From NCBI GenBank assembly GCA_044344195.1, contig JBIJDL010000001.1, forward strand, positions 1 through 54,036: DNA of 54,036 bases. Reading direction: 5' to 3'. A program made the position numbers and the translations under genes. Every line of letters starts with the position of its first letter. Within the stretch, counting starts at the first letter, position 1. The stretch comes from Candidatus Hydrogenedentales bacterium. Lineage in GTDB: Bacteria; Hydrogenedentota; Hydrogenedentia; Hydrogenedentales; JAEUWI01. Below are positions 1 to 54,036 of this stretch, piece after piece. A model generated the notes under the pieces. That model saw only the letters and a program-made list of their open reading frames with translations. It searched no databases and was not told where the DNA came from.

Positions 1-429
1 AAGGCTCCCGACGGCACGACCCAGGTCTTTGTCATCGCCTCCGACGGCTCGGATCAGTCCCCGGACCCCGAGAAGCAGCCAAAACAGGCCACGCACCTGC
101 CCGAGGGTTCTTCCGATGGTATTCGCTGGCACCCCTCCGGCAATACGGTCTTCAGTTTCAGCAACAACGGTATCGTGGCCACCTGCGTGAAGCCCGGACC
201 CCTGTTTGGCCGTTCAGTCTTCCTCACGCCTCAGGGTGACAGCCCGGATCGCATCAAGTTGACCAGTTCGCAGGACGGCACCATGCTGGCCTTCAACAAG
301 GCCGTGCCCACAAAAAATGCGGAGGGTCAGCTCGTGAAAGCCTTCGACGGCACCGATATCCTCCAGATCTTCACGCTGCCCTTCCCGGACAAGAATGGTG
401 ACGGCATCGTGGACGGCCTGGGCGAGTAG
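1..429 (+). CDS. PD40/TolB-like beta-propeller repeat protein, C-terminal fragment (5' end outside window)
   Basis: Frame 1 is open from the window edge to TAG at 427-429. The translation has three PD40-type repeat signatures (APDGTTQVFV, HPSGNTVFSF, SQDGTMLAFN). Confidence 0.6.
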   Translation, partial: KAPDGTTQVFVIASDGSDQSPDPEKQPKQATHLPEGSSDGIRWHPSGNTVFSFSNNGIVATCVKPGPLFGRSVFLTPQGDSPDRIKLTSSQDGTMLAFNKAVPTKNAEGQLVKAFDGTDILQIFTLPFPDKNGDGIVDGLGE

Positions 430-454
430 CGGGTCGCTCAAGCGCGATTGCTTC

Positions 455-840
455 CGTGATATTCCGTACTACTATCCGTCAACATCTTGCTTTTTCAGCA
501 AATTGACTTTCCACTACCCGTCATAAGTCACTTGGAAAAGCGACTTACAGTGTAAAGTAGAGGAAGAGCTATTTTCTGTGTTCTTGCTTGCTCAACTAAA
601 GAAATGCTGACCACGGAGTGCACGAAGGCACGGAGAAGACAAATGAGAGAGGGAAAATGGGAGAGACCATTTCGAACGTGAACGTACCACTACTCGGTAC
701 TGGCACCTTTGTACTCCTCTTCTTCTCCGCGCCTCCGTGTCTCCGAGGTCCAATTATATTGGTTGCGGCCAACGTCTGATCCAGGTCCTTCCGTGGTCAG
801 GAAGAAGGCTGACCACGGAAGACACGGAATTTCACGGAAT
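455..840 (-). repeat. Copy A of a dispersed MITE/REP-like intergenic element (core ~604-800, inverted relative to copies B and C; accessory module 455-480)
   Basis: The reverse complement of 604-800 aligns along its whole length with 19487-19678, including the identical run CGGAGACACGGAGGCGCGGAGAAGAA and the core GGCCGCAACCAA (759-770 as TTGGTTGCGGCC). Terminal inverted repeats are TGACCACGGA / TCCGTGGTCA. Module CGTGATATTCCGTACTACTATCC (455-477) recurs inverted at 42880-42904. Confidence 0.7.
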
Positions 841-930
841 TTTGCTTAAGCGAATTCGCCATGCGGTATCCTTGCCGCTGTTTCGAGAGGTACTTTGCGT
901 TATTCATTCTGATTTTTGGGAGCCACTCAT

Positions 931-3096
931 ATGAAATCGCTGCTCGTCATCGCGTTGCTGTTCTTCATCGCCCCCCTCATTGCCGCAGAGGATCTCCCCT
1001 GGTACCAGACCAGACTCATCGGCATGGAAGTCGGTCCGTCCGGGGCGCAGTGGGGCTCCGACCCGCGCGATTTGGGCTATTCCTCGCGCTTCGACGGCGC
1101 GGAGATCGTGGCAAAGCAACTCGAGATGGGCTCGGAGTACCTCGTGCTCTGGGCAAGGGATCACGAGTGGGCCTACTACGACTCGAAGCTCATGCCCAAG
1201 GTTCCCGGACTGGGTGATCGCGATCCGCTCAAGGAAGCCGTGGCGGCGGCGAAACCCAGCGGACTTCCGGTCATCGCCTATGTCGTGGTGCAGGCCGCGG
1301 GCCACGTGCTCCGCGAGCATCCCGAGTGGGCCATGGTCGGCCCTGACGGCCAGGTCATCCCCGGACGCGTCTGCCTCAACAGTCCCTATCGCGATTTTGT
1401 CCATGGCCTGCTCGTGGAGATGCTTGAGATCGGTGTCGGTGGATTTCACGTGGACATGGTGGATCAGGGCTTCGGCCCGCCCTATGGCTGCTTCTGCGTG
1501 ACCTGCAGGGCTGAGTTCGAGAAACAGTTTCCTGGTCGGCCCATGCCCACGGGAGTCTCGTGGGATACCGCGTGGGACGACATGCTCGAATTCCGCTATG
1601 AAACCAGCGCGCGCTTCGAGCGGGACACCCTCGCCTTCGTACGCGCACGGGCCCCGAAAGCCACCGTCGACTTCAACTTTCACGGCTACCCGCCCTTCAC
1701 CTTCGAGGTGGGCCAGCGCCCCGTGCAGCATGCCGGAATCGGCGATTTCGTCACCTGTGAAAGCGGCGTCTGGGGCTTCAGCGCCTTGGCGGCGGGAATG
1801 ACGGCGGAATTTGTGCGCGCCGCCACGCCCGGTCGGCGCTATCAAGTGGTGATGCAGCGCGGCGCCCGCTTCTACCATGATCAGACCACGCGCCCCCTCA
1901 ATGATCTGCGCTGGGAGATGTTCGCCCTGCTCATGCACGGCTCTCAGGTGACCATCGTGGACAAGACGCCCTTCGAGGGCCAGCTCGATCCCGTGGCCTA
2001 CGGCCGAATGGCAGAAGTCTTTAAGGAAGTACAGGCCAAACGCGAACACTTCGGACAGACACCGGTCTACGATGTGGGTATCTACTATTCGGCCCGCGCG
2101 CGCGACTGGTATGGCCGGGAGCAGCGGGAAAAATATCAGCTTCCGTTTAACGGCGCCTACAAGGCCGCAACCTATGAACATCTCACGACGGGTGTGCTGC
2201 TGGATGAAAACCTCAATGCAGAGACGCTCTCCGCCTACCCCGTCGTGGTGTTGCCCGACACCGCAATTGTGGGCGCTGCGGAGGTGGCGCACTTCGAAGC
2301 TTATGTGCGTGGTGGCGGAAACCTGATCGTTTCGGGCAACTCGGGCTGCTTCGATGCCATGGGCGCACCCCAGGGCCATTCCAGCCTGGAATCACTGATT
2401 GGCGCGAAGGTAACGCGCGTTATTGCCGACAACGACAACTACGTTGCTTTTGACGCCGAACCGGAGGCGCTGGGCGATATGCTGGCGGGTATTCCCACCG
2501 GCTGGCCCCATCTGGTTTATGGCCCGGCCGTCCTCTACGAGCCCGCAGGCGCGACGGCCTACGGTCGGCTTCACGCGCCGATCCGCACCCGGCGACAAAA
2601 AGACGGGCTGGAAAGCACCACCTTCCCAGGCCCGGCAGCCGAGGCCATTGGCCCCGCCGTATTGCTCAACACTGTGGGGAAAGGCCGTGTGCTGACCTTT
2701 GCCGTGTCGCCCGGCATGGCGGCCGGTGGCGAGTACCGCACCACTGAAGCCCGCGCACTGCTGGCCAATGCCATTCGCGCGCTGTTGCCTCCGCCCAGGA
2801 TTGAGATCGAAGCACCAGCCTACGTGGAGACGGTCGTGACGCACGATAAGGACGGGACTTACCGCGTTCATCTCAACGGCTTCCTCACGCCGCCAGGCTC
2901 CACCGACGTGAAGCGCCCCTGGGCTATTCCGGAGTTGATGGTAGACACGCCCCTCTACCGCGCGGAAGTGAAAGCCAGCGGGCCGATCAAATCGGCACGT
3001 GGCGTGAACCCGGACACCGAGGTGAAGGTGTCGGGAGATACGGTCTCACTGCTGGTAAACGATGTCCACGAGGTGATTCTGCTGGAGCTGGAGTAG
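931..3096 (+). CDS. Secreted GH42-like glycoside hydrolase with a beta-galactosidase-trimerisation-like middle domain
   Basis: ATG at 931 gives a signal-peptide-like N-terminus (MKSLLVIALLFFIAPLIAAEDL); the ORF-track start at 916 is a TTG five codons upstream. It has a GH42-type Cys cluster (GCFCVTCRAEF). The later segment YPVVVLPDTAIV...YVRGGGNLIVSG resembles the trimerisation/GATase-like domain. Confidence 0.7.
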   Translation: MKSLLVIALLFFIAPLIAAEDLPWYQTRLIGMEVGPSGAQWGSDPRDLGYSSRFDGAEIVAKQLEMGSEYLVLWARDHEWAYYDSKLMPKVPGLGDRDPLKEAVAAAKPSGLPVIAYVVVQAAGHVLREHPEWAMVGPDGQVIPGRVCLNSPYRDFVHGLLVEMLEIGVGGFHVDMVDQGFGPPYGCFCVTCRAEFEKQFPGRPMPTGVSWDTAWDDMLEFRYETSARFERDTLAFVRARAPKATVDFNFHGYPPFTFEVGQRPVQHAGIGDFVTCESGVWGFSALAAGMTAEFVRAATPGRRYQVVMQRGARFYHDQTTRPLNDLRWEMFALLMHGSQVTIVDKTPFEGQLDPVAYGRMAEVFKEVQAKREHFGQTPVYDVGIYYSARARDWYGREQREKYQLPFNGAYKAATYEHLTTGVLLDENLNAETLSAYPVVVLPDTAIVGAAEVAHFEAYVRGGGNLIVSGNSGCFDAMGAPQGHSSLESLIGAKVTRVIADNDNYVAFDAEPEALGDMLAGIPTGWPHLVYGPAVLYEPAGATAYGRLHAPIRTRRQKDGLESTTFPGPAAEAIGPAVLLNTVGKGRVLTFAVSPGMAAGGEYRTTEARALLANAIRALLPPPRIEIEAPAYVETVVTHDKDGTYRVHLNGFLTPPGSTDVKRPWAIPELMVDTPLYRAEVKASGPIKSARGVNPDTEVKVSGDTVSLLVNDVHEVILLELE

Positions 3097-3329
3097 GGAC
3101 GGGCAACGAACAGACAAATCGTGCTCCGTGCACGCGGTAATACAGGAATGATCGCCCGCACCCGCAACTATTTCCCTCGGACGGCATCATTTTCCCAGTT
3201 CCCGGCGAACATACCCGCATTCTCGACCCGCAGATCCTTTATTTTCAAAGGCTTTGCGCGCCTGACTGATCTGGCCCGATGCTTGCTCTAAGCTGAGTGC
3301 AATCGTGAACTCAACCGAGGCCGACCCGA

Positions 3330-4496
3330 ATGAACACAGAGACTTACATCAATCTCGTAGCCATTCCGCCCACGGTCAAGAGCTCCGCCACCTATACGCG
3401 GACACCGGTGCTGGCCCCTGGTCCCTATCCCCCTTTCTCCCTTCCGGCCCCGGTGTCCGCTCCTCTTGAAACCACCCATCGCGTCTCGCCCGGCGACAAT
3501 CTCACCAAAATCGTCCGCGAACACCTCAGCGCCCGTGGAGGCAATCCGACGAATGCCGAGGTCTACGATGCGGTAAACACCGTGGCCCGCTTCAATGGCC
3601 TCCGCAATGCCAATCTAATCCATCCCGGCCAGACCGTGGACCTTTCGCCGCTGAACAGCGGCCATAGCCAACCGGCGAACCAGGCTTCTTCAATAGTTGC
3701 GCCGCTGCCGGCCATGCCCGAAGCGCCGCGGGCGGTCACACCGCCCCTGGTCGAGTCCAAGCCGCTGGATGACCCGGGGGCCGTCGCCCCCGCTATTGTC
3801 GCGCCGTCGTCGGCCCCCTCCGACGCACTGCTGGGCACGGAGCTCACCCAGCGTGGGGGTCCCGTGAAGATCGCGGCCAACCTCATGCCCGAGCACACTG
3901 CAACCCGCCGCAAGACCATCGTCACGTCGCTGGAGACCCGTGGTGCCGCAGGCGGTCCCGGCCCTGAGCCTTCGGACGCGGCCCTGGCGCTCCAGCGGGT
4001 CTTGAACAAGACGGCCAACGCTCTTTCGGTGTTGAAGGGGCTGGTAGACCACGATCATGGCGACCAGCATTCTGACAATCCCTGGGCGGGTGTGTTGGAT
4101 GGAAAAGCCCGCATCAGCTCCGAGTACGGCATGCGGAAGGATCCCTTCAACGGGGAAATGGCCTTTCATGATGGGATCGACCTCGCCGTGAAGCGCGGCA
4201 CGGACATCATGGCCCTCAAAGACGGCGTGGTGACCTTCAGCGGCTTCAAGGGAGGCTATGGCAATACCGTCATCGTCCGCCATGAAGGCGGCTTGGAGAC
4301 GATCTACAGCCACGCGGCTCGTAACCACGTCAGCGAAGGGCAGGCCGTCACAGCGGGCACCGTTCTCGCCGACGTCGGCTCCACGGGCCGATCCACCGGG
4401 CCACACCTCCACTTCGAGGTGCGCAAGGACGGCAGGTCGGTCAACCCGCTGCCCTACCTGAAAGACAGCGACCTGCGCCTCGCGCGCAAGGACTAG
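3330..4496 (+). CDS. LysM-like / M23 family metallopeptidase (murein endopeptidase-like)
   Basis: C-terminal M23 motifs are present: FHDGIDLAV, GYGNTVIVRH, GSTGRSTGPHLHFEV. The N-terminal part has a LysM-like segment (HRVSPGDNLTKIV...LIHPGQTVDL) and a Pro/Ala-rich linker. Confidence 0.85.
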   Translation: MNTETYINLVAIPPTVKSSATYTRTPVLAPGPYPPFSLPAPVSAPLETTHRVSPGDNLTKIVREHLSARGGNPTNAEVYDAVNTVARFNGLRNANLIHPGQTVDLSPLNSGHSQPANQASSIVAPLPAMPEAPRAVTPPLVESKPLDDPGAVAPAIVAPSSAPSDALLGTELTQRGGPVKIAANLMPEHTATRRKTIVTSLETRGAAGGPGPEPSDAALALQRVLNKTANALSVLKGLVDHDHGDQHSDNPWAGVLDGKARISSEYGMRKDPFNGEMAFHDGIDLAVKRGTDIMALKDGVVTFSGFKGGYGNTVIVRHEGGLETIYSHAARNHVSEGQAVTAGTVLADVGSTGRSTGPHLHFEVRKDGRSVNPLPYLKDSDLRLARKD

Positions 4497-4539
4497 TCTT
4501 TAAACTCTTTTTTAACCTGGCGCAACAGGTCACAACCAA

Positions 4540-4570
4540 CCCGGGGAGCGTGCGGCTCCCCGGGTCTTCT
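4540..4570 (+). terminator. Candidate intrinsic terminator after the M23 peptidase gene
   Basis: 10-bp GC stem CCCGGGGAGC (4540-4549) / GCTCCCCGGG (4555-4564) with a 5-nt loop, followed by TCTTCTT. Confidence 0.5.
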
Positions 4571-4756
4571 TAACAGCGGGGGACGGTCCCGCACGCGCAG
4601 GAGCGTTGGCTCGGTCGGGTTGGCGGCTGCACGCGGGGCTGATGTTGCGGATCGGGGCTGCCTTTCGTGCAGGACGGTCCCCTTGCCGGTTGCCTTCCAC
4701 GTCATCACCCGCTATGATTTCAAAAGCCATTCATTCCCTTTCCCCACAGGAGCACC

Positions 4757-6862
4757 ATGGGCCGTTTTACTCTGAGCCGCGCCGCGAAGCGCGAATGCGC
4801 CATCGGGGTCGCGATCTTTGTTCTGGCGTCCTTCTGGGGCATGGTGTATGTGTCCACCTGGGGCCGCACGGCGGATATTCTCCAGGCGAGCTATGGACCC
4901 TCGGTCATGCTGGCCTGCGGGCGGGGCTTTGTGAATCCGAAGGCTTCGGAGGTGCCCGAACTGGTGGCATTTCTGCAGCCCGATCAGCACCGCGACGGCC
5001 CGCCCCTGATTGATCGCTTCGATTGCGGTCTGCTGCCGGAGGATATGGCCATCGTGCCCTTTACCGGGATCCACAAGCGCACGTGGCATATGTTCTTCGT
5101 GGCGGGCTGGGTCTGGCGCGTTCTCGGCGTGGCCTGGTCGTCGCTGACCCCGCTCTACGGTCTGCTCTATGGCCTTTCGGCGGTGGCGGCCTATGCCCTG
5201 TTCCGGCTGTTGATGAACCCGCCCATTGCCCTCTTCTGCGCGGCGCTGTTCCTGATCTCGCCGATTCAGTTGCACTATCTCGTGCGCCTCCGCGATTTCG
5301 CCAAAGCGCCCTTCATGCTCTTCGCCCTGTTCTGTCTGCTGCTGTTGCTGGTCTATCCCAAGGGGTGGAAGCGCGCCCTGTGGTGCGGCGCGGCGGCCGG
5401 TGGGGCCATCGGCCTGGCCACGGGTTTTCGCGCGGAAGCGGTGATGTATGTGATCCTCTTCGTGCCCGCGGTGCTGCTCTTTTACCCCGGTTGGCGCTGG
5501 CCCGCGTGGGGCGCGCGTCTGGCGGCTACGGCGGCATTCCTCGCCTGCTTTCTTGCGGCGTCCTGGCCCGTGATGATGCAGTTCCAGACCTATGGCGAAC
5601 GCACCCATCCCTTCCTTATGGGCTTTGGCGTGTTCTACGACGGGCGCCTCGGCGCGGACAATCCGATGTATCAGGTGGCCCAGTCGGATCTTGATACCGA
5701 GGCGCTGGCCATGCACAACGCCCACAACCAGTACCTGGACGGCGCGGCGCGGCCCATCATCTACGAGACGCCGGGTTACGAGGCCGTGGGCGATGATTAT
5801 TTCTTCCGCAATCTGCTGTGGACCCTGCCCGGTGATCTGGCCACACGCACGGCGGCGGCCGCGCTGCGCATGCTGGATGAACTGCGGCCGAATCCCCAAG
5901 CCTTCATGCCCCGGGGCATCACGAACCGCTTCCTGGAGCCGCTCTATGAAGGGCGTGTCTGGCTGATGGAAACCCTCTTCAGCCGCACGCGCTATGTGGC
6001 CCTCGCGCTGGTGCTGCTGCTCGGGGCATTGAGTCCGCGCCTCGGTTTCCTTATGCTGTACTTGATGTTTTGCCTGGCGGGCATGGCCTCCGTACAGTTT
6101 GCGGCGCGGCACTACTTTCACCTGGAGGTAATACCGATCTTTCTCGGGGGCGCACTGCTCTACATCGCGTGGCGAGCCTGCGCGCTTGTGGGGAAGTCGG
6201 AGCGGACCTGGCTTGTGGAGCGGATCGGCAGCCGCGCCTGGTGGGTGGCGCGCTTGAAGTTCGGCGTGGTGTTCTCCGTCGCAAGTACCGCGCTGGTACT
6301 TTCGACTTTCTGGGGACTGCGCTGGCAACAGGATCGGCAGTTGCTTGCCCTGTTTGCGTCCTACGAGACGTCGGAACAGGACGCCGTCTGGCCCGCCGTG
6401 GCATCGGTCCAGGGCGGAGAAAAGGTGCGCCTGTCCTGCGATCCCGTGACCCTGCCCGAGGGATTGCCGGAATCGGGCCCCGAGGGCTTTTTCCAGGTGG
6501 ATCTGCTCGTGATTGAACTGGCGCGCACGGATCGCGAGGTGCCGCTCTTGTTTCGCTACGCGGGCGACACATCCGAGCGGGATCTGAGCTGGCACACGCG
6601 GGTTGTCGCGGGCAGCGACACCGTGCGCTACTACCTTCCAATCTATAACGCCGTGTGGCCCGACACGCCCGACTCGGCGGCCTGGGGCGAATTGCCGCCG
6701 ACCTGGACGCGCTTCGAGGGTATAGAGATGAACGTGGCGGATCTCGGTCAGTTGAAAGGCATTCACCGGATCCGCGAGGCTCCGGGCTACACACCCCTGA
6801 TCATGGCCGTGCTCGATGAAGGCTGGGAGACCCGTGGACTGTATCAGCGCTTTACGCGCTGA
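4757..6862 (+). CDS. Large polytopic integral membrane protein, function unknown (possibly GT-C-like glycosyltransferase)
   Basis: AGGAG lies 4 nt upstream of the ATG. The N-terminal ~480 aa contain many hydrophobic helices (e.g. FFVAGWVWRVLGVAW, LFCLLLLLVYP, VILFVPAVLLFYPGW), followed by a soluble C-terminal ~200 aa. It is convergent with rfbB. The GT-C idea is a guess from topology only. Confidence 0.7.
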   Translation: MGRFTLSRAAKRECAIGVAIFVLASFWGMVYVSTWGRTADILQASYGPSVMLACGRGFVNPKASEVPELVAFLQPDQHRDGPPLIDRFDCGLLPEDMAIVPFTGIHKRTWHMFFVAGWVWRVLGVAWSSLTPLYGLLYGLSAVAAYALFRLLMNPPIALFCAALFLISPIQLHYLVRLRDFAKAPFMLFALFCLLLLLVYPKGWKRALWCGAAAGGAIGLATGFRAEAVMYVILFVPAVLLFYPGWRWPAWGARLAATAAFLACFLAASWPVMMQFQTYGERTHPFLMGFGVFYDGRLGADNPMYQVAQSDLDTEALAMHNAHNQYLDGAARPIIYETPGYEAVGDDYFFRNLLWTLPGDLATRTAAAALRMLDELRPNPQAFMPRGITNRFLEPLYEGRVWLMETLFSRTRYVALALVLLLGALSPRLGFLMLYLMFCLAGMASVQFAARHYFHLEVIPIFLGGALLYIAWRACALVGKSERTWLVERIGSRAWWVARLKFGVVFSVASTALVLSTFWGLRWQQDRQLLALFASYETSEQDAVWPAVASVQGGEKVRLSCDPVTLPEGLPESGPEGFFQVDLLVIELARTDREVPLLFRYAGDTSERDLSWHTRVVAGSDTVRYYLPIYNAVWPDTPDSAAWGELPPTWTRFEGIEMNVADLGQLKGIHRIREAPGYTPLIMAVLDEGWETRGLYQRFTR

Positions 6863-6910
6863 TGTGGAGAGAAGGACAAAGGCGACCCGAAAGAAGTGGA
6901 TTCAAGAGGC

Positions 6911-6939
6911 GGGAGCGTCCGCGGTTCGCCGACGCTCCC
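6911..6939. terminator. Hairpin between convergent genes (weak bidirectional terminator candidate)
   Basis: GGGAGCGTC (6911-6919) / GACGCTCCC (6931-6939) with an 11-nt loop. There is no clear T-tract on either strand. Confidence 0.3.
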
Positions 6940-6992
6940 ATGGTGCATGATACATATCGATGATCTACGTCGATTCCCATTGCGGAATCAGC

Positions 6993-8003
6993 TCATGAAC
7001 CCTTCAACGCCGCGTACTGGCGCGCGTAGTATTCCTTGAACTCGCCGGATTTGATCTTGCGCCACCAGGTCTCGTTTTCCTGGTACCACTTCACGGTCGT
7101 GGCCATGCCGTCTTCCCAGGGCATGGCGGGCTGCCAGCCGAGGGCCTTGAGCTTGCTCGCGTCGATGGAGTAGCGGCGGTCGTGGCCGGGGCGATCGGGG
7201 ACCCACTGGATGAGGGATTCGTCGCGATCGGTGAGTTCGAGAATCTTGCGGGTGAGTTCGATGTTCTCCCGCTCGTTGCCACCCGCGACGTTGTAGATCT
7301 CGCCGGGCTGGCCGTTGCGCAGGGCGCAGTCGATGCCGGAGGCGTGGTCGTCAACGTAGAGCCAGTCGCGGACGTTGTGCTCGCCGCCCTTGTAGAGGGG
7401 GAGGGACTGGCGGTCGATGGCGTTGGTGGTGAAGAGGGGCAGGACCGTTTCGGGGTACTGGTGGGGACCGTAGGTGTTGGAGCCGCGGGTGATGATCACG
7501 GGCAGGTCGAAGGTATGGAAGTAGGACATGCCGATGAGTTCGCCGCCGGCCTTGGCCGCGCTGTAGGGGTTGCGCGGGGTCACGGGGTCACTTTCCTTGA
7601 AGGAGCCCTCGGGGATGCTGCCATAGACTTCGTCGGTGGAGACGAAGACCACCCGGGCGGTGCCGAGTTGCTTGGCGCATTCGGCGAGGTTCCACACGCC
7701 GTCCACGTTGGTACGGAGGAATTCCGCCGCGCCGAGGATGCTGCGGTCCACGTGGGTCTCGGCGGCGAAGTTCACCACTGCGTCGCAGCCCTCCATGGCT
7801 TTCAACATCGCGTCTTTATCGGCGATGTCGCCCTGGACGAAGGTGTGTCGCGCGGGGTCCACCCCGGCCACGTTCTCGAGGTTGCCGGCGTAGGTCAGCT
7901 TGTCCACGTTGACGATGTGAACTTCCGGGTGCTTTGCGAGCTGCCAGCGGACAAAAGCGGAGCCGATGAATCCGGCGCCGCCGGTGACCATGATGCGTTT
8001 CAT
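6993..8003 (-). CDS. rfbB: dTDP-glucose 4,6-dehydratase
   Basis: N-terminal Rossmann motif VTGGAGFIGS and SDR-extended catalytic motifs (STDEVYG, YSAAKAG). Length 336 aa. Its start overlaps the rfbD stop by 4 bp (ATGA). Confidence 0.9.
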   Translation of the reverse strand: MKRIMVTGGAGFIGSAFVRWQLAKHPEVHIVNVDKLTYAGNLENVAGVDPARHTFVQGDIADKDAMLKAMEGCDAVVNFAAETHVDRSILGAAEFLRTNVDGVWNLAECAKQLGTARVVFVSTDEVYGSIPEGSFKESDPVTPRNPYSAAKAGGELIGMSYFHTFDLPVIITRGSNTYGPHQYPETVLPLFTTNAIDRQSLPLYKGGEHNVRDWLYVDDHASGIDCALRNGQPGEIYNVAGGNERENIELTRKILELTDRDESLIQWVPDRPGHDRRYSIDASKLKALGWQPAMPWEDGMATTVKWYQENETWWRKIKSGEFKEYYARQYAALKGS

Positions 8004-8848
8004 GAATGGTGATTCCTTCGTTCCATGTAGTGGGCCAGAGCTTCGCGCCAGGGGCGCATGACATAGTTGGAGGCCGCGGTGAGGTCGGCCGTATCGAGGA
8101 CAGAGTACGCGGGTCGCGGCGCTTTCGAAGGGTAGTCGGCGGCCTTGCAGGGGCGCACGGGGATGGTGACCCCGGCCATTTCCAGGAAGGCCTGGGCGAA
8201 CTCCAGGCGGTTGCAGGCGCCCGTATTCACGGCGTGGTAGGTGCCAAAGTGCTGGGTCTTCGCCAGGGCCAGGGTGGCCTCCGCCAGATCCAAAGTGTGG
8301 GTGGGGGAGCCGAACTCGTCGTCCACCACGCTCAACTCGGGCCGAGTTTCCGCCGCGCGGAGCACCTTCTCCACAAAGTTGTTGCCGCCGGGGCCGTAAA
8401 GCCAGGCGGTGCGCAGGATGAAGTGGCGCGGGTTGGCTACAATGGTGGCATGCTCTCCCGCGGCCTTGGTCTTGCCGTAGACGCCGAGGGGCGACATGGG
8501 GTCTGTGGGCAGGTAGGGCGTGCCCTTGGTGCCGTCGAAGACGTAGTCCGTGCTGATATACACCACGGGGATCTGGTGATAGGCCGCAAGTTCAGCCACG
8601 TTGCGCGCGCCCGTCTCATTGGCCAGGAAGGCGGTGGTCACGTCATCCTCCGCGCCGTCCACATTGGTGTAGGCGGCGGCATTGACCAGGAGATCGGGCC
8701 CGAAGGCCTCCACGATGGGCTGGAGCGCCACTTCGTCGGCGATGTTCACCTCGGGCAAATCATGGCCGACGACTTCACATTCCTGTTGAAACACGGAAAT
8801 GAGGTCGCGACCCAACTGGCCCTTGGCCCCGAAAATAAGAGTGCGCAT
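8000..8848 (-). CDS. rfbD: dTDP-4-dehydrorhamnose reductase
   Basis: The family-typical N-terminus MRTLIFGAKGQLGRDL starts at the internal ATG (8846-8848). The 84 upstream codons of the ORF-track model (to 9100) have no family match and look non-coding. Confidence 0.85.
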   Translation of the reverse strand: MRTLIFGAKGQLGRDLISVFQQECEVVGHDLPEVNIADEVALQPIVEAFGPDLLVNAAAYTNVDGAEDDVTTAFLANETGARNVAELAAYHQIPVVYISTDYVFDGTKGTPYLPTDPMSPLGVYGKTKAAGEHATIVANPRHFILRTAWLYGPGGNNFVEKVLRAAETRPELSVVDDEFGSPTHTLDLAEATLALAKTQHFGTYHAVNTGACNRLEFAQAFLEMAGVTIPVRPCKAADYPSKAPRPAYSVLDTADLTAASNYVMRPWREALAHYMERRNHHS

Positions 8849-9179
8849 GGCTGTATCCTTCCAGAGGGTCGCGTATTGTAGCAACTGGGCGGGAATTGTG
8901 CAAAAGGCCCGATCAGCCCGACTGATCCCGGCTAAAGGATCGGGCGGGCCTGCCGATAGTTTAAGTACGAGGCCGAAACAAGGATGTTGAGGCGACGAGT
9001 AAGACACGGAAGTCACCCAAACGTGGAATGCGACAGTCCAAATGACCATGGTGTTCGTCCCAGCACCTGAAGTTATTGTCGCAGGACACAATTCCTCCAA
9101 GAGTGCGTCACAACGAGTCCCATTGTTGTGGCGTTTCTTTTTTTGTCCCCGCCCGCGTAAGCAAATCCCGTCACTCCCT

Positions 9180-9188
9180 TGCTATACT
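9180..9188 (+). promoter_or_regulatory. Extended -10 promoter (TGcTATACT) giving a predicted leaderless HAD transcript
   Basis: TG at 9180-9181 and hexamer TATACT at 9183-9188. The ATG at 9195 lies exactly 7 nt after the hexamer, and there is no SD sequence. Confidence 0.4.
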
Positions 9189-9194
9189 CGTCGA

Positions 9195-9833
9195 ATGCCC
9201 TCACGCGTAATACTCTTTGATTTTGACGGCGTCATCGCCGACTCCCTCGCGGCGTATTTTCCCGTCTTCACGGAAAGCTGCCGCGATCTGGGCTTTGCGG
9301 GACCGGCAACGCTTGAGGCTTTTCTCGACGTCTTCGATACCAACGCGGTGAAGGGCCTTATCAAGGCGGGGGTGCCCATCCTCAAATTGCGGCGCCTCGG
9401 CAAGACCCTCGCGCCCCGGGTCTCCGAGCTGAACCGGCAGGTCCTCCCATTTCCGGGCATGCCCGAACTCGTCAACCGCCTCACCGCCCGATTCCCCGTC
9501 TATGTGGTCACGTCGAATGTCACCGCCGCCACGGAAGAATTTCTCGCGCGCCACGGCATCGCGGGATTGAGCGGGGTGATCGGGTCAGACCAGGAAGCCA
9601 GCAAGGTGAAGAAAATCCGGCGGATCCATCGGGTCCACCGAGGAGCGACGCCTTGGTATATCGGCGACACCCGGGGCGACATGATCGAAGGGCGGGCGGC
9701 CCACGCGGTGACCGTGGCGGTCACCTGGGGCTGGCACGATCGGGCGCGGCTGGAGTCGGGGAAGCCCGACCATGTCGTGGAGCGCGTGGCGGACCTGGCC
9801 CAACTTCTCCACGGGGACGAGGACGCTTTTTAG
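9195..9833 (+). CDS. HAD-superfamily hydrolase (phosphoglycolate phosphatase-like)
   Basis: HAD motif I LFDFDGVIADS follows the internal ATG at 9195 directly. Motif II is VYVVTSN and motif IV is YIGDTRGD. The upstream 51 codons of the ORF-track model are not family-like. Confidence 0.8.
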   Translation: MPSRVILFDFDGVIADSLAAYFPVFTESCRDLGFAGPATLEAFLDVFDTNAVKGLIKAGVPILKLRRLGKTLAPRVSELNRQVLPFPGMPELVNRLTARFPVYVVTSNVTAATEEFLARHGIAGLSGVIGSDQEASKVKKIRRIHRVHRGATPWYIGDTRGDMIEGRAAHAVTVAVTWGWHDRARLESGKPDHVVERVADLAQLLHGDEDAF

Positions 9834-9922
9834 TTGGCTATTCCGGTGCCGTCCTGCTATAACGAAGGGGTGCCGGGCAAGGGACACGGGGTAGCCAGAC
9901 TGCAGCAACGAGGAACGAATCC

Positions 9923-10381
9923 ATGGGAAGCCAGGAACAATATCAGATGTACGCCAAGAAGATTCGCATCTTCAATGGCCTTCAGCCCGACGAAGTGGGG
10001 TTCATCCTCAAGTCCGGAACCATCATAGAATTTCGCGAAGGCCAGACCGTCTTCCACGAGGGCATGCTCGGCAGCAACCTCTTCGTGGTGTTGAGCGGGA
10101 AAGTAACCATCTACAACAAGAAGCGCCAGATCGCCATTTGCGACGTGGGCGATGTCTTCGGCGAGATGGCCGTGCTCAACCGCAAGCCCCGATCGGCCAC
10201 GGCCGCAGCCAAGACCGACGTGAAGCTCTTCACACTGGACGAGCGCCAGATTAACCAGATCCTGGACAAGGGCGTGGCGGCCAAACTCCTTCTCAACGTG
10301 ATCCACGTGCTCAGCGAGCGCCTGGAGCAGGCCAACGCGATGGTAGCGAAATTGCGCGACGCCACCAGCAAGTTCGAGTAG
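9923..10381 (+). CDS. Stand-alone cyclic-nucleotide-binding domain protein
   Basis: The cNMP-binding cassette GDVFGEMAVLNRKPRSATAAA is preceded by a beta-roll-like segment. It has a C-terminal helix but no DNA-binding domain. Confidence 0.8.
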   Translation: MGSQEQYQMYAKKIRIFNGLQPDEVGFILKSGTIIEFREGQTVFHEGMLGSNLFVVLSGKVTIYNKKRQIAICDVGDVFGEMAVLNRKPRSATAAAKTDVKLFTLDERQINQILDKGVAAKLLLNVIHVLSERLEQANAMVAKLRDATSKFE

Positions 10382-10686
10382 GGGTTTCGCGCCGGGCCTT
10401 TGGGCTATCGAAGCTTTTTCGAAAGCATGGAGCGCTGGCGGCCCGCCGGCAAGGTGCGTCGCGGAGAACCGGGCGCATCACTCAGACACGTGATTCACGG
10501 TAGTTGACTTGTTCTTGCCCTGCGCCCTTCGGGTGCAATGCCGCCGGGCCGGCGGCGCTCCATGTTTGCGCGGATGCCTTAAGAACCAAGATAAGTCGTC
10601 AGACGGCAGGACACCCAATAGATCCACCCCGAAGGTGCACAAATCGTCGCCGCGACGCACACCATAGGAATGAATTCGCGTAGGCC

Positions 10687-11553
10687 CTACACGTCGCAGA
10701 TCTGAATCGCATGGCGCAGGGAGGTCACGGGGTCGTTCTTCGGGATAAACTCCTGCGCAATGAAACCCTGGTAACCCGTTTCCACGATGGCCTGGCAGAT
10801 CCGGGTATAGTTCAGTTCCTGCGTTTCATCGATCTCCGCGCGGCCCGGCACACCCCCCGTGTGGAAGTGGCCGATGTGCTGGATGTTCGCCTGGATCGTG
10901 GCGATGATGTCCCCCTCCATGATCTGCATGTGGTAGATGTCGTAGAGCAACTTGAAGCGCTCCGAAGCCACCTCATTCACCAGGGCCACGCCCCACGGCG
11001 TCTTGTCGCACTGGTAATCCTTGTGGTTGACCTTGCTGTTCAGCAGCTCCATGCAGATCGTCACGCCGAGCTGCTCCGCCATCGGCGTAATGCGCTTGAG
11101 TCCCGCCGCGCAATGCTTGATACCGTCGGCATCGGGGAGGCCATTCCGGTTGCCCGAAAACACGATCATGTTCGGCAGGCCCGCCGCCGCGATGACCGGC
11201 AGCATCTCCTCCGATTTCTTCACCAGATCATCGTGCAGGGCCGGGTTGTTCCAGCCCTCCTTGATGTTGCCCGGTCCCGCCGCCATGGGGCAGGTCAGGC
11301 CGTGCTTCTGAATGGTGGGCCAATCCTCCGCGCCCAGCAAATCGATGCCCAGGATGCCCATGGCCTTCGCCTGGACCGCAAGCTCGTCCAGCGTCATGTC
11401 CTTGTAACACCACTTGCACACGGAATGCTTCAGATTGCCCTTGAGGGGCTGGGGGGCGTCTTCCGCAATGGCGGAAGCGCCCAGGAGAAGACCACCGGGT
11501 GCGGCGGCCAGAGCGGCGAGCGCGGAACGGCGGGAAAGGTTGGAAGAGGACAT
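10687..11553 (-). CDS. Tat-signal hydroxypyruvate isomerase-like / xylose-isomerase-like TIM-barrel protein
   Basis: A twin-arginine signal MSSSNLSRRSALAALAAAPG follows the ATG at 11553. Alternative in-frame ATGs are at 11568, 11589 and 11625. Hyi-family-like motifs include ICMELLN, HFHTGGVPGR and FIAQEF. Confidence 0.7.
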   Translation of the reverse strand: MSSSNLSRRSALAALAAAPGGLLLGASAIAEDAPQPLKGNLKHSVCKWCYKDMTLDELAVQAKAMGILGIDLLGAEDWPTIQKHGLTCPMAAGPGNIKEGWNNPALHDDLVKKSEEMLPVIAAAGLPNMIVFSGNRNGLPDADGIKHCAAGLKRITPMAEQLGVTICMELLNSKVNHKDYQCDKTPWGVALVNEVASERFKLLYDIYHMQIMEGDIIATIQANIQHIGHFHTGGVPGRAEIDETQELNYTRICQAIVETGYQGFIAQEFIPKNDPVTSLRHAIQICDV

Positions 11554-11791
11554 GGCGACATGCTCCATAGGGTTGGGTTGAGCCGCCATGATGGGGGAAT
11601 CGGGGAGAGGTTTACAAGCACGCATAGGGGACGGCGTCGCCGCACGACGACCCCAAGTGAAGCGCGCTGCAGGTCCGCGGTGTTATTCAGACCAAAGGGA
11701 AGCGAAGCTAATCGGCGAGGCTGTACCTGCTACAAGCGCGGCCCCGGAGGCATCCTCCGGGGCCGCGTTTTAGCTTGCGTGGATTGGTGGC

Positions 11792-13690
11792 TTACTTCGC
11801 CAGCGTCTTGATCTTTGCCAGGATGCTGTCGGGGTCGAGGCCCTGATGGGCGATGTGTTCGGGGATGCCGCCTTCGCCGGGTTTGTGGACGGCCATGGCG
11901 CCGAATTTGGGCGCGAGGCCGCGTTCGAGGAGCCAGGAGCCGTAGCGGCTGCCAAGGCCGTTGTTGGCGTTCTGGGCTTCGACGACGAGGGCGAAGGGCG
12001 ATGCGCCGACTTTCTTCAGGATGTCTTCGTCGATGACGTTGAGCGTGGGCTTGTTGATGAGGCCGACGTCGATGCCTTCGGCGCGGGCGCGGTCCACGGC
12101 GTCGATGGCGCGGTAGAGCATTTCGCCGTAGCTGACGACGTAGCCGGCCTTGCCTTCGCGGATGACTTCATCTTTTCCGGGCACGAACTGGTAGCTGTCG
12201 TCATAGAACTTCGCGCCGTCTTCCTTCGCGATGAAGGGGACCTTGCTGCGGGTGGTGAAGACGTAGCGGATACCGTCGTCGCTCCAGATGGTGTTGACCA
12301 GACTCTTGAGCTGGCCGGCGTCGGCGGCGAAGTAGAGGCGGTTGGTGTCGCCTTCCTGGATGCCGCTGTGGGCGAGCCAGATGTTGATGCCGTAGTGACA
12401 GGTGTTGTCCGCGATCTCGTCGACGCCCGCGTGGGAGAAGTGGCAGATGACGTTGGCGTTGTTGAGGCGCGCCATGGTGGCTTCGGAGATGATCATCTCC
12501 AGGAAGGCCGAGAAGGTGCTGAAGATGCCCTGCTTGCCGGGGAGGGAGCCGAAGCCCGCGGCGGCGGAGAAGTTGCCGCGCTCCTGGACACCGCCGTTGA
12601 TGCAGACCTCGGGGTGGGCAACGCGGATGCCCTTTAGGCCCGTGGAGCCTTCGAGATCGGAGTCGACCACGAGGACCTTGCTCGCGCGCTCGTCGGCGGG
12701 GATGGTGTCGAGGATGGCATTGACGATGGTGCCGAATTCCGTGCGATTGCTGGCGGATTCCTTGGTGGAGCCTACGTAGGAAACGCTGCTGGAGGTCTTC
12801 GGGATGTTGTTGAGGAAGTCGATGGCGGCGGTGTGGCCCTTGAGGGTCAGGTAGTTCAGGGCGGAGGCTTTGTCGATCACGTCGTGGCCGGCGTGGGTGC
12901 CTTCGATGCCGGGGATGCCGGGGGCCATCTTGCGCTTGTTGATGAGGGCTATGGGGCCGTTGGTGTTGACGGCCTTGAGCATGCGCGCGTAGAGGGCGTC
13001 GAAGTCTTCGCCGTCGCCCGTGTCCACCGTGAGGCCGTGGCCGTTGAGGGTCTTGCCCACGTCATAGCCGGGGAGGTAATCGGCCGGGTGGCCGGAGATG
13101 GTGACGTTGTTGTCGTCGATGGCGAGCTTCACATTGAGCTGCTGGGCCACGGCCAGGCGCGCGGCCTCGGCGTCGTTGCCTTCCATCTGGGAGCCGTCGG
13201 AGCCGAACATGAAGACCACGCCATTCGGGCAGGCCTTGGCGACGCCGTTGACGAAGGGCCACATGTGGCCGAGGCGACCGGAGGCAAACTTGATGCCCAG
13301 GGCGGGATCGATTTCGGGGTGACCATAGAGGCCCTCGCCCGCGGCGCGATACTGGAGGAGTTTTTCGAAAGGCATCTCGCCGTTGAAGGCGCTCATGGCG
13401 TATTGAATCGCCACGCGGTGGCCGCCTTCGTCGAAGTAGACCGGGTAAACCCGGTCACTGCCCTTCATGAAGCTGTCGGCTATGAGCACTTCCGGCACGA
13501 TGCTGTAGGCGCCGCCGGTGTGGCCGCCGAAGCCGCGCACGCCCGCCACCGCCGTGAAGAACACGATGGTGTCGCGCACGATCTCGATGTTGGCGAGGAG
13601 TTGGGCTTTCTGCTCCGGCGTAATTGGCGCGTTCTTGAAGGGGTCAATGGCAACCGGCTTGTAGTTGCTGGTGTCGATGGAAAAAGACAT
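11792..13690 (-). CDS. Transketolase family protein
   Basis: 632 aa. It has a TPP-binding N-terminal region (GGHTGGAYS, GRLGHMWP, GSDGSQMEGN) plus pyrimidine-binding and C-terminal domains (FLEMIISE, HAGVDE). Confidence 0.8.
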   Translation of the reverse strand: MSFSIDTSNYKPVAIDPFKNAPITPEQKAQLLANIEIVRDTIVFFTAVAGVRGFGGHTGGAYSIVPEVLIADSFMKGSDRVYPVYFDEGGHRVAIQYAMSAFNGEMPFEKLLQYRAAGEGLYGHPEIDPALGIKFASGRLGHMWPFVNGVAKACPNGVVFMFGSDGSQMEGNDAEAARLAVAQQLNVKLAIDDNNVTISGHPADYLPGYDVGKTLNGHGLTVDTGDGEDFDALYARMLKAVNTNGPIALINKRKMAPGIPGIEGTHAGHDVIDKASALNYLTLKGHTAAIDFLNNIPKTSSSVSYVGSTKESASNRTEFGTIVNAILDTIPADERASKVLVVDSDLEGSTGLKGIRVAHPEVCINGGVQERGNFSAAAGFGSLPGKQGIFSTFSAFLEMIISEATMARLNNANVICHFSHAGVDEIADNTCHYGINIWLAHSGIQEGDTNRLYFAADAGQLKSLVNTIWSDDGIRYVFTTRSKVPFIAKEDGAKFYDDSYQFVPGKDEVIREGKAGYVVSYGEMLYRAIDAVDRARAEGIDVGLINKPTLNVIDEDILKKVGASPFALVVEAQNANNGLGSRYGSWLLERGLAPKFGAMAVHKPGEGGIPEHIAHQGLDPDSILAKIKTLAK

Positions 13691-13887
13691 GGGTTCTCCT
13701 TTGTTTCCATTGCCGGGACTGCCCAGGCAGGGCGGCTCGCCGGTTGAGTCCAGACTTCGATTGTGGGGAAGGGTGTTTGCGGCGCGGACCCGGCGTAACG
13801 CCCGATCACGCTACGGAGACCCTGAGCGCCCGCGGAAATTCCGGGGCGGACCTGAGGTGCCGTGCCGTCAAGACGAGGCAGTATAGC

Positions 13888-13956
13888 AGATGGCAATTAA
13901 CAATGGACAATTGACAATGGCCAACGGGCAATGGACAACTGGCAACGATAGGGCGG
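13888..13956. repeat. Tandem array of about five 14-nt units (consensus CAATGGMCAAYNGR)
   Basis: Units: AGATGGCAATTAA, CAATGGACAATTGA, CAATGGCCAACGGG, CAATGGACAACTGG, CAACGATAGGGCGG. The array lies in the divergent intergenic region between the transketolase and FHA-phosphatase genes. Confidence 0.7.
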
Positions 13957-14057
13957 TCAGGGCCAGTCCGCCCAATTGGCGAACCGCTGTCATGGGCCAT
14001 TTCACTTTATTCCATTGAATCTGTACAATGGCCCCTTGTCTCGATGAGGAGTATCAG

Positions 14058-15752
14058 GTGCTTCGGGGATTTCTCATAGTCGATGCCGACGGGCGCAAGG
14101 TGCCGATCGACGATTCTCTGGTCATTGGCCGCACGGCGGACAGTGGCCTGATGATCGACGACAACGCGGCGTCGCGCCGCCACATGGAGATCAAGGCCCG
14201 TCCGGACCGGTTTATCTGGAAGGATCTGGGCAGCACCAACGGCACGATCCTCAATGGGGCGAAGATGCTTGCGGGCGAGCTGAAGAACGGGGACAAGATC
14301 CAGATCGGCGAGACGACGCTCTCCTTTGTGGTGACGGGGCATGCGGAGACCCGCGATGGCGCGCCGGAGCCGATTGTGGAGGAGGGGCGCCTCTTCACCG
14401 AGACCATCATGGACCACCAGGGGATGGTCAAGAAGCCCCACGAGGGTCAGTCCAAGACCACCAAGCTCCTGGAGGCGGTCTATTCGGTCGCCAACGAGAT
14501 TGCCACGAACTACGACACCTGCAGCCTGATGGACGGGGTGCTGAAGAAGACTCTGAAGGCCATCAATGCCCAGCGCGGCGCGATCTTCCTGGCCAGCCAT
14601 GACGCCGAGCTAATGCCTTGCTCCGAGTGCGGCTATGTCCACAGTATCGCCAATGGCCAGTTGCACCCGGCCCAGATCGGCGATATTCTCATCAGCAGCA
14701 CCGTGGCCAGCCGCGTGATTCGCGATGGCGAGAGCGTGCTCTATCAGGACACGGACAGCGACATGGAGCTGAACGCTTCCGAGAGCATCATGTCGCTCCA
14801 GTTGCGCTCCATCATCTGCGTGCCGCTCCGCGCGAAACACGGCATCCTGGGCGTCCTGTACATCGATACGGACCGGCAGGATCAAAACTATTCTCATGAC
14901 GACCTGCTGCTGGCGGCGTCGGTCGGCAACAGCGCCGGGCTGGCGCTGGAAAATGCCCAGATGCACCAGCAGATCCTGGAAAAGCAGCGGATCGAGCAGG
15001 ATCTGGCCACGGCCTGGACCATCCAGGAAGGCTTCCTGGTCAAGGAATGGCCCAACGACCCCCGATTCGAGGTTTACGGCGAGACCCGGCCCGCGAAGAC
15101 CGTGGGGGGCGACTTCTATGATTATGTGCGCCGCGGCCGGGACAGCGTGGGCATCCTTATTGGCGACGTGAGCGGCAAGGGCGTGCCCGCGGCACTGACC
15201 ATGGCCCAGTTGCTGGCCCAATTCCGCCTGCTCTGCCGCGATCTGGAGAGTCCGGTGGAGGTGCTGAGCGAGCTGAATCGCGGCCTTGTGAAGCGCAGCC
15301 AGCGGGGCATGTTCTGCACGATGTGCTATCTTACGATCGATTTGAACACCGGCCAGGTGGTTTGCTGCAATGCGGGCCATCACCCCGCAGTCCAGATCGG
15401 GCGCAACGGGGTGACGACCTTCGGCGATGCCACGGGCCCGCCGGCGGGCATATTGTCGGAGGGCCCCTGGGTGGAGACCCGCTCCATTGTTACGCCGGGC
15501 GACAGCCTGCTGCTTTATACGGACGGCATAGTGGAGGCCCGGGCCACGACGACCCTGCTGGAGGGTGCGTCGTCCTCGCCTCCCGTGGAGTACGAAGAGG
15601 TAGGATTGCGCCGTTGCACGGGGCGCCTCTACGGCGAATCGGCCCAGGCGCTTATTGAAGCGGTCATTTACGATGTGCAGCGCTTCACGGCGCCCGCCGT
15701 GCCCCACGACGACTGCACGATGATGGCAATGAGGTATCTCGGTGCACGATAA
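14058..15752 (+). CDS. FHA-GAF-PP2C (SpoIIE/RsbU-type) serine phosphatase
   Basis: FHA domain: VIGRTADSGLMIDDNAASRRHMEI...GSTNGTILNG. A central GAF-like region follows. PP2C/SpoIIE motifs are GGDFYDYV, IGDVSGKGVPAAL, YTDGIVEA and DDCTMMAM. The GTG at 14058 has GAGGAG 6 nt upstream, whereas the ORF-track ATG at 14028 has no RBS. Confidence 0.85.
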   Translation: MLRGFLIVDADGRKVPIDDSLVIGRTADSGLMIDDNAASRRHMEIKARPDRFIWKDLGSTNGTILNGAKMLAGELKNGDKIQIGETTLSFVVTGHAETRDGAPEPIVEEGRLFTETIMDHQGMVKKPHEGQSKTTKLLEAVYSVANEIATNYDTCSLMDGVLKKTLKAINAQRGAIFLASHDAELMPCSECGYVHSIANGQLHPAQIGDILISSTVASRVIRDGESVLYQDTDSDMELNASESIMSLQLRSIICVPLRAKHGILGVLYIDTDRQDQNYSHDDLLLAASVGNSAGLALENAQMHQQILEKQRIEQDLATAWTIQEGFLVKEWPNDPRFEVYGETRPAKTVGGDFYDYVRRGRDSVGILIGDVSGKGVPAALTMAQLLAQFRLLCRDLESPVEVLSELNRGLVKRSQRGMFCTMCYLTIDLNTGQVVCCNAGHHPAVQIGRNGVTTFGDATGPPAGILSEGPWVETRSIVTPGDSLLLYTDGIVEARATTTLLEGASSSPPVEYEEVGLRRCTGRLYGESAQALIEAVIYDVQRFTAPAVPHDDCTMMAMRYLGAR

Positions 15753-16167
15753 AGACCTGTCCATAGTATTCCGGTCCTCCCCGAAGCTCCTGTGCGATAT
15801 CCGGGCTATGATCCGCAGCTACCTGATTAACCAGGGGGTCCAGGACGACAAAGTGCAGGAGCTGGTGCTGGCGGTGGACGAGGCCTGCACGAACGCCATC
15901 CGCCACGCCTACCGGGGCGCCCCGGACCAGTTTCTGGAACTTTCGATGGATTCGCGGGATGGATGGATAGAACTGGTGGTGCATGACGACGGGATTCCCG
16001 CGCCCTACGACCGGGTGCGGCGGAAGTCGGAAGAAGATATTCTGGCGGAGGCGTTGACCCCGGGGGGGCTGGGGATGCATCTGATATATAACGTCTTTGA
16101 TGAGGTGGAGTTCATGCCGGGCGATGGTCAGGGCAATACCATCGTAATGCGGCTGCGGAAAGTGTAA
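15742..16167 (+). CDS. RsbW/SpoIIAB-type anti-sigma-factor-like serine kinase (HATPase)
   Basis: N-box VDEACTNAIRHAY and G-box GGLGMHLI; 141 aa. GTG start with GAGG 7 nt upstream. It overlaps the phosphatase gene by 11 bp. Confidence 0.75.
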   Translation: MHDKDLSIVFRSSPKLLCDIRAMIRSYLINQGVQDDKVQELVLAVDEACTNAIRHAYRGAPDQFLELSMDSRDGWIELVVHDDGIPAPYDRVRRKSEEDILAEALTPGGLGMHLIYNVFDEVEFMPGDGQGNTIVMRLRKV

Positions 16168-16269
16168 CATGAGGGGGGAACATTACTCGGGATCATCCGC
16201 CACAGCCGGCGGCGGGAGCGTATGGGAGCTTGCCCGCCCGGCGGTGGAGATACATAAAGGTCTAATCGC

Positions 16270-16584
16270 ATGGCACTTGAGTTGAAACAGGTGGAGCAGG
16301 ACGGTAATTGCATCATCGAGGCGAAGGGCGAGATTGATCTGTACTCGTCGCCCCAGCTTCGGGAAGCGATTCTGAAGGCCTGCAAGACCACCAAACAGAA
16401 AGTGGGTGTTCGCCTTACGGATGTAGCCTATATGGACTCCTCTGGTGTCGCGACGCTGGTCGAGGGCCTGCAGGCGGCGGGAGGTGCGTCCTCCTTTCTG
16501 CTGCTGGCCCCGTCCCAGTCCGTCATGAAGGTCCTCCAGCTTTCCCGCCTGGACTCGGTATTCAGCATCGTGGAGCAGATGTAA
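16270..16584 (+). CDS. STAS-domain protein (RsbV/SpoIIAA-type antagonist; sits in the MlaB position)
   Basis: 104 aa. It carries the SpoIIAA-type phosphorylation context VAYMDSSGVATLVEG. Its stop lies 6 bp before the mlaE start. Confidence 0.8.
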   Translation: MALELKQVEQDGNCIIEAKGEIDLYSSPQLREAILKACKTTKQKVGVRLTDVAYMDSSGVATLVEGLQAAGGASSFLLLAPSQSVMKVLQLSRLDSVFSIVEQM

Positions 16585-16590
16585 CCGGCC

Positions 16591-17379
16591 ATGTCCGCCC
16601 TGCTGGGACACACGGGCCGTGCAACGCTGAACGGTCTCTACGCCACGGCCACGGTCTGCGTGTTGATGGTGGACACCGTCAACTGGCTGGTCTGGCAGCC
16701 CCTGCGGGGCAAGGGCCTGCGCGTGCGCAGCACCGTGGAGCACTTCGTGGAATTCGGCGTGCGCTCCCTGCCCATTGTGGGGCTCATTTGTGGCTTGATC
16801 GGCATCATTATGGCCCTGCAGGCGGCATACACACTGGAAAAATGGGGCGCTACCCAGCTCATTGCCGATCTGGTGGGAATCTCCGCCCTGCGGGAGCTAG
16901 CCCCGCTCATGACCGCCATCCTCATCACGGGCCGCTGCGGTTCGGCCATCACGGCCGAAATTGGCACCATGAAAGTCTCCGAAGAGATCGACGCACTCAA
17001 CGTCATGGGCCTCAACCCGACCAAGTTTCTGATCGTGCCGAAATTTCTGGCCATGATGATCGCGGTGCCCTGCGTAACGGTGCTGGCCATGTTGATCATG
17101 ATTTTGGGCGGTTTTTTTGCTGGTGTGGTGCTCGTGGGTGTGGACCCCGGCATCTATTTCCGGCAGACCGCCGAAGCGCTGACCCGCATGGATCTCATCT
17201 CCGGCCTGGTCAAGAGTTTCTTCTTCGGAATCACCATCTGCTGGGTGGGCGTATATCGCGGCTTCCGCGTGGACGGCGGCGCCGAGGGCGTGGGCCGTGA
17301 AACCACGTCGTCCGTGGTAACGTCCATTCTGATTATTATCGTCGTGGATTTGGTGTGGACCGCCCTGTTCTTCTCCTAG
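16591..17379 (+). CDS. mlaE: MlaE-family ABC transporter permease
   Basis: 262 aa, multi-TM, with MlaE-like segments (GIIMALQAAYTLEKWGA, ALRELAPLMTAILITGRCGSAITAEIGTMKVSEEIDAL). Confidence 0.85.
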   Translation: MSALLGHTGRATLNGLYATATVCVLMVDTVNWLVWQPLRGKGLRVRSTVEHFVEFGVRSLPIVGLICGLIGIIMALQAAYTLEKWGATQLIADLVGISALRELAPLMTAILITGRCGSAITAEIGTMKVSEEIDALNVMGLNPTKFLIVPKFLAMMIAVPCVTVLAMLIMILGGFFAGVVLVGVDPGIYFRQTAEALTRMDLISGLVKSFFFGITICWVGVYRGFRVDGGAEGVGRETTSSVVTSILIIIVVDLVWTALFFS

Positions 17380-17386
17380 AGATCCC

Positions 17387-18187
17387 ATGAGTGCTGAACC
17401 CGAAAATATCATCGAAGTCCGCGATCTCCGTGTGAAATACGGCGATCGCACCGTGCTCGATGGCGTGAACCTCACCGTGAAACGGGGCGAGGTTTTCGTT
17501 ATTCTCGGCGGCTCCGGGTGCGGCAAGAGCACGCTCCTGCGGAACCTGGTGGGCCTCATGCGGCCCCATTCGGGTAAGATTCTGTTCAAAGGACAGGATT
17601 TCACCGCGATGAACGATGAAGAGCGGGTCGAGGCGCGCAAGCAGATGGGCATGTGCTTCCAGGGCTCGGCCCTGTTCAACTCGCTCACTATCGGCGAGAA
17701 TGTGGCCCTGGCGCTGAAGGAGCATACGCGCCTTGAGTCCTCCACAATTGATATCATGACCAAGATCAAGCTGGAGTTGGTGGGCCTCGGTGGTTTCGAG
17801 CGCTTCATGCCCTCTGAGTTGAGCGGCGGGATGAAAAAGCGCGCAGGCCTGGCCCGGGCCATGGCGATGGATCCCGAAATCATTTTTTACGACGAGCCCT
17901 CCGCGGGCCTGGACCCCATCGTGGGCGCGGGCTTGGACGTGCTCATCCGCAAGATGCAGAGTACCTTTAACCTGACCAGCGTGGTGGTGACCCACGAAAT
18001 GGAAAGCGTGAAGCTCATTGCCGACCGTGTGGTCATGCTCGATAAGGGCAAGGTCATCGGTCTGGGCACGCTGGACGAAATACAGAAGATCGATCACCCA
18101 TTTATCGAACAGTTTTTCGCGCGCCGTCCCGACGCGGAAGGTGAAGACACGGCGAAGTATCTTCAGTCGCTTACGAGCACGGAGTAG
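17387..18187 (+). CDS. mlaF: MlaF-like ABC transporter ATP-binding protein
   Basis: Walker A GGSGCGKST, signature LSGGMKKR, Walker B IIFYDEPSAGLD, H-loop VVVTHE. Confidence 0.9.
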   Translation: MSAEPENIIEVRDLRVKYGDRTVLDGVNLTVKRGEVFVILGGSGCGKSTLLRNLVGLMRPHSGKILFKGQDFTAMNDEERVEARKQMGMCFQGSALFNSLTIGENVALALKEHTRLESSTIDIMTKIKLELVGLGGFERFMPSELSGGMKKRAGLARAMAMDPEIIFYDEPSAGLDPIVGAGLDVLIRKMQSTFNLTSVVVTHEMESVKLIADRVVMLDKGKVIGLGTLDEIQKIDHPFIEQFFARRPDAEGEDTAKYLQSLTSTE

Positions 18188-18237
18188 CGGGAAGCGCGGG
18201 TGTTCGCGTGATCGAAATGAAGCGGAGCGAATAGGCT

Positions 18238-19473
18238 ATGGCCAGTAAGAAGTACAATTTCACCCGGACCGAGTTTACGGCGGGCCTGATGGTGCTTGCC
18301 ACCGTGGCGGTGCTTGCGGGATTCGTGGTGGTGATCGAGAACCTCCGCGCCGAGCCGGAATATAAGACACTCTATGCGCGCTTCACCAGCACGGTGGGGC
18401 TCAATGCCAACGCCATGATTCGCTTTGGCGGCCTGGAAGTAGGTACGGTCGCCTCGGTGACCTATGACCCCGAGGACCAGTCCCAGATCCTGCTGGAATT
18501 GAAGGTCGACCCGAAGACCCCGGTGAACGAATCGAGCCGGGCCACCATCGAGCAGACCACCCTCACCGCGGAGAAACATCTGGAAATCTCCACCGGCACG
18601 AAAGACGCCGCGCTCGTTCCGGCCGGCGGCGATGTGGAGGTGATCAACAGCGGCTACGGCTTCATAGACATCCCCAATGTGGATGGACTCGTGGGCGGCA
18701 GCGAGTTGCTCATCGCGGATCTGCGCGATTTCATCGGCGTGGAAGCGGCCAAGAAAAACGAGGCCGAGGGTAAAGGCGAGCTGGCCAGCATCGAGCGCCT
18801 TGCGGGCGATGTCCGGGCGCTGCTGGGTGTGAAAGAGGCCTTGGAACGGCACAAGGCCGATGGCTCTGAGCCGGTCAACGTGGCGAAGCTCACCGAGGAC
18901 CTCGCCAAATTGCTGGGCGTGGAAGAGGCGGAGAAGGCGGCGGCGGCCGGGGGCGAAGAGTTGCCCAGCGTGACCAGGATTACCGGCGATGTGCGCGATC
19001 TCCTCGGCGTGAAGCAGGCGAAGGCGGTGGCGGGCGGAGCGGACCCGGCGAACGTGGAGAACATCATCGGCAATGTGGACGGTATGCTGGAGAAGTACGA
19101 TCCGCAGATCGGCACCATTCTGGAGAAAGTCCCGCCGCTACAGGATTCGGCGACCCGGGTGATGACGGGCGTGGCCACCACGCTGGAAGACAACAAGGAA
19201 AACATCGACAAGATCGCCTCGGACGTGAGCGGCGTTACCGCCACGCTGAATCAGGAGTTGGAGGCGACCCTGGCGGCCCTCACCGCGACGCTGGAACACG
19301 TCCAGGCGCTGAGCGGAGAGACCCAGGAGCTGGTGCACCAGAACCGCCCGGCCATCGAGGACCTGATGGGCGATCTGGGCCATCTGATACAGAATTTGAA
19401 TGTGCTGCTGGAGGACCTGAAGGCGCATCCGCAGGCGATAATATTTGGCAAGCCCGAGAGCGGGCGGAAATAG
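18238..19473 (+). CDS. MCE/MlaD-domain protein with a long repeat-containing helical C-terminal extension
   Basis: N-terminal TM helix (LMVLATVAVLAGFVVVI) and an MCE domain (RFTSTVGLNANAMIRFGGLEVGTVASV...LELKVD). About 270 aa of predicted helix follow, containing four ~30-aa repeats with the motif [D/E]x[R/A]xLLGV[K/E][E/Q]A. Confidence 0.8.
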   Translation: MASKKYNFTRTEFTAGLMVLATVAVLAGFVVVIENLRAEPEYKTLYARFTSTVGLNANAMIRFGGLEVGTVASVTYDPEDQSQILLELKVDPKTPVNESSRATIEQTTLTAEKHLEISTGTKDAALVPAGGDVEVINSGYGFIDIPNVDGLVGGSELLIADLRDFIGVEAAKKNEAEGKGELASIERLAGDVRALLGVKEALERHKADGSEPVNVAKLTEDLAKLLGVEEAEKAAAAGGEELPSVTRITGDVRDLLGVKQAKAVAGGADPANVENIIGNVDGMLEKYDPQIGTILEKVPPLQDSATRVMTGVATTLEDNKENIDKIASDVSGVTATLNQELEATLAALTATLEHVQALSGETQELVHQNRPAIEDLMGDLGHLIQNLNVLLEDLKAHPQAIIFGKPESGRK

Positions 19474-19486
19474 CACGACCGATCTT

Positions 19487-19678
19487 GACCACGGATAACT
19501 TAGAGCAGCCGTTGGCCGCAACCAAAGATTTGAACCACGGAGACACGGAGGCGCGGAGAAGAAAAGGAGTTTTCAGAGGCACCGGTGCCGGGTCACGGCG
19601 CGCTTGCGTTTGAAAAGCCCTCTCTTCCTTCCCTCCCCCATGTAGTTTTCTCAGTGCCTCCGTGCGCTCCGTGGTCAG
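19487..19678 (+). repeat. Copy B of the dispersed MITE/REP-like element (core only)
   Basis: It is bounded by TGACCACGGA (19486-19495) and TCCGTGGTCA (19668-19677). It contains GGCCGCAACCAAA (19514-19526) and CACGGAG words, and is homologous to 604-800 (inverted) and 42521-42784. It fills the 244-bp gap between the MCE and PqiC-like genes. Confidence 0.7.
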
Positions 19679-19717
19679 AACAATTTGGATTGCGGAACAT
19701 GCCGATAGGAAAAGCAA

Positions 19718-20284
19718 ATGGAATTTACTAGAGCCAAGCATGCATGCCTCGCATTGATTGTCACCTGTTTCGCGGCGGGTTGCGCCACGGCACCCGGCCC
19801 GAATCTGTACACGCTGAACATGGCCCCCGCTTCGGGGGACAGCGGCGGCGTCCAGATCGCCGTGGGGCGCCTGCGCATTGCGGAAGCGCTCCAGAACAAA
19901 CGGATCCTGATCAAGAAGAGCCCGACGGAGATCGAGTACTACGCGGCGGCCCAATGGGCGGCCGGGCTCGATGAACTGCTCGCGGAAAAGCTCGGCGTGG
20001 AGTTCGGCCAGCCGGACCCCGCCGGGGCCACCAGTGTACTTTCAGGCACCCTGCTCGCCTTTGAACAAGTGGACTCCGCTACCGGGGCCGAGGCCCACGT
20101 GCGCATCGCGGTCGAGATCCGCAAAGAGGGCACCAGCTATTACTCACCTCCCGCCCTGGCCAAGACCTACGATGTGCGCCTGCCCATCGCGGAACCTGCG
20201 GCGGGCGCGGTGGTGGAGGCGCTCTCGGCCTGCCTGGAGCAGGTGGCGCGGGCGATTGTGGCGGACACGTCCGCCCTCGGATAA
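19718..20284 (+). CDS. PqiC/YmbA-like ABC-transport auxiliary lipoprotein (DUF330-type)
   Basis: Lipobox CFAAGC after a signal peptide. Family-like features are PNLYTL near the N-terminus and YYAAAQWAAGLDELLAEKL. 188 aa. Confidence 0.65.
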   Translation: MEFTRAKHACLALIVTCFAAGCATAPGPNLYTLNMAPASGDSGGVQIAVGRLRIAEALQNKRILIKKSPTEIEYYAAAQWAAGLDELLAEKLGVEFGQPDPAGATSVLSGTLLAFEQVDSATGAEAHVRIAVEIRKEGTSYYSPPALAKTYDVRLPIAEPAAGAVVEALSACLEQVARAIVADTSALG

Positions 20285-20308
20285 CGGGCCTGGCCCAGGG
20301 AACAGAGG

Positions 20309-21106
20309 ATGACGGCAAACGCCAAGCGACAGGAACACCTTTCCGACTACGAGCGGGTCGTGTGTTACCACACCCTTCCGCGGACGAATCATCCGCTGAC
20401 ACTGGGGCTCATCGTCGCATACGCCGTATGCCTGCTGGAGGCGGTGGCGGCCATCGGGGTCGGTGTCTATCTCGAATGGGCCACCTGGCTCCGGGTGGGC
20501 TCCATCTGCTTCGTCGGCCTGATCCTCTTCGGGATCGTGGTCTTTACGGTTCGGGCTTTTCTCAACGAACTTCGCTCGCGCAAGGCACTGGCCGCCGCAG
20601 AAGGTGTGCCCGATGCTCGCGAGTCCGCCCAGGATTTCCCCGATCCTTTTGAAAGCCATATCCTGCTTCACCACCCTTCTCATACCCGGGGGACCCTGTT
20701 CAGCCTTACCGACAACCACGACACGAGCGGCTATATCGTAGAAATCGCACCGAGCCACAAGGGCTGGAAAATACGGGATATGGAGTCGGGCCATCAGATC
20801 CGCGTGCATATGGAAAAAGGCGGGCGCAGCTTCCGGTTTGGCGGCGTGCTGCCCGCCGTGGCCCGTGTGTACCGCGAAGGCGAGGAAGTGGCGATCCTCC
20901 GGCGCCCCTTCACCCTGAGCGACCTGGAGGTGGAAATCGAGTCCACCCGGCCCTCCGGCACCTTGCTCCAGTTGCGAAGCAAAGGTTTCTTTGCCGATAA
21001 TCGTCTCGTGGGCCGAGTCTACAATCTCCGGGGTTCCTGCTATCTCGATATCGATCAGGCCTATTTCAATGAAGGCGTGCTCGCCTATTTTGTGACGATG
21101 ACCTGA
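20309..21106 (+). CDS. Hypothetical membrane protein (2 TM helices plus a beta-rich C-terminal domain)
   Basis: AGAGG sits directly upstream of the ATG. TM helices are LTLGLIVAYAVCLLEAVAAIGVGVYL and VGSICFVGLILFGIVVFTV. The C-terminal ~150 aa have alternating beta-like patterns and no family motif that I recognise. Confidence 0.6.
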   Translation: MTANAKRQEHLSDYERVVCYHTLPRTNHPLTLGLIVAYAVCLLEAVAAIGVGVYLEWATWLRVGSICFVGLILFGIVVFTVRAFLNELRSRKALAAAEGVPDARESAQDFPDPFESHILLHHPSHTRGTLFSLTDNHDTSGYIVEIAPSHKGWKIRDMESGHQIRVHMEKGGRSFRFGGVLPAVARVYREGEEVAILRRPFTLSDLEVEIESTRPSGTLLQLRSKGFFADNRLVGRVYNLRGSCYLDIDQAYFNEGVLAYFVTMT

Positions 21107-21188
21107 GAGCGCGGTAGGGTAGGCGTGACAGCAATCGGTTTCGCTTGAGTCTGTTAAGGCATTTTAAGACAGGGGAGTATCCTGCACA

Positions 21189-21788
21189 ATGAAAGGTTCG
21201 TTTTTTCTCTCGATGATGGTCGCCGGCGCAGCGCTGCTGCTCTGCCCCGCCCCCGCCCGTGCCGACCTCGATCTGAAAGAGGGCATGTGGCGTCTGGAAT
21301 TGAACAATGACTTTGGCGTCCACCAGGGTAGCCAGGATCGCTCCGGCGACTACAGCGTCAGTGGCATCGTGGAGTATGAAGTTCCCGCAACGCCCCGTAC
21401 CACGCTCGGGCTGCGCATGATGCCCCTGTTTGCCTATTCACAGGACGGCGTCGACGACTACCGTCGCTTCCGCAAGATTCTTGATGACGATGGCAATGGC
21501 GGCGGCACGGTCTGGGGCGGCGGTTTCGGACTTGCCGGGCGCGTCTACCAGGTGAAGGAGGAGTACCGCGGCTGGTATGGTGAGGCCAGCGTGAGCACCC
21601 TGCTCCACAGCAACGAGTTCAACGGGAACAACTCCAACATTAATTTTGTCACGGGCCTCGGCGTGGGCTACCAGTTCAAGTCCGACTGGCACCTGCAGCT
21701 CCACTACCAGCACATCTCCAATGCCAGCCTCGGCACCAAGAACTCCGGCGCCAATTCCCTGGGGATCGGCGTGGGCTACCGCTTCTAG
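21189..21788 (+). CDS. PagL-like lipid A deacylase / acyloxyacyl hydrolase-type outer-membrane beta-barrel
   Basis: Signal peptide MKGSFFLSMMVAGAALLLCPAPARA. The body has amphipathic beta-strands. A His-x-Ser motif lies in HYQHISNASLG near the C-terminus, and the sequence ends with the terminal aromatic GVGYRF. Confidence 0.55.
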   Translation: MKGSFFLSMMVAGAALLLCPAPARADLDLKEGMWRLELNNDFGVHQGSQDRSGDYSVSGIVEYEVPATPRTTLGLRMMPLFAYSQDGVDDYRRFRKILDDDGNGGGTVWGGGFGLAGRVYQVKEEYRGWYGEASVSTLLHSNEFNGNNSNINFVTGLGVGYQFKSDWHLQLHYQHISNASLGTKNSGANSLGIGVGYRF

Positions 21789-22153
21789 CAATTTGGGGAC
21801 GGACTCGCGCTCGCCACCTGGTCGATTGCGGATTCATTTGCGACATGCCAGTGCCCGTAGATTGCCTTTGACACTACCAACGCGCCTACCCCCGTCCCCG
21901 TGGATGGGGGGCGCGCTGACTTCGGTCTAAATCCGCGTCACGAGTCCACCATTCACGGGGCCATGCCGTCGCTGTAGCATTTTGGAGCGATCCGCAGACA
22001 GGGCACCCGACGCCTGAATTAATTGTTTTTATCATAAAGCAGATTGAGGGCGTATTTCGTGGCGTTTGGTCACTAAATACCTATATGTAGTGGTTCCGAC
22101 TTTCTCCTAAAGTTACATTTAGTGTTTTTTCCCAGACAGGGCACAATATTTAG

Positions 22154-22182
22154 TTGCAAGACTACAGGTTCTCTGTTACCAT
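22154..22182 (+). promoter_or_regulatory. Sigma-70-type promoter candidate for ftsK (TTGCAA-N17-TACCAT with a TGn extension)
   Basis: -35 TTGCAA at 22154-22159, TG at 22174-22175 and -10 TACCAT at 22177-22182. It is preceded by an AT-rich stretch and lies ~40-50 nt upstream of the start codons. Confidence 0.4.
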
Positions 22183-22220
22183 AGCGCTACATTAATGCTG
22201 ACTGTGATCGGATCTCCGCT

Positions 22221-24917
22221 GTGGCCTCTTCCATGAACCTTCCCGTCGAACGAAAATCGGAATTTATGGGCGTCGCGGTCCTCGCCCTGACAGGACTTCT
22301 CTTTCTTGCTCTGGTCAGTGATGGCTATCAGGTTCGCGATCAGGTCACCCGCCCCTTCGACGAGATCTTGAGTGTTTCCAATGGGTTAGGGGCTCCCGGA
22401 GCCTTGGTGGCCGGCATCTTCGCCATTCTCGTGGGCGATGCGCGCCATGTAACCTACTCCCTGACCTTTATCTGGGCCCTGATGTTGATCAGCCGCCACC
22501 CCTTGGGGCACCTGCTGCCCCGCATGCTGGGCGCGGGTCTGGCGATCATTGCTGTGGCCGGCTTCCTCCAGCTCAATTTCCGGGCAGGGACCTCAAATAT
22601 CTATCCCGGCGGCGCTATCGGGGCGTTCGTGGTGGACAAGCTAAATTTCTACCGCTTTGGTTATGCCGGCTCTAACGTCATTGTCTGCTCCCTGATCCTC
22701 GTAGGCCTGCTGCTGGCGACCGAGTACATGTTCTTCTATTTGTTCGTCGTGGGTCGCCATGTAAGCATCTTTGCCTACCGAACCTTTGTGGTGCTGCGGG
22801 ACGCCCGCTCTCGCGCCAAGCTCGACGAGTCCGTGGCCCCCGCGACGAAGTCCCGCCGGGTCGGTCGGGTGCCGAAGCAGGAGGTCCTGCCTCTGGTGGA
22901 GGCCGCGCCCGCGCCCCTGGGCTACGAGTCCACCGATCCGGGGTATGAGGAGGAGGAGGAGTTTGAGGAGCCTGTGGCGATTCCCGCGCCCGACCGCCAC
23001 GCGCGGATTAATGTACGCGTGTCGCCGCAAGTCCCGGTTGCGGTGGACGACGAAGCGCCCTTTGACGCGGTCCCGGATATTATGGAGGAGGGCTACGACG
23101 ACGAGGAAGACGAGGCTTTTGGCGGCGAATCGTTGGCTTTCGACCTGGATCCGCTGGACGATGACGTGGTCACTCCGGATCCAACGGCGGACGAAGCTTC
23201 CGTTGAGGACGAGTACGAAGACGAAGTGGAAGAGGACGTGGAGGATTCCGCCCCCTTCGACCTTGAAGAGGAAGAAGAAATCGAGGAATTGCCACCCGTG
23301 GTGCTTGCGCCTCCCGTGCGCGTTGCCCCGGCTGCCGCAGTGGCTCCTGTGGCCATTGACAGTGCCGCGCCCGCACCGAAGGTGCGCCGCCCCCGCCGCA
23401 AGGTGGTGGAAAATGAAGAATTGCCTCCCGGATACGAGTATCCGCGCCACTATACCCGCCCGCCCATGGATCTGCTGGACGAGCCCGAAGAGCGGGTGGT
23501 GGAGAATCTGGCAGAGACCCTCCGGGCCACCAGCATTCTGCTGGAGGACACCCTCCAGACCTTTGGCATCGAGGCCCGCGTGACCGACGTGACCCGTGGC
23601 CCGACCATAACGCGCTACGAGCTGGAGCCCGCTCCCGGTATCAAAGTGGCCCGCTTTCTTGCTCTGGCCGACGATATCGCCCTGGCGCTGAAGGCCCACC
23701 GCATCCGTGTGGAAGCGCCTATCCCCGGCAAGGGCCGCGTGGGTATCGAAGCGCCCAACGCCGAGCGCGACCAAGTGCTCATCCGCGAATTGCTCGAGTC
23801 CCAGTCTTTCAAGCGGGGCAAGGGCAAGCTGAATCTGGTGCTGGGCAAGGACATCACCGGCGATGTGAAGATTGCCGACCTGGCGACCATGCCACACCTG
23901 CTGGTGGCGGGCGCCACGGGCGCGGGCAAGACGGTGTGCGTGAAGGCGCTGCTGGCCAGCCTGCTTTTCAAAAATTCGCCGGATGATCTGCAGCTCATCC
24001 TCATCGACCCCAAGATGGTCGAATTGTCCATATTCAATGATATCCCCCACCTGATTACTCCGGTGGTAATCGATCCCAAGAAGGCCTCCATTGCCCTCAC
24101 CTGGCTGATCAACGAGATGGAAGAGCGTTACCGCCTCTTTGCCGACCTCCGCGTTCGCAACATCGAAATTTACAACCAGAGCGTGGAAAACGGCGAGATC
24201 GAGCTCGATGGCGACGAAGACGACAGCGACGCACCGTCGCTCCACATCGTGCGGAGACTGCCCTATATCGTCTGCGTCATTGATGAGCTCGCCGACCTCA
24301 TGATGCTGGCCCGTTCCGAGGTGGAAGACTGCATCGCGCGTCTGGCCCAATTGGCCCGCGCCGTGGGCATCCACCTGATCATCGCCACCCAGCGCCCCTC
24401 GGTGGACGTGCTGACTGGCGTGATCAAGGCCAACTTCCCGTCGCGCATCTCCTTTCAAGTATCCTCCCGGGTGGACTCGCGCTGTATCCTGGACGAAATC
24501 GGCGCGGAGCGCCTGATCGGCATGGGCGACATGCTCTACCTGCCGGCGGGCCAGTCCAAGCCCACGCGCATCCAGGGCGCTTTTGTGAGCGACGAAGAGA
24601 TGAACGGGCTGATCAATTATCTGAAGCGGCAAGCGCCGCCCCAGTATAAGGATGAAATTGAGAATTTCGGGAAAAGTAAGGAAAAGACGGACGATATTAC
24701 CGACGAACCCGATGATCTTTTCGAGGATGCCGTGCAAGTGGTCATGGATACGGGACAAGCCTCCATTTCCATGGTGCAACGACGGCTTCGAGTAGGTTAC
24801 ACTAGGGCCGCGAGGTTGATTGACATGATGGAACGCAAGGGCATTGTGGGGCCCCATACGGGGAGCAAGGCCCGCGAAATCTTGGTTGATGCGGTGCATA
24901 TAGAAGAAAGCTCATGA
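22221..24917 (+). CDS. ftsK: DNA translocase FtsK/SpoIIIE
   Basis: N-terminal TM helices, an acidic linker, then a motor domain with Walker A GATGAGKT and Walker B VIDELADLMM. A C-terminal gamma winged-helix is present (ASISMVQRRLRVGYTRAARLIDMME). The start may be GTG 22221 or ATG 22233. Confidence 0.9.
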   Translation: MASSMNLPVERKSEFMGVAVLALTGLLFLALVSDGYQVRDQVTRPFDEILSVSNGLGAPGALVAGIFAILVGDARHVTYSLTFIWALMLISRHPLGHLLPRMLGAGLAIIAVAGFLQLNFRAGTSNIYPGGAIGAFVVDKLNFYRFGYAGSNVIVCSLILVGLLLATEYMFFYLFVVGRHVSIFAYRTFVVLRDARSRAKLDESVAPATKSRRVGRVPKQEVLPLVEAAPAPLGYESTDPGYEEEEEFEEPVAIPAPDRHARINVRVSPQVPVAVDDEAPFDAVPDIMEEGYDDEEDEAFGGESLAFDLDPLDDDVVTPDPTADEASVEDEYEDEVEEDVEDSAPFDLEEEEEIEELPPVVLAPPVRVAPAAAVAPVAIDSAAPAPKVRRPRRKVVENEELPPGYEYPRHYTRPPMDLLDEPEERVVENLAETLRATSILLEDTLQTFGIEARVTDVTRGPTITRYELEPAPGIKVARFLALADDIALALKAHRIRVEAPIPGKGRVGIEAPNAERDQVLIRELLESQSFKRGKGKLNLVLGKDITGDVKIADLATMPHLLVAGATGAGKTVCVKALLASLLFKNSPDDLQLILIDPKMVELSIFNDIPHLITPVVIDPKKASIALTWLINEMEERYRLFADLRVRNIEIYNQSVENGEIELDGDEDDSDAPSLHIVRRLPYIVCVIDELADLMMLARSEVEDCIARLAQLARAVGIHLIIATQRPSVDVLTGVIKANFPSRISFQVSSRVDSRCILDEIGAERLIGMGDMLYLPAGQSKPTRIQGAFVSDEEMNGLINYLKRQAPPQYKDEIENFGKSKEKTDDITDEPDDLFEDAVQVVMDTGQASISMVQRRLRVGYTRAARLIDMMERKGIVGPHTGSKAREILVDAVHIEESS

Positions 24918-25381
24918 GCCAGAACGATTTTCCAGGACATAGGCTACGGGAACAGCGGGAAGCATTGGGACTTTCCTTGCTGGACGCGTACCATGAGACC
25001 CACGTGCCGATCGAGTACCTGACCCACCTCGAAAACGGGCGACTCAATGAGTTGCCCGCGACGACGTACACGGCCGGGTTCCTGAACACCTATTGCCAGG
25101 TGCTTCAGCTTTCGGCGGAACCCTTCATCGTTGCCCTCCGGTCCTGCCGCGCGGCGGTGCCGGAGCCCGTGTACTTCAGCCGGGGCGGTCTCGTGAGTCC
25201 GCCCGGAGCGCGCCCGCTCTGGGTGAGCGACGCCCTGACTTGGGGCGCGATCTGCGCGATCCTGCTGCTGGGCTGGGTTTCCTACTCCGTGGTGGTCAAG
25301 CCCTTCGCCGAGAGCGGTGAGATGCGCGTGGACGCCGGCAGCATCGCCGTCGAGCCGCCCGCCCGATTCGACGCGGAGTGA
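24914..25381 (+). CDS. HTH-domain membrane protein (RodZ-like N-terminal region)
   Basis: HTH-like segment LREQREALGLSLLDAYHETHVPIEYLTHLENG, then one TM helix (WGAICAILLLGWVSYSVVV). Its start overlaps the ftsK stop (ATGA). Confidence 0.6.
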   Translation: MSQNDFPGHRLREQREALGLSLLDAYHETHVPIEYLTHLENGRLNELPATTYTAGFLNTYCQVLQLSAEPFIVALRSCRAAVPEPVYFSRGGLVSPPGARPLWVSDALTWGAICAILLLGWVSYSVVVKPFAESGEMRVDAGSIAVEPPARFDAE

Positions 25382-25547
25382 AGTTTACCCAATCGTTTGC
25401 GCCTGTGACGTAAACGAGTTCCCCCCTTTTTTGCCCCTCCGACACCAATCTCCCGATATCCGTGTGCTTTGCATCATTGCAGGGACATCCGAGACGGCAG
25501 GGGATAAAATCACTACCGTCCCGTCAGGTGCATCGCGCGCTCCGGGA

Positions 25548-25556
25548 TGGTACAAT
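25548..25556 (+). promoter_or_regulatory. Extended -10 promoter candidate (TGgTACAAT) immediately upstream of pgsA
   Basis: TG at 25548-25549 and hexamer TACAAT at 25551-25556. The ATG at 25566 is only 9 nt downstream, implying a near-leaderless transcript. Confidence 0.35.
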
Positions 25557-25565
25557 GCAGGGGCT

Positions 25566-26180
25566 ATGAACCTTCCCAACCAACTTACTGTGGCGCGGTG
25601 CATCATGACCGCGTTTTTTGTCGCGCTGTTCTCCTTCGACAACGTCGTGTGCTATGCCGTCGGCTACGTGATCTTCGTGGTGGCCGCCATCACCGACTAC
25701 TACGACGGCAAGATCGCTCGCGAGCGGAACCTCGTCACCAATTTCGGCAAACTGCTGGATCCCGTGGCGGACAAGGTCCTGGTCGTCTCGGCGTTCGTTA
25801 TGCTGATGGGCATACCGGACATGAACGTACCGGCGTGGAGCGTGGTGATGATCCTGGCGCGTGAATTCCTGGTGACCGGCGCCCGGGCGCTGGCGGCGGC
25901 CGACGGCACGGTGATCGCCGCCAACAAGCAGGGCAAGACCAAGACGCTCCTCCAGATGATCTACGTCTGCACCTTTCTATTCTTCGCGGTCGTCCTTCAG
26001 GGGTTGACCGAATACCCGGCGGCGCTGACGGTCCTGCCGGGCGGTGTGGAGCCCTATATCCGCGCCATCGGCTTCGCATCCCAGTGGTCGGTCATTGTTG
26101 TGGCCGTGTATACGGTCTACTCCGGTATCGTTTTCGCCCGCGAAAACTGGAAGGTGCTCGGCCTCGATGAAGTGTCATGA
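25566..26180 (+). CDS. pgsA: CDP-diacylglycerol--glycerol-3-phosphate 3-phosphatidyltransferase
   Basis: Family N-terminus MNLPNQLTVARC at the internal ATG 25566. The CDP-alcohol phosphatidyltransferase motif is DYYDGKIARERNLVTNFGKLLDPVADK. The upstream 83 codons of the ORF-track model are not family-like. Confidence 0.85.
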   Translation: MNLPNQLTVARCIMTAFFVALFSFDNVVCYAVGYVIFVVAAITDYYDGKIARERNLVTNFGKLLDPVADKVLVVSAFVMLMGIPDMNVPAWSVVMILAREFLVTGARALAAADGTVIAANKQGKTKTLLQMIYVCTFLFFAVVLQGLTEYPAALTVLPGGVEPYIRAIGFASQWSVIVVAVYTVYSGIVFARENWKVLGLDEVS

Positions 26181-27301
26181 GCGGGGGCATTCATGCATCG
26201 CGCGCCATCGTCGATCTGGGGGCCTACGCCCATAACCTCGGCGTAGCCCGGCATTTCGCGGGAGCCCGCCGCACCGTCATGGCGGTGATCAAGGCCAATG
26301 GCTACGGTCTGGGCGCCCTCCCCATGGCCCGCCGCGCGCTGGATTCGGGCGCGTCGATGCTCGGCGTGGCCACGCTCGATGAAGGCGTGGAGTTGCGCGA
26401 GGGCGGCATCGAAGGCCCGATCCTCATTCTGATGCAGCCGTCCGCCGAAGCCTTTCCTGCGGCCGTGACCTATGACCTTACCCTCACCCTCTGCGATCTG
26501 GGCGCAGGCAAACGGCTCGGCGATCTGGCGCGCAAAGCGGACCGGGTGCTGCCTGTGCACTGCATGGTGGATACCGGCATGAGCCGACAGGGCTTTTCCG
26601 TCGAATCGGCGTCGCGGGACATACCCGCGCTGGCGCGCATTGCTCACCTGAATATTGAAGGTATCGCCACCCACTTTCCCATTGCGGAGCGGGCGCAGGA
26701 TCCCTTTACCCTGGGACAGATTGAAGCGCTCAAGGGGGTCCTCGCGAAGCTCGATGAGGCGGGTGTGCCCTATGATATGGTTCACGGCGCCAACAGTGCG
26801 GGCGTGATAAACTACGGGGACCGCGTGTTCACCGTGGTGCGTCCGGGCATTATGAGCTACGGGGTCTGGCCCACGGAGGAGCGTCCGGCGGTTAACCCCC
26901 TGCGCCCGGTGCTGCATTGGATCACGCAGGTGTCTCAGGTGCGGGCGCTGGAGCCGGGCGCGACCGTGAGCTATGGCCGGACCTACGAGTCGCCCGGCGG
27001 CATGATAGCCGCCATGTTGCCCGTGGGCTATGCCGATGGCTACCGTCTGGCCCTGTCGAATAGGGCGGAGGTGTTGATTCGCGGCCATCGTTGTCCTGTC
27101 CGCGGTCGGGTCTGCATGGATCAGATGGTGGTGGATGTGAGTCATGTGCCGGGCGTCGCCGTCGGCGATGACGCGGTGCTGGTGGGGAAACAGGGCGAAG
27201 AAGAGGTCACGGTGGAAGAATTGGCAACGTTGGCGGGAACGATCCCTTATGAGATATTGACGGGCATCGGGCGGCGCGTTCCCCGGGAGTATGTTGGGTA
27301 A
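26177..27301 (+). CDS. alr: Alanine racemase
   Basis: PLP-lysine motif AVIKANGYGLG and C-terminal motifs (VSYGRTY, PVGYADGY); 374 aa. Its start overlaps the pgsA stop by 4 bp. Confidence 0.9.
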   Translation: MSGGIHASRAIVDLGAYAHNLGVARHFAGARRTVMAVIKANGYGLGALPMARRALDSGASMLGVATLDEGVELREGGIEGPILILMQPSAEAFPAAVTYDLTLTLCDLGAGKRLGDLARKADRVLPVHCMVDTGMSRQGFSVESASRDIPALARIAHLNIEGIATHFPIAERAQDPFTLGQIEALKGVLAKLDEAGVPYDMVHGANSAGVINYGDRVFTVVRPGIMSYGVWPTEERPAVNPLRPVLHWITQVSQVRALEPGATVSYGRTYESPGGMIAAMLPVGYADGYRLALSNRAEVLIRGHRCPVRGRVCMDQMVVDVSHVPGVAVGDDAVLVGKQGEEEVTVEELATLAGTIPYEILTGIGRRVPREYVG

Positions 27302-27325
27302 AACGTCAATGCGAGCAGCCCATGC

Positions 27326-27532
27326 CGGGTGCCACCTCAATCGAGCAACGCTCGTTTGGGTGCCTTGAGGGAGGTGGATTGCATCCAACAAGCGAAACCC
27401 TAACCCGACTCGTTGGCCAGCGCCGAAAAATGCTCTCGCCGATTACCATGCCCGAAGCGGTCCGCTCTCGGCCTACAAGATACCTGCGCTCATCGCACCC
27501 AAACGAGCGTTGCTCGATTGAGGTGGCACCCG
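27326..27532. repeat. Perfect 37-38 bp inverted repeat flanking a 131-bp spacer (MITE-like or long-hairpin element)
   Basis: GGGTGCCACCTCAATCGAGCAACGCTCGTTTGGGTGC at 27327-27363 is the exact reverse complement of 27495-27531. The flanking C27326/G27532 pair extends it to 38 bp. Verified base by base. Confidence 0.9.
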
Positions 27533-27597
27533 ACGTCACGGATTCATGCCTGCGCAAATTTTGTTGTTCTTGTGCCCTACAAATGGAGAACCCAACC

Positions 27598-28116
27598 ATG
27601 GCGGAAGTACATCTGGTGGACGGCTACAATGTCCTGCACCAGTCGCAGAAGCTGCTTCACCTCGTCCGCCAGGACATGGAAACGGCGCGGGAGGCCTTCA
27701 TCGACAAGGTGGCCCATTTCTGCATCCAAACGGGGAAACACGTGGTGGTGGTGTTCGACGGGCGCGGCCCGAGGATCGTGCAGAAGGTGGCCCACAACCG
27801 CAGCGTGCCGTCCCTGGAAGTACTGTATTCACCGGGGCATTTGACGGCGGACGCGGTAATCGAGCGGATGGTGTACAAGACGCCGCGCAAGATGGATGTG
27901 GTGGTGGTGACCAGCGATCGGGGCGTACGCGATCTGTGCCGGGGCATGGGCGCGCTGGTGATGGACGCGGCGAATTTTCTGAGCAGCCTGGAGGAGACGC
28001 GGACGTCGATCCGGGAGACGGTCACCAACACGCGGAAGCCCTCGCCCAACCATCTTGAGGAGCGCCTCAACGCCGATTCGCTGGCGAAGCTCCAAGCGCT
28101 GCGGAAGAAACTATAG
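27598..28116 (+). CDS. YacP/NYN-domain (PIN-like) predicted ribonuclease
   Basis: MAEVHLVDGYNVLH N-terminus, VVVVFDG, and VVTSD with acidic residues, all typical of YacP-type NYN domains. GGAG lies 9 nt upstream of the ATG at 27598. The ORF-track start at 27322 would read through the inverted-repeat element. Confidence 0.7.
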   Translation: MAEVHLVDGYNVLHQSQKLLHLVRQDMETAREAFIDKVAHFCIQTGKHVVVVFDGRGPRIVQKVAHNRSVPSLEVLYSPGHLTADAVIERMVYKTPRKMDVVVVTSDRGVRDLCRGMGALVMDAANFLSSLEETRTSIRETVTNTRKPSPNHLEERLNADSLAKLQALRKKL

Positions 28117-28123
28117 CGCCCCC

Positions 28124-28150
28124 GCCGGAGCAAAATTCAATTGCTCCGGC
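28124..28150. terminator. Hairpin between convergent genes (bidirectional terminator candidate, no T-tract)
   Basis: GCCGGAGCAA (28124-28133) / TTGCTCCGGC (28141-28150) with a 7-nt loop. It lies between the yacP-like stop (28116) and the stop of the 430-aa gene (28180). Confidence 0.4.
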
Positions 28151-28179
28151 GAAGGCGCAGATCAGGAGGGAACGGGGAC

Positions 28180-29472
28180 TCAGGGCGGGCAGTTGCCCAG
28201 GGGCGCGGTGCTGCAGTATTCGTCCAGCATGTATGCACATTCCCCCGGTGCGATGCATATAAGTTTATTCACTTTTTGCATCAGGGTGAGCTTCGCTTCG
28301 TGCTGGCGAAGCCGGGTGGCAAGATCGGCGCGGGACGCGGGCGAGCCCTCGGGTTCCGGCGACGCGGTGTAGAGGGCCTTCAGGTCCGCATCGCCATAGC
28401 GCTCGAGGAATACGTCGATGGCCTCGGCGGCGGCGGCATGATCGAAGTCATGGAGCATGAAGGGGAGGCAGATCTCGGGCTTCACATCGAGGATCCGCTG
28501 AAATGGCACCAGGACTTCGGCGGGGATACCGGGATCCGAATAGACCTCGCGAAAGGTCAACGCCGAAACCTCCGGATCCTGAAGTGCGTCCAGGATCTGA
28601 TCGAGGGCGGCCACGATCCGATCCCGCTCCAGCGGGGTGAACCAGTAGTCCCGGTCGGCCTGTACCCGTGCGCGGAAGTGGGGCAGGACCTTTGGGTTGG
28701 CCAGGGGCAAGTCGAAGAAGTCGCCGTAGCTCAATCCCGCCATGAGATAGGCCATGGTATTGATCTTGAGGTGAACGTCCTTGAAGAGGAAGGCGTTTTC
28801 CGGCGGGACACAGGAGCGAACGTCCCACCGATCATCGGCCGGATCGCTCACATAGCCGGGGGCGGCGGGCTTGCAAATTCCCACCAGTTCGACCAGGAGC
28901 CCCACGCGTTTGGCGCGCACCATGACGCGGTTGAACTCCGACTTGATCGCCAGGGCGGGGGAACGCTCGTAGAGGTCCGCGAGGGTGTGGGTCGAGCCGA
29001 TCAGGGCGAGCAGGCCATCGAGGCTCTCCTTCGCCAGGACGGGGTCGAAGCCGGGTTGTACGAAGGGAATGCAGACGAATGGTGACACGTTTTCCAATTC
29101 CTTGAAGCGCGGAATCAGCGTGGGAAAGTTGCCGGCGGGCTGTGTGGAGAGGTCGTGGAGCGTGACCGGATTGGGAAGGGCCTCAATGGCCCGGAGCACC
29201 TGATCCAGCGCGCCGAGGCAGACCCGTTGTTCGCCTTTTGACAGCAATTTCTCCGAGACCATGGCCGGGCGCGTCACCTTGCCCAGCACCTCCGACAGCA
29301 CCTCCAGCGCGGGCCGCCGGTAGAGTGCTTCAAAGGTCAGCCCCTCGGTGGCATTGGCGAGGACCGCCACTTTTCGATAGATGTCGCGATAGCGGGCGTA
29401 GTGCCCTTCGCCCATGCGCAACAGGGCCGGTTCAATATCCCAGATTCCGTTTCCAGACAAACTTGCTGACAT
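28180..29472 (-). CDS. Hypothetical cytoplasmic protein built from two tandem ~210-aa homologous modules; no family recognised
   Basis: The amino-acid composition is protein-like and diverse, unlike the R/G-rich + strand shadow ORF 28141-29085. Residues 81-205 align clearly with 282-415 (ALDQVLRAIEAL.../ALDQILDALQDP...; PFVCIPFVQPGFD/PEICLPFMLHDFD; GICKPAAPG/LICIAPGE). It lies 54 bp downstream of the kinase gene on the same strand. Confidence 0.7.
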   Translation of the reverse strand: MSASLSGNGIWDIEPALLRMGEGHYARYRDIYRKVAVLANATEGLTFEALYRRPALEVLSEVLGKVTRPAMVSEKLLSKGEQRVCLGALDQVLRAIEALPNPVTLHDLSTQPAGNFPTLIPRFKELENVSPFVCIPFVQPGFDPVLAKESLDGLLALIGSTHTLADLYERSPALAIKSEFNRVMVRAKRVGLLVELVGICKPAAPGYVSDPADDRWDVRSCVPPENAFLFKDVHLKINTMAYLMAGLSYGDFFDLPLANPKVLPHFRARVQADRDYWFTPLERDRIVAALDQILDALQDPEVSALTFREVYSDPGIPAEVLVPFQRILDVKPEICLPFMLHDFDHAAAAEAIDVFLERYGDADLKALYTASPEPEGSPASRADLATRLRQHEAKLTLMQKVNKLICIAPGECAYMLDEYCSTAPLGNCPP

Positions 29473-29526
29473 GCTCCATGCCTTTCCAGGTAGATCCCCT
29501 CAGCCCGCACATACTTGACTGGCCTG

Positions 29527-32500
29527 TCACAAGACAGACCAGGTCAGGTCCACTACTTGAAAACGATCCCGGATCACCCGAAGACGCACCTCTCCGGAGA
29601 ATCCCCCCTCCAACGCGCTCGCGGCACGATCCACCCAATCCGTCAACTGGGCATAGCTGGTGATTGCGTTGCCATTAACCGCGGCGATACGATCCTGATC
29701 GCCCAAACCGAGTGCCGCCAGATCCTGCTCTTCCTTTGGGGTTGAAGTGGAGGGTAGCCAGATGCCATTCAGCGCATCCGGTCCCTCCAGACCGGCACCC
29801 CGGTCATTGTCCAACCGCTGACTGTATCTGGTCAGGAAATCCTGCTGGCTATGCAGGAGTTCGCGGGTATTGGCCAAGGCGACGCGCGCCCGATCACGGG
29901 GCACTTCAATGGTCCTGGCGAGGGTCAACAGGCCAGCCCGCCGGTGCTCGATGGTAATTTCGGTTCCTTCCCGCGCGAGGGAAAGGGTCAGCGTGCCACC
30001 GGAACTTCCGTCCGCTGCGGCGAAGGATTGGAGCGCCGCTTCGAGGGTCCGTTGATTGGCGCAGGTCGCGCCATTCAGCGTTGTGACGGAATCGCCGGGG
30101 ATCAATCCCAGCCGGGCCAGCGGGTTGGCGCTGTTCTCCGTATATAACTCGCTGTCGCGATCCCCGGCCCGTTTAACCAGGCGCTGGAGCGCTTCTTCTG
30201 CCACGGACGCGGGTGTGAGCGAAATGATGAAGTTCTGGTGGATCGAAAAGTCCCGGGTAGTTTGGGATCGCGAGCGCTTATATCCGCTCAGTACTTCAGC
30301 GGCAACGCCATCCGGTTTGCAGAGGGCCTTGGGAAAGGCGGACAGCACTTGCACAGAGTCCAACTGATTGCCAATGAGAATTCGGTCGTGGTCCGGGTCC
30401 AGAAGCAGGGAACCCATCTGGACATCTTCCGGCGGGGCGGGTGCGGCCACCTGCTGGCCGGACTTCGCATCCCACAACCTAAACCCGTCCTGCCTCGTCA
30501 GCCCGATCAGGCGTTTGCCGTCTCGGCCAAAGCCGAGCGAGGTCAGTACCGTGTTGGAGGCGCTCAAGGGAAGGGATTCCAGTGGCGTTTTCACGGAGAA
30601 GATTGCGGCGGCTTCCCCGTCAAAGGACGCGGCCACCGACTGGCCATCGGGACTGCAGGCCAGCACTGCCACCGGGGGGCCCGCTCCGCGAAGTTCCTGC
30701 TTGATGGAGCCCGAGCGGCTGTCCCAGAGCAGAATTCGGCCCGCGCGGTCCCCGGTCGCGATAAAGTCACCATCCGGCATGACGGCGAGCGCCAGAACAC
30801 GGTCGGCATGGTCGTCGAAGCGCAATACCTCCTCGCCCGTGCGACTGTCCCACAGATACACCGAGGAGCTGTCGCCCAGTGCCGCCACCGTCCGGCCCTC
30901 CTGGCAGTATTCGAGTGCGCGAATAATTCCCGGGCTTCCGGTCCACTGCGCCAATATTTCACCATCGGGAAGATGAAGTATCTGGGCCGTCTTTTCGCCC
31001 AATGCCGCCACGGCTTGATCACCCGCAGGGCTGACAGCGACTTGCAAGTTGAGGTTGGGCTCGAAGGAGGCCAGGGCCAGTATGGGCTCCAGGGAGGCAG
31101 CGTCGAGAAAGCGCGCGATGCCGTTCGAACTGCCCGCACCGATGATCGGGGCCGCTTCGGAGCGGGCGAGATCCACAATCCGATGCGGCGATGTGCCTGC
31201 CGTGGTTCTGCCGGTCTCGGGGATCTTCCACGCCTTGATTGCAGCATCGCCGGCGCAGGAATAGAACATTCCGTTGTCGTCGCCGAAGGCTCCGGCACGC
31301 ACCCAGTTTGAATGGCCTTTCAACGTGGTTACCGGGGCCCCGTCTTTCGTCCGGAATATCCGGATCTCATGGGGTGTGGCGGCCAGCGCAATTAGTTCGC
31401 TGTCCGGACTGAAGGCCAGGATGTGGGACAGGGCGTCGTTCTGAATCGTGGCTACGGGTTTGCTTGATGCGACATCCCAGAGGCGCATCACGCCATCCTC
31501 CACGAGCGCGGCGACGTGCTGTCCGGAGGGGCTGAGGACGGGCTGCTTTGGTTCGCCGGGAAGCTCCGGGCTTTCGAAGAGCAGCGCGCCCGACTCCAGT
31601 TCACGCACTTGAATGACGCGGCCGCTGCGCAGGGCGAAGCGTTCGAGGTTTTGGCTCAGGGTGGGTCCATAACCGATGAACTCCTGTTTCGCCTGGCCGT
31701 TGGTCACGTCCCACAGCACGGTGCGGCCGCTTCGGTCCGAGGTAAGGGCCAGTGCACCGTTCCGGCTCATCCCGAAAACCTGGCATGCGGCATCGTGGGC
31801 TTCAATCTGCCGGACCACGGCACCCGTACTGCAATTCCAGATGAAAAGGGATCCGTCACTCGTTCCGGAGGCCAGCATGGCGCCATCGCCGCTGAAAACC
31901 ACGCTGTCGAAGGACACCCCACTCTTCGTGAACTCATGGACAGGGCTGTAATTCTGGAAATCATAGAGTTGCACCCGACCGTCCACCCGCCCCACGGCCA
32001 GCCAGGCGCCATCCGGGGAAACCTCAGCCGTGGCCCCCGTCACGAGGGTCAGGGGGAGGCGATGCAAGGGGCTGAGGTCGGTGCATGCCCGGACCACCAG
32101 TTCATCCTGGGCGCTCAGCGAGAGCAGCCGTCCGCCGGGAGCGGTCCAAACACGGTGCACTTGTGCCTGTTGATCCACATTCGTGGCGTAGTCCTGATTG
32201 CACTGTTCAAAAAGCAGGCCCCACTCCAGGTTGCGCTGGGTGGCGGGCTGTTCGAGCAGCAGGTCCGTCGCTTGGTCAAAGGCCTGGCCTTCGATATGGT
32301 TCGCCGCCAGTTGGATATTGGCGCGGTAGGCGCTCCCTTCCGCTTCGGCGCGGGCGGCCTCTGCGGCGACGCGCTGGAGCCGTTCCCGGTGGTTTGCTTC
32401 GAGTATGTTGGCGTAGGCCGCGATCGCCACAATCAGCGTAATGGCGGCGGCGGTCATGGCGGTGTTGCAGAGGGCCCGGTTCCGGCGGTAGTAATGGCGG

Positions 32501-33855
32501 ATCAGTTCTCCGGTGGTGTACTCGTATCCCTTGACCAGCGCGCCGGTGGTGAAGCGGGTGAGTTCATCGGCCAGTTCACCGGCGGAGGCATAGCGGCGTG
32601 CGGGATCCCGGGCCATGGCTCGGGCGCAGATGGCGGCGAGGGCGGGCGGGATTTCGGGCTCGTGGGTGAGAACGCTGGGGGGCGCGTCCTTCCGGACTTT
32701 CTGGAGCACCACACGGCTGGTGGTTCCTGTATAGGGGGTCCTGCCCGTGACCACTTCATAGAGGACGACACCAAGAGCGTACACGTCGGAGCGTGGGCCG
32801 ACTTCGTCCATGCGTCCCTCCGCCTGCTCGGGCGCCATGTAGTGGGGCGTGCCGACCGGCAGGCCCGCTGCGGTCAGGCGCGGATCCTCGGGGCGGGCCG
32901 CGAGCTGCGCCTCGGTGAAGGTTTCGAGATCGGCGGCAAAGGGGTCCTCCTGATCGATGACGCGGGCGAGCCCCCAGTCGATGACCACGGTTTCGCCGAA
33001 GGCGCCCACCATGACATTGGAGGGCTTGATGTCCCGGTGGATGATGCCCTTGTCATGGGCATAGGCGATGGCCTGGCACAAGTTGATGACGTGGGGCAGA
33101 AGTTTGAGCCGTTCACCGAGGGTCCGGCACCCGTGGATAGCATGATAGAGGGACTGGCCGCGCACGAGTTTCATGGTGTAATAGTGGGAGCCGTCCGGGC
33201 GCCGGCCCAGTTCGTAGACTGGGATGATGGAGGGGTGTTCGAGGCTTCCCGTGATGCGGGCCTCGCGGAGGAAACGCTGCACCTCATAGGCGGAGACCTG
33301 CGGCGGCATGCCGCCCGCAAGAGTCGCATCGCCGGTGTTGAGGGCGGGGGCGAGCTCCTTCATGGCGATGGTGCGATTCATGCGCTCGTCGCGCACGATG
33401 AGGATGCGGCCCATCCCGCCGCGGTCGTGTTCCACGGGATCCACATAGCGCGACGAAGCCCCGTCGGTATCCAGTTCCACGGGCTCGGACAAGGTGCGCC
33501 AGGGGGCTGGTGGGCCCGCCAGCGTGGGCATCTGGTGCAGTCCGGCGTCTTCGTCATCCCCGCCGCCTTCGAGTTCCGCGATGGCTTGGGCAGCATCGCC
33601 GTTGTGGCGTTCCAAGAGGCGCGCAACCACGGCGCGAATCCGGGCCGAGTCGCGTTCGGTAAGGAGGGCGGCGCGGACGAGGGCCCGGGCGAAGTCTTCC
33701 TCCGGCGTATCGAGGTGGTCCTGAAGCACGGGATCGACGTCGGCACCGGCTACCAGTTGGAGGTCCACCGCCACGCGCCTGAACAAGACGTTATTACCAT
33801 TGGCCATGCGTATTTCCCGATCGGTCGCACCCGACGGCTGCCGTTGAGTATTCAC
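29527..33855 (-). CDS. Transmembrane Ser/Thr protein kinase with extracytoplasmic WD40 beta-propeller region and two C-terminal PDZ-like domains
   Basis: Kinase motifs: GGMGRI, IAMKEL (Lys), HRDIKPSN, DWGLA, GTPHYMAPE. One TM helix (AMTAAAITLIVAIAAYANIL, residues ~466-485). Many WD-type repeats follow (e.g. DGSLFIWN, GRTVLWDV, GVMRLWDV, SSVYLWDS, GRILLWDS, DGFRLWDA). PDZ-like segments are GLIPGDSVTTLNG and LGLGDQDRIAAVNGNAI. An alternative start is Met17 (33807). Confidence 0.9.
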   Translation of the reverse strand: MNTQRQPSGATDREIRMANGNNVLFRRVAVDLQLVAGADVDPVLQDHLDTPEEDFARALVRAALLTERDSARIRAVVARLLERHNGDAAQAIAELEGGGDDEDAGLHQMPTLAGPPAPWRTLSEPVELDTDGASSRYVDPVEHDRGGMGRILIVRDERMNRTIAMKELAPALNTGDATLAGGMPPQVSAYEVQRFLREARITGSLEHPSIIPVYELGRRPDGSHYYTMKLVRGQSLYHAIHGCRTLGERLKLLPHVINLCQAIAYAHDKGIIHRDIKPSNVMVGAFGETVVIDWGLARVIDQEDPFAADLETFTEAQLAARPEDPRLTAAGLPVGTPHYMAPEQAEGRMDEVGPRSDVYALGVVLYEVVTGRTPYTGTTSRVVLQKVRKDAPPSVLTHEPEIPPALAAICARAMARDPARRYASAGELADELTRFTTGALVKGYEYTTGELIRHYYRRNRALCNTAMTAAAITLIVAIAAYANILEANHRERLQRVAAEAARAEAEGSAYRANIQLAANHIEGQAFDQATDLLLEQPATQRNLEWGLLFEQCNQDYATNVDQQAQVHRVWTAPGGRLLSLSAQDELVVRACTDLSPLHRLPLTLVTGATAEVSPDGAWLAVGRVDGRVQLYDFQNYSPVHEFTKSGVSFDSVVFSGDGAMLASGTSDGSLFIWNCSTGAVVRQIEAHDAACQVFGMSRNGALALTSDRSGRTVLWDVTNGQAKQEFIGYGPTLSQNLERFALRSGRVIQVRELESGALLFESPELPGEPKQPVLSPSGQHVAALVEDGVMRLWDVASSKPVATIQNDALSHILAFSPDSELIALAATPHEIRIFRTKDGAPVTTLKGHSNWVRAGAFGDDNGMFYSCAGDAAIKAWKIPETGRTTAGTSPHRIVDLARSEAAPIIGAGSSNGIARFLDAASLEPILALASFEPNLNLQVAVSPAGDQAVAALGEKTAQILHLPDGEILAQWTGSPGIIRALEYCQEGRTVAALGDSSSVYLWDSRTGEEVLRFDDHADRVLALAVMPDGDFIATGDRAGRILLWDSRSGSIKQELRGAGPPVAVLACSPDGQSVAASFDGEAAAIFSVKTPLESLPLSASNTVLTSLGFGRDGKRLIGLTRQDGFRLWDAKSGQQVAAPAPPEDVQMGSLLLDPDHDRILIGNQLDSVQVLSAFPKALCKPDGVAAEVLSGYKRSRSQTTRDFSIHQNFIISLTPASVAEEALQRLVKRAGDRDSELYTENSANPLARLGLIPGDSVTTLNGATCANQRTLEAALQSFAAADGSSGGTLTLSLAREGTEITIEHRRAGLLTLARTIEVPRDRARVALANTRELLHSQQDFLTRYSQRLDNDRGAGLEGPDALNGIWLPSTSTPKEEQDLAALGLGDQDRIAAVNGNAITSYAQLTDWVDRAASALEGGFSGEVRLRVIRDRFQVVDLTWSVL

Positions 33856-33957
33856 CGGCGGTGCCCACCGGGGTCGCGTTCACAAGGGACCATGAATGCG
33901 CACGATGAGGGAGCCGACAGTGCCGGTCAGTGCGCACCGTAATACCCAGTGTGCGTT

Positions 33958-33987
33958 ATTATAGTGGGCGGGTCATACGGCTGGCAA
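33958..33987 (-). promoter_or_regulatory. Sigma-70-type promoter candidate for the kinase gene (TTGCCA-N18-TATAAT)
   Basis: On the minus strand, -35 TTGCCA is at 33982-33987 and a perfect -10 TATAAT is at 33958-33963, ~100 nt upstream of the ATG at 33855. Confidence 0.45.
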
Positions 33988-34002
33988 TCCCGCAGGAAAG
34001 AA

Positions 34003-35367
34003 TCATGGGCTCTCGGCGGCGTGGGGGGGCAGGTTGGGAAGCTTCAGGGCCATGACGAGGGGGATCAGGACGAAAAGTCCACCCAGACAGTAGGCGGCAA
34101 CTGGTCCCAGCCACCAATAGAGTGCGGCGGCAAAGAGGGGTCCGACGGCCCGGGCCAGGGCACCGAGAGAACGGAAGATTCCGAGGACGCGCCCCTGATC
34201 TTCGGCCGGCGTGTAGGCACTGGCCAGGGCGGTGAGGCAGGGCGTGGCCTGAGCCGAACCGGCGGCCAGCAGGGCGAGGCCGAGGTAGAGGACAAGCTGG
34301 CTGCGCATTCCGCCGGCGACGCCGATGAGGACGAGGGCGGGCACGACGAGGGCCAGCCCGTGGAGCGTCATGCGGCGTGGTCCCACTGTGTTGGAGCGCC
34401 TGCGCACGTAGCCGCCCTGGATGAGCACGAGGATGCCGCCCACGAAGAGGAACATGAGGGCGTTTTGCTTCGGGCCGTAGCCCAGCCGCTCGTGGGCCAG
34501 AAAGGTGAGGGAAAACTCCATGCCGGAGAAGGCGAGGAGGAAGAGGAAGTAGGTCAGGTTGGTGCGGGTAACGCCGGGATAATGTACCGTGCGAAGGAGG
34601 GCGAAGGGGTTCGCGCTGCGCTCGGGTCGGGGCCCGGTGGCGAGGCGGCGGGTCTCGGGGAGGCGCAGCCCGGCGAAGACGAGGTTGAAGGCGGTGATGG
34701 CCATGGCGATGGCGGCGGGCATGGAGAAGGGGTTCACGCCGTAGTCCGCCAGGGCGGGGTACATGGCGGAGAGGTCTATCGAGGCGGAGATACCGCCGAC
34801 GGCCGGTCCGATCACGAAGCCGAGGCCGAAGGCGATACCGATGACCGCCATGCCCCGTGAGCGCTCCTTGAGGTCGGTCACGTCAGCCACGATGGCAGTT
34901 GCGGTGCTGATGTTGGCGCTCATGATGCCGCCGAGGAGCCGTGCGGCCACCAGGAGTTCGAAGCTGCCGGCGAAGAACCACAGGATATAAGAGATCAGAA
35001 TTCCGACGAGGGAGATGAGGAGGACGGGCCGGCGCCCAATTTTGTCCGAGAGGGCACCGAAAAGTGGAGCACCCACGAACTGGAGGAGGGAATAGAGGGA
35101 GCCGAGGAGCCCGCCGAACAGGACGATGATGCCCCAGTGTCCACCGCCGAGACCGATGTAATCGGTCATGGAGTGCAATGAACCATAGAAGGCGGCGAAT
35201 AGAGGAGACGATGGCGACTGGGTACTGTAGTACTCGAGCATGCCCGGAAATAGGGGGAAAATAATAGAAAAGCCGATGAGATCGACGAAAAGGGTTACAA
35301 AGACGATCTGGAGCGTTGACCGTCGGTTCACGGCAGACAGGGGAGGATTATCGGTATGAGGAGTCAT
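34003..35367 (-). CDS. MFS transporter (drug:H+ antiporter / Tet-like family)
   Basis: About 12 TM helices and MFS motif A GALSDKIGRRPVLL; 454 aa. The opposite-strand ORF 33949-34860 is G/E/A-rich shadow. Confidence 0.85.
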   Translation of the reverse strand: MTPHTDNPPLSAVNRRSTLQIVFVTLFVDLIGFSIIFPLFPGMLEYYSTQSPSSPLFAAFYGSLHSMTDYIGLGGGHWGIIVLFGGLLGSLYSLLQFVGAPLFGALSDKIGRRPVLLISLVGILISYILWFFAGSFELLVAARLLGGIMSANISTATAIVADVTDLKERSRGMAVIGIAFGLGFVIGPAVGGISASIDLSAMYPALADYGVNPFSMPAAIAMAITAFNLVFAGLRLPETRRLATGPRPERSANPFALLRTVHYPGVTRTNLTYFLFLLAFSGMEFSLTFLAHERLGYGPKQNALMFLFVGGILVLIQGGYVRRRSNTVGPRRMTLHGLALVVPALVLIGVAGGMRSQLVLYLGLALLAAGSAQATPCLTALASAYTPAEDQGRVLGIFRSLGALARAVGPLFAAALYWWLGPVAAYCLGGLFVLIPLVMALKLPNLPPHAAESP

Positions 35368-35507
35368 GGGAGATGCACTTCAAGGCCTGGGGGAAGCAGC
35401 AGATCGGGCCGGTGCCCGGAACGCGTGATCATACCCTTATGCTGGAGTAGTTCGCAAAGGGGCTCTGCAACCCCCGCCAGGGTTACATTGTTTGGGTGTC
35501 TCGCCTG

Positions 35508-35516
35508 TGGTATGAT
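35508..35516 (+). promoter_or_regulatory. Extended -10 promoter candidate (TGgTATGAT) upstream of ftsH
   Basis: TG at 35508-35509 and hexamer TATGAT at 35511-35516. It predicts a ~160-nt leader containing the 10-bp inverted repeat GCCCACTACG (35553-35562) / CGTAGTGGGC (35631-35640). Confidence 0.35.
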
Positions 35517-35685
35517 GAGAATTGAGTTCAAGTAGTTGAACCTGTGGAAGTTGCCCACTACGCTGCCGGGTGCTGGTTTTTGGCGTCTGTCCCCCGGCTC
35601 TTGCTGAATCCCTAGATCTCTCTCTAGTTTCGTAGTGGGCACGAAACGGCTGCCAATTGCCTAAGATAAGGTATTTGACTTACTT

Positions 35686-37668
35686 ATGAATGGTTTGTTC
35701 AAGCAAGTTTCCCTCTGGATCGTTCTGGGCATCATCGTTGTGCTTGTCCTGACACGATTCTCCGATCTGAACCCGAAACCCGCCATGAAGGGCCAGGCCG
35801 ACTTCGTCGAGCAGATGGAGGCCGAAAACATCGCCGATCCGGTGAAGGTCTCCATCGGCGAGAAGAGCGTCCGGATCTATGCCAAGTTCAAGGAGCCGGT
35901 CGGCGAGGCGAAGCAGACCGATTTTACCTTTACGGTCCCCGAATTCCGCCCGGAATGGGAGGCCACGCTTGACGCGCAGAAGGTGAAGGTCGATTTCTCC
36001 GAAGAGAACAACATGTTCGTGAACATGGTGTTCCAGATCGTCCTCCTGCTTCTGATCATCGGTGCCTTCTGGTTCTTCATGATCCGACAGATGCAGGGCG
36101 GCAACAATAAGGCCATGTCCTTTGGCAAAAGCCGCGCCCGCATGGTCAATCAGGGTGACAAGACCGTCACCTTCAATGACGTCGCCGGCGTGGACGAAGC
36201 CAAGGAGGAACTCCACGAGATCATCGAATTTCTCAAGGAACCCAAGAAATTTACCCGCCTGGGCGGCAAGATCCCCCGGGGCGTGCTCCTCGTGGGCCCT
36301 CCCGGATCGGGCAAGACCCTCCTGGCCCGCGCCGTTGCCGGTGAGGCAAGTGTGCCCTTCTTCAGCATCAGCGGCTCGGACTTCGTGGAAATGTTCGTGG
36401 GCGTGGGTGCGAGCCGCGTGCGCGATCTGTTCCAGCAGGGCCACAAACATGCACCCTGCATCATTTTTATCGACGAAATTGATGCCGTGGGCCGCCAGCG
36501 CGGTGCCGGCATGGGCGGTGGCCATGACGAACGCGAACAGACCCTGAACCAGCTCCTGGTGGAGATGGACGGCTTTAATACCAACGACGGCGTGATCCTG
36601 ATCGCGGCCACGAACCGCCCCGACGTGCTGGATCGGGCGCTGTTGCGTCCGGGCCGCTTTGACCGGCAGGTGATGGTGGCCAACCCCGATATCAACGGGC
36701 GGAAGCAGATCCTCGATATCCACATCAAGAACCAGAAGGTCCCGATGGACCCGGACGTGGACACGCAGATTCTGGCGCGGGGCACCCCCGGTTTTTCCGG
36801 TGCCGATCTGGCCAACATGGTCAACGAATCGGCCCTGCTGGCGGCGCGGCGCGACCAGGACAAGGTCAACATGATTGACTTCGAAGACGCGAAAGATCGG
36901 GTGATGATGGGCCCGGCGCGCAACAGTCTGGTCATGAGCCCGGACCAGAAACTGGCGACGGCCTACCACGAGGCGGGCCACGCGCTGCTGTGCCAGCTCC
37001 TGCCCGACGCCGATCCCATGCACAAGGTGACGGTCATCCCGCGCGGTCCCGCGCTGGGCGTTACGAGCAGCCTGCCCACGGAAGACAAGTATTGCGTGTC
37101 CAAGAAGTGGTGCCTGGCCAACATGATCATGACCATGGGCGGTCGCGCGGCGGAAGAGATCATCTACGGAGAGTTCAACAGCGGTGCGTCCAACGACCTG
37201 AAGCAGGCGACGCACCGGGCCCACGCCATGGTGTGCGATTGGGGCATGAGCGAGCTCGGCCCCATCAGTTTCAGCAGCAGCGACGAGATTTTCCTCGGCC
37301 GCGACTTCAGCAAGACTCGCGACTACAGCGACGAGACTGCGGCGGCGGTGGATCGGGAAGTACACCGCCTGCTGGAAGAGGCCTATACGGCGGCGAAGAG
37401 CCTGCTCCTGAAGCACGTGGATGTGCTCAAGGCCCTGGGTGATGCGCTGTACGAGCGCGAGACCCTGGACGCGAAGGAAGTGAACGTCATCATTCGCAAG
37501 GTGGGTGGCCCCGATCTGATTCCACCGGATCCCGAGCCCAAGTCCGCGCCACAGGAAACCGTTGATATCGCCCCGGAATCGGCGGGCGCGCTACTCGAAG
37601 CGAAGCCGGAAGAAGACAAGTCGACCGGCTCCATATCGCCCGGCGGTATCCTTCCGGACACGGTTTGA
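35686..37668 (+). CDS. ftsH: ATP-dependent zinc metalloprotease FtsH
   Basis: Two N-terminal TM helices, AAA+ Walker A GPPGSGKT, Walker [32 protein letters not shown], and the zinc motif HEAGHAL. Confidence 0.95.
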
Positions 37669-37720
37669 CTTTGACCTGTCATGCGATTGAGTTGAGTTAA
37701 GAAGTTAGTGCAGGTGTTGC

Positions 37721-37806
37721 GCAGCAATATAGCAGGGACAGCAGGGACGGCAGGGACTTCAGGCAATATAGTTGCTGCCGTCTCTGAGGTTGCTGATGTC
37801 CCTGCA
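37721..37806. repeat. Intergenic element with three tandem 9-nt words GCAGGGACN and one inverted copy
   Basis: GCAGGGACA, GCAGGGACG, GCAGGGACT at 37732-37758; inverted GTCCCTGC at 37798-37805. Flanked by GCAGCAA (37721-37727) / TTGCTGC (37772-37778). It uses the same word as the element at 41008-41088. Confidence 0.7.
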
Positions 37807-37872
37807 GTCGTTAGTGTCGGCCCAAGCCCCTCACAATCCCGCCAACGTTCACGAGAGTACCTTCGCGTTTCC

Positions 37873-38709
37873 ATGAACCGCTATTCACCGCTCTATGCCT
37901 CCTCCGTGCTCGCCCGGGGTTCCGCCCTGGTCATGGGCATTGTGAACCTGACGCCCGATTCGTTTTACGACGGCGGGCGTCTGGGTGACGTTGGCGCGGC
38001 GCGTGATCATGCGCTTTCGCTCGTGGCGGACGGCGCGGATATCCTCGATCTCGGGGCGGAATCGTCCCGGCCCGGCGCGGAACCCGTAACGGCGGAAGAA
38101 GAGCTGGCCCGGCTGCTACCCGTGCTGGAGGCGCTGTCGGAATGCCCGGTGCCCGTCTCGGTGGACACCTATCACACTGCGACGGCCCGCGCGGCCCTGG
38201 CGCGGGGCGCTGCGATGATCAACGATATCAGCGCGCTGCGTCACGATCCGGAGATGGCCGGGGTTATCGCGGAATCGGGTTGTCCCTGTGTGCTCATGCA
38301 CATGCGGGGGACGCCGCGTAACATGCAGCGGGATCCGCGCTACGACAACGTGGTGGAGGAAATCTGCGACTTCTTCGAGGAGCGCCTCGCGGCGGCGGAC
38401 GCCGCCGGGATTGCCCGAGAGCAGATCTGGCTGGATCCCGGTTTTGGATTCGGCAAGACCGTGGCGCATAATCTGACCTTGTTGAAGGAACTCTCCGCGT
38501 TCCGCCGCTTTGGGTTGCCCGTGCTTATCGGCACGTCAAACAAGTCGACCATCGGGGCGGTGCTGGGCACGGAGGTGCATGATCGCAGCGAGGGAACCGC
38601 CGCGACCGTGGCGGTATCTATCGTGGCGGGTGTCCATTGCGTCCGGGTTCACGACGTGAAAGCCATGGGCCGGGTGGTGCGGATGACCGAGGCGATACAG
38701 CAGGCCTAG
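37873..38709 (+). CDS. folP: Dihydropteroate synthase
   Basis: MGIVNLTPDSFYDGG, DILDLGAESSRPGA, SVDTY, INDIS and GFGFGK motifs. The internal ATG 37873 gives a family-typical length (278 aa). The ORF-track extension translates the repeat element. Confidence 0.9.
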   Translation: MNRYSPLYASSVLARGSALVMGIVNLTPDSFYDGGRLGDVGAARDHALSLVADGADILDLGAESSRPGAEPVTAEEELARLLPVLEALSECPVPVSVDTYHTATARAALARGAAMINDISALRHDPEMAGVIAESGCPCVLMHMRGTPRNMQRDPRYDNVVEEICDFFEERLAAADAAGIAREQIWLDPGFGFGKTVAHNLTLLKELSAFRRFGLPVLIGTSNKSTIGAVLGTEVHDRSEGTAATVAVSIVAGVHCVRVHDVKAMGRVVRMTEAIQQA

Positions 38710-38757
38710 ATCCGCGCCTGGCGCGGCTATTGAGCAGGAACAAGAGGAGAGAGAAGC

Positions 38758-40101
38758 ATGCCCGATCGTTTGTTTGGCACCGACGGAATCCGCGGTAAGG
38801 CGAATATCCACCCGATGACGGCGGAGATGGCGCTCAAGGTGGGCCGCGCGGCGGGCCACCTGTTTCAGAATGGCAGTGGACGCCACACGATACTCATCGG
38901 CAAGGACACGCGGCGCTCCTGCTACATGCTGGAGAACGCCCTCACGGCGGGCCTGTGCTCCGTGGGTATCAACGTGCTCCTGACGGGCCCGCTGCCCACG
39001 CCGGGCGTTTCGTACATCATGCGGAGCCTCCGTTGCGATGGCGCCATCATGATTTCAGCCTCGCACAATCACTATGCCGACAACGGCATCAAACTTTTCG
39101 GCCGGGACGGCTACAAGATCCCCGACGAGGCCGAAGACGAGATCGAGCGATTGATCTCGACGGGCGAGGTGGACAAACTCCGCCCGACCGGCAATGACAT
39201 CGGCGTGGCCCGTCGTATTGATGACGCCGTGGGCCGCTACATCGAATTTGTGAAGGCCTCCTTTCCGAAGGGCATGCGCCTGGATGGCCTCCGCATCGTG
39301 GTGGACTGTTCCAACGGCGCGACCTACAAGGCGGGCCCGAACACCCTTCGCGAGCTGGGCGCGGAAGTGATTGCTATCGGCGACCGCCCAGACGGCAGCA
39401 ACATCAACGAGGACGTGGGTTCGGTCCACCCGGAGGAGATGCGCGCCACGGTGATCCGCGAACGGGCCGATCTTGGTATCGCTTTCGACGGCGATGGGGA
39501 TCGCCTGGTGATGGCGGACGGCAACGGGCGCCTGCTGGATGGCAACGCGCTGCTGGCCATTCTGGGCATTGATCGCCTGGAGCGGGACGAGCTTCCCGGC
39601 CGCACGATTGCGACGACGATCATGGCCAATGGCGGGCTGGCAAGGGCTTTGGAGCCCCTCGGCGGCCAGGTGGTCCACACCCAGGTGGGCGACCGCTATG
39701 TGGTGGAGGCCATGCGCGAGCAGGGCCTGGCCATTGGCGGCGAGTCTTCCGGCCACATGATTATTCTGGACCACAATACCACGGGCGACGCCATCATCGC
39801 GGCGCTCCAGGTGCTGGCCATCATCGTGCGCAAGGAACAATCCCTCACCGATTTGGCCCACGCATACCAGGAGATGCCGGAAAGTCACCAGAAAATCCCG
39901 CTCAACGGTCGTCCGAAACCCTCGCAGGAATCGCTGGATGCCTTGGTGGAAGAAATCCGCGACGAACTCGAAGGCAAGGGCCGCGTTGTGATTCGGCCTT
40001 CGGGTACGGAGCCCATCGTGCGGATCATGGTGCAGCATCAGGACGCCCGCACGGCCCAGACCCTGACGAAACAACTGGCGGACCGCGTTGCGGCGATGTA
40101 G
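38758..40101 (+). CDS. glmM: Phosphoglucosamine mutase
   Basis: LFGTDGIRG N-terminus, active-site serine loop SASHNHYADNGIK, metal site FDGDGDR, and GGESSGH. Confidence 0.9.
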   Translation: MPDRLFGTDGIRGKANIHPMTAEMALKVGRAAGHLFQNGSGRHTILIGKDTRRSCYMLENALTAGLCSVGINVLLTGPLPTPGVSYIMRSLRCDGAIMISASHNHYADNGIKLFGRDGYKIPDEAEDEIERLISTGEVDKLRPTGNDIGVARRIDDAVGRYIEFVKASFPKGMRLDGLRIVVDCSNGATYKAGPNTLRELGAEVIAIGDRPDGSNINEDVGSVHPEEMRATVIRERADLGIAFDGDGDRLVMADGNGRLLDGNALLAILGIDRLERDELPGRTIATTIMANGGLARALEPLGGQVVHTQVGDRYVVEAMREQGLAIGGESSGHMIILDHNTTGDAIIAALQVLAIIVRKEQSLTDLAHAYQEMPESHQKIPLNGRPKPSQESLDALVEEIRDELEGKGRVVIRPSGTEPIVRIMVQHQDARTAQTLTKQLADRVAAM

Positions 40102-40130
40102 CGGTGCGCATGGTGGTGGGGGAGTGATGT

Positions 40131-40210
40131 GTGGACTGAGTGGACGAAGTGGACATGGTGGACACAGTAGACTTGTCCTGTGAAATGGTTTTATCGTCCC
40201 CTAAGTCCAC
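40131..40210. repeat. Intergenic element with 9-nt periodic GTGGAC words and inverted GTCCAC
   Basis: GTGGACTGA, GTGGACGAA, GTGGACATG, GTGGACACA, GTAGAC at 40131-40172; inverted GTCCAC at 40205-40210. Confidence 0.65.
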
Positions 40211-40237
40211 CAAACCAGCAATGAAGGAGTGCTCTTC

Positions 40238-40954
40238 TTGATCGAACTCGGCGTCAACATTGACCATGTCGCCACCCTGCGCGAAGCGCGGAAGGGCATT
40301 GTGCCCAGCGTGGTGGAAGCGGCGGCCATCTGTGAACGTGCTGGTGCCCATCAGATCACGGTCCATCTGCGCCAGGACCGTCGCCACATCCAGGATCATG
40401 ATGTCCACGCCCTGGCGGAATCGCTCACGACGCGCATGAATTTTGAGATGGCCGCCGTGGACGAAATCATCGCCATAGCCCACCAGCTTAAGCCCTACAC
40501 GGTCTGTCTGGTGCCGGAGAGCCGGGAAGAAATCACGACCGAGGGCGGGCTGGATGTGTTCACGCAGCAGGCCTGGCTCACGGAGGTGGTGGCGGGCATG
40601 CATGAGCACGGCATTAAAGTCAGTCTCTTCATCGATCCCGAGATCCCCCAGATCGAGGCCAGTGCGGCTACCGGAGCGGACTTTGTGGAATTGCACACGG
40701 GCGCCTATGCCAACGCCCGGGATGTGGCGAAGGAGATTCGGCGCCTCCAGGCCTCGGCCGAGGCCATCGCCCAGACCAGCCTGCGCTTCCATGCGGGGCA
40801 CGGGTTGACCGCGCGGAATCTGGCACCCGTTGCCGCCCTGCCGGGCCTGCGGGAAGTGAACATCGGGCACGATATCGTGTCCCGGGCGCTGTTCATCGGG
40901 CTGGACGCCGCCGTGAAGGAGATATTGGACGCGCTGAAGCCTTCGGGGATGTGA
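40238..40954 (+). CDS. pdxJ: Pyridoxine 5'-phosphate synthase
   Basis: LGVNIDHVATLREAR N-terminal motif and HLRQDRRHI. A TTG at 40238 has AAGGAG 8 nt upstream; the ORF-track GTG at 40229 overlaps that SD. Confidence 0.85.
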   Translation: MIELGVNIDHVATLREARKGIVPSVVEAAAICERAGAHQITVHLRQDRRHIQDHDVHALAESLTTRMNFEMAAVDEIIAIAHQLKPYTVCLVPESREEITTEGGLDVFTQQAWLTEVVAGMHEHGIKVSLFIDPEIPQIEASAATGADFVELHTGAYANARDVAKEIRRLQASAEAIAQTSLRFHAGHGLTARNLAPVAALPGLREVNIGHDIVSRALFIGLDAAVKEILDALKPSGM

Positions 40955-41007
40955 ATCGCCTTTACAAACGGTTTTCCTCGATGTACGACAGCGGTTTATC
41001 TCAGTAT

Positions 41008-41088
41008 CAGGGACGGCAGGGACTACAGGGACAGCAGGACATTCAACGGCATGGGTCCTTGATGTCTCTGCCGTCCCTGTAGTCCCTG
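41008..41088. repeat. Palindromic intergenic element built from 9-nt periodic CAGGGAC words
   Basis: Forward CAGGGAC at 41008, 41017 and 41026, plus CAGGAC at 41035. Inverted GTCCCTG at 41073 and 41082, plus degenerate GTCTCTG at 41064 and GTCC at 41056. CAGGGACTACAGGGAC pairs perfectly with GTCCCTGTAGTCCCTG. Confidence 0.7.
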
Positions 41089-41110
41089 AGGTCACGTACC
41101 CGGAACTTTA

Positions 41111-42478
41111 ATGGCAGCCCTGATAGACACCTTCAAGAAATCCATCGCCGAGCTCCACTCGGGCGGGGGCACCGTGCTCACCGCCGTGTCGGGTGGGGCC
41201 GATTCCATCGCCCTGATGCACTTGCTTCCTCGCGCAGACGTTTCCTGCGGAGTCGCCTATTTCGATCATCAGACGCGGCAGGGCGAAAGCGCCGAGGACG
41301 GGCGCTTTGTGGCGGATGTGGCGGCGAATCTCGGGCTTCCTTTTTATTCCGGCGGCGCCGACATCGCCGCCCGCGCGGCAGCCACGGGCGAAAGCTTCGA
41401 AATGGCGGCACGCCGCGCGCGCTATGCTTTTCTCCTCGACACCGCGCGCACCCACGGCTGCACGGCCATCGCCACCGGCCACCACGCCGACGATCAAGCG
41501 GAAACCGTGTTCCTGCGCCTGCTGCGCGGATCGAGTCCCGCCGGACTTGGTGGCATCCCTTCCCGGCGCGACGAGGGCGGTATTCACATCATTCGGCCGC
41601 TTCTCGGTATCACCCGAGTGGAAATTCGGGCCTGGCTTGTGGCCGAGAACATCCCCTGGCGGGAGGACGCGACCAACGCCGAGATCGACGCGCTCCGTAA
41701 CCGCGTGCGCCACGAATTGCTGCCGATCCTTGCCCGCGATTTTAATCCCGGTATCCGGGAAGCCCTCAACCGCCTGGCCACGCTGCAGCGCATGGACAGC
41801 GCGTTGCTCGACCGGCTTGCGGCGGCGGCACTGGACGAAGTCGAGGATGAAACGGGCCGCATCGCGCGTGCCGCGTTTCGCACCCTCGATACCGCTTTGC
41901 AGTTCCGCTGTCTGACGGATCGAATCCGGCGTGCCGCAGCCGAGCCGGACTTTGAAAGGGTGTCACGGGCCGCCGCGTTTATTACCGATGGCCCGGCGGG
42001 TAAACAGATCGACCTGGGCAACGGCATCGCCCTGTTTCTGAGCGCGGAGTACGCCGTTTTCGCCCCACGGGTGTCGGAGGAAGAGACCGACGAGATTCAC
42101 CTGGCCATTCCCGGTGCGGCGTCGGGTCTTGGCAGGTCTTTCCAAGTGCGTCGGCTGGACGCCCTCCCCCCAGGGCCCCTCGCGGATTATTGTCACGCCG
42201 GGTGCCAAGTTTTCGATGGCGACGCCCTCGCGGATACCTTTGTCATCCGGCGTCGGCGCGCGGGAGATCGCTTTCGTCCCCTGGGCATGGAGGGCACACG
42301 GAAGCTGAAGGATGTATTCAACGATCGCGGCCTGACGAGGCCCGAGCGGGACCGACAACTCGTGGTGGAGAGCGGCGGACGTATCGTCTGGATTCCGGGG
42401 CACACGGTGAGCCGGGATACCGCCGTGACGGAGCACACCCGGCGCTATGTGGAGCTGTGTATCGAGATTCGGGCATAG
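41111..42478 (+). CDS. tilS: tRNA(Ile)-lysidine synthetase
   Basis: PP-loop motif AVSGGADSIAL, HHADDQAETV, and a C-terminal TilS domain (GTRKLKDVFNDRGL...WIPGH). Confidence 0.85.
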   Translation: MAALIDTFKKSIAELHSGGGTVLTAVSGGADSIALMHLLPRADVSCGVAYFDHQTRQGESAEDGRFVADVAANLGLPFYSGGADIAARAAATGESFEMAARRARYAFLLDTARTHGCTAIATGHHADDQAETVFLRLLRGSSPAGLGGIPSRRDEGGIHIIRPLLGITRVEIRAWLVAENIPWREDATNAEIDALRNRVRHELLPILARDFNPGIREALNRLATLQRMDSALLDRLAAAALDEVEDETGRIARAAFRTLDTALQFRCLTDRIRRAAAEPDFERVSRAAAFITDGPAGKQIDLGNGIALFLSAEYAVFAPRVSEEETDEIHLAIPGAASGLGRSFQVRRLDALPPGPLADYCHAGCQVFDGDALADTFVIRRRRAGDRFRPLGMEGTRKLKDVFNDRGLTRPERDRQLVVESGGRIVWIPGHTVSRDTAVTEHTRRYVELCIEIRA

Positions 42479-42520
42479 TGCCGGGGTCTTCCTGCGAGAT
42501 CAGTGGCAATAAAGGGGATT

Positions 42521-42904
42521 GACCACGGAATGTCCTGGAGCAGCCTCCGGCCGCAACCAAATGATTCACCACGAAGGCCACGAAGAGCACGAAGAAGAAA
42601 AAGAAGGATTCCCCCTGCAATTCGGGCGACCCCAAATTGAACTCGCATCCCAATATTCTTTGCGCCTTCGCGCCTTTGCGTGCAATAGACTCGGAAGAAC
42701 TCCACAGGTGGCATAGCGACCGCCGAAGTCCTGCAGCGCCACAATTTCTTTACGCTTCGTGTTCTTCGTGCCTTCGTGGTGAATAAATTCTTTCCATCGT
42801 ATCCTGTTCGTAAGCGGCAGCGTCTGAGTGAGTTGGGGGGAGTTTGCTTGAATTTTTTTTCCAGGAAAACGAGAAAATGAGGGATAGTAGTACGGAATTT
42901 CACG
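42521..42904 (+). repeat. Copy C of the dispersed MITE/REP-like element (core 42521-42784 plus accessory module 42880-42904)
   Basis: GACCACGGAATG...GAGCAGCCTCCGGCCGCAACCAAATGATT, followed by 9-nt periodic CACGAAG words. An inverted arm CTTCGTGTTCTTCGTGCCTTCGTGGTG lies at 42755-42781. GGATAGTAGTACGGAATTTCACG matches copy A 455-477 inverted. Confidence 0.7.
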
Positions 42905-43084
42905 TAAGCTTCTATATGGCGGTGGTCGCGCCGCATATTGGAGTGCAGCAAATTGTCGGGGCCTATTGGATGGGAGGCATTTTCGAGAAGATGGGAACCG
43001 GTGGATAGCCGTCGGACGCGCCCTATGGTATGGATGGTCCCCAAGAGCGGAATAGAGAATCGCAACGAAGCACGGAAGTTCCCC

Positions 43085-43612
43085 ATGGATTTGAAATTGA
43101 ACGAGACACCTCTGATCGACAGCGACCGACTTTGCGCCCGAATCGGGGAGTTGGCGGAGGCGATGAACACGCACTATGGGGCTGCGTCCCTGCTGGTGCT
43201 GGTGGTGCTGAAGGGGGCGGTGCCTTTCAGCGTGGACCTGCTGCGGCAATTGAAGATGCCGGTGGTGGTGGACTATATCCGTGCGAAGAGTTACGCGGGC
43301 ACCGAGCGCGCGGGCGAGGTGGTTTTCTCCCACCTACCGGAGGAGCCAATCCACGGGCGGCGGGTCCTGATCCTGGAGGACATTCTGGATACGGGCCACA
43401 CCGTGGAGCGAATCCTGGAGGTGGTGCGGGCGCAGGATCCGGTGTCGGTCGATCTGGCGGTGCTCCTGGACAAGCCCTCGCGGCGTCGGCGACCGGTGGA
43501 GGCCAACTTTACCGGGTTTACGATCGAGGACCATTTCGTGGTGGGCTACGGGCTGGACTTCAACGAGCGATTCCGCGAGCTGGGGGCCATTCATACGCTG
43601 GACGCGGGGTGA
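43085..43612 (+). CDS. hpt: Hypoxanthine phosphoribosyltransferase
   Basis: PRPP-binding motif VLILEDILDTGHT, plus VVLKGA and FVVGYGLDF. The internal ATG at 43085 gives a family-typical 175 aa. Confidence 0.85.
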   Translation: MDLKLNETPLIDSDRLCARIGELAEAMNTHYGAASLLVLVVLKGAVPFSVDLLRQLKMPVVVDYIRAKSYAGTERAGEVVFSHLPEEPIHGRRVLILEDILDTGHTVERILEVVRAQDPVSVDLAVLLDKPSRRRRPVEANFTGFTIEDHFVVGYGLDFNERFRELGAIHTLDAG

Positions 43613-43884
43613 GCGGGAGAAAAGTCTATAAGGGATTCGAGGTCGAACCGAAACGCTTTCCGGGGGGTACAGCCCACCTGCGGCGGATCTTCGACCACCG
43701 ATTGGCGGGACGGCACTTTTGCCGCGTCGGCGACACGGGCCAATCGGCTGCTGTCCCCGCGATTGGCGACCTTTCCCCGAGTCTGCTACAATGCCATTCC
43801 CAGTAGAGAGAGCGGCCATCGCGGCAGGTGCCGGCGGTGATGTTTCTCCCTTTTTCGTGACGCCATTGAAGGATCGGGTCTAGC

Positions 43885-44910
43885 ATGGGCCTAATGACCG
43901 CCGAGATTTCCGCCAAGCATCTGGTGCCATTGTGCCGCCAGATGGCCACGAGCTATGACGCGGGCCTCCCCATTATCCGCACGCTGGAAATGATGTCGGA
44001 CAACGCGAAGGACTCCCGTTCCAAGCAGGTGTTCCGCGCCATGGCGGAGGATGCGAAGCAGGGGGCCACGCTGGGCGAGGCGGCGCGCCGCCAGAAGAAG
44101 TACCTGCCGAAGTTCTTTATCGAACTGCTCCACTCGGGCGAGCTGGGCGGGCGCCTCGACGTGATGCTGCACGATCTGGCGAACTACTATGAAGATCGCC
44201 TGGCGATGCAGCGGAAGATCGTGGGCGCGATGGTGTACCCGGCGATTCAGCTCGGCGCGGCGTGGTATCTGGGCACCTTCTCCCTGGGGCTCATCGGGCG
44301 CATGAATCTCAACGCGGCCGAACCTTTCAATCTGAGCGAGTATTTCAGCCAGTACTTCCTGTTTCAGGGATTCGCCACGGGGACCTTTGCGCTGGTGATC
44401 GTCGGGACCATCGTTCTGTCGCGGTTGGGCCTGATCAACTGGAGCTGGGGCCTCATTCTGAACTATATCTGGCCGCTGAACACGGTGAACAAGAAATTCG
44501 GCCTGGCCCGCTTTTTTCGGAGTTTCTCCCTGCTCGTGGGCAGCGGGATGAATATCCAGTCCTGTATCGCGAATGCGGCGGCGATTTCGGGCAATCCCTG
44601 GATTGAGAAAGATCTGAAGAAGGCGATTCCCATGGTTGCCGCGGGCCACAGCCTGGTGGAGTCCTTCGCGGGCTGCAAGAGCCTGACACCGCTGGCCCGG
44701 GAAATGCTGGAAGTCGGGGAGCGCTCCGGCAATCTGGAAGTGAGCCTGCGCAAGGTTTCCGACTACCACCTGGAAGAGGGGCGCCATGCCGTGGGCATCG
44801 CCACGAAGATTCTTGGCGTGCTGATCGTGCTCGGGGTGGGCGGCACGATAGGTTACGTCATTATCTCATTTTATACCCAGTACTTCAGTATGCTCGACAG
44901 TATCATGTAA
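43885..44910 (+). CDS. Type II secretion / type IV pilus platform protein F-family (GspF/PilC-like), orphan
   Basis: Two T2SS-F-like cytoplasmic segments (LCRQMATSYDAGLPIIRTLEMM... and FFRSFSLLVGSGMNIQSCI...LAREMLEVGERSGNLE) are separated by TM helices. 341 aa. An alternative start is at 43894. Confidence 0.7.
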   Translation: MGLMTAEISAKHLVPLCRQMATSYDAGLPIIRTLEMMSDNAKDSRSKQVFRAMAEDAKQGATLGEAARRQKKYLPKFFIELLHSGELGGRLDVMLHDLANYYEDRLAMQRKIVGAMVYPAIQLGAAWYLGTFSLGLIGRMNLNAAEPFNLSEYFSQYFLFQGFATGTFALVIVGTIVLSRLGLINWSWGLILNYIWPLNTVNKKFGLARFFRSFSLLVGSGMNIQSCIANAAAISGNPWIEKDLKKAIPMVAAGHSLVESFAGCKSLTPLAREMLEVGERSGNLEVSLRKVSDYHLEEGRHAVGIATKILGVLIVLGVGGTIGYVIISFYTQYFSMLDSIM

Positions 44911-44944
44911 CCATTCATCCGCACTCAATTGGAGGAAAAGCAGT

Positions 44945-45544
44945 ATGGCCCTGGCGCACGAGGACAATATTAACGAGCCGAAGGATTTTGCCCCCTATCT
45001 CTGGTGGGGCATTCTGGTGGTGGTGCTCATCATGGTCGGACTGATCCTGGCCATGGGCAAACGCACGCCGAGCCAATCGGAAGCACGCGCGAAGCATATC
45101 CTGGTCAAGTTCGATCAGCGCGACCCCGCGGATAGGACGCGTGCCCTGCAGCTCATCCAGGAGATTCGCGGCCGGATCGAGCAGGGCGAGAGTTTCGAGA
45201 AGCTCGCCGAGGAGTATTCGAACGATCCCGCCAGTGCCACCCGCGGCGGTGATTTGGGACGCATGCCCAAAGGGAAGCTTGAGGAACAATTTGAGAATTA
45301 CGTCTGGTCCGCTCCCCTGAATGAGCTGAGCAACGTGGTACAGACCAGTTTCGGCTTCCATCTGATCGTCGTGACGGAGCGCCACGTGTCCGCCAGCGAC
45401 GATTACGAAATGAACCTCGAACGACGCGTCACCGAGGTAGAAAAGACTGTCGCGGCACCCGCCGCCGCTCCCGAACCAGCTCCGGCTGTTCCCGCAGAGC
45501 CCACCCCTGCGGAACCCGTTCCGGCGGCAGCCCCCGCGTCGTAA
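44945..45544 (+). CDS. Membrane-anchored parvulin-type peptidyl-prolyl isomerase (PpiC-type)
   Basis: GGAGGA RBS and an N-terminal TM helix (WWGILVVVLIMVGLILA). Rotamase motifs are AKHILV, GGDLG and SFGFHLI. It has an Ala/Pro-rich tail. Confidence 0.8.
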   Translation: MALAHEDNINEPKDFAPYLWWGILVVVLIMVGLILAMGKRTPSQSEARAKHILVKFDQRDPADRTRALQLIQEIRGRIEQGESFEKLAEEYSNDPASATRGGDLGRMPKGKLEEQFENYVWSAPLNELSNVVQTSFGFHLIVVTERHVSASDDYEMNLERRVTEVEKTVAAPAAAPEPAPAVPAEPTPAEPVPAAAPAS

Positions 45545-45564
45545 CCTGTCGAAATGGCTTGATC

Positions 45565-45604
45565 GACCGGCGCTCCGGAATTCGGAGCGCCGGTCGTTTT
45601 CTTT
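45565..45604. terminator. Intrinsic terminator after the ppiC-type gene (hairpin also adjacent to the convergent small ORF)
   Basis: 13-bp stem GACCGGCGCTCCG / CGGAGCGCCGGTC (45566-45578, 45583-45595) with a 4-5 nt loop, followed by GTTTTCTTT on the + strand. Confidence 0.65.
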
Positions 45605-45610
45605 AAGGGG

Positions 45611-45778
45611 TCAATCCGGAGTCTTGGCGTAGAAACCGGCGAGATTCTGGATTACGGTCGGGCCATTCGTCCAAGTACTGAAAAATATGGTCAGGAAGGT
45701 GAGAATGGCCGATTCCAGCGGGGTGGTAACCCCCTGGGCCGCTTGGGGGCGTCGGCTGATAGTCTTGAGGTGGTTCAT
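45611..45778 (-). CDS. Small hypothetical protein (55 aa) with one hydrophobic segment
   Basis: The internal ATG at 45778 is preceded by AAGGAGA with a 6-nt spacer. The sequence is MNHLKTISRRPQAAQGVTTPLESAILTFLTIFFSTWTNGP.... No family is recognised, so this could be spurious. Confidence 0.4.
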   Translation of the reverse strand: MNHLKTISRRPQAAQGVTTPLESAILTFLTIFFSTWTNGPTVIQNLAGFYAKTPD

Positions 45779-45933
45779 GGTGAATCTCCTTGATGCTGCA
45801 TCGGGGGCGGAGCGCCGCGCGCCGATTTTTCGGGTGGTGAATCTGATTTTAGCCGTTGGGATGGGGTACAATCCATCCGCCCATGGCGCTGGCCGCCGCC
45901 GGGTAACGAAGCAACAGGGATCCGGGTAGTATC

Positions 45934-46188
45934 ATGGCACGCATTACGATTGATGGAAAGTTTAAGGATCTGGAGGAGGGGGAGCCCATTTTGGCGGCGT
46001 GCGAAGACTTGGGTGTGCCCTTCGGTTGCCAGGCCGGGAGCTGCGGCACCTGCGTCATTGTGGTGGAATCGGGTCTGGAGAATCTTCACGCGCCGAATCA
46101 TCTCGAAGCGGATATGGGTTTGCGCCACAACGAGCGCCTGGCCTGTCAGGCCCGGATCCGTACGGGCGAAGTGGTCGCGAGCTGGTAA
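45934..46188 (+). CDS. Plant-type [2Fe-2S] ferredoxin-like protein
   Basis: 84 aa with the Cys pattern CQAGSCGTC...LACQ, typical of 2Fe-2S ferredoxin folds. Confidence 0.75.
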   Translation: MARITIDGKFKDLEEGEPILAACEDLGVPFGCQAGSCGTCVIVVESGLENLHAPNHLEADMGLRHNERLACQARIRTGEVVASW

Positions 46189-46407
46189 TACTGCTTCTTT
46201 CTCACGTCACGCCGTGAAATTGTATGGCGAGACGGGAACCTTTAGAATAGCCGGGGGATAAGACCCTTACGGGCACTTTCACGCCTCAACATCAGCGTCG
46301 CGCCCCCGGTGCGACCCAATAACCGACGAGCCCCCGCAGGCGCAATCACGCGCCGGCCCCGGCTCCTCCCAGCCACAACAGGCCAGCCTTTTGAAGGGAT
46401 GTTTTTC

Positions 46408-49400
46408 ATGGGACCTGTCAACGCACTTCAACCACTCAGCGCAACTCTGCGCGCCCTTACCCTGCCGCTATTTGCGGCTACCCTTTTCGCCCTGCCGGCG
46501 CCGGCCCAACCGGCGAACTTTGATTTTGGCGACGGTCACAACGGGTCCATTACCGTGCCCGCTGGGGAAACGACGATCCAGGATCTCTGGGCGCAGGTGC
46601 GCACGGCGGCGGATCTCCTGGCCTACGATCCCGACAATGGGGATCAGGTGCCCCAGTTGGAGAATTTGACGATTTCCTCCGGCGGCACGCTCACGGTGAG
46701 CCCCTATACCGGCAACGCCAGCGGTGCGGTTAATCCGACCCAGGGCGGCGTGCTCCGGCTGAAGGTGCGGGGTACCTTGACGATTCAGGCCGGCGCGGCT
46801 ATCACGGCGACCGGCCGCGGCTATCGCGGCGGCACACTGGAAGGCGGCAGTCCGGGCTATATCGGGCAGCAGGGCGACAGTTGGGGCAATACCGGCGCGA
46901 TTAGCGGCGTGGCCAATCGGGGTGGCGGCGGTGGCGGCTTTGGCGAGATCAACGGCAATGCCAATCCCGGCAGCGGCGGCGGCGGCGGTCACCGCGAGGC
47001 GGGAGCGCGCGGTGCTACGGGCGAGGGCACGGCGACGGGCGGCCTGGGCGGTGAATCCTTTGATACGGTGGCCACGGCGGCGGGCCAGGGCTTTCGAGAC
47101 ACCTATCTTTTTCCACGCTTCGGCAGCGGCGGCGGGCGCGGCGGACAGACGACGAACTTTGTGAACATTAATGCACGCGGCGGCAACGGTGGTGGCGTGA
47201 TCATTATTGAGGCCGAGCGGATCGTGAACAATGGGACGATCTCCGCCGATGGCGCGGTCGGCGGTTCCGATCTTTCCGGCGGCGGCGGCGGCGCGGGCGG
47301 CAGCATACTGATCCAGACCCTGTCCGAGACCAACGGCACGGTGACGGTTAACGGCGGCGCGGGCGGCGTGGGCACCGTGCTGGGGAACGTCGGCGGTGCG
47401 GGCGCTCCGGGCATCCTGCTGTGGGATGGCCGCTACGAACTGGTGACGGAAGTCGATGGGGAAGGCACAATTGAACTGACACCCGCGGGCGGTCGTTACG
47501 ATGACAACACCGTGGTTTCGGCGGAAGCGATTGCGGATGATGGCTGGATGTTTGCGGGCTGGTCCGGCGACCTTTCGGGCACGGAGAATCCCGATGACGT
47601 GACCATGGCGGGCGATCGGGCGATTACCGCGACCTTCGTTGAACTGCCCACACTGACGGTGGAGCCGGACCAGCGGGATGTGAGCCCCTTCGGCGGCGAT
47701 CTCAGCTTCGGGGTGACGGTGGCCGGCGGTGCGGAAGATATTAACTGGACCACGACCATCACGGACGGTGCGGAATTCCTGTCGATTGCCACGGGTGCCT
47801 CGGGCACCAACAACGGGACGATCACGGTGACGGCGGCACCCAATGCCGAGGAAATTTCCCGGACTGGCCGCTTGCTGGTGTCCTCGGAGGATGTGGGCAG
47901 CGAGCCTGTGGTTATTACGATCACCCAGGGTCCGGCCACGCCCATGCTGTCCGTGACGCCCTCAGAGCAGACGGCTTTGGCCGAAGGCGAAGAACTGGTG
48001 ATCCAAGTGCTCAACACGGGCACCGGCACCTTTGACTGGACAGCGGCGATTCTTGCGGGCCACAGCTACGCGTCCATTACCTCGGCGACCACAGGCACCA
48101 ACGACGGCACCTTCGTGGTCAGTGTGGCCCCGAATCTTACGCCCTTGCAGCGCACCATTCGAATCTCTGTTTCGGCGCCGGGCGCCTTTGGTTCGCCGGA
48201 GGAAGTGACGATCACGCAGTTGGCCGGTGTGCCGCTCCTTCAAGTGTCGCCCACGAGCCAGTTGATCGGCTCGGCGGCGGGTACGGCTTCACTGAATGTT
48301 TCCAATGGAGGCAGCGGATCCCTCGGCTGGACGGCGGCGGTGATCGAGGGCGCGGGCTTCGCGACGATCACCAGCGGATCCAACGGCGTGAACGCGGGCC
48401 AGGTGACGGTGGCGTTTCTAAGCAATGTGTCGATGAACAATCGGACCGCGAAGATTCGCGTGGAAACGCCGGATGCCGCGAATTCCCCCATTGATGTGAT
48501 CATCACCCAGACTGCCCAGGAGGCGGTGCTTCAGGTCTCGCCGGAATCTCAATCGATCGGTTCCGGTGCGGGCGGGGCGAGCTTCCAGGTCTTGAATGCC
48601 GGCTCGGGTACGATGAATTGGACTGCTGCGGTTGTCTCCGGCGCGAATTTCGTGAGTATTTCCACCGGTATCTCGGGCTCGAATGAAGGCGCGATTGTGG
48701 TGTCCGCCACGGCAAACACGACGGGCCAGGAGCGCAGCGCGACGATTCGCATCAGTGCGCCGGGCGCGGCCAACAGCCCCGCAGAGGTTACCCTGACCCA
48801 GGCCGCGAGCGCACCGGTGCTCCGCATTGCGCCCACGGAGCAGTCCGTTGGTGCTGGCGGCGGCAACATCAGCATCACCGTTGAGAATGGCGGAACAGGC
48901 ACCCTGAACTGGACCGCTTCGGTGGCCTCGGGCGCGGAATTCCTGTTGTTGACCCCGCCCTCGAATGGCGTGGAAGACGGCGTGGTGCAAGTCACGGTGT
49001 CGCCGAACATTTCGGGCCGTTCCCGCACGGGCACGATCCGCGTTGAAGGAACGGGCGCGACAGGGAGTCCGCTGACGGCGACGATCATCCAATTGGGCTG
49101 CATGCCGCTGGATCCGCCGGCCAACCTGGCGGCGAGCGACGGCACTTCGCCGGATGGCGTGGACCTGATCTGGAGCGCCGCGCCGGGCGCCTCGGGCTAC
49201 GAAATTTTCCGGAGCCCGGAGAGTGATCGTGATCACTTTGAATTGGTGGCCACGACGACGGAGCCTCGCTATACGGATGAGGCGACGGAGGAGCCCACCT
49301 ACGAACTGATCCGCGAGGGCTGCTTCAATCCCGGCGAGTTCGACATTGACTACACCCTCTATTACTACGAAGTGCGTGCGGTGAATCCCTGCGGCGCGAG

Positions 49401-50247
49401 CGAGAGCAGCAATCGCACCACGGGATATCGCGGCCTGCCCCGCGACGACGATGATGACGGCGGCGAAGGAGAAGGCGAAGGAGAAGAGCCCACCGTCCCC
49501 GCGACGAAAGCGCTGACGACAGATACCCTCGTTCAGCAGGCAAGCCGCGTGGCGCTGCGTCTGGCGAATGACAGCGGAATCGATCCGTCGTCGATCTCAT
49601 TGAGCGTAAACGGTGTGGTAGCCGACACCGCGGATTATTTCTGGCGGCCTGTGGCGGAGGGTAATGATACCCTTGGCTGGGTGGTCTACACGGGTGTGGG
49701 CGGCTGGGCCGACGGAGCGTCGTATGTACTGGAGGCCAGCGCGAGCGCTCTGGACGGCACGGTGCTCTCCGCGAGCGGGACTTTCGTGTACGATTCCAGT
49801 GACGCGGATGTGTCGCTCGATGGAGTACGGGTCGTGCCCTACCTTCCCGAGGGCGAGGACACCGGCCTCTTCAAGGAGGGCCTTGGTGTGGTCTTTCTGG
49901 CGACTCCGGTCGAGGTGTACGACGTGCCGGAGCGGATCAGCATTCCGGTGCCGGACTATGTGAGCGGCGCATCGTTGAGGCTCTACTACCTGGGAAGCGA
50001 CGAAGACGGACCCGTGTGGTACCCGGCGGACCAGGTGAACGGACTGCTGGCGGCACCCCTGGCGCTTTCGGAAGACGGCACGAGCGTGGAGGCCTGGCTG
50101 AACCATGGCGGCACGCTGCGTCTGGGCTACGCGCCCGAGCGCGACACGCCCGCCTCGATCCCGGTGAACTACGGCACGGTGTTGTTGCTCGCGGGCACGG
50201 CGCTGGTGCTGTGGGTGACTGGATTCAGGCGGCGGGAAGCCCGCTGA
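46408..50247 (+). CDS. Giant secreted/surface protein: Gly-rich region, InlB-B-repeat-like domain, five BACON-like repeats, FN3, acidic linker, C-terminal anchor
   Basis: Signal-like N-terminus (LTLPLFAATLFALPAPAQ). Gly-rich region at 46816-47418. GWMFAGWSGDL is a B-repeat-like motif. Five ~97-aa repeats span 47650-49095, each with a W-T-[AT] motif and ending in IT/IIQ. FN3-like segment: YEIFRS...YYYEVRAVN. Acidic run DDDDDGGEGEGEGEE. The tail is VLLLAGTALVLWVTGFRRREAR. Start is ATG 46408 (GAAGGGA 7 nt upstream) or 46399. Confidence 0.8.
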   Translation: MGPVNALQPLSATLRALTLPLFAATLFALPAPAQPANFDFGDGHNGSITVPAGETTIQDLWAQVRTAADLLAYDPDNGDQVPQLENLTISSGGTLTVSPYTGNASGAVNPTQGGVLRLKVRGTLTIQAGAAITATGRGYRGGTLEGGSPGYIGQQGDSWGNTGAISGVANRGGGGGGFGEINGNANPGSGGGGGHREAGARGATGEGTATGGLGGESFDTVATAAGQGFRDTYLFPRFGSGGGRGGQTTNFVNINARGGNGGGVIIIEAERIVNNGTISADGAVGGSDLSGGGGGAGGSILIQTLSETNGTVTVNGGAGGVGTVLGNVGGAGAPGILLWDGRYELVTEVDGEGTIELTPAGGRYDDNTVVSAEAIADDGWMFAGWSGDLSGTENPDDVTMAGDRAITATFVELPTLTVEPDQRDVSPFGGDLSFGVTVAGGAEDINWTTTITDGAEFLSIATGASGTNNGTITVTAAPNAEEISRTGRLLVSSEDVGSEPVVITITQGPATPMLSVTPSEQTALAEGEELVIQVLNTGTGTFDWTAAILAGHSYASITSATTGTNDGTFVVSVAPNLTPLQRTIRISVSAPGAFGSPEEVTITQLAGVPLLQVSPTSQLIGSAAGTASLNVSNGGSGSLGWTAAVIEGAGFATITSGSNGVNAGQVTVAFLSNVSMNNRTAKIRVETPDAANSPIDVIITQTAQEAVLQVSPESQSIGSGAGGASFQVLNAGSGTMNWTAAVVSGANFVSISTGISGSNEGAIVVSATANTTGQERSATIRISAPGAANSPAEVTLTQAASAPVLRIAPTEQSVGAGGGNISITVENGGTGTLNWTASVASGAEFLLLTPPSNGVEDGVVQVTVSPNISGRSRTGTIRVEGTGATGSPLTATIIQLGCMPLDPPANLAASDGTSPDGVDLIWSAAPGASGYEIFRSPESDRDHFELVATTTEPRYTDEATEEPTYELIREGCFNPGEFDIDYTLYYYEVRAVNPCGASESSNRTTGYRGLPRDDDDDGGEGEGEGEEPTVPATKALTTDTLVQQASRVALRLANDSGIDPSSISLSVNGVVADTADYFWRPVAEGNDTLGWVVYTGVGGWADGASYVLEASASALDGTVLSASGTFVYDSSDADVSLDGVRVVPYLPEGEDTGLFKEGLGVVFLATPVEVYDVPERISIPVPDYVSGASLRLYYLGSDEDGPVWYPADQVNGLLAAPLALSEDGTSVEAWLNHGGTLRLGYAPERDTPASIPVNYGTVLLLAGTALVLWVTGFRRREAR

Positions 50248-50261
50248 AGTAACGGATTTCC

Positions 50262-50331
50262 ATAGGACGGATTTGACGGATAGGACCGATTTGAGAATCA
50301 GTCTTATCCGTCTCATTCGTCCTATTTTTTT
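50262..50331 (+). terminator. Intrinsic terminator after the giant gene, built from periodic GGACGGAT-type words
   Basis: Arms ATAGGACGGATTTGACGGATAGGAC (50262-50286) and GTCTTATCCGTCTCATTCGTCCTAT (50301-50325) are complementary at 21 of 25 positions, with a 14-nt loop. A run of 7 T follows (50325-50331). Confidence 0.6.
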
Positions 50332-50380
50332 CGCCCCACGACACCGGGGTGCTATCATACGCTTTTCAGGAGCACTTTAA

Positions 50381-51181
50381 ATGATCCCCGCCGAGCTTTA
50401 TCAGGCTGCAATAGACGATACCCTGGCCCTGCTGCGCGCCATGCCGCCAACGCCCGGCAAGACCGTGCCCTTGTCGCCCGAAGTGGCCGAATTACTCGCC
50501 CGCGCCGCCGCCGCAGTCTCCACCGCGCCCATTTCGACGTTGGAGGTGTCTTCCCCCGCAGTAGCGGCGATCCCGGCCACACCTCTTCCCGCCCTGGATT
50601 CAGGAGATGTGGCGGATGCCCTTTCGGCGCTGGCCACCATTGTGCGGGGCTGCGAAAAATGCAGTCTGTGCAAGACCCGCACGCAGACAGTCTTCGGCGT
50701 GGGGAACATCCAGGCCGATCTGGTTTTCGTGGGCGAAGCGCCGGGGGCGGATGAAGATGCTCAGGGCGAGCCCTTCGTGGGCAAGGCGGGCCAGTTGCTG
50801 ACCGATATCATCGTGAAGGGCATGAAAATGAAGCGGGAGGACGTCTACATCTGCAACGTCCTCAAGTGCCGCCCGCCGAACAATCGGAATCCCAACCCCG
50901 AAGAAATGTCGTTGTGCGAGCCCTATTTGATCCAGCAGTTGTCGCTGATCCGGCCCAAGGTCATCTGCGCGCTGGGCGGCGTGGCGTCGAAGTGCCTGCT
51001 CCAGACCGAGGCGTCGGTCGGGCAGTTGCGCGGGCGCTGGCACAACTATCAGGGCATTCCGCTGCGGGTCACCTATCACCCCGCCTACCTGCTGCGCACG
51101 CCCGCCGACAAGGGCAAGACTTGGGAGGATATCCAGGAGGTAATGAAGGTGCTCAGCGGCGAAATCGTCCCGGACGTATAA
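50381..51181 (+). CDS. udg: Family 4 uracil-DNA glycosylase (Fe-S type) with an N-terminal extension
   Basis: CEKCSLC...TQTVFGVGNIQADLVFVGEAPGADED...PFVGKAGQLL and NVLKCRPPNNR motifs. AGGAG lies 9 nt upstream of the ATG. Confidence 0.85.
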   Translation: MIPAELYQAAIDDTLALLRAMPPTPGKTVPLSPEVAELLARAAAAVSTAPISTLEVSSPAVAAIPATPLPALDSGDVADALSALATIVRGCEKCSLCKTRTQTVFGVGNIQADLVFVGEAPGADEDAQGEPFVGKAGQLLTDIIVKGMKMKREDVYICNVLKCRPPNNRNPNPEEMSLCEPYLIQQLSLIRPKVICALGGVASKCLLQTEASVGQLRGRWHNYQGIPLRVTYHPAYLLRTPADKGKTWEDIQEVMKVLSGEIVPDV

Positions 51182-51185
51182 GGTT

Positions 51186-52589
51186 ATGGAGCTACCCGCC
51201 ATCAAGAACAGTACCGCCACGGCGCGCCATGGCCGGTCGCCGGTGAAGTGGCGGCACTCCATGTATTTTCGCGTGCTGGTGCTGTGTTGCGTACTGCTGC
51301 TGTGCCTGTTCACCTCGATTTTCATCATCGTCCGGCACACCATCAGCGAGGCCGTGCGCGAAGTGGAATCGGAATCCCGGGAAATCGCCAGACGCGTCAT
51401 CGAGATGTCCGACGGCGATACGCCCCTGGAACGCGACGAGATCGCCGAGATTTTTGCGGGCGGCCGCGACGACACGCAGGTTCGCATCGAGCCGTTGGGC
51501 GACCTGCTTAAGGAACCTCGGAACACGGTGGAATATTGGGCGGACGGCACGGTAACTCGGGTGGTTCGCGTGCCGCTGGAGCGGTTGAACCTCGTGGTGG
51601 CCATCAATCGCAGCACCAACGCATCCGTTGAAGTACTGCGCGCTTTCAAGAACCGGTACATCCTGCTGGTGACCCTCGTGTTCGTCGTCACCCTGTGGAT
51701 CATGATCTACACCATCCACCGGACGCTCCGCCCTCTGATGGACCTCTCCGACACCTGCGCGGCCATTACGGAGGGCAATCTGCAGACGGTGAAGATCGCC
51801 CGATCCTCCGGCGAAGTGCAGTTGCTCGAATCCAAGTTCAACGATATGGTCGAGTCGCTTCGCGAAAAGGAAGTGATGGAGGTGAAGCTGCGCCAGGCCC
51901 AGCGCCTTTCGGCTCTGGGCAACCTGGCGGCGGGCGTGGCCCACGACGTACGCAACCCGCTGAACGCGATCAAGCTGCTGTCGAGCCACGCCATCGACTC
52001 CATGGGGGGCGATGGCGCCACGCCCGGCGTGAAGCCCTTGATGACCATTCGTGCCGAAGTGGACCGGCTGGAAGAGATCGTGTCAGGCTTTCTTTCGCTG
52101 GCGAAGGAGCGGGAACTGGAGCCGGAGCCCACGAGTGTGGATGCCGTGCTGGAGGAGTGCGTGCGCCTCTTCCAGAAGGACGCGGAAGAACGGGGGGTGG
52201 AGCTCATCAGCGAGTTGAAAGCGGGCGGCACGCTCCTGATGCTGGACGGAAAGCAGTGGTCCCGGGCGGTGCTGAATGTGCTGCTGAACGCGCTGGAGGC
52301 CTGCAAGCCGGGTGGCCACGTGCGCCTCAGCTCTACTATTCGCAATGACGCGTGCCAAATCCTGGTGGAAGATGACGGTCCCGGTCTGCCGGACAGCGTG
52401 ATCGAGCAGGTTTTCGATCCTTATTACACGACGAAGCAGGGCGGCACGGGCCTGGGCCTTTCCATCACGCGGGGCATTGTGGAGGAGCACGGCGGCACCA
52501 TCGAGTTGAGCAGCCGGGACGGCCAGGGCTGCCGGGTTTCGATCACCATTCCGTTGAAGCAGAAGATCTCCCGATCCAGGGTGCATTGA
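51186..52589 (+). CDS. Sensor histidine kinase (two TM helices, HAMP-like, HisKA, HATPase)
   Basis: H-box AAGVAHDVRNPLNAI, N-box VLLNALEA, G-boxes EDDGPGL and GGTGLGLSI. The start is uncertain (51186 or Met26 at 51261). Confidence 0.85.
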   Translation: MELPAIKNSTATARHGRSPVKWRHSMYFRVLVLCCVLLLCLFTSIFIIVRHTISEAVREVESESREIARRVIEMSDGDTPLERDEIAEIFAGGRDDTQVRIEPLGDLLKEPRNTVEYWADGTVTRVVRVPLERLNLVVAINRSTNASVEVLRAFKNRYILLVTLVFVVTLWIMIYTIHRTLRPLMDLSDTCAAITEGNLQTVKIARSSGEVQLLESKFNDMVESLREKEVMEVKLRQAQRLSALGNLAAGVAHDVRNPLNAIKLLSSHAIDSMGGDGATPGVKPLMTIRAEVDRLEEIVSGFLSLAKERELEPEPTSVDAVLEECVRLFQKDAEERGVELISELKAGGTLLMLDGKQWSRAVLNVLLNALEACKPGGHVRLSSTIRNDACQILVEDDGPGLPDSVIEQVFDPYYTTKQGGTGLGLSITRGIVEEHGGTIELSSRDGQGCRVSITIPLKQKISRSRVH

Positions 52590-52611
52590 TCGGGTGCAGA
52601 CAGGAGTATCC

Positions 52612-53982
52612 ATGGCACAGTCCATTCTAATCACCGAAGATGATCGCGTACAGCGGGAGGTTATCACCGATATCCTCACCCAATCGGGCTATGAAATCAC
52701 GGCGAGCGAATCGGCGGAGAAGACGCTGGAGATCCTCAAGGAGCGTACCTTCGAGTTGCTGCTCACGGACATGCGCATGCCCGGCCTGGACGGCCTGGAG
52801 CTGCTGCGCCGTGCGAAGCGGTTGCGTCCTGAGATCGAGGTGGTGGTGATGACGGCCCACGCCACGATCCGTACGGCGGTGACGGCGATGAAAGAAGGGG
52901 CGATCGACTATCTGGAGAAGCCCTTCGACAAGGATACCCTGCTCCACGTAATCAACCGGGTCTTTGAGCGGACGAACCTGCAAAAGGAGAACCGGCAACT
53001 ACGCGAGCTCGTTTCGCGGAGCGTTTCCCTCGGCAGCATCATCGGCGAGAGTCCGGCGATGCAGGCCGTGTTTGAGCGCACTGCGAAGGCGGCCCGGGTG
53101 AACAGCACGGTGCTGATTCTGGGCGAATCGGGCACGGGCAAGGAAATGATTGCGCGCCATATTCACTTTGAGGGCAACCGCCAGAAGAAGCCCTTCGTGG
53201 TGGTGAATTGCGCGGCCATCCCCGACAACCTTGTGGAGTCGGAGCTGTTCGGCCACGAGAAGGGCGCATTTACCGGCGCGGATGCGAGCCGTCCCGGCAA
53301 ATTTGAAGATGCGAACACGGGCACGCTTTTCCTCGATGAGATCGGCGACATGCACCTGGAGTCCCAGGCCAAGCTCTTGCGGGTACTGCAGGATGGCGTG
53401 GTGGAGCGCGTGGGCAGCAGCAAGACGCGCCAGGTGGATGTGCGTGTGATCGCGGCGACGAACCGCGACCTGCGCGAGCGCGTGGAGCGCGGCGAATTCC
53501 GGGAAGATCTCTATTTTCGGCTCGAAGTACTGCCGGTCTATCTTCCGCCGCTTCGCGAGCGCATCGAAGATCTGCCACTGCTGATCAAGCACTTTCGGGA
53601 AAAGCTGGGCGCCAAAATCGGGATCGACACGCCGCAGGTGGGCCCCGAAGTCGTGGACGCCTTCCGCCGCTACCGCTGGCCGGGCAACGTGCGGGAGCTG
53701 GAGCATACGTTGGAGCAGTTGTTTATTCTCGCGAACGACGACGTGCTCACGGCGAAAGATCTGCCCGAGAAGTTTCACCAGGTGCCCGTGCCCGCAGGTG
53801 AGGTGGGCTTGCCCCCAGGCGGCCTCTCGTTGGAAGAGCTCGAGCAGGATCTCATCCGCCAGGCGCTGGAGCGCAGCGGCGGACGGATCAAAGAGGCGGC
53901 GGAATTGCTTGGACTGACCTATAAGACCTTGCAGTATCGATTGAAGAAGCACGAGATCGATCGCAAGGCGGCGGAGAATTGA
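52612..53982 (+). CDS. Sigma-54-dependent response regulator (NtrC/AtoC family)
   Basis: Receiver domain (ILITEDD...LLLTDMRMPGLDG). AAA+ Walker A GESGTGKE, the GAFTGA loop (EKGAFTGA), and ESELFGHE. C-terminal Fis-type HTH AAELLGLTYKTLQYRLKKH. AGGAG lies 5 nt upstream of the ATG at 52612. Confidence 0.9.
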   Translation: MAQSILITEDDRVQREVITDILTQSGYEITASESAEKTLEILKERTFELLLTDMRMPGLDGLELLRRAKRLRPEIEVVVMTAHATIRTAVTAMKEGAIDYLEKPFDKDTLLHVINRVFERTNLQKENRQLRELVSRSVSLGSIIGESPAMQAVFERTAKAARVNSTVLILGESGTGKEMIARHIHFEGNRQKKPFVVVNCAAIPDNLVESELFGHEKGAFTGADASRPGKFEDANTGTLFLDEIGDMHLESQAKLLRVLQDGVVERVGSSKTRQVDVRVIAATNRDLRERVERGEFREDLYFRLEVLPVYLPPLRERIEDLPLLIKHFREKLGAKIGIDTPQVGPEVVDAFRRYRWPGNVRELEHTLEQLFILANDDVLTAKDLPEKFHQVPVPAGEVGLPPGGLSLEELEQDLIRQALERSGGRIKEAAELLGLTYKTLQYRLKKHEIDRKAAEN

Positions 53983-54036
53983 GGCGGGGGATGCAGCGCC
54001 AAAAGACTCATTGATCCTCGCCTGTTGAGAGAATTG

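Follow-up and report, generated by a model that had tools for sequence, protein, structure and literature searches.

A partner-switching phosphatase, kinase and STAS protein share a conserved operon with a predicted Mla-Pqi-type lipid transporter

The window analysed here, a 54,036-nucleotide stretch of a Candidatus Hydrogenedentales genome (Hydrogenedentota), carries nine co-directional ORFs on the + strand, the first beginning at 14058 or 14028 and the last ending at 21788. Their junctions are, in order, an 11-bp overlap and gaps of 102, 6, 7, 50, 244, 24 and 82 bp. The genes and associated elements are as follows.

13890..13947, + strand: tandem array of about 3.5 copies of the 14-nt unit CAATGGACAACTGG (TRF and sequence)
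14001..14029, + strand: sigma-70-like promoter match, TTCACT / 17-nt spacer / TACAAT (consensus match only)
14058..15752 (alternative start ATG 14028), + strand: FHA-GAF-PP2C (SpoIIE/RsbU-type PPM) phosphatase (Pfam, homologue N-termini, motifs)
15742..16167, + strand: RsbW/SpoIIAB-type GHKL serine kinase, 141 aa (HATPase_c_2, 101 bits)
16270..16584, + strand: stand-alone STAS protein, 104 aa (STAS Pfam, 55.7 bits; TIGR00377)
16591..17379, + strand: MlaE-family ABC permease (PF02405, 257 bits; TIGR00056, 252.8 bits, cut-off 212.2)
17387..18187, + strand: MlaF-like ABC ATPase (ABC_tran, 116 bits; top NCBIfam and PDB matches MlaF)
18238..19473, + strand: membrane-anchored single-MCE-domain protein with a long C-terminal helical region like the PqiB needle (MlaD, 58 bits)
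19490..19717, + strand: dispersed palindromic repeat between the MCE and lipoprotein genes (other copies; RNA fold)
19718..20284, + strand: PqiC-type auxiliary lipoprotein (ABC_trans_aux / DUF330) with a lipobox-like AAGC (PF03886, 51 bits)
20309..21106, + strand: 265-aa protein with no assigned family (Pfam/NCBIfam, AF2)
21189..21788, + strand: PagL-family outer-membrane beta-barrel (PF09411, 57 bits)

ORF coordinates, Pfam searches and the repeat copies bore out the initial annotation on the nine genes, their domains, the junction lengths and the repeat element. All Pfam calls scored above the gathering thresholds, with gene 8 left without a family. For the first gene, GTG 14058, as in the initial annotation, is a better start than ATG 14028 because it is preceded by GAGGAG (14046-14051) and because homologues begin at an equivalent V/M-x-R-G-F. 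The promoter-like match lies directly 5' of this gene, ahead of the GAGGAG and the GTG; four sigma-70-like consensus matches were found in the region, with 2.5 expected. The 14-nt array, 55-110 nt upstream of the promoter-like match, may be a regulator-binding array.

The first three genes encode the three protein types of the Bacillus RsbU/RsbW/RsbV and SpoIIE/SpoIIAB/SpoIIAA modules, complete with catalytic and phospho-acceptor motifs. The phosphatase (FHA 56.7 bits, GAF 39.7 bits, SpoIIE/PP2C 148 bits) has, as read from its translation, both the phospho-Thr-binding motifs of FHA domains (IGR, SRRH, TNG) and the PPM motifs GGDFYD, DVSGKG, TDG and DD. Its gene shares 11 bp with that of the kinase, whose top NCBIfam match is RsbW, at a score under the RsbW cut-off. 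Among cassette kinases the ATP-binding boxes N, G1 and G2 are conserved, and conservation reaches at least 90% for the N-box DEAxxNxIxHxY, the DxG motif and PGGLG (n=74). The STAS protein exceeds the cut-off of the anti-sigma-factor antagonist family TIGR00377 (73.8 bits; cut-off 53.45) and has two predicted phosphorylatable serines, S57 and S58, in a YMDSSG motif at the N-terminus of helix alpha2. This motif, Y[MIV]DSSG, is kept in 75/75 cassette STAS proteins, and the invariant or near-invariant residues cluster on helices alpha1 to alpha3.

The mlaE gene begins 6 nt past the STAS stop codon and opens the transporter half. The top PDB matches of the MlaF-like ATPase are the MlaF proteins of A. 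baumannii, P. aeruginosa and E. coli. The MCE protein combines an MlaD domain (residues 42-120) with a region matching the PqiB C-terminus (residues 272-407, E=7.4e-10). The initial annotation called these genes an Mla/MCE transport cluster, which holds for the MlaE, MlaF, MCE and PqiC-type genes, but the cluster is not a canonical Mla system: MlaC and MlaA are absent. Given their absence, the long needle-type MCE protein and the PqiC-like lipoprotein, the transporter half is, by its gene content, an Mpc-type Mla-Pqi chimera.

As the initial annotation had stated, the 244-bp gap between the MCE and lipoprotein genes, about 3 nt in most relatives, is filled by a repeat element. It is palindromic and dispersed, with further copies at about 430-815 (- strand) and 42515-42910. 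The element folds as one long hairpin (-98.9 kcal/mol, z = -5.0) and matched no Rfam family. The 265-aa protein has a conserved N-terminal segment, two long membrane helices, a PDPF linker and an all-beta domain of about 150 aa with a terminal helix; it found no Pfam or NCBIfam match, its AF2 model (pLDDT 74) had no PDB fold match, and only 63 homologues were found among 5.8 billion proteins. Its gene follows the lipoprotein gene in 25/80 surveyed loci, all of Hydrogenedentota-type lineages (28 ORF matches over all 85 loci), making it a lineage-specific cassette accessory. The PagL-family protein, which has a signal peptide and an H-I-S-N motif and ends in F, follows the cassette in only 4/80 loci (L006, L007, L008, L016). 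Neither gene therefore belongs to the conserved unit, contrary to the nine-gene grouping of the initial annotation.

Conservation of the linkage was analysed in 80 species-representative loci, collected with the MlaE permease as query and holding its closest MlaE relatives (43-98% identity). In 67 of these, a proportion that holds for a single MlaE clade, the loci having been chosen by MlaE similarity, and not for Mla systems at large, the PP2C phosphatase comes first and is followed in order by the RsbW-type kinase, STAS, MlaE, MlaF, the long MCE protein and the PqiC-like lipoprotein. Median gaps at the first four junctions in relatives are -8, 1, -1 and -1 nt. Taxonomic checks place the loci in Hydrogenedentota, Acidobacteriota (Thermoanaerobaculia), Calditrichota and KSB1, with other phyla represented by single MAGs; several phylum labels stand for one MAG each. 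Flanking genes differ and are unrelated between loci, and a gene order that recurs in such surroundings is not due to chance. The conserved unit is a seven-gene operon cassette, from a GAF-PP2C phosphatase (here with an added FHA domain) through the PqiC-like lipoprotein, and in three to four bacterial phyla at the least, a complete kinase/phosphatase/STAS switch shares an operon with a predicted membrane-to-membrane lipid transporter. The rsbU-rsbW-STAS-mlaEF linkage that the initial annotation proposed to look for in relatives is thus kept, tightly packed, across several phyla. We found no paper in the literature that describes it. The FHA and GAF inputs suggested for the phosphatase fared differently: the GAF domain persists in versions that lack FHA, whereas FHA is lineage-specific, since the Calditrichota and KSB1 phosphatases are GAF-PP2C proteins.

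Departures from the full cassette are nested. Kinase, STAS and mlaE occur without the phosphatase in L083, L062 and L086, and STAS-mlaE pairs occur without an adjacent kinase in L076, L079 and L085; no surveyed locus has a kinase or phosphatase adjoining mlaE without STAS. STAS is the component nearest the transporter. STAS-MlaE fusions have also been noted (PMC5016091). One alternative to a mechanistic link is that a common promoter or regulon is all that joins the signalling and transporter genes, or that they stand together by a historical accident spread by horizontal transfer. The roughly 70% MlaE identity between Hydrogenedentota and Thermoanaerobaculia would fit a single block spreading laterally, but the order is held down to about 47-50% MlaE identity (Calditrichota, KSB1, Acidobacteriota) with overlapping stop and start codons and unrelated flanks, the linkage persists although the phosphatase architecture has diverged with and without FHA, and the losses are nested and non-random. 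Such an explanation is very improbable.

RsbU/RsbW/RsbV-type modules classically control a sigma factor. Here, as the initial annotation had it, the window encodes none: no sigma-70-family factor is present among its approximately 30 large ORFs, and a jackhmmer search of its six-frame ORFs of at least 60 aa, seeded with RpoE and SigF, was negative. Nor does one travel with the module in 84/85 loci, a sigma-70-family gene being present in only 1/85. Partner-switch genes are often unlinked to their targets.

The AF2 model of the STAS protein (pLDDT 93) is nearest to TM1442 (TM 0.89), then to RsbV complexed with RsbW (TM 0.84), with SpoIIAA also near, and MlaB ranks 23rd among the structure matches; TM-scores are 0.84-0.89 for anti-sigma antagonists versus 0.62-0.71 for MlaB. 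Profile comparison agrees (E-values of 5.7e-27 for TM1442 and 1.7e-19 for RsbV, versus 1.2e-5 to 1e-2 for MlaB), and hhalign gave a 67% probability for MlaB. By profile and predicted fold the protein is of the RsbV/SpoIIAA/TM1442 type and only distantly MlaB-like, so it is conceivable that the output is a classical partner-switch target at another place in the genome. The transporter could then be the sensor: STAS held on MlaF/MlaE would report transporter assembly or activity, its release or capture would change the amount of kinase free to bind an unlinked partner (a sigma factor or other regulator), and the cassette would serve in envelope-lipid stress signalling, controlling transcription instead of gating transport. 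All three switch proteins are typical, by sequence and fold, of sigma-controlling partner switches, and STAS-output systems with an unidentified target, such as SypA and RbaV, are documented (PMC8256260). We nevertheless regard this as unlikely, in view of the 84/85 loci without a sigma gene beside the cassette, the retention of STAS with mlaE in kinase-less loci and the STAS-MlaE fusion of Brucella, which is more in keeping with a structural or regulatory subunit than with a diffusible messenger.

The initial annotation treated the STAS protein as the counterpart of MlaB, and this is supported by its place beside mlaE but not by close similarity of sequence or predicted fold. In E. coli, MlaB binds MlaF directly, as seen in the solved structures 6XGY and 6XBD. 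MlaB T52, the equivalent of the phospho-serine, is central in this interface; MlaF binding is weaker with T52E, and ATPase activity is lost with T52A (PMC7367683, PMC5016091), outcomes that are together at odds with simple phosphoregulation (PMC7367683). On the other side of the interface, MlaF Y261 and L265 pack against MlaB (PMC7367683). The cassette MlaF has a conserved C-terminal tail past the ABC core, K-Y258-L-Q-S-L262-T, in which Y258 and L262 have the same i, i+4 spacing. This motif is a weak discriminator, because it is degenerate in 11/58 cassette MlaFs and L081, a locus without an adjacent STAS gene, has a vaguely similar tail. Judged from gene context and sequence, the STAS protein is most likely a phosphorylation-switchable MlaB equivalent.

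A different arrangement would make the ATPase the target of the switch, with the RsbW-like kinase binding and inhibiting MlaF, or blocking its docking on MlaE, in the manner of an anti-sigma factor, and with unphosphorylated STAS sequestering the kinase to give relief and never contacting the transporter. This matches canonical RsbW-type logic and the adjacency of kinase, STAS and mlaE, and the in-frame kinase-STAS fusion in L026 can be taken as a sign of kinase-STAS interaction. It is improbable all the same, given the STAS-mlaE pairs that lack a kinase, the existence of STAS-MlaE fusions, the direct seating of MlaB on MlaF and the resemblance of the conserved MlaF tail to the E. coli tail that contacts MlaB.

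We therefore favour, with a probability of roughly 0.55 from gene context and sequence, a reading in which STAS is an MlaB-equivalent transporter subunit gated by the cassette kinase and phosphatase through reversible phosphorylation. It builds on what the loci display directly, namely the gene order across phyla, the tight spacing, the intact catalytic and phospho-acceptor motifs and the lack of a linked sigma factor. The transporter half would form an envelope-spanning ABC system moving phospholipid between the inner and outer membranes, with substrate and direction both putative. STAS would be its cytoplasmic subunit, since it occupies the place that the N-terminally fused STAS domain has in Brucella MpcE, and unlike MlaB it would be a full SpoIIAA/RsbV-type kinase substrate. 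Unphosphorylated STAS may dock through its helical face on MlaF and the conserved MlaF tail, supporting assembly and ATPase activity. Phosphorylation of S57 or S58 by the adjacent kinase would eject or inactivate STAS and probably turn transport off, and the PP2C phosphatase, under the presumed control of a GAF ligand and, in some phyla, an FHA phospho-threonine input, would strip the phosphate and turn it on again.

The cassette can be set against several known systems on this reading. Like E. coli MlaFEDB, it has MlaE, MlaF, an MCE protein and a small cytoplasmic STAS protein in one operon (Thong 2016, PMC5016091; Kolich 2020, PMC7367683), with a Ser/Thr at the N-terminus of STAS helix alpha2 and an MlaF tail carrying an aromatic residue and then a Leu four positions on. 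In contrast to E. coli, where MlaB has no known kinase or phosphatase and its phosphorylation has never been observed, the operon encodes both enzymes. Its STAS protein is SpoIIAA/RsbV-like, with a DSSG motif and beta5 retained, and MlaB is a distant match; the STAS gene precedes mlaE, whereas mlaB closes its own operon; and the MCE protein, whose C-terminus is needle-like, has 411 aa against the 183 aa of MlaD, in a cassette without MlaC and MlaA. Closer in layout is Brucella abortus MpcEFDA, which shares the order of permease, ATPase, long MCE protein with a C-terminal coiled-coil needle and PqiC-like lipoprotein, the absence of MlaC and MlaA, and a STAS module directly N-terminal to or upstream of MlaE (PMC12436622). 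The Brucella system, however, has its STAS fused to MlaE, and neither a kinase nor a phosphatase is described for it (PMC12436622), whereas the cassette STAS is separate, predicted to be phosphorylatable and preceded by both enzymes.

Compared with the Bacillus modules, the cassette lacks a linked sigma factor in the window and in 84/85 loci and is embedded in a transporter operon, and its phosphatases have GAF sensors with or without FHA, not RsbU-N or transmembrane domains. Vibrio SypE/SypA, Bordetella BtrU/W/V and Rhodobacter RbaV likewise have a phospho-switchable STAS protein that controls something besides a linked sigma factor (PMC8256260). Their direct targets are unidentified or are not transporters (PMC8256260), whereas the cassette context and the STAS-MlaE fusions point to a candidate, the MlaFE ABC core. 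The Mla literature explicitly raises regulation of MlaF by STAS phosphorylation as an open hypothesis, for which no kinase is known (PMC5016091, PMC7367683). The cassette would supply the missing enzymes for this long-suspected but unproven on/off control of such transporters.

The initial annotation had described nine co-directional genes, and all nine ORFs were recovered on the + strand with the same junctions (the first two genes overlap by 11 bp, and the gaps after them measure 102, 6, 7, 50, 244, 24 and 82 bp). Each domain claimed for these genes was found above the Pfam gathering threshold.

Co-directional genes and their Pfam families
14058-15752, + strand: gene 1, FHA, GAF and SpoIIE/PP2C (phosphatase)
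15742-16167, + strand: gene 2, HATPase_c_2 (kinase)
16270-16584, + strand: gene 3, STAS
16591-17379, + strand: gene 4, MlaE (permease)
17387-18187, + strand: gene 5, ABC_tran (MlaF-type ATPase)
18238-19473, + strand: gene 6, MlaD (MCE protein)
19718-20284, + strand: gene 7, ABC_trans_aux (PqiC-like lipoprotein)
20309-21106, + strand: gene 8, no Pfam family (265-aa protein)
21189-21788, + strand: gene 9, PagL

The GTG start of the phosphatase at 14058 is preferable to the upstream ATG at 14028 because GAGGAG precedes it and homologues begin at the equivalent residue. In a terminator scan, hits were no more frequent than in shuffled sequence, and none within the 102-bp kinase-STAS gap was convincing. 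A 14-nt unit (CAATGGACAACTGG) is tandemly repeated about 3.5 times at 13890-13947, just upstream of the promoter-like site of the cassette, in the divergent intergenic region that separates it from a transketolase-like gene.

The 244-bp gap between the MCE and lipoprotein genes had been ascribed to a repeat, and it does hold a dispersed palindromic element that is present twice more in the window.

Copies of the dispersed palindromic MITE- or REP-like element (three in 54 kb)
19490-19717, + strand: copy in the MCE-lipoprotein gap
about 430-815, - strand: further copy
42515-42910, + strand: further copy

The copy at 19490-19717 folds as one long hairpin (-98.9 kcal/mol, z = -5.0). An Rfam scan of the whole window matched no family, and the intergenic repeat is therefore not a known RNA. 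Most relatives lack the repeat at this junction, where their gap is about 3 nt. Other repeats were also observed in the window. A 44-nt inverted repeat (27326-27369 / 27489-27532; 95% complementary, arms 119 nt apart) sits at the start of a YacP-like NYN-domain ORF (27322-28116), so the true start of this gene may be downstream of the repeat. Two sites carry short GC-rich repeats of the form CAGGGAC(N)GCAGGGAC, in direct and inverted orientation: 37733-37797, near the start of an ORF called as a pterin-binding protein (37708-38709), and 41008-41093, in the gap between pdxJ-like and tilS-like genes. The region 42445-43806 (about 1.3 kb) has no convincing ORF and low third-position GC and contains one copy of the dispersed repeat; its two long ORFs had no Pfam match.

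To survey the gene order among relatives we took, from GTDB species representatives, the 80 loci with the MlaE closest to that of the window (43-98% identity), a sample of one MlaE clade rather than of Mla systems at large, and labelled their ORFs with iterated HMMs made from the window proteins. The linkage proposed in the initial annotation was upheld: PP2C, kinase and STAS genes lie directly upstream of mlaE in 67/80 loci. Among the remainder, one (L026) has a fused kinase-STAS gene, three to four have kinase and STAS only, two to four have STAS only and four have none of the three. Median inter-ORF distances across the loci were -8, 1, -1, -1, 22 and 3 nt, and the 102-nt kinase-STAS gap is confined to the window and its closest relatives. 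Three divergent relatives (STAS identity 58-68%) share the identical seven-gene order amid entirely different neighbours. Set beside this arrangement, mere co-transcription with no mechanistic link between the genes appears very improbable.

The named homologues of the STAS protein belong to Candidatus Hydrogenedentota. Once the taxonomic lineages of the cassette-bearing loci had been checked, the carriers comprised Hydrogenedentota, Thermoanaerobaculia and Sulfomarinibacteraceae (Acidobacteriota), Calditrichota and KSB1, together with MAGs labelled Nitrospirales and single MAGs labelled Thermodesulfobacteriota, Chondromyces, Rhodothermaeota and Planctomycetia. Three cassette loci (L018, L034 and L071) are among those on megabase contigs or complete chromosomes. 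Conservation of the module extends over at least three to four phyla. A search for a cultured host with a Calditrichia STAS as seed returned MAG-derived proteins only.

This comparison narrows the nine-gene unit of the initial annotation to a conserved core of seven: phosphatase, kinase, STAS, MlaE, MlaF, the long MCE protein and the PqiC-like lipoprotein. The PagL gene follows the cassette in four loci only, and the gene for the 265-aa protein follows the lipoprotein gene in 25/80 genome-contig loci (28 ORF matches across all 85 loci), always in Hydrogenedentota-type lineages. The 265-aa protein has 63 homologues in a database of 5.8 billion proteins, all of about 265 aa and all unannotated. 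Its AF2 model (pLDDT 74) predicts two long membrane helices and a conserved PDPF linker, along with an all-beta domain of about 150 aa that has a terminal helix. The all-beta domain and its terminal helix had raised the suspicion of a tubby- or scramblase-like fold, which was rejected (best Foldseek hit against the PDB, E 0.011, TM 0.12); no structural match was found in the PDB by Foldseek. The PagL-like protein matches PF09411 over residues 113-198 (57 bits, cut-off 23) and shows a signal peptide and an H-I-S-N motif and ends in F. Compared with PagL, an eight-stranded outer-membrane barrel with a His-Ser-Glu catalytic triad, no acidic residue was identified at the expected spacing, and no sequence match was found in the PDB.

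The transporter genes were then compared with known systems. The permease passes the MlaE-family model TIGR00056 (252.8 bits, cut-off 212.2), and the ATPase has MlaF as its best NCBIfam and PDB matches, with 221 bits being below the equivalog cut-off of 441. The MCE protein (411 aa) scores 61.9 on the MlaD equivalog against a cut-off of 135, and over its C-terminal third it resembles the needle at the C-terminus of PqiB (E=7.4e-10). The gene that follows encodes a PqiC/ABC_trans_aux lipoprotein (51 bits) with a lipobox. Canonical Mla has a short MlaD, MlaC and MlaA, whereas this cluster has a PqiB-like MCE protein, and no match to the MlaC or MlaA families was found among the nine ORFs in Pfam or NCBIfam. 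The architecture is that of Brucella MpcEFDA, a Mla-Pqi chimera proposed to bridge both membranes (PMC12436622), and not that of canonical Mla. Both clusters run in the order MlaE-like protein, MlaF-like protein, long MCE protein with a helical needle and PqiC-like lipoprotein. They differ in that the STAS domain of Brucella MpcE is fused to the permease N-terminus, whereas in the window STAS has an ORF of its own, with 6 nt between its end and mlaE; in relatives the STAS and mlaE ORFs often overlap by 1-4 nt, yet stay separate.

As judged from their sequences, the signalling parts of the cassette, which are of the RsbU/RsbW/RsbV partner-switching type, look functional. The phosphatase aligns with positions 3-191 of the 192 in PF07228 (148 bits), and its translation contains the PPM metal-binding motifs GGDFYD, DVSGKG, TDG and DD as well as the phospho-threonine-binding motifs GR, SxxH and NG of the FHA domain. 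The FHA-GAF-PP2C layout of the initial annotation holds for Hydrogenedentota, Thermoanaerobaculia and some others, whereas Calditrichota and KSB1 have a GAF-PP2C without FHA; one Acidobacteriota locus has a bare PP2C at the 3' end instead of upstream. The kinase, a GHKL serine kinase of RsbW/SpoIIAB type (HATPase_c_2, 101 bits), keeps the N, G1 and G2 boxes, with DEAxxNxIxHxY, DxG and PGGLG at least 90% conserved in 74 orthologues. On the RsbW equivalog it reaches 55 (cut-off 145), and it is therefore not an RsbW orthologue.

The single-domain STAS protein passes the anti-sigma-factor-antagonist model TIGR00377 (73.8 bits, cut-off 53.45). Its motif Y[MIV]DSSG is retained in 75/75 cassette STAS proteins, and DSSG aligns with Ser58 of SpoIIAA (S58), with RsbV and with Thr52 of E. 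coli MlaB. The invariant positions are G20, D23, P28, Y54, D56, S57, S58, G59, A61, E65, L94 and F98, and invariant and near-invariant positions concentrate in helices alpha1 to alpha3. The AF2 model (pLDDT 93) has the topology beta1-beta2-alpha1-beta3-alpha2-beta4-alpha3-beta5, in which beta5 is kept and the last helix of SpoIIAA (alpha4) is missing. By profile and by fold, phosphorylatable antagonists are its nearest relatives.

Profile and structural comparisons of the window STAS protein
TM1442: profile E 5.7e-27, TM-score 0.89
RsbV (bound to RsbW): profile E 1.7e-19, TM-score 0.84
SpoIIAA: profile E about 1e-17, TM-score about 0.8
MlaB: profile E 1.2e-5 to 1e-2, TM-score 0.62-0.71

Similarity to MlaB by hhalign was weak (67% probability). 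In locus L026, from one Hydrogenedentota MAG, kinase and STAS form a single in-frame 230-aa ORF (9297-9989) in which the kinase C-terminus leads into STAS from about residue 15; the fusion is either natural or an artefact of the assembly.

The window was correctly said to lack a sigma factor: no sigma-70-family ORF was found by Pfam in about 30 ORFs or by jackhmmer in all six-frame ORFs of the 54 kb. Only 1/85 related loci has such an ORF within 10 kb, and there it is 7 kb away. Outputs of partner switches other than sigma factors are already known (SypA, BtrV, RbaV; PMC8256260). That the kinase has an unlinked regulator as its target, which could be a sigma factor, with the transporter serving as the sensor, we consider unlikely.

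Three independent lines point to the STAS protein acting on the ABC core. The first is position and fusion: the STAS gene directly abuts mlaE, in Brucella MpcE the two are naturally fused, in the order seen in the window, with a STAS domain called homologous to MlaB (PMC12436622), and STAS-MlaE fusions were also reported by Thong et al. (PMC5016091). The second is the E. coli precedent, in which MlaB contacts MlaF via its helical face with Thr52 in mid-interface; T52E makes MlaF binding weaker, ATPase activity is lost in T52A, and MlaE does not retain MlaF when MlaB is missing (PMC5016091, PMC7367683). The third is a conserved C-terminal tail past the ABC core in the window MlaF and most cassette MlaFs, with an aromatic residue and then Leu four positions on; Y258 and L262 of the window correspond to Y261 and L265 in E. 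coli, where the MlaF extension packs against MlaB (PMC7367683). This last line is a weak one, since 11/58 cassette MlaFs have a degenerate motif and a similar tail occurs at one locus without an adjacent STAS gene, and the tail was rejected as a clean marker of STAS dependence.

Gene losses among the relatives are nested. The phosphatase is lost first, leaving kinase-STAS-mlaE alone in L083, L062 and L086, and the kinase next, leaving STAS-mlaE alone in L076, L079 and L085, which makes STAS the component nearest to the transporter. The L086 trio (6501-8133) is flanked by polA and a convergent glycoamylase gene and has neither a MlaF nor a MCE gene next to it, so the trio can travel apart from the rest of the transporter. 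Set against the loci that keep STAS-mlaE alone, an arrangement in which the kinase itself holds MlaF and STAS merely antagonises the kinase seems a distinctly poor prospect.

The best explanation, to which we give a probability of roughly 0.55, is that STAS is a phosphorylation-switchable equivalent of MlaB, turned off by the kinase and on by the phosphatase. Unphosphorylated STAS would support MlaF-MlaE assembly and activity, the kinase would switch STAS off, and the GAF-PP2C phosphatase, with or without FHA, would switch it on. Chances are about even for the fuller model, in which the kinase/PP2C pair would gate an envelope-spanning phospholipid transporter post-translationally through its MlaB-type STAS, with a GAF ligand as input and, in some phyla, Hanks-kinase signals read via FHA. 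In the window, 8 kb downstream of the cassette (29527-33855, - strand), lies a gene for a Hanks-type Ser/Thr kinase of 1442 aa that carries WD40 repeats, and in L062 a gene for a Pkinase-PEGA protein (6044-8614, - strand) is divergently adjacent to the cassette. Either could be a source of phospho-Thr for FHA, in an association that is not conserved.

To our knowledge, the control of lipid flow between the two membranes of bacteria is largely unknown. STAS subunits and domains on Mla and Mpc transporters are already known, and our literature search found no paper linking a kinase-phosphatase partner switch with a Mla or MCE transporter; the 2021 review devoted to STAS-only proteins makes no mention of Mla (PMC8256260). 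For Mla, the system studied best, two structural and biochemical papers raised phosphoregulation of the STAS subunit MlaB as an untested hypothesis, with no kinase named and no phosphorylation found (PMC5016091, PMC7367683). Mpc-type chimeric transporters were described in 2025 in Hyphomicrobiales (PMC12436622), and the cassette shows such Mla-Pqi chimeras in distant, mostly uncultured phyla. If the proposed switch is true, it would be the first known partner-switching module with an ABC lipid transporter as its output. Phosphoregulation of MlaB at the T52-equivalent residue, long a hypothesis, would then have its first natural kinase and phosphatase. Partner switching would also reach beyond the control of transcription to the direct control of a membrane machine. 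Since kinase, phosphatase, phospho-acceptor STAS and transporter are co-encoded and conserved over large evolutionary distances, the hypothesis can be tested with purified proteins, and the main value of the cassette is that it makes the question of MlaB phosphoregulation testable.
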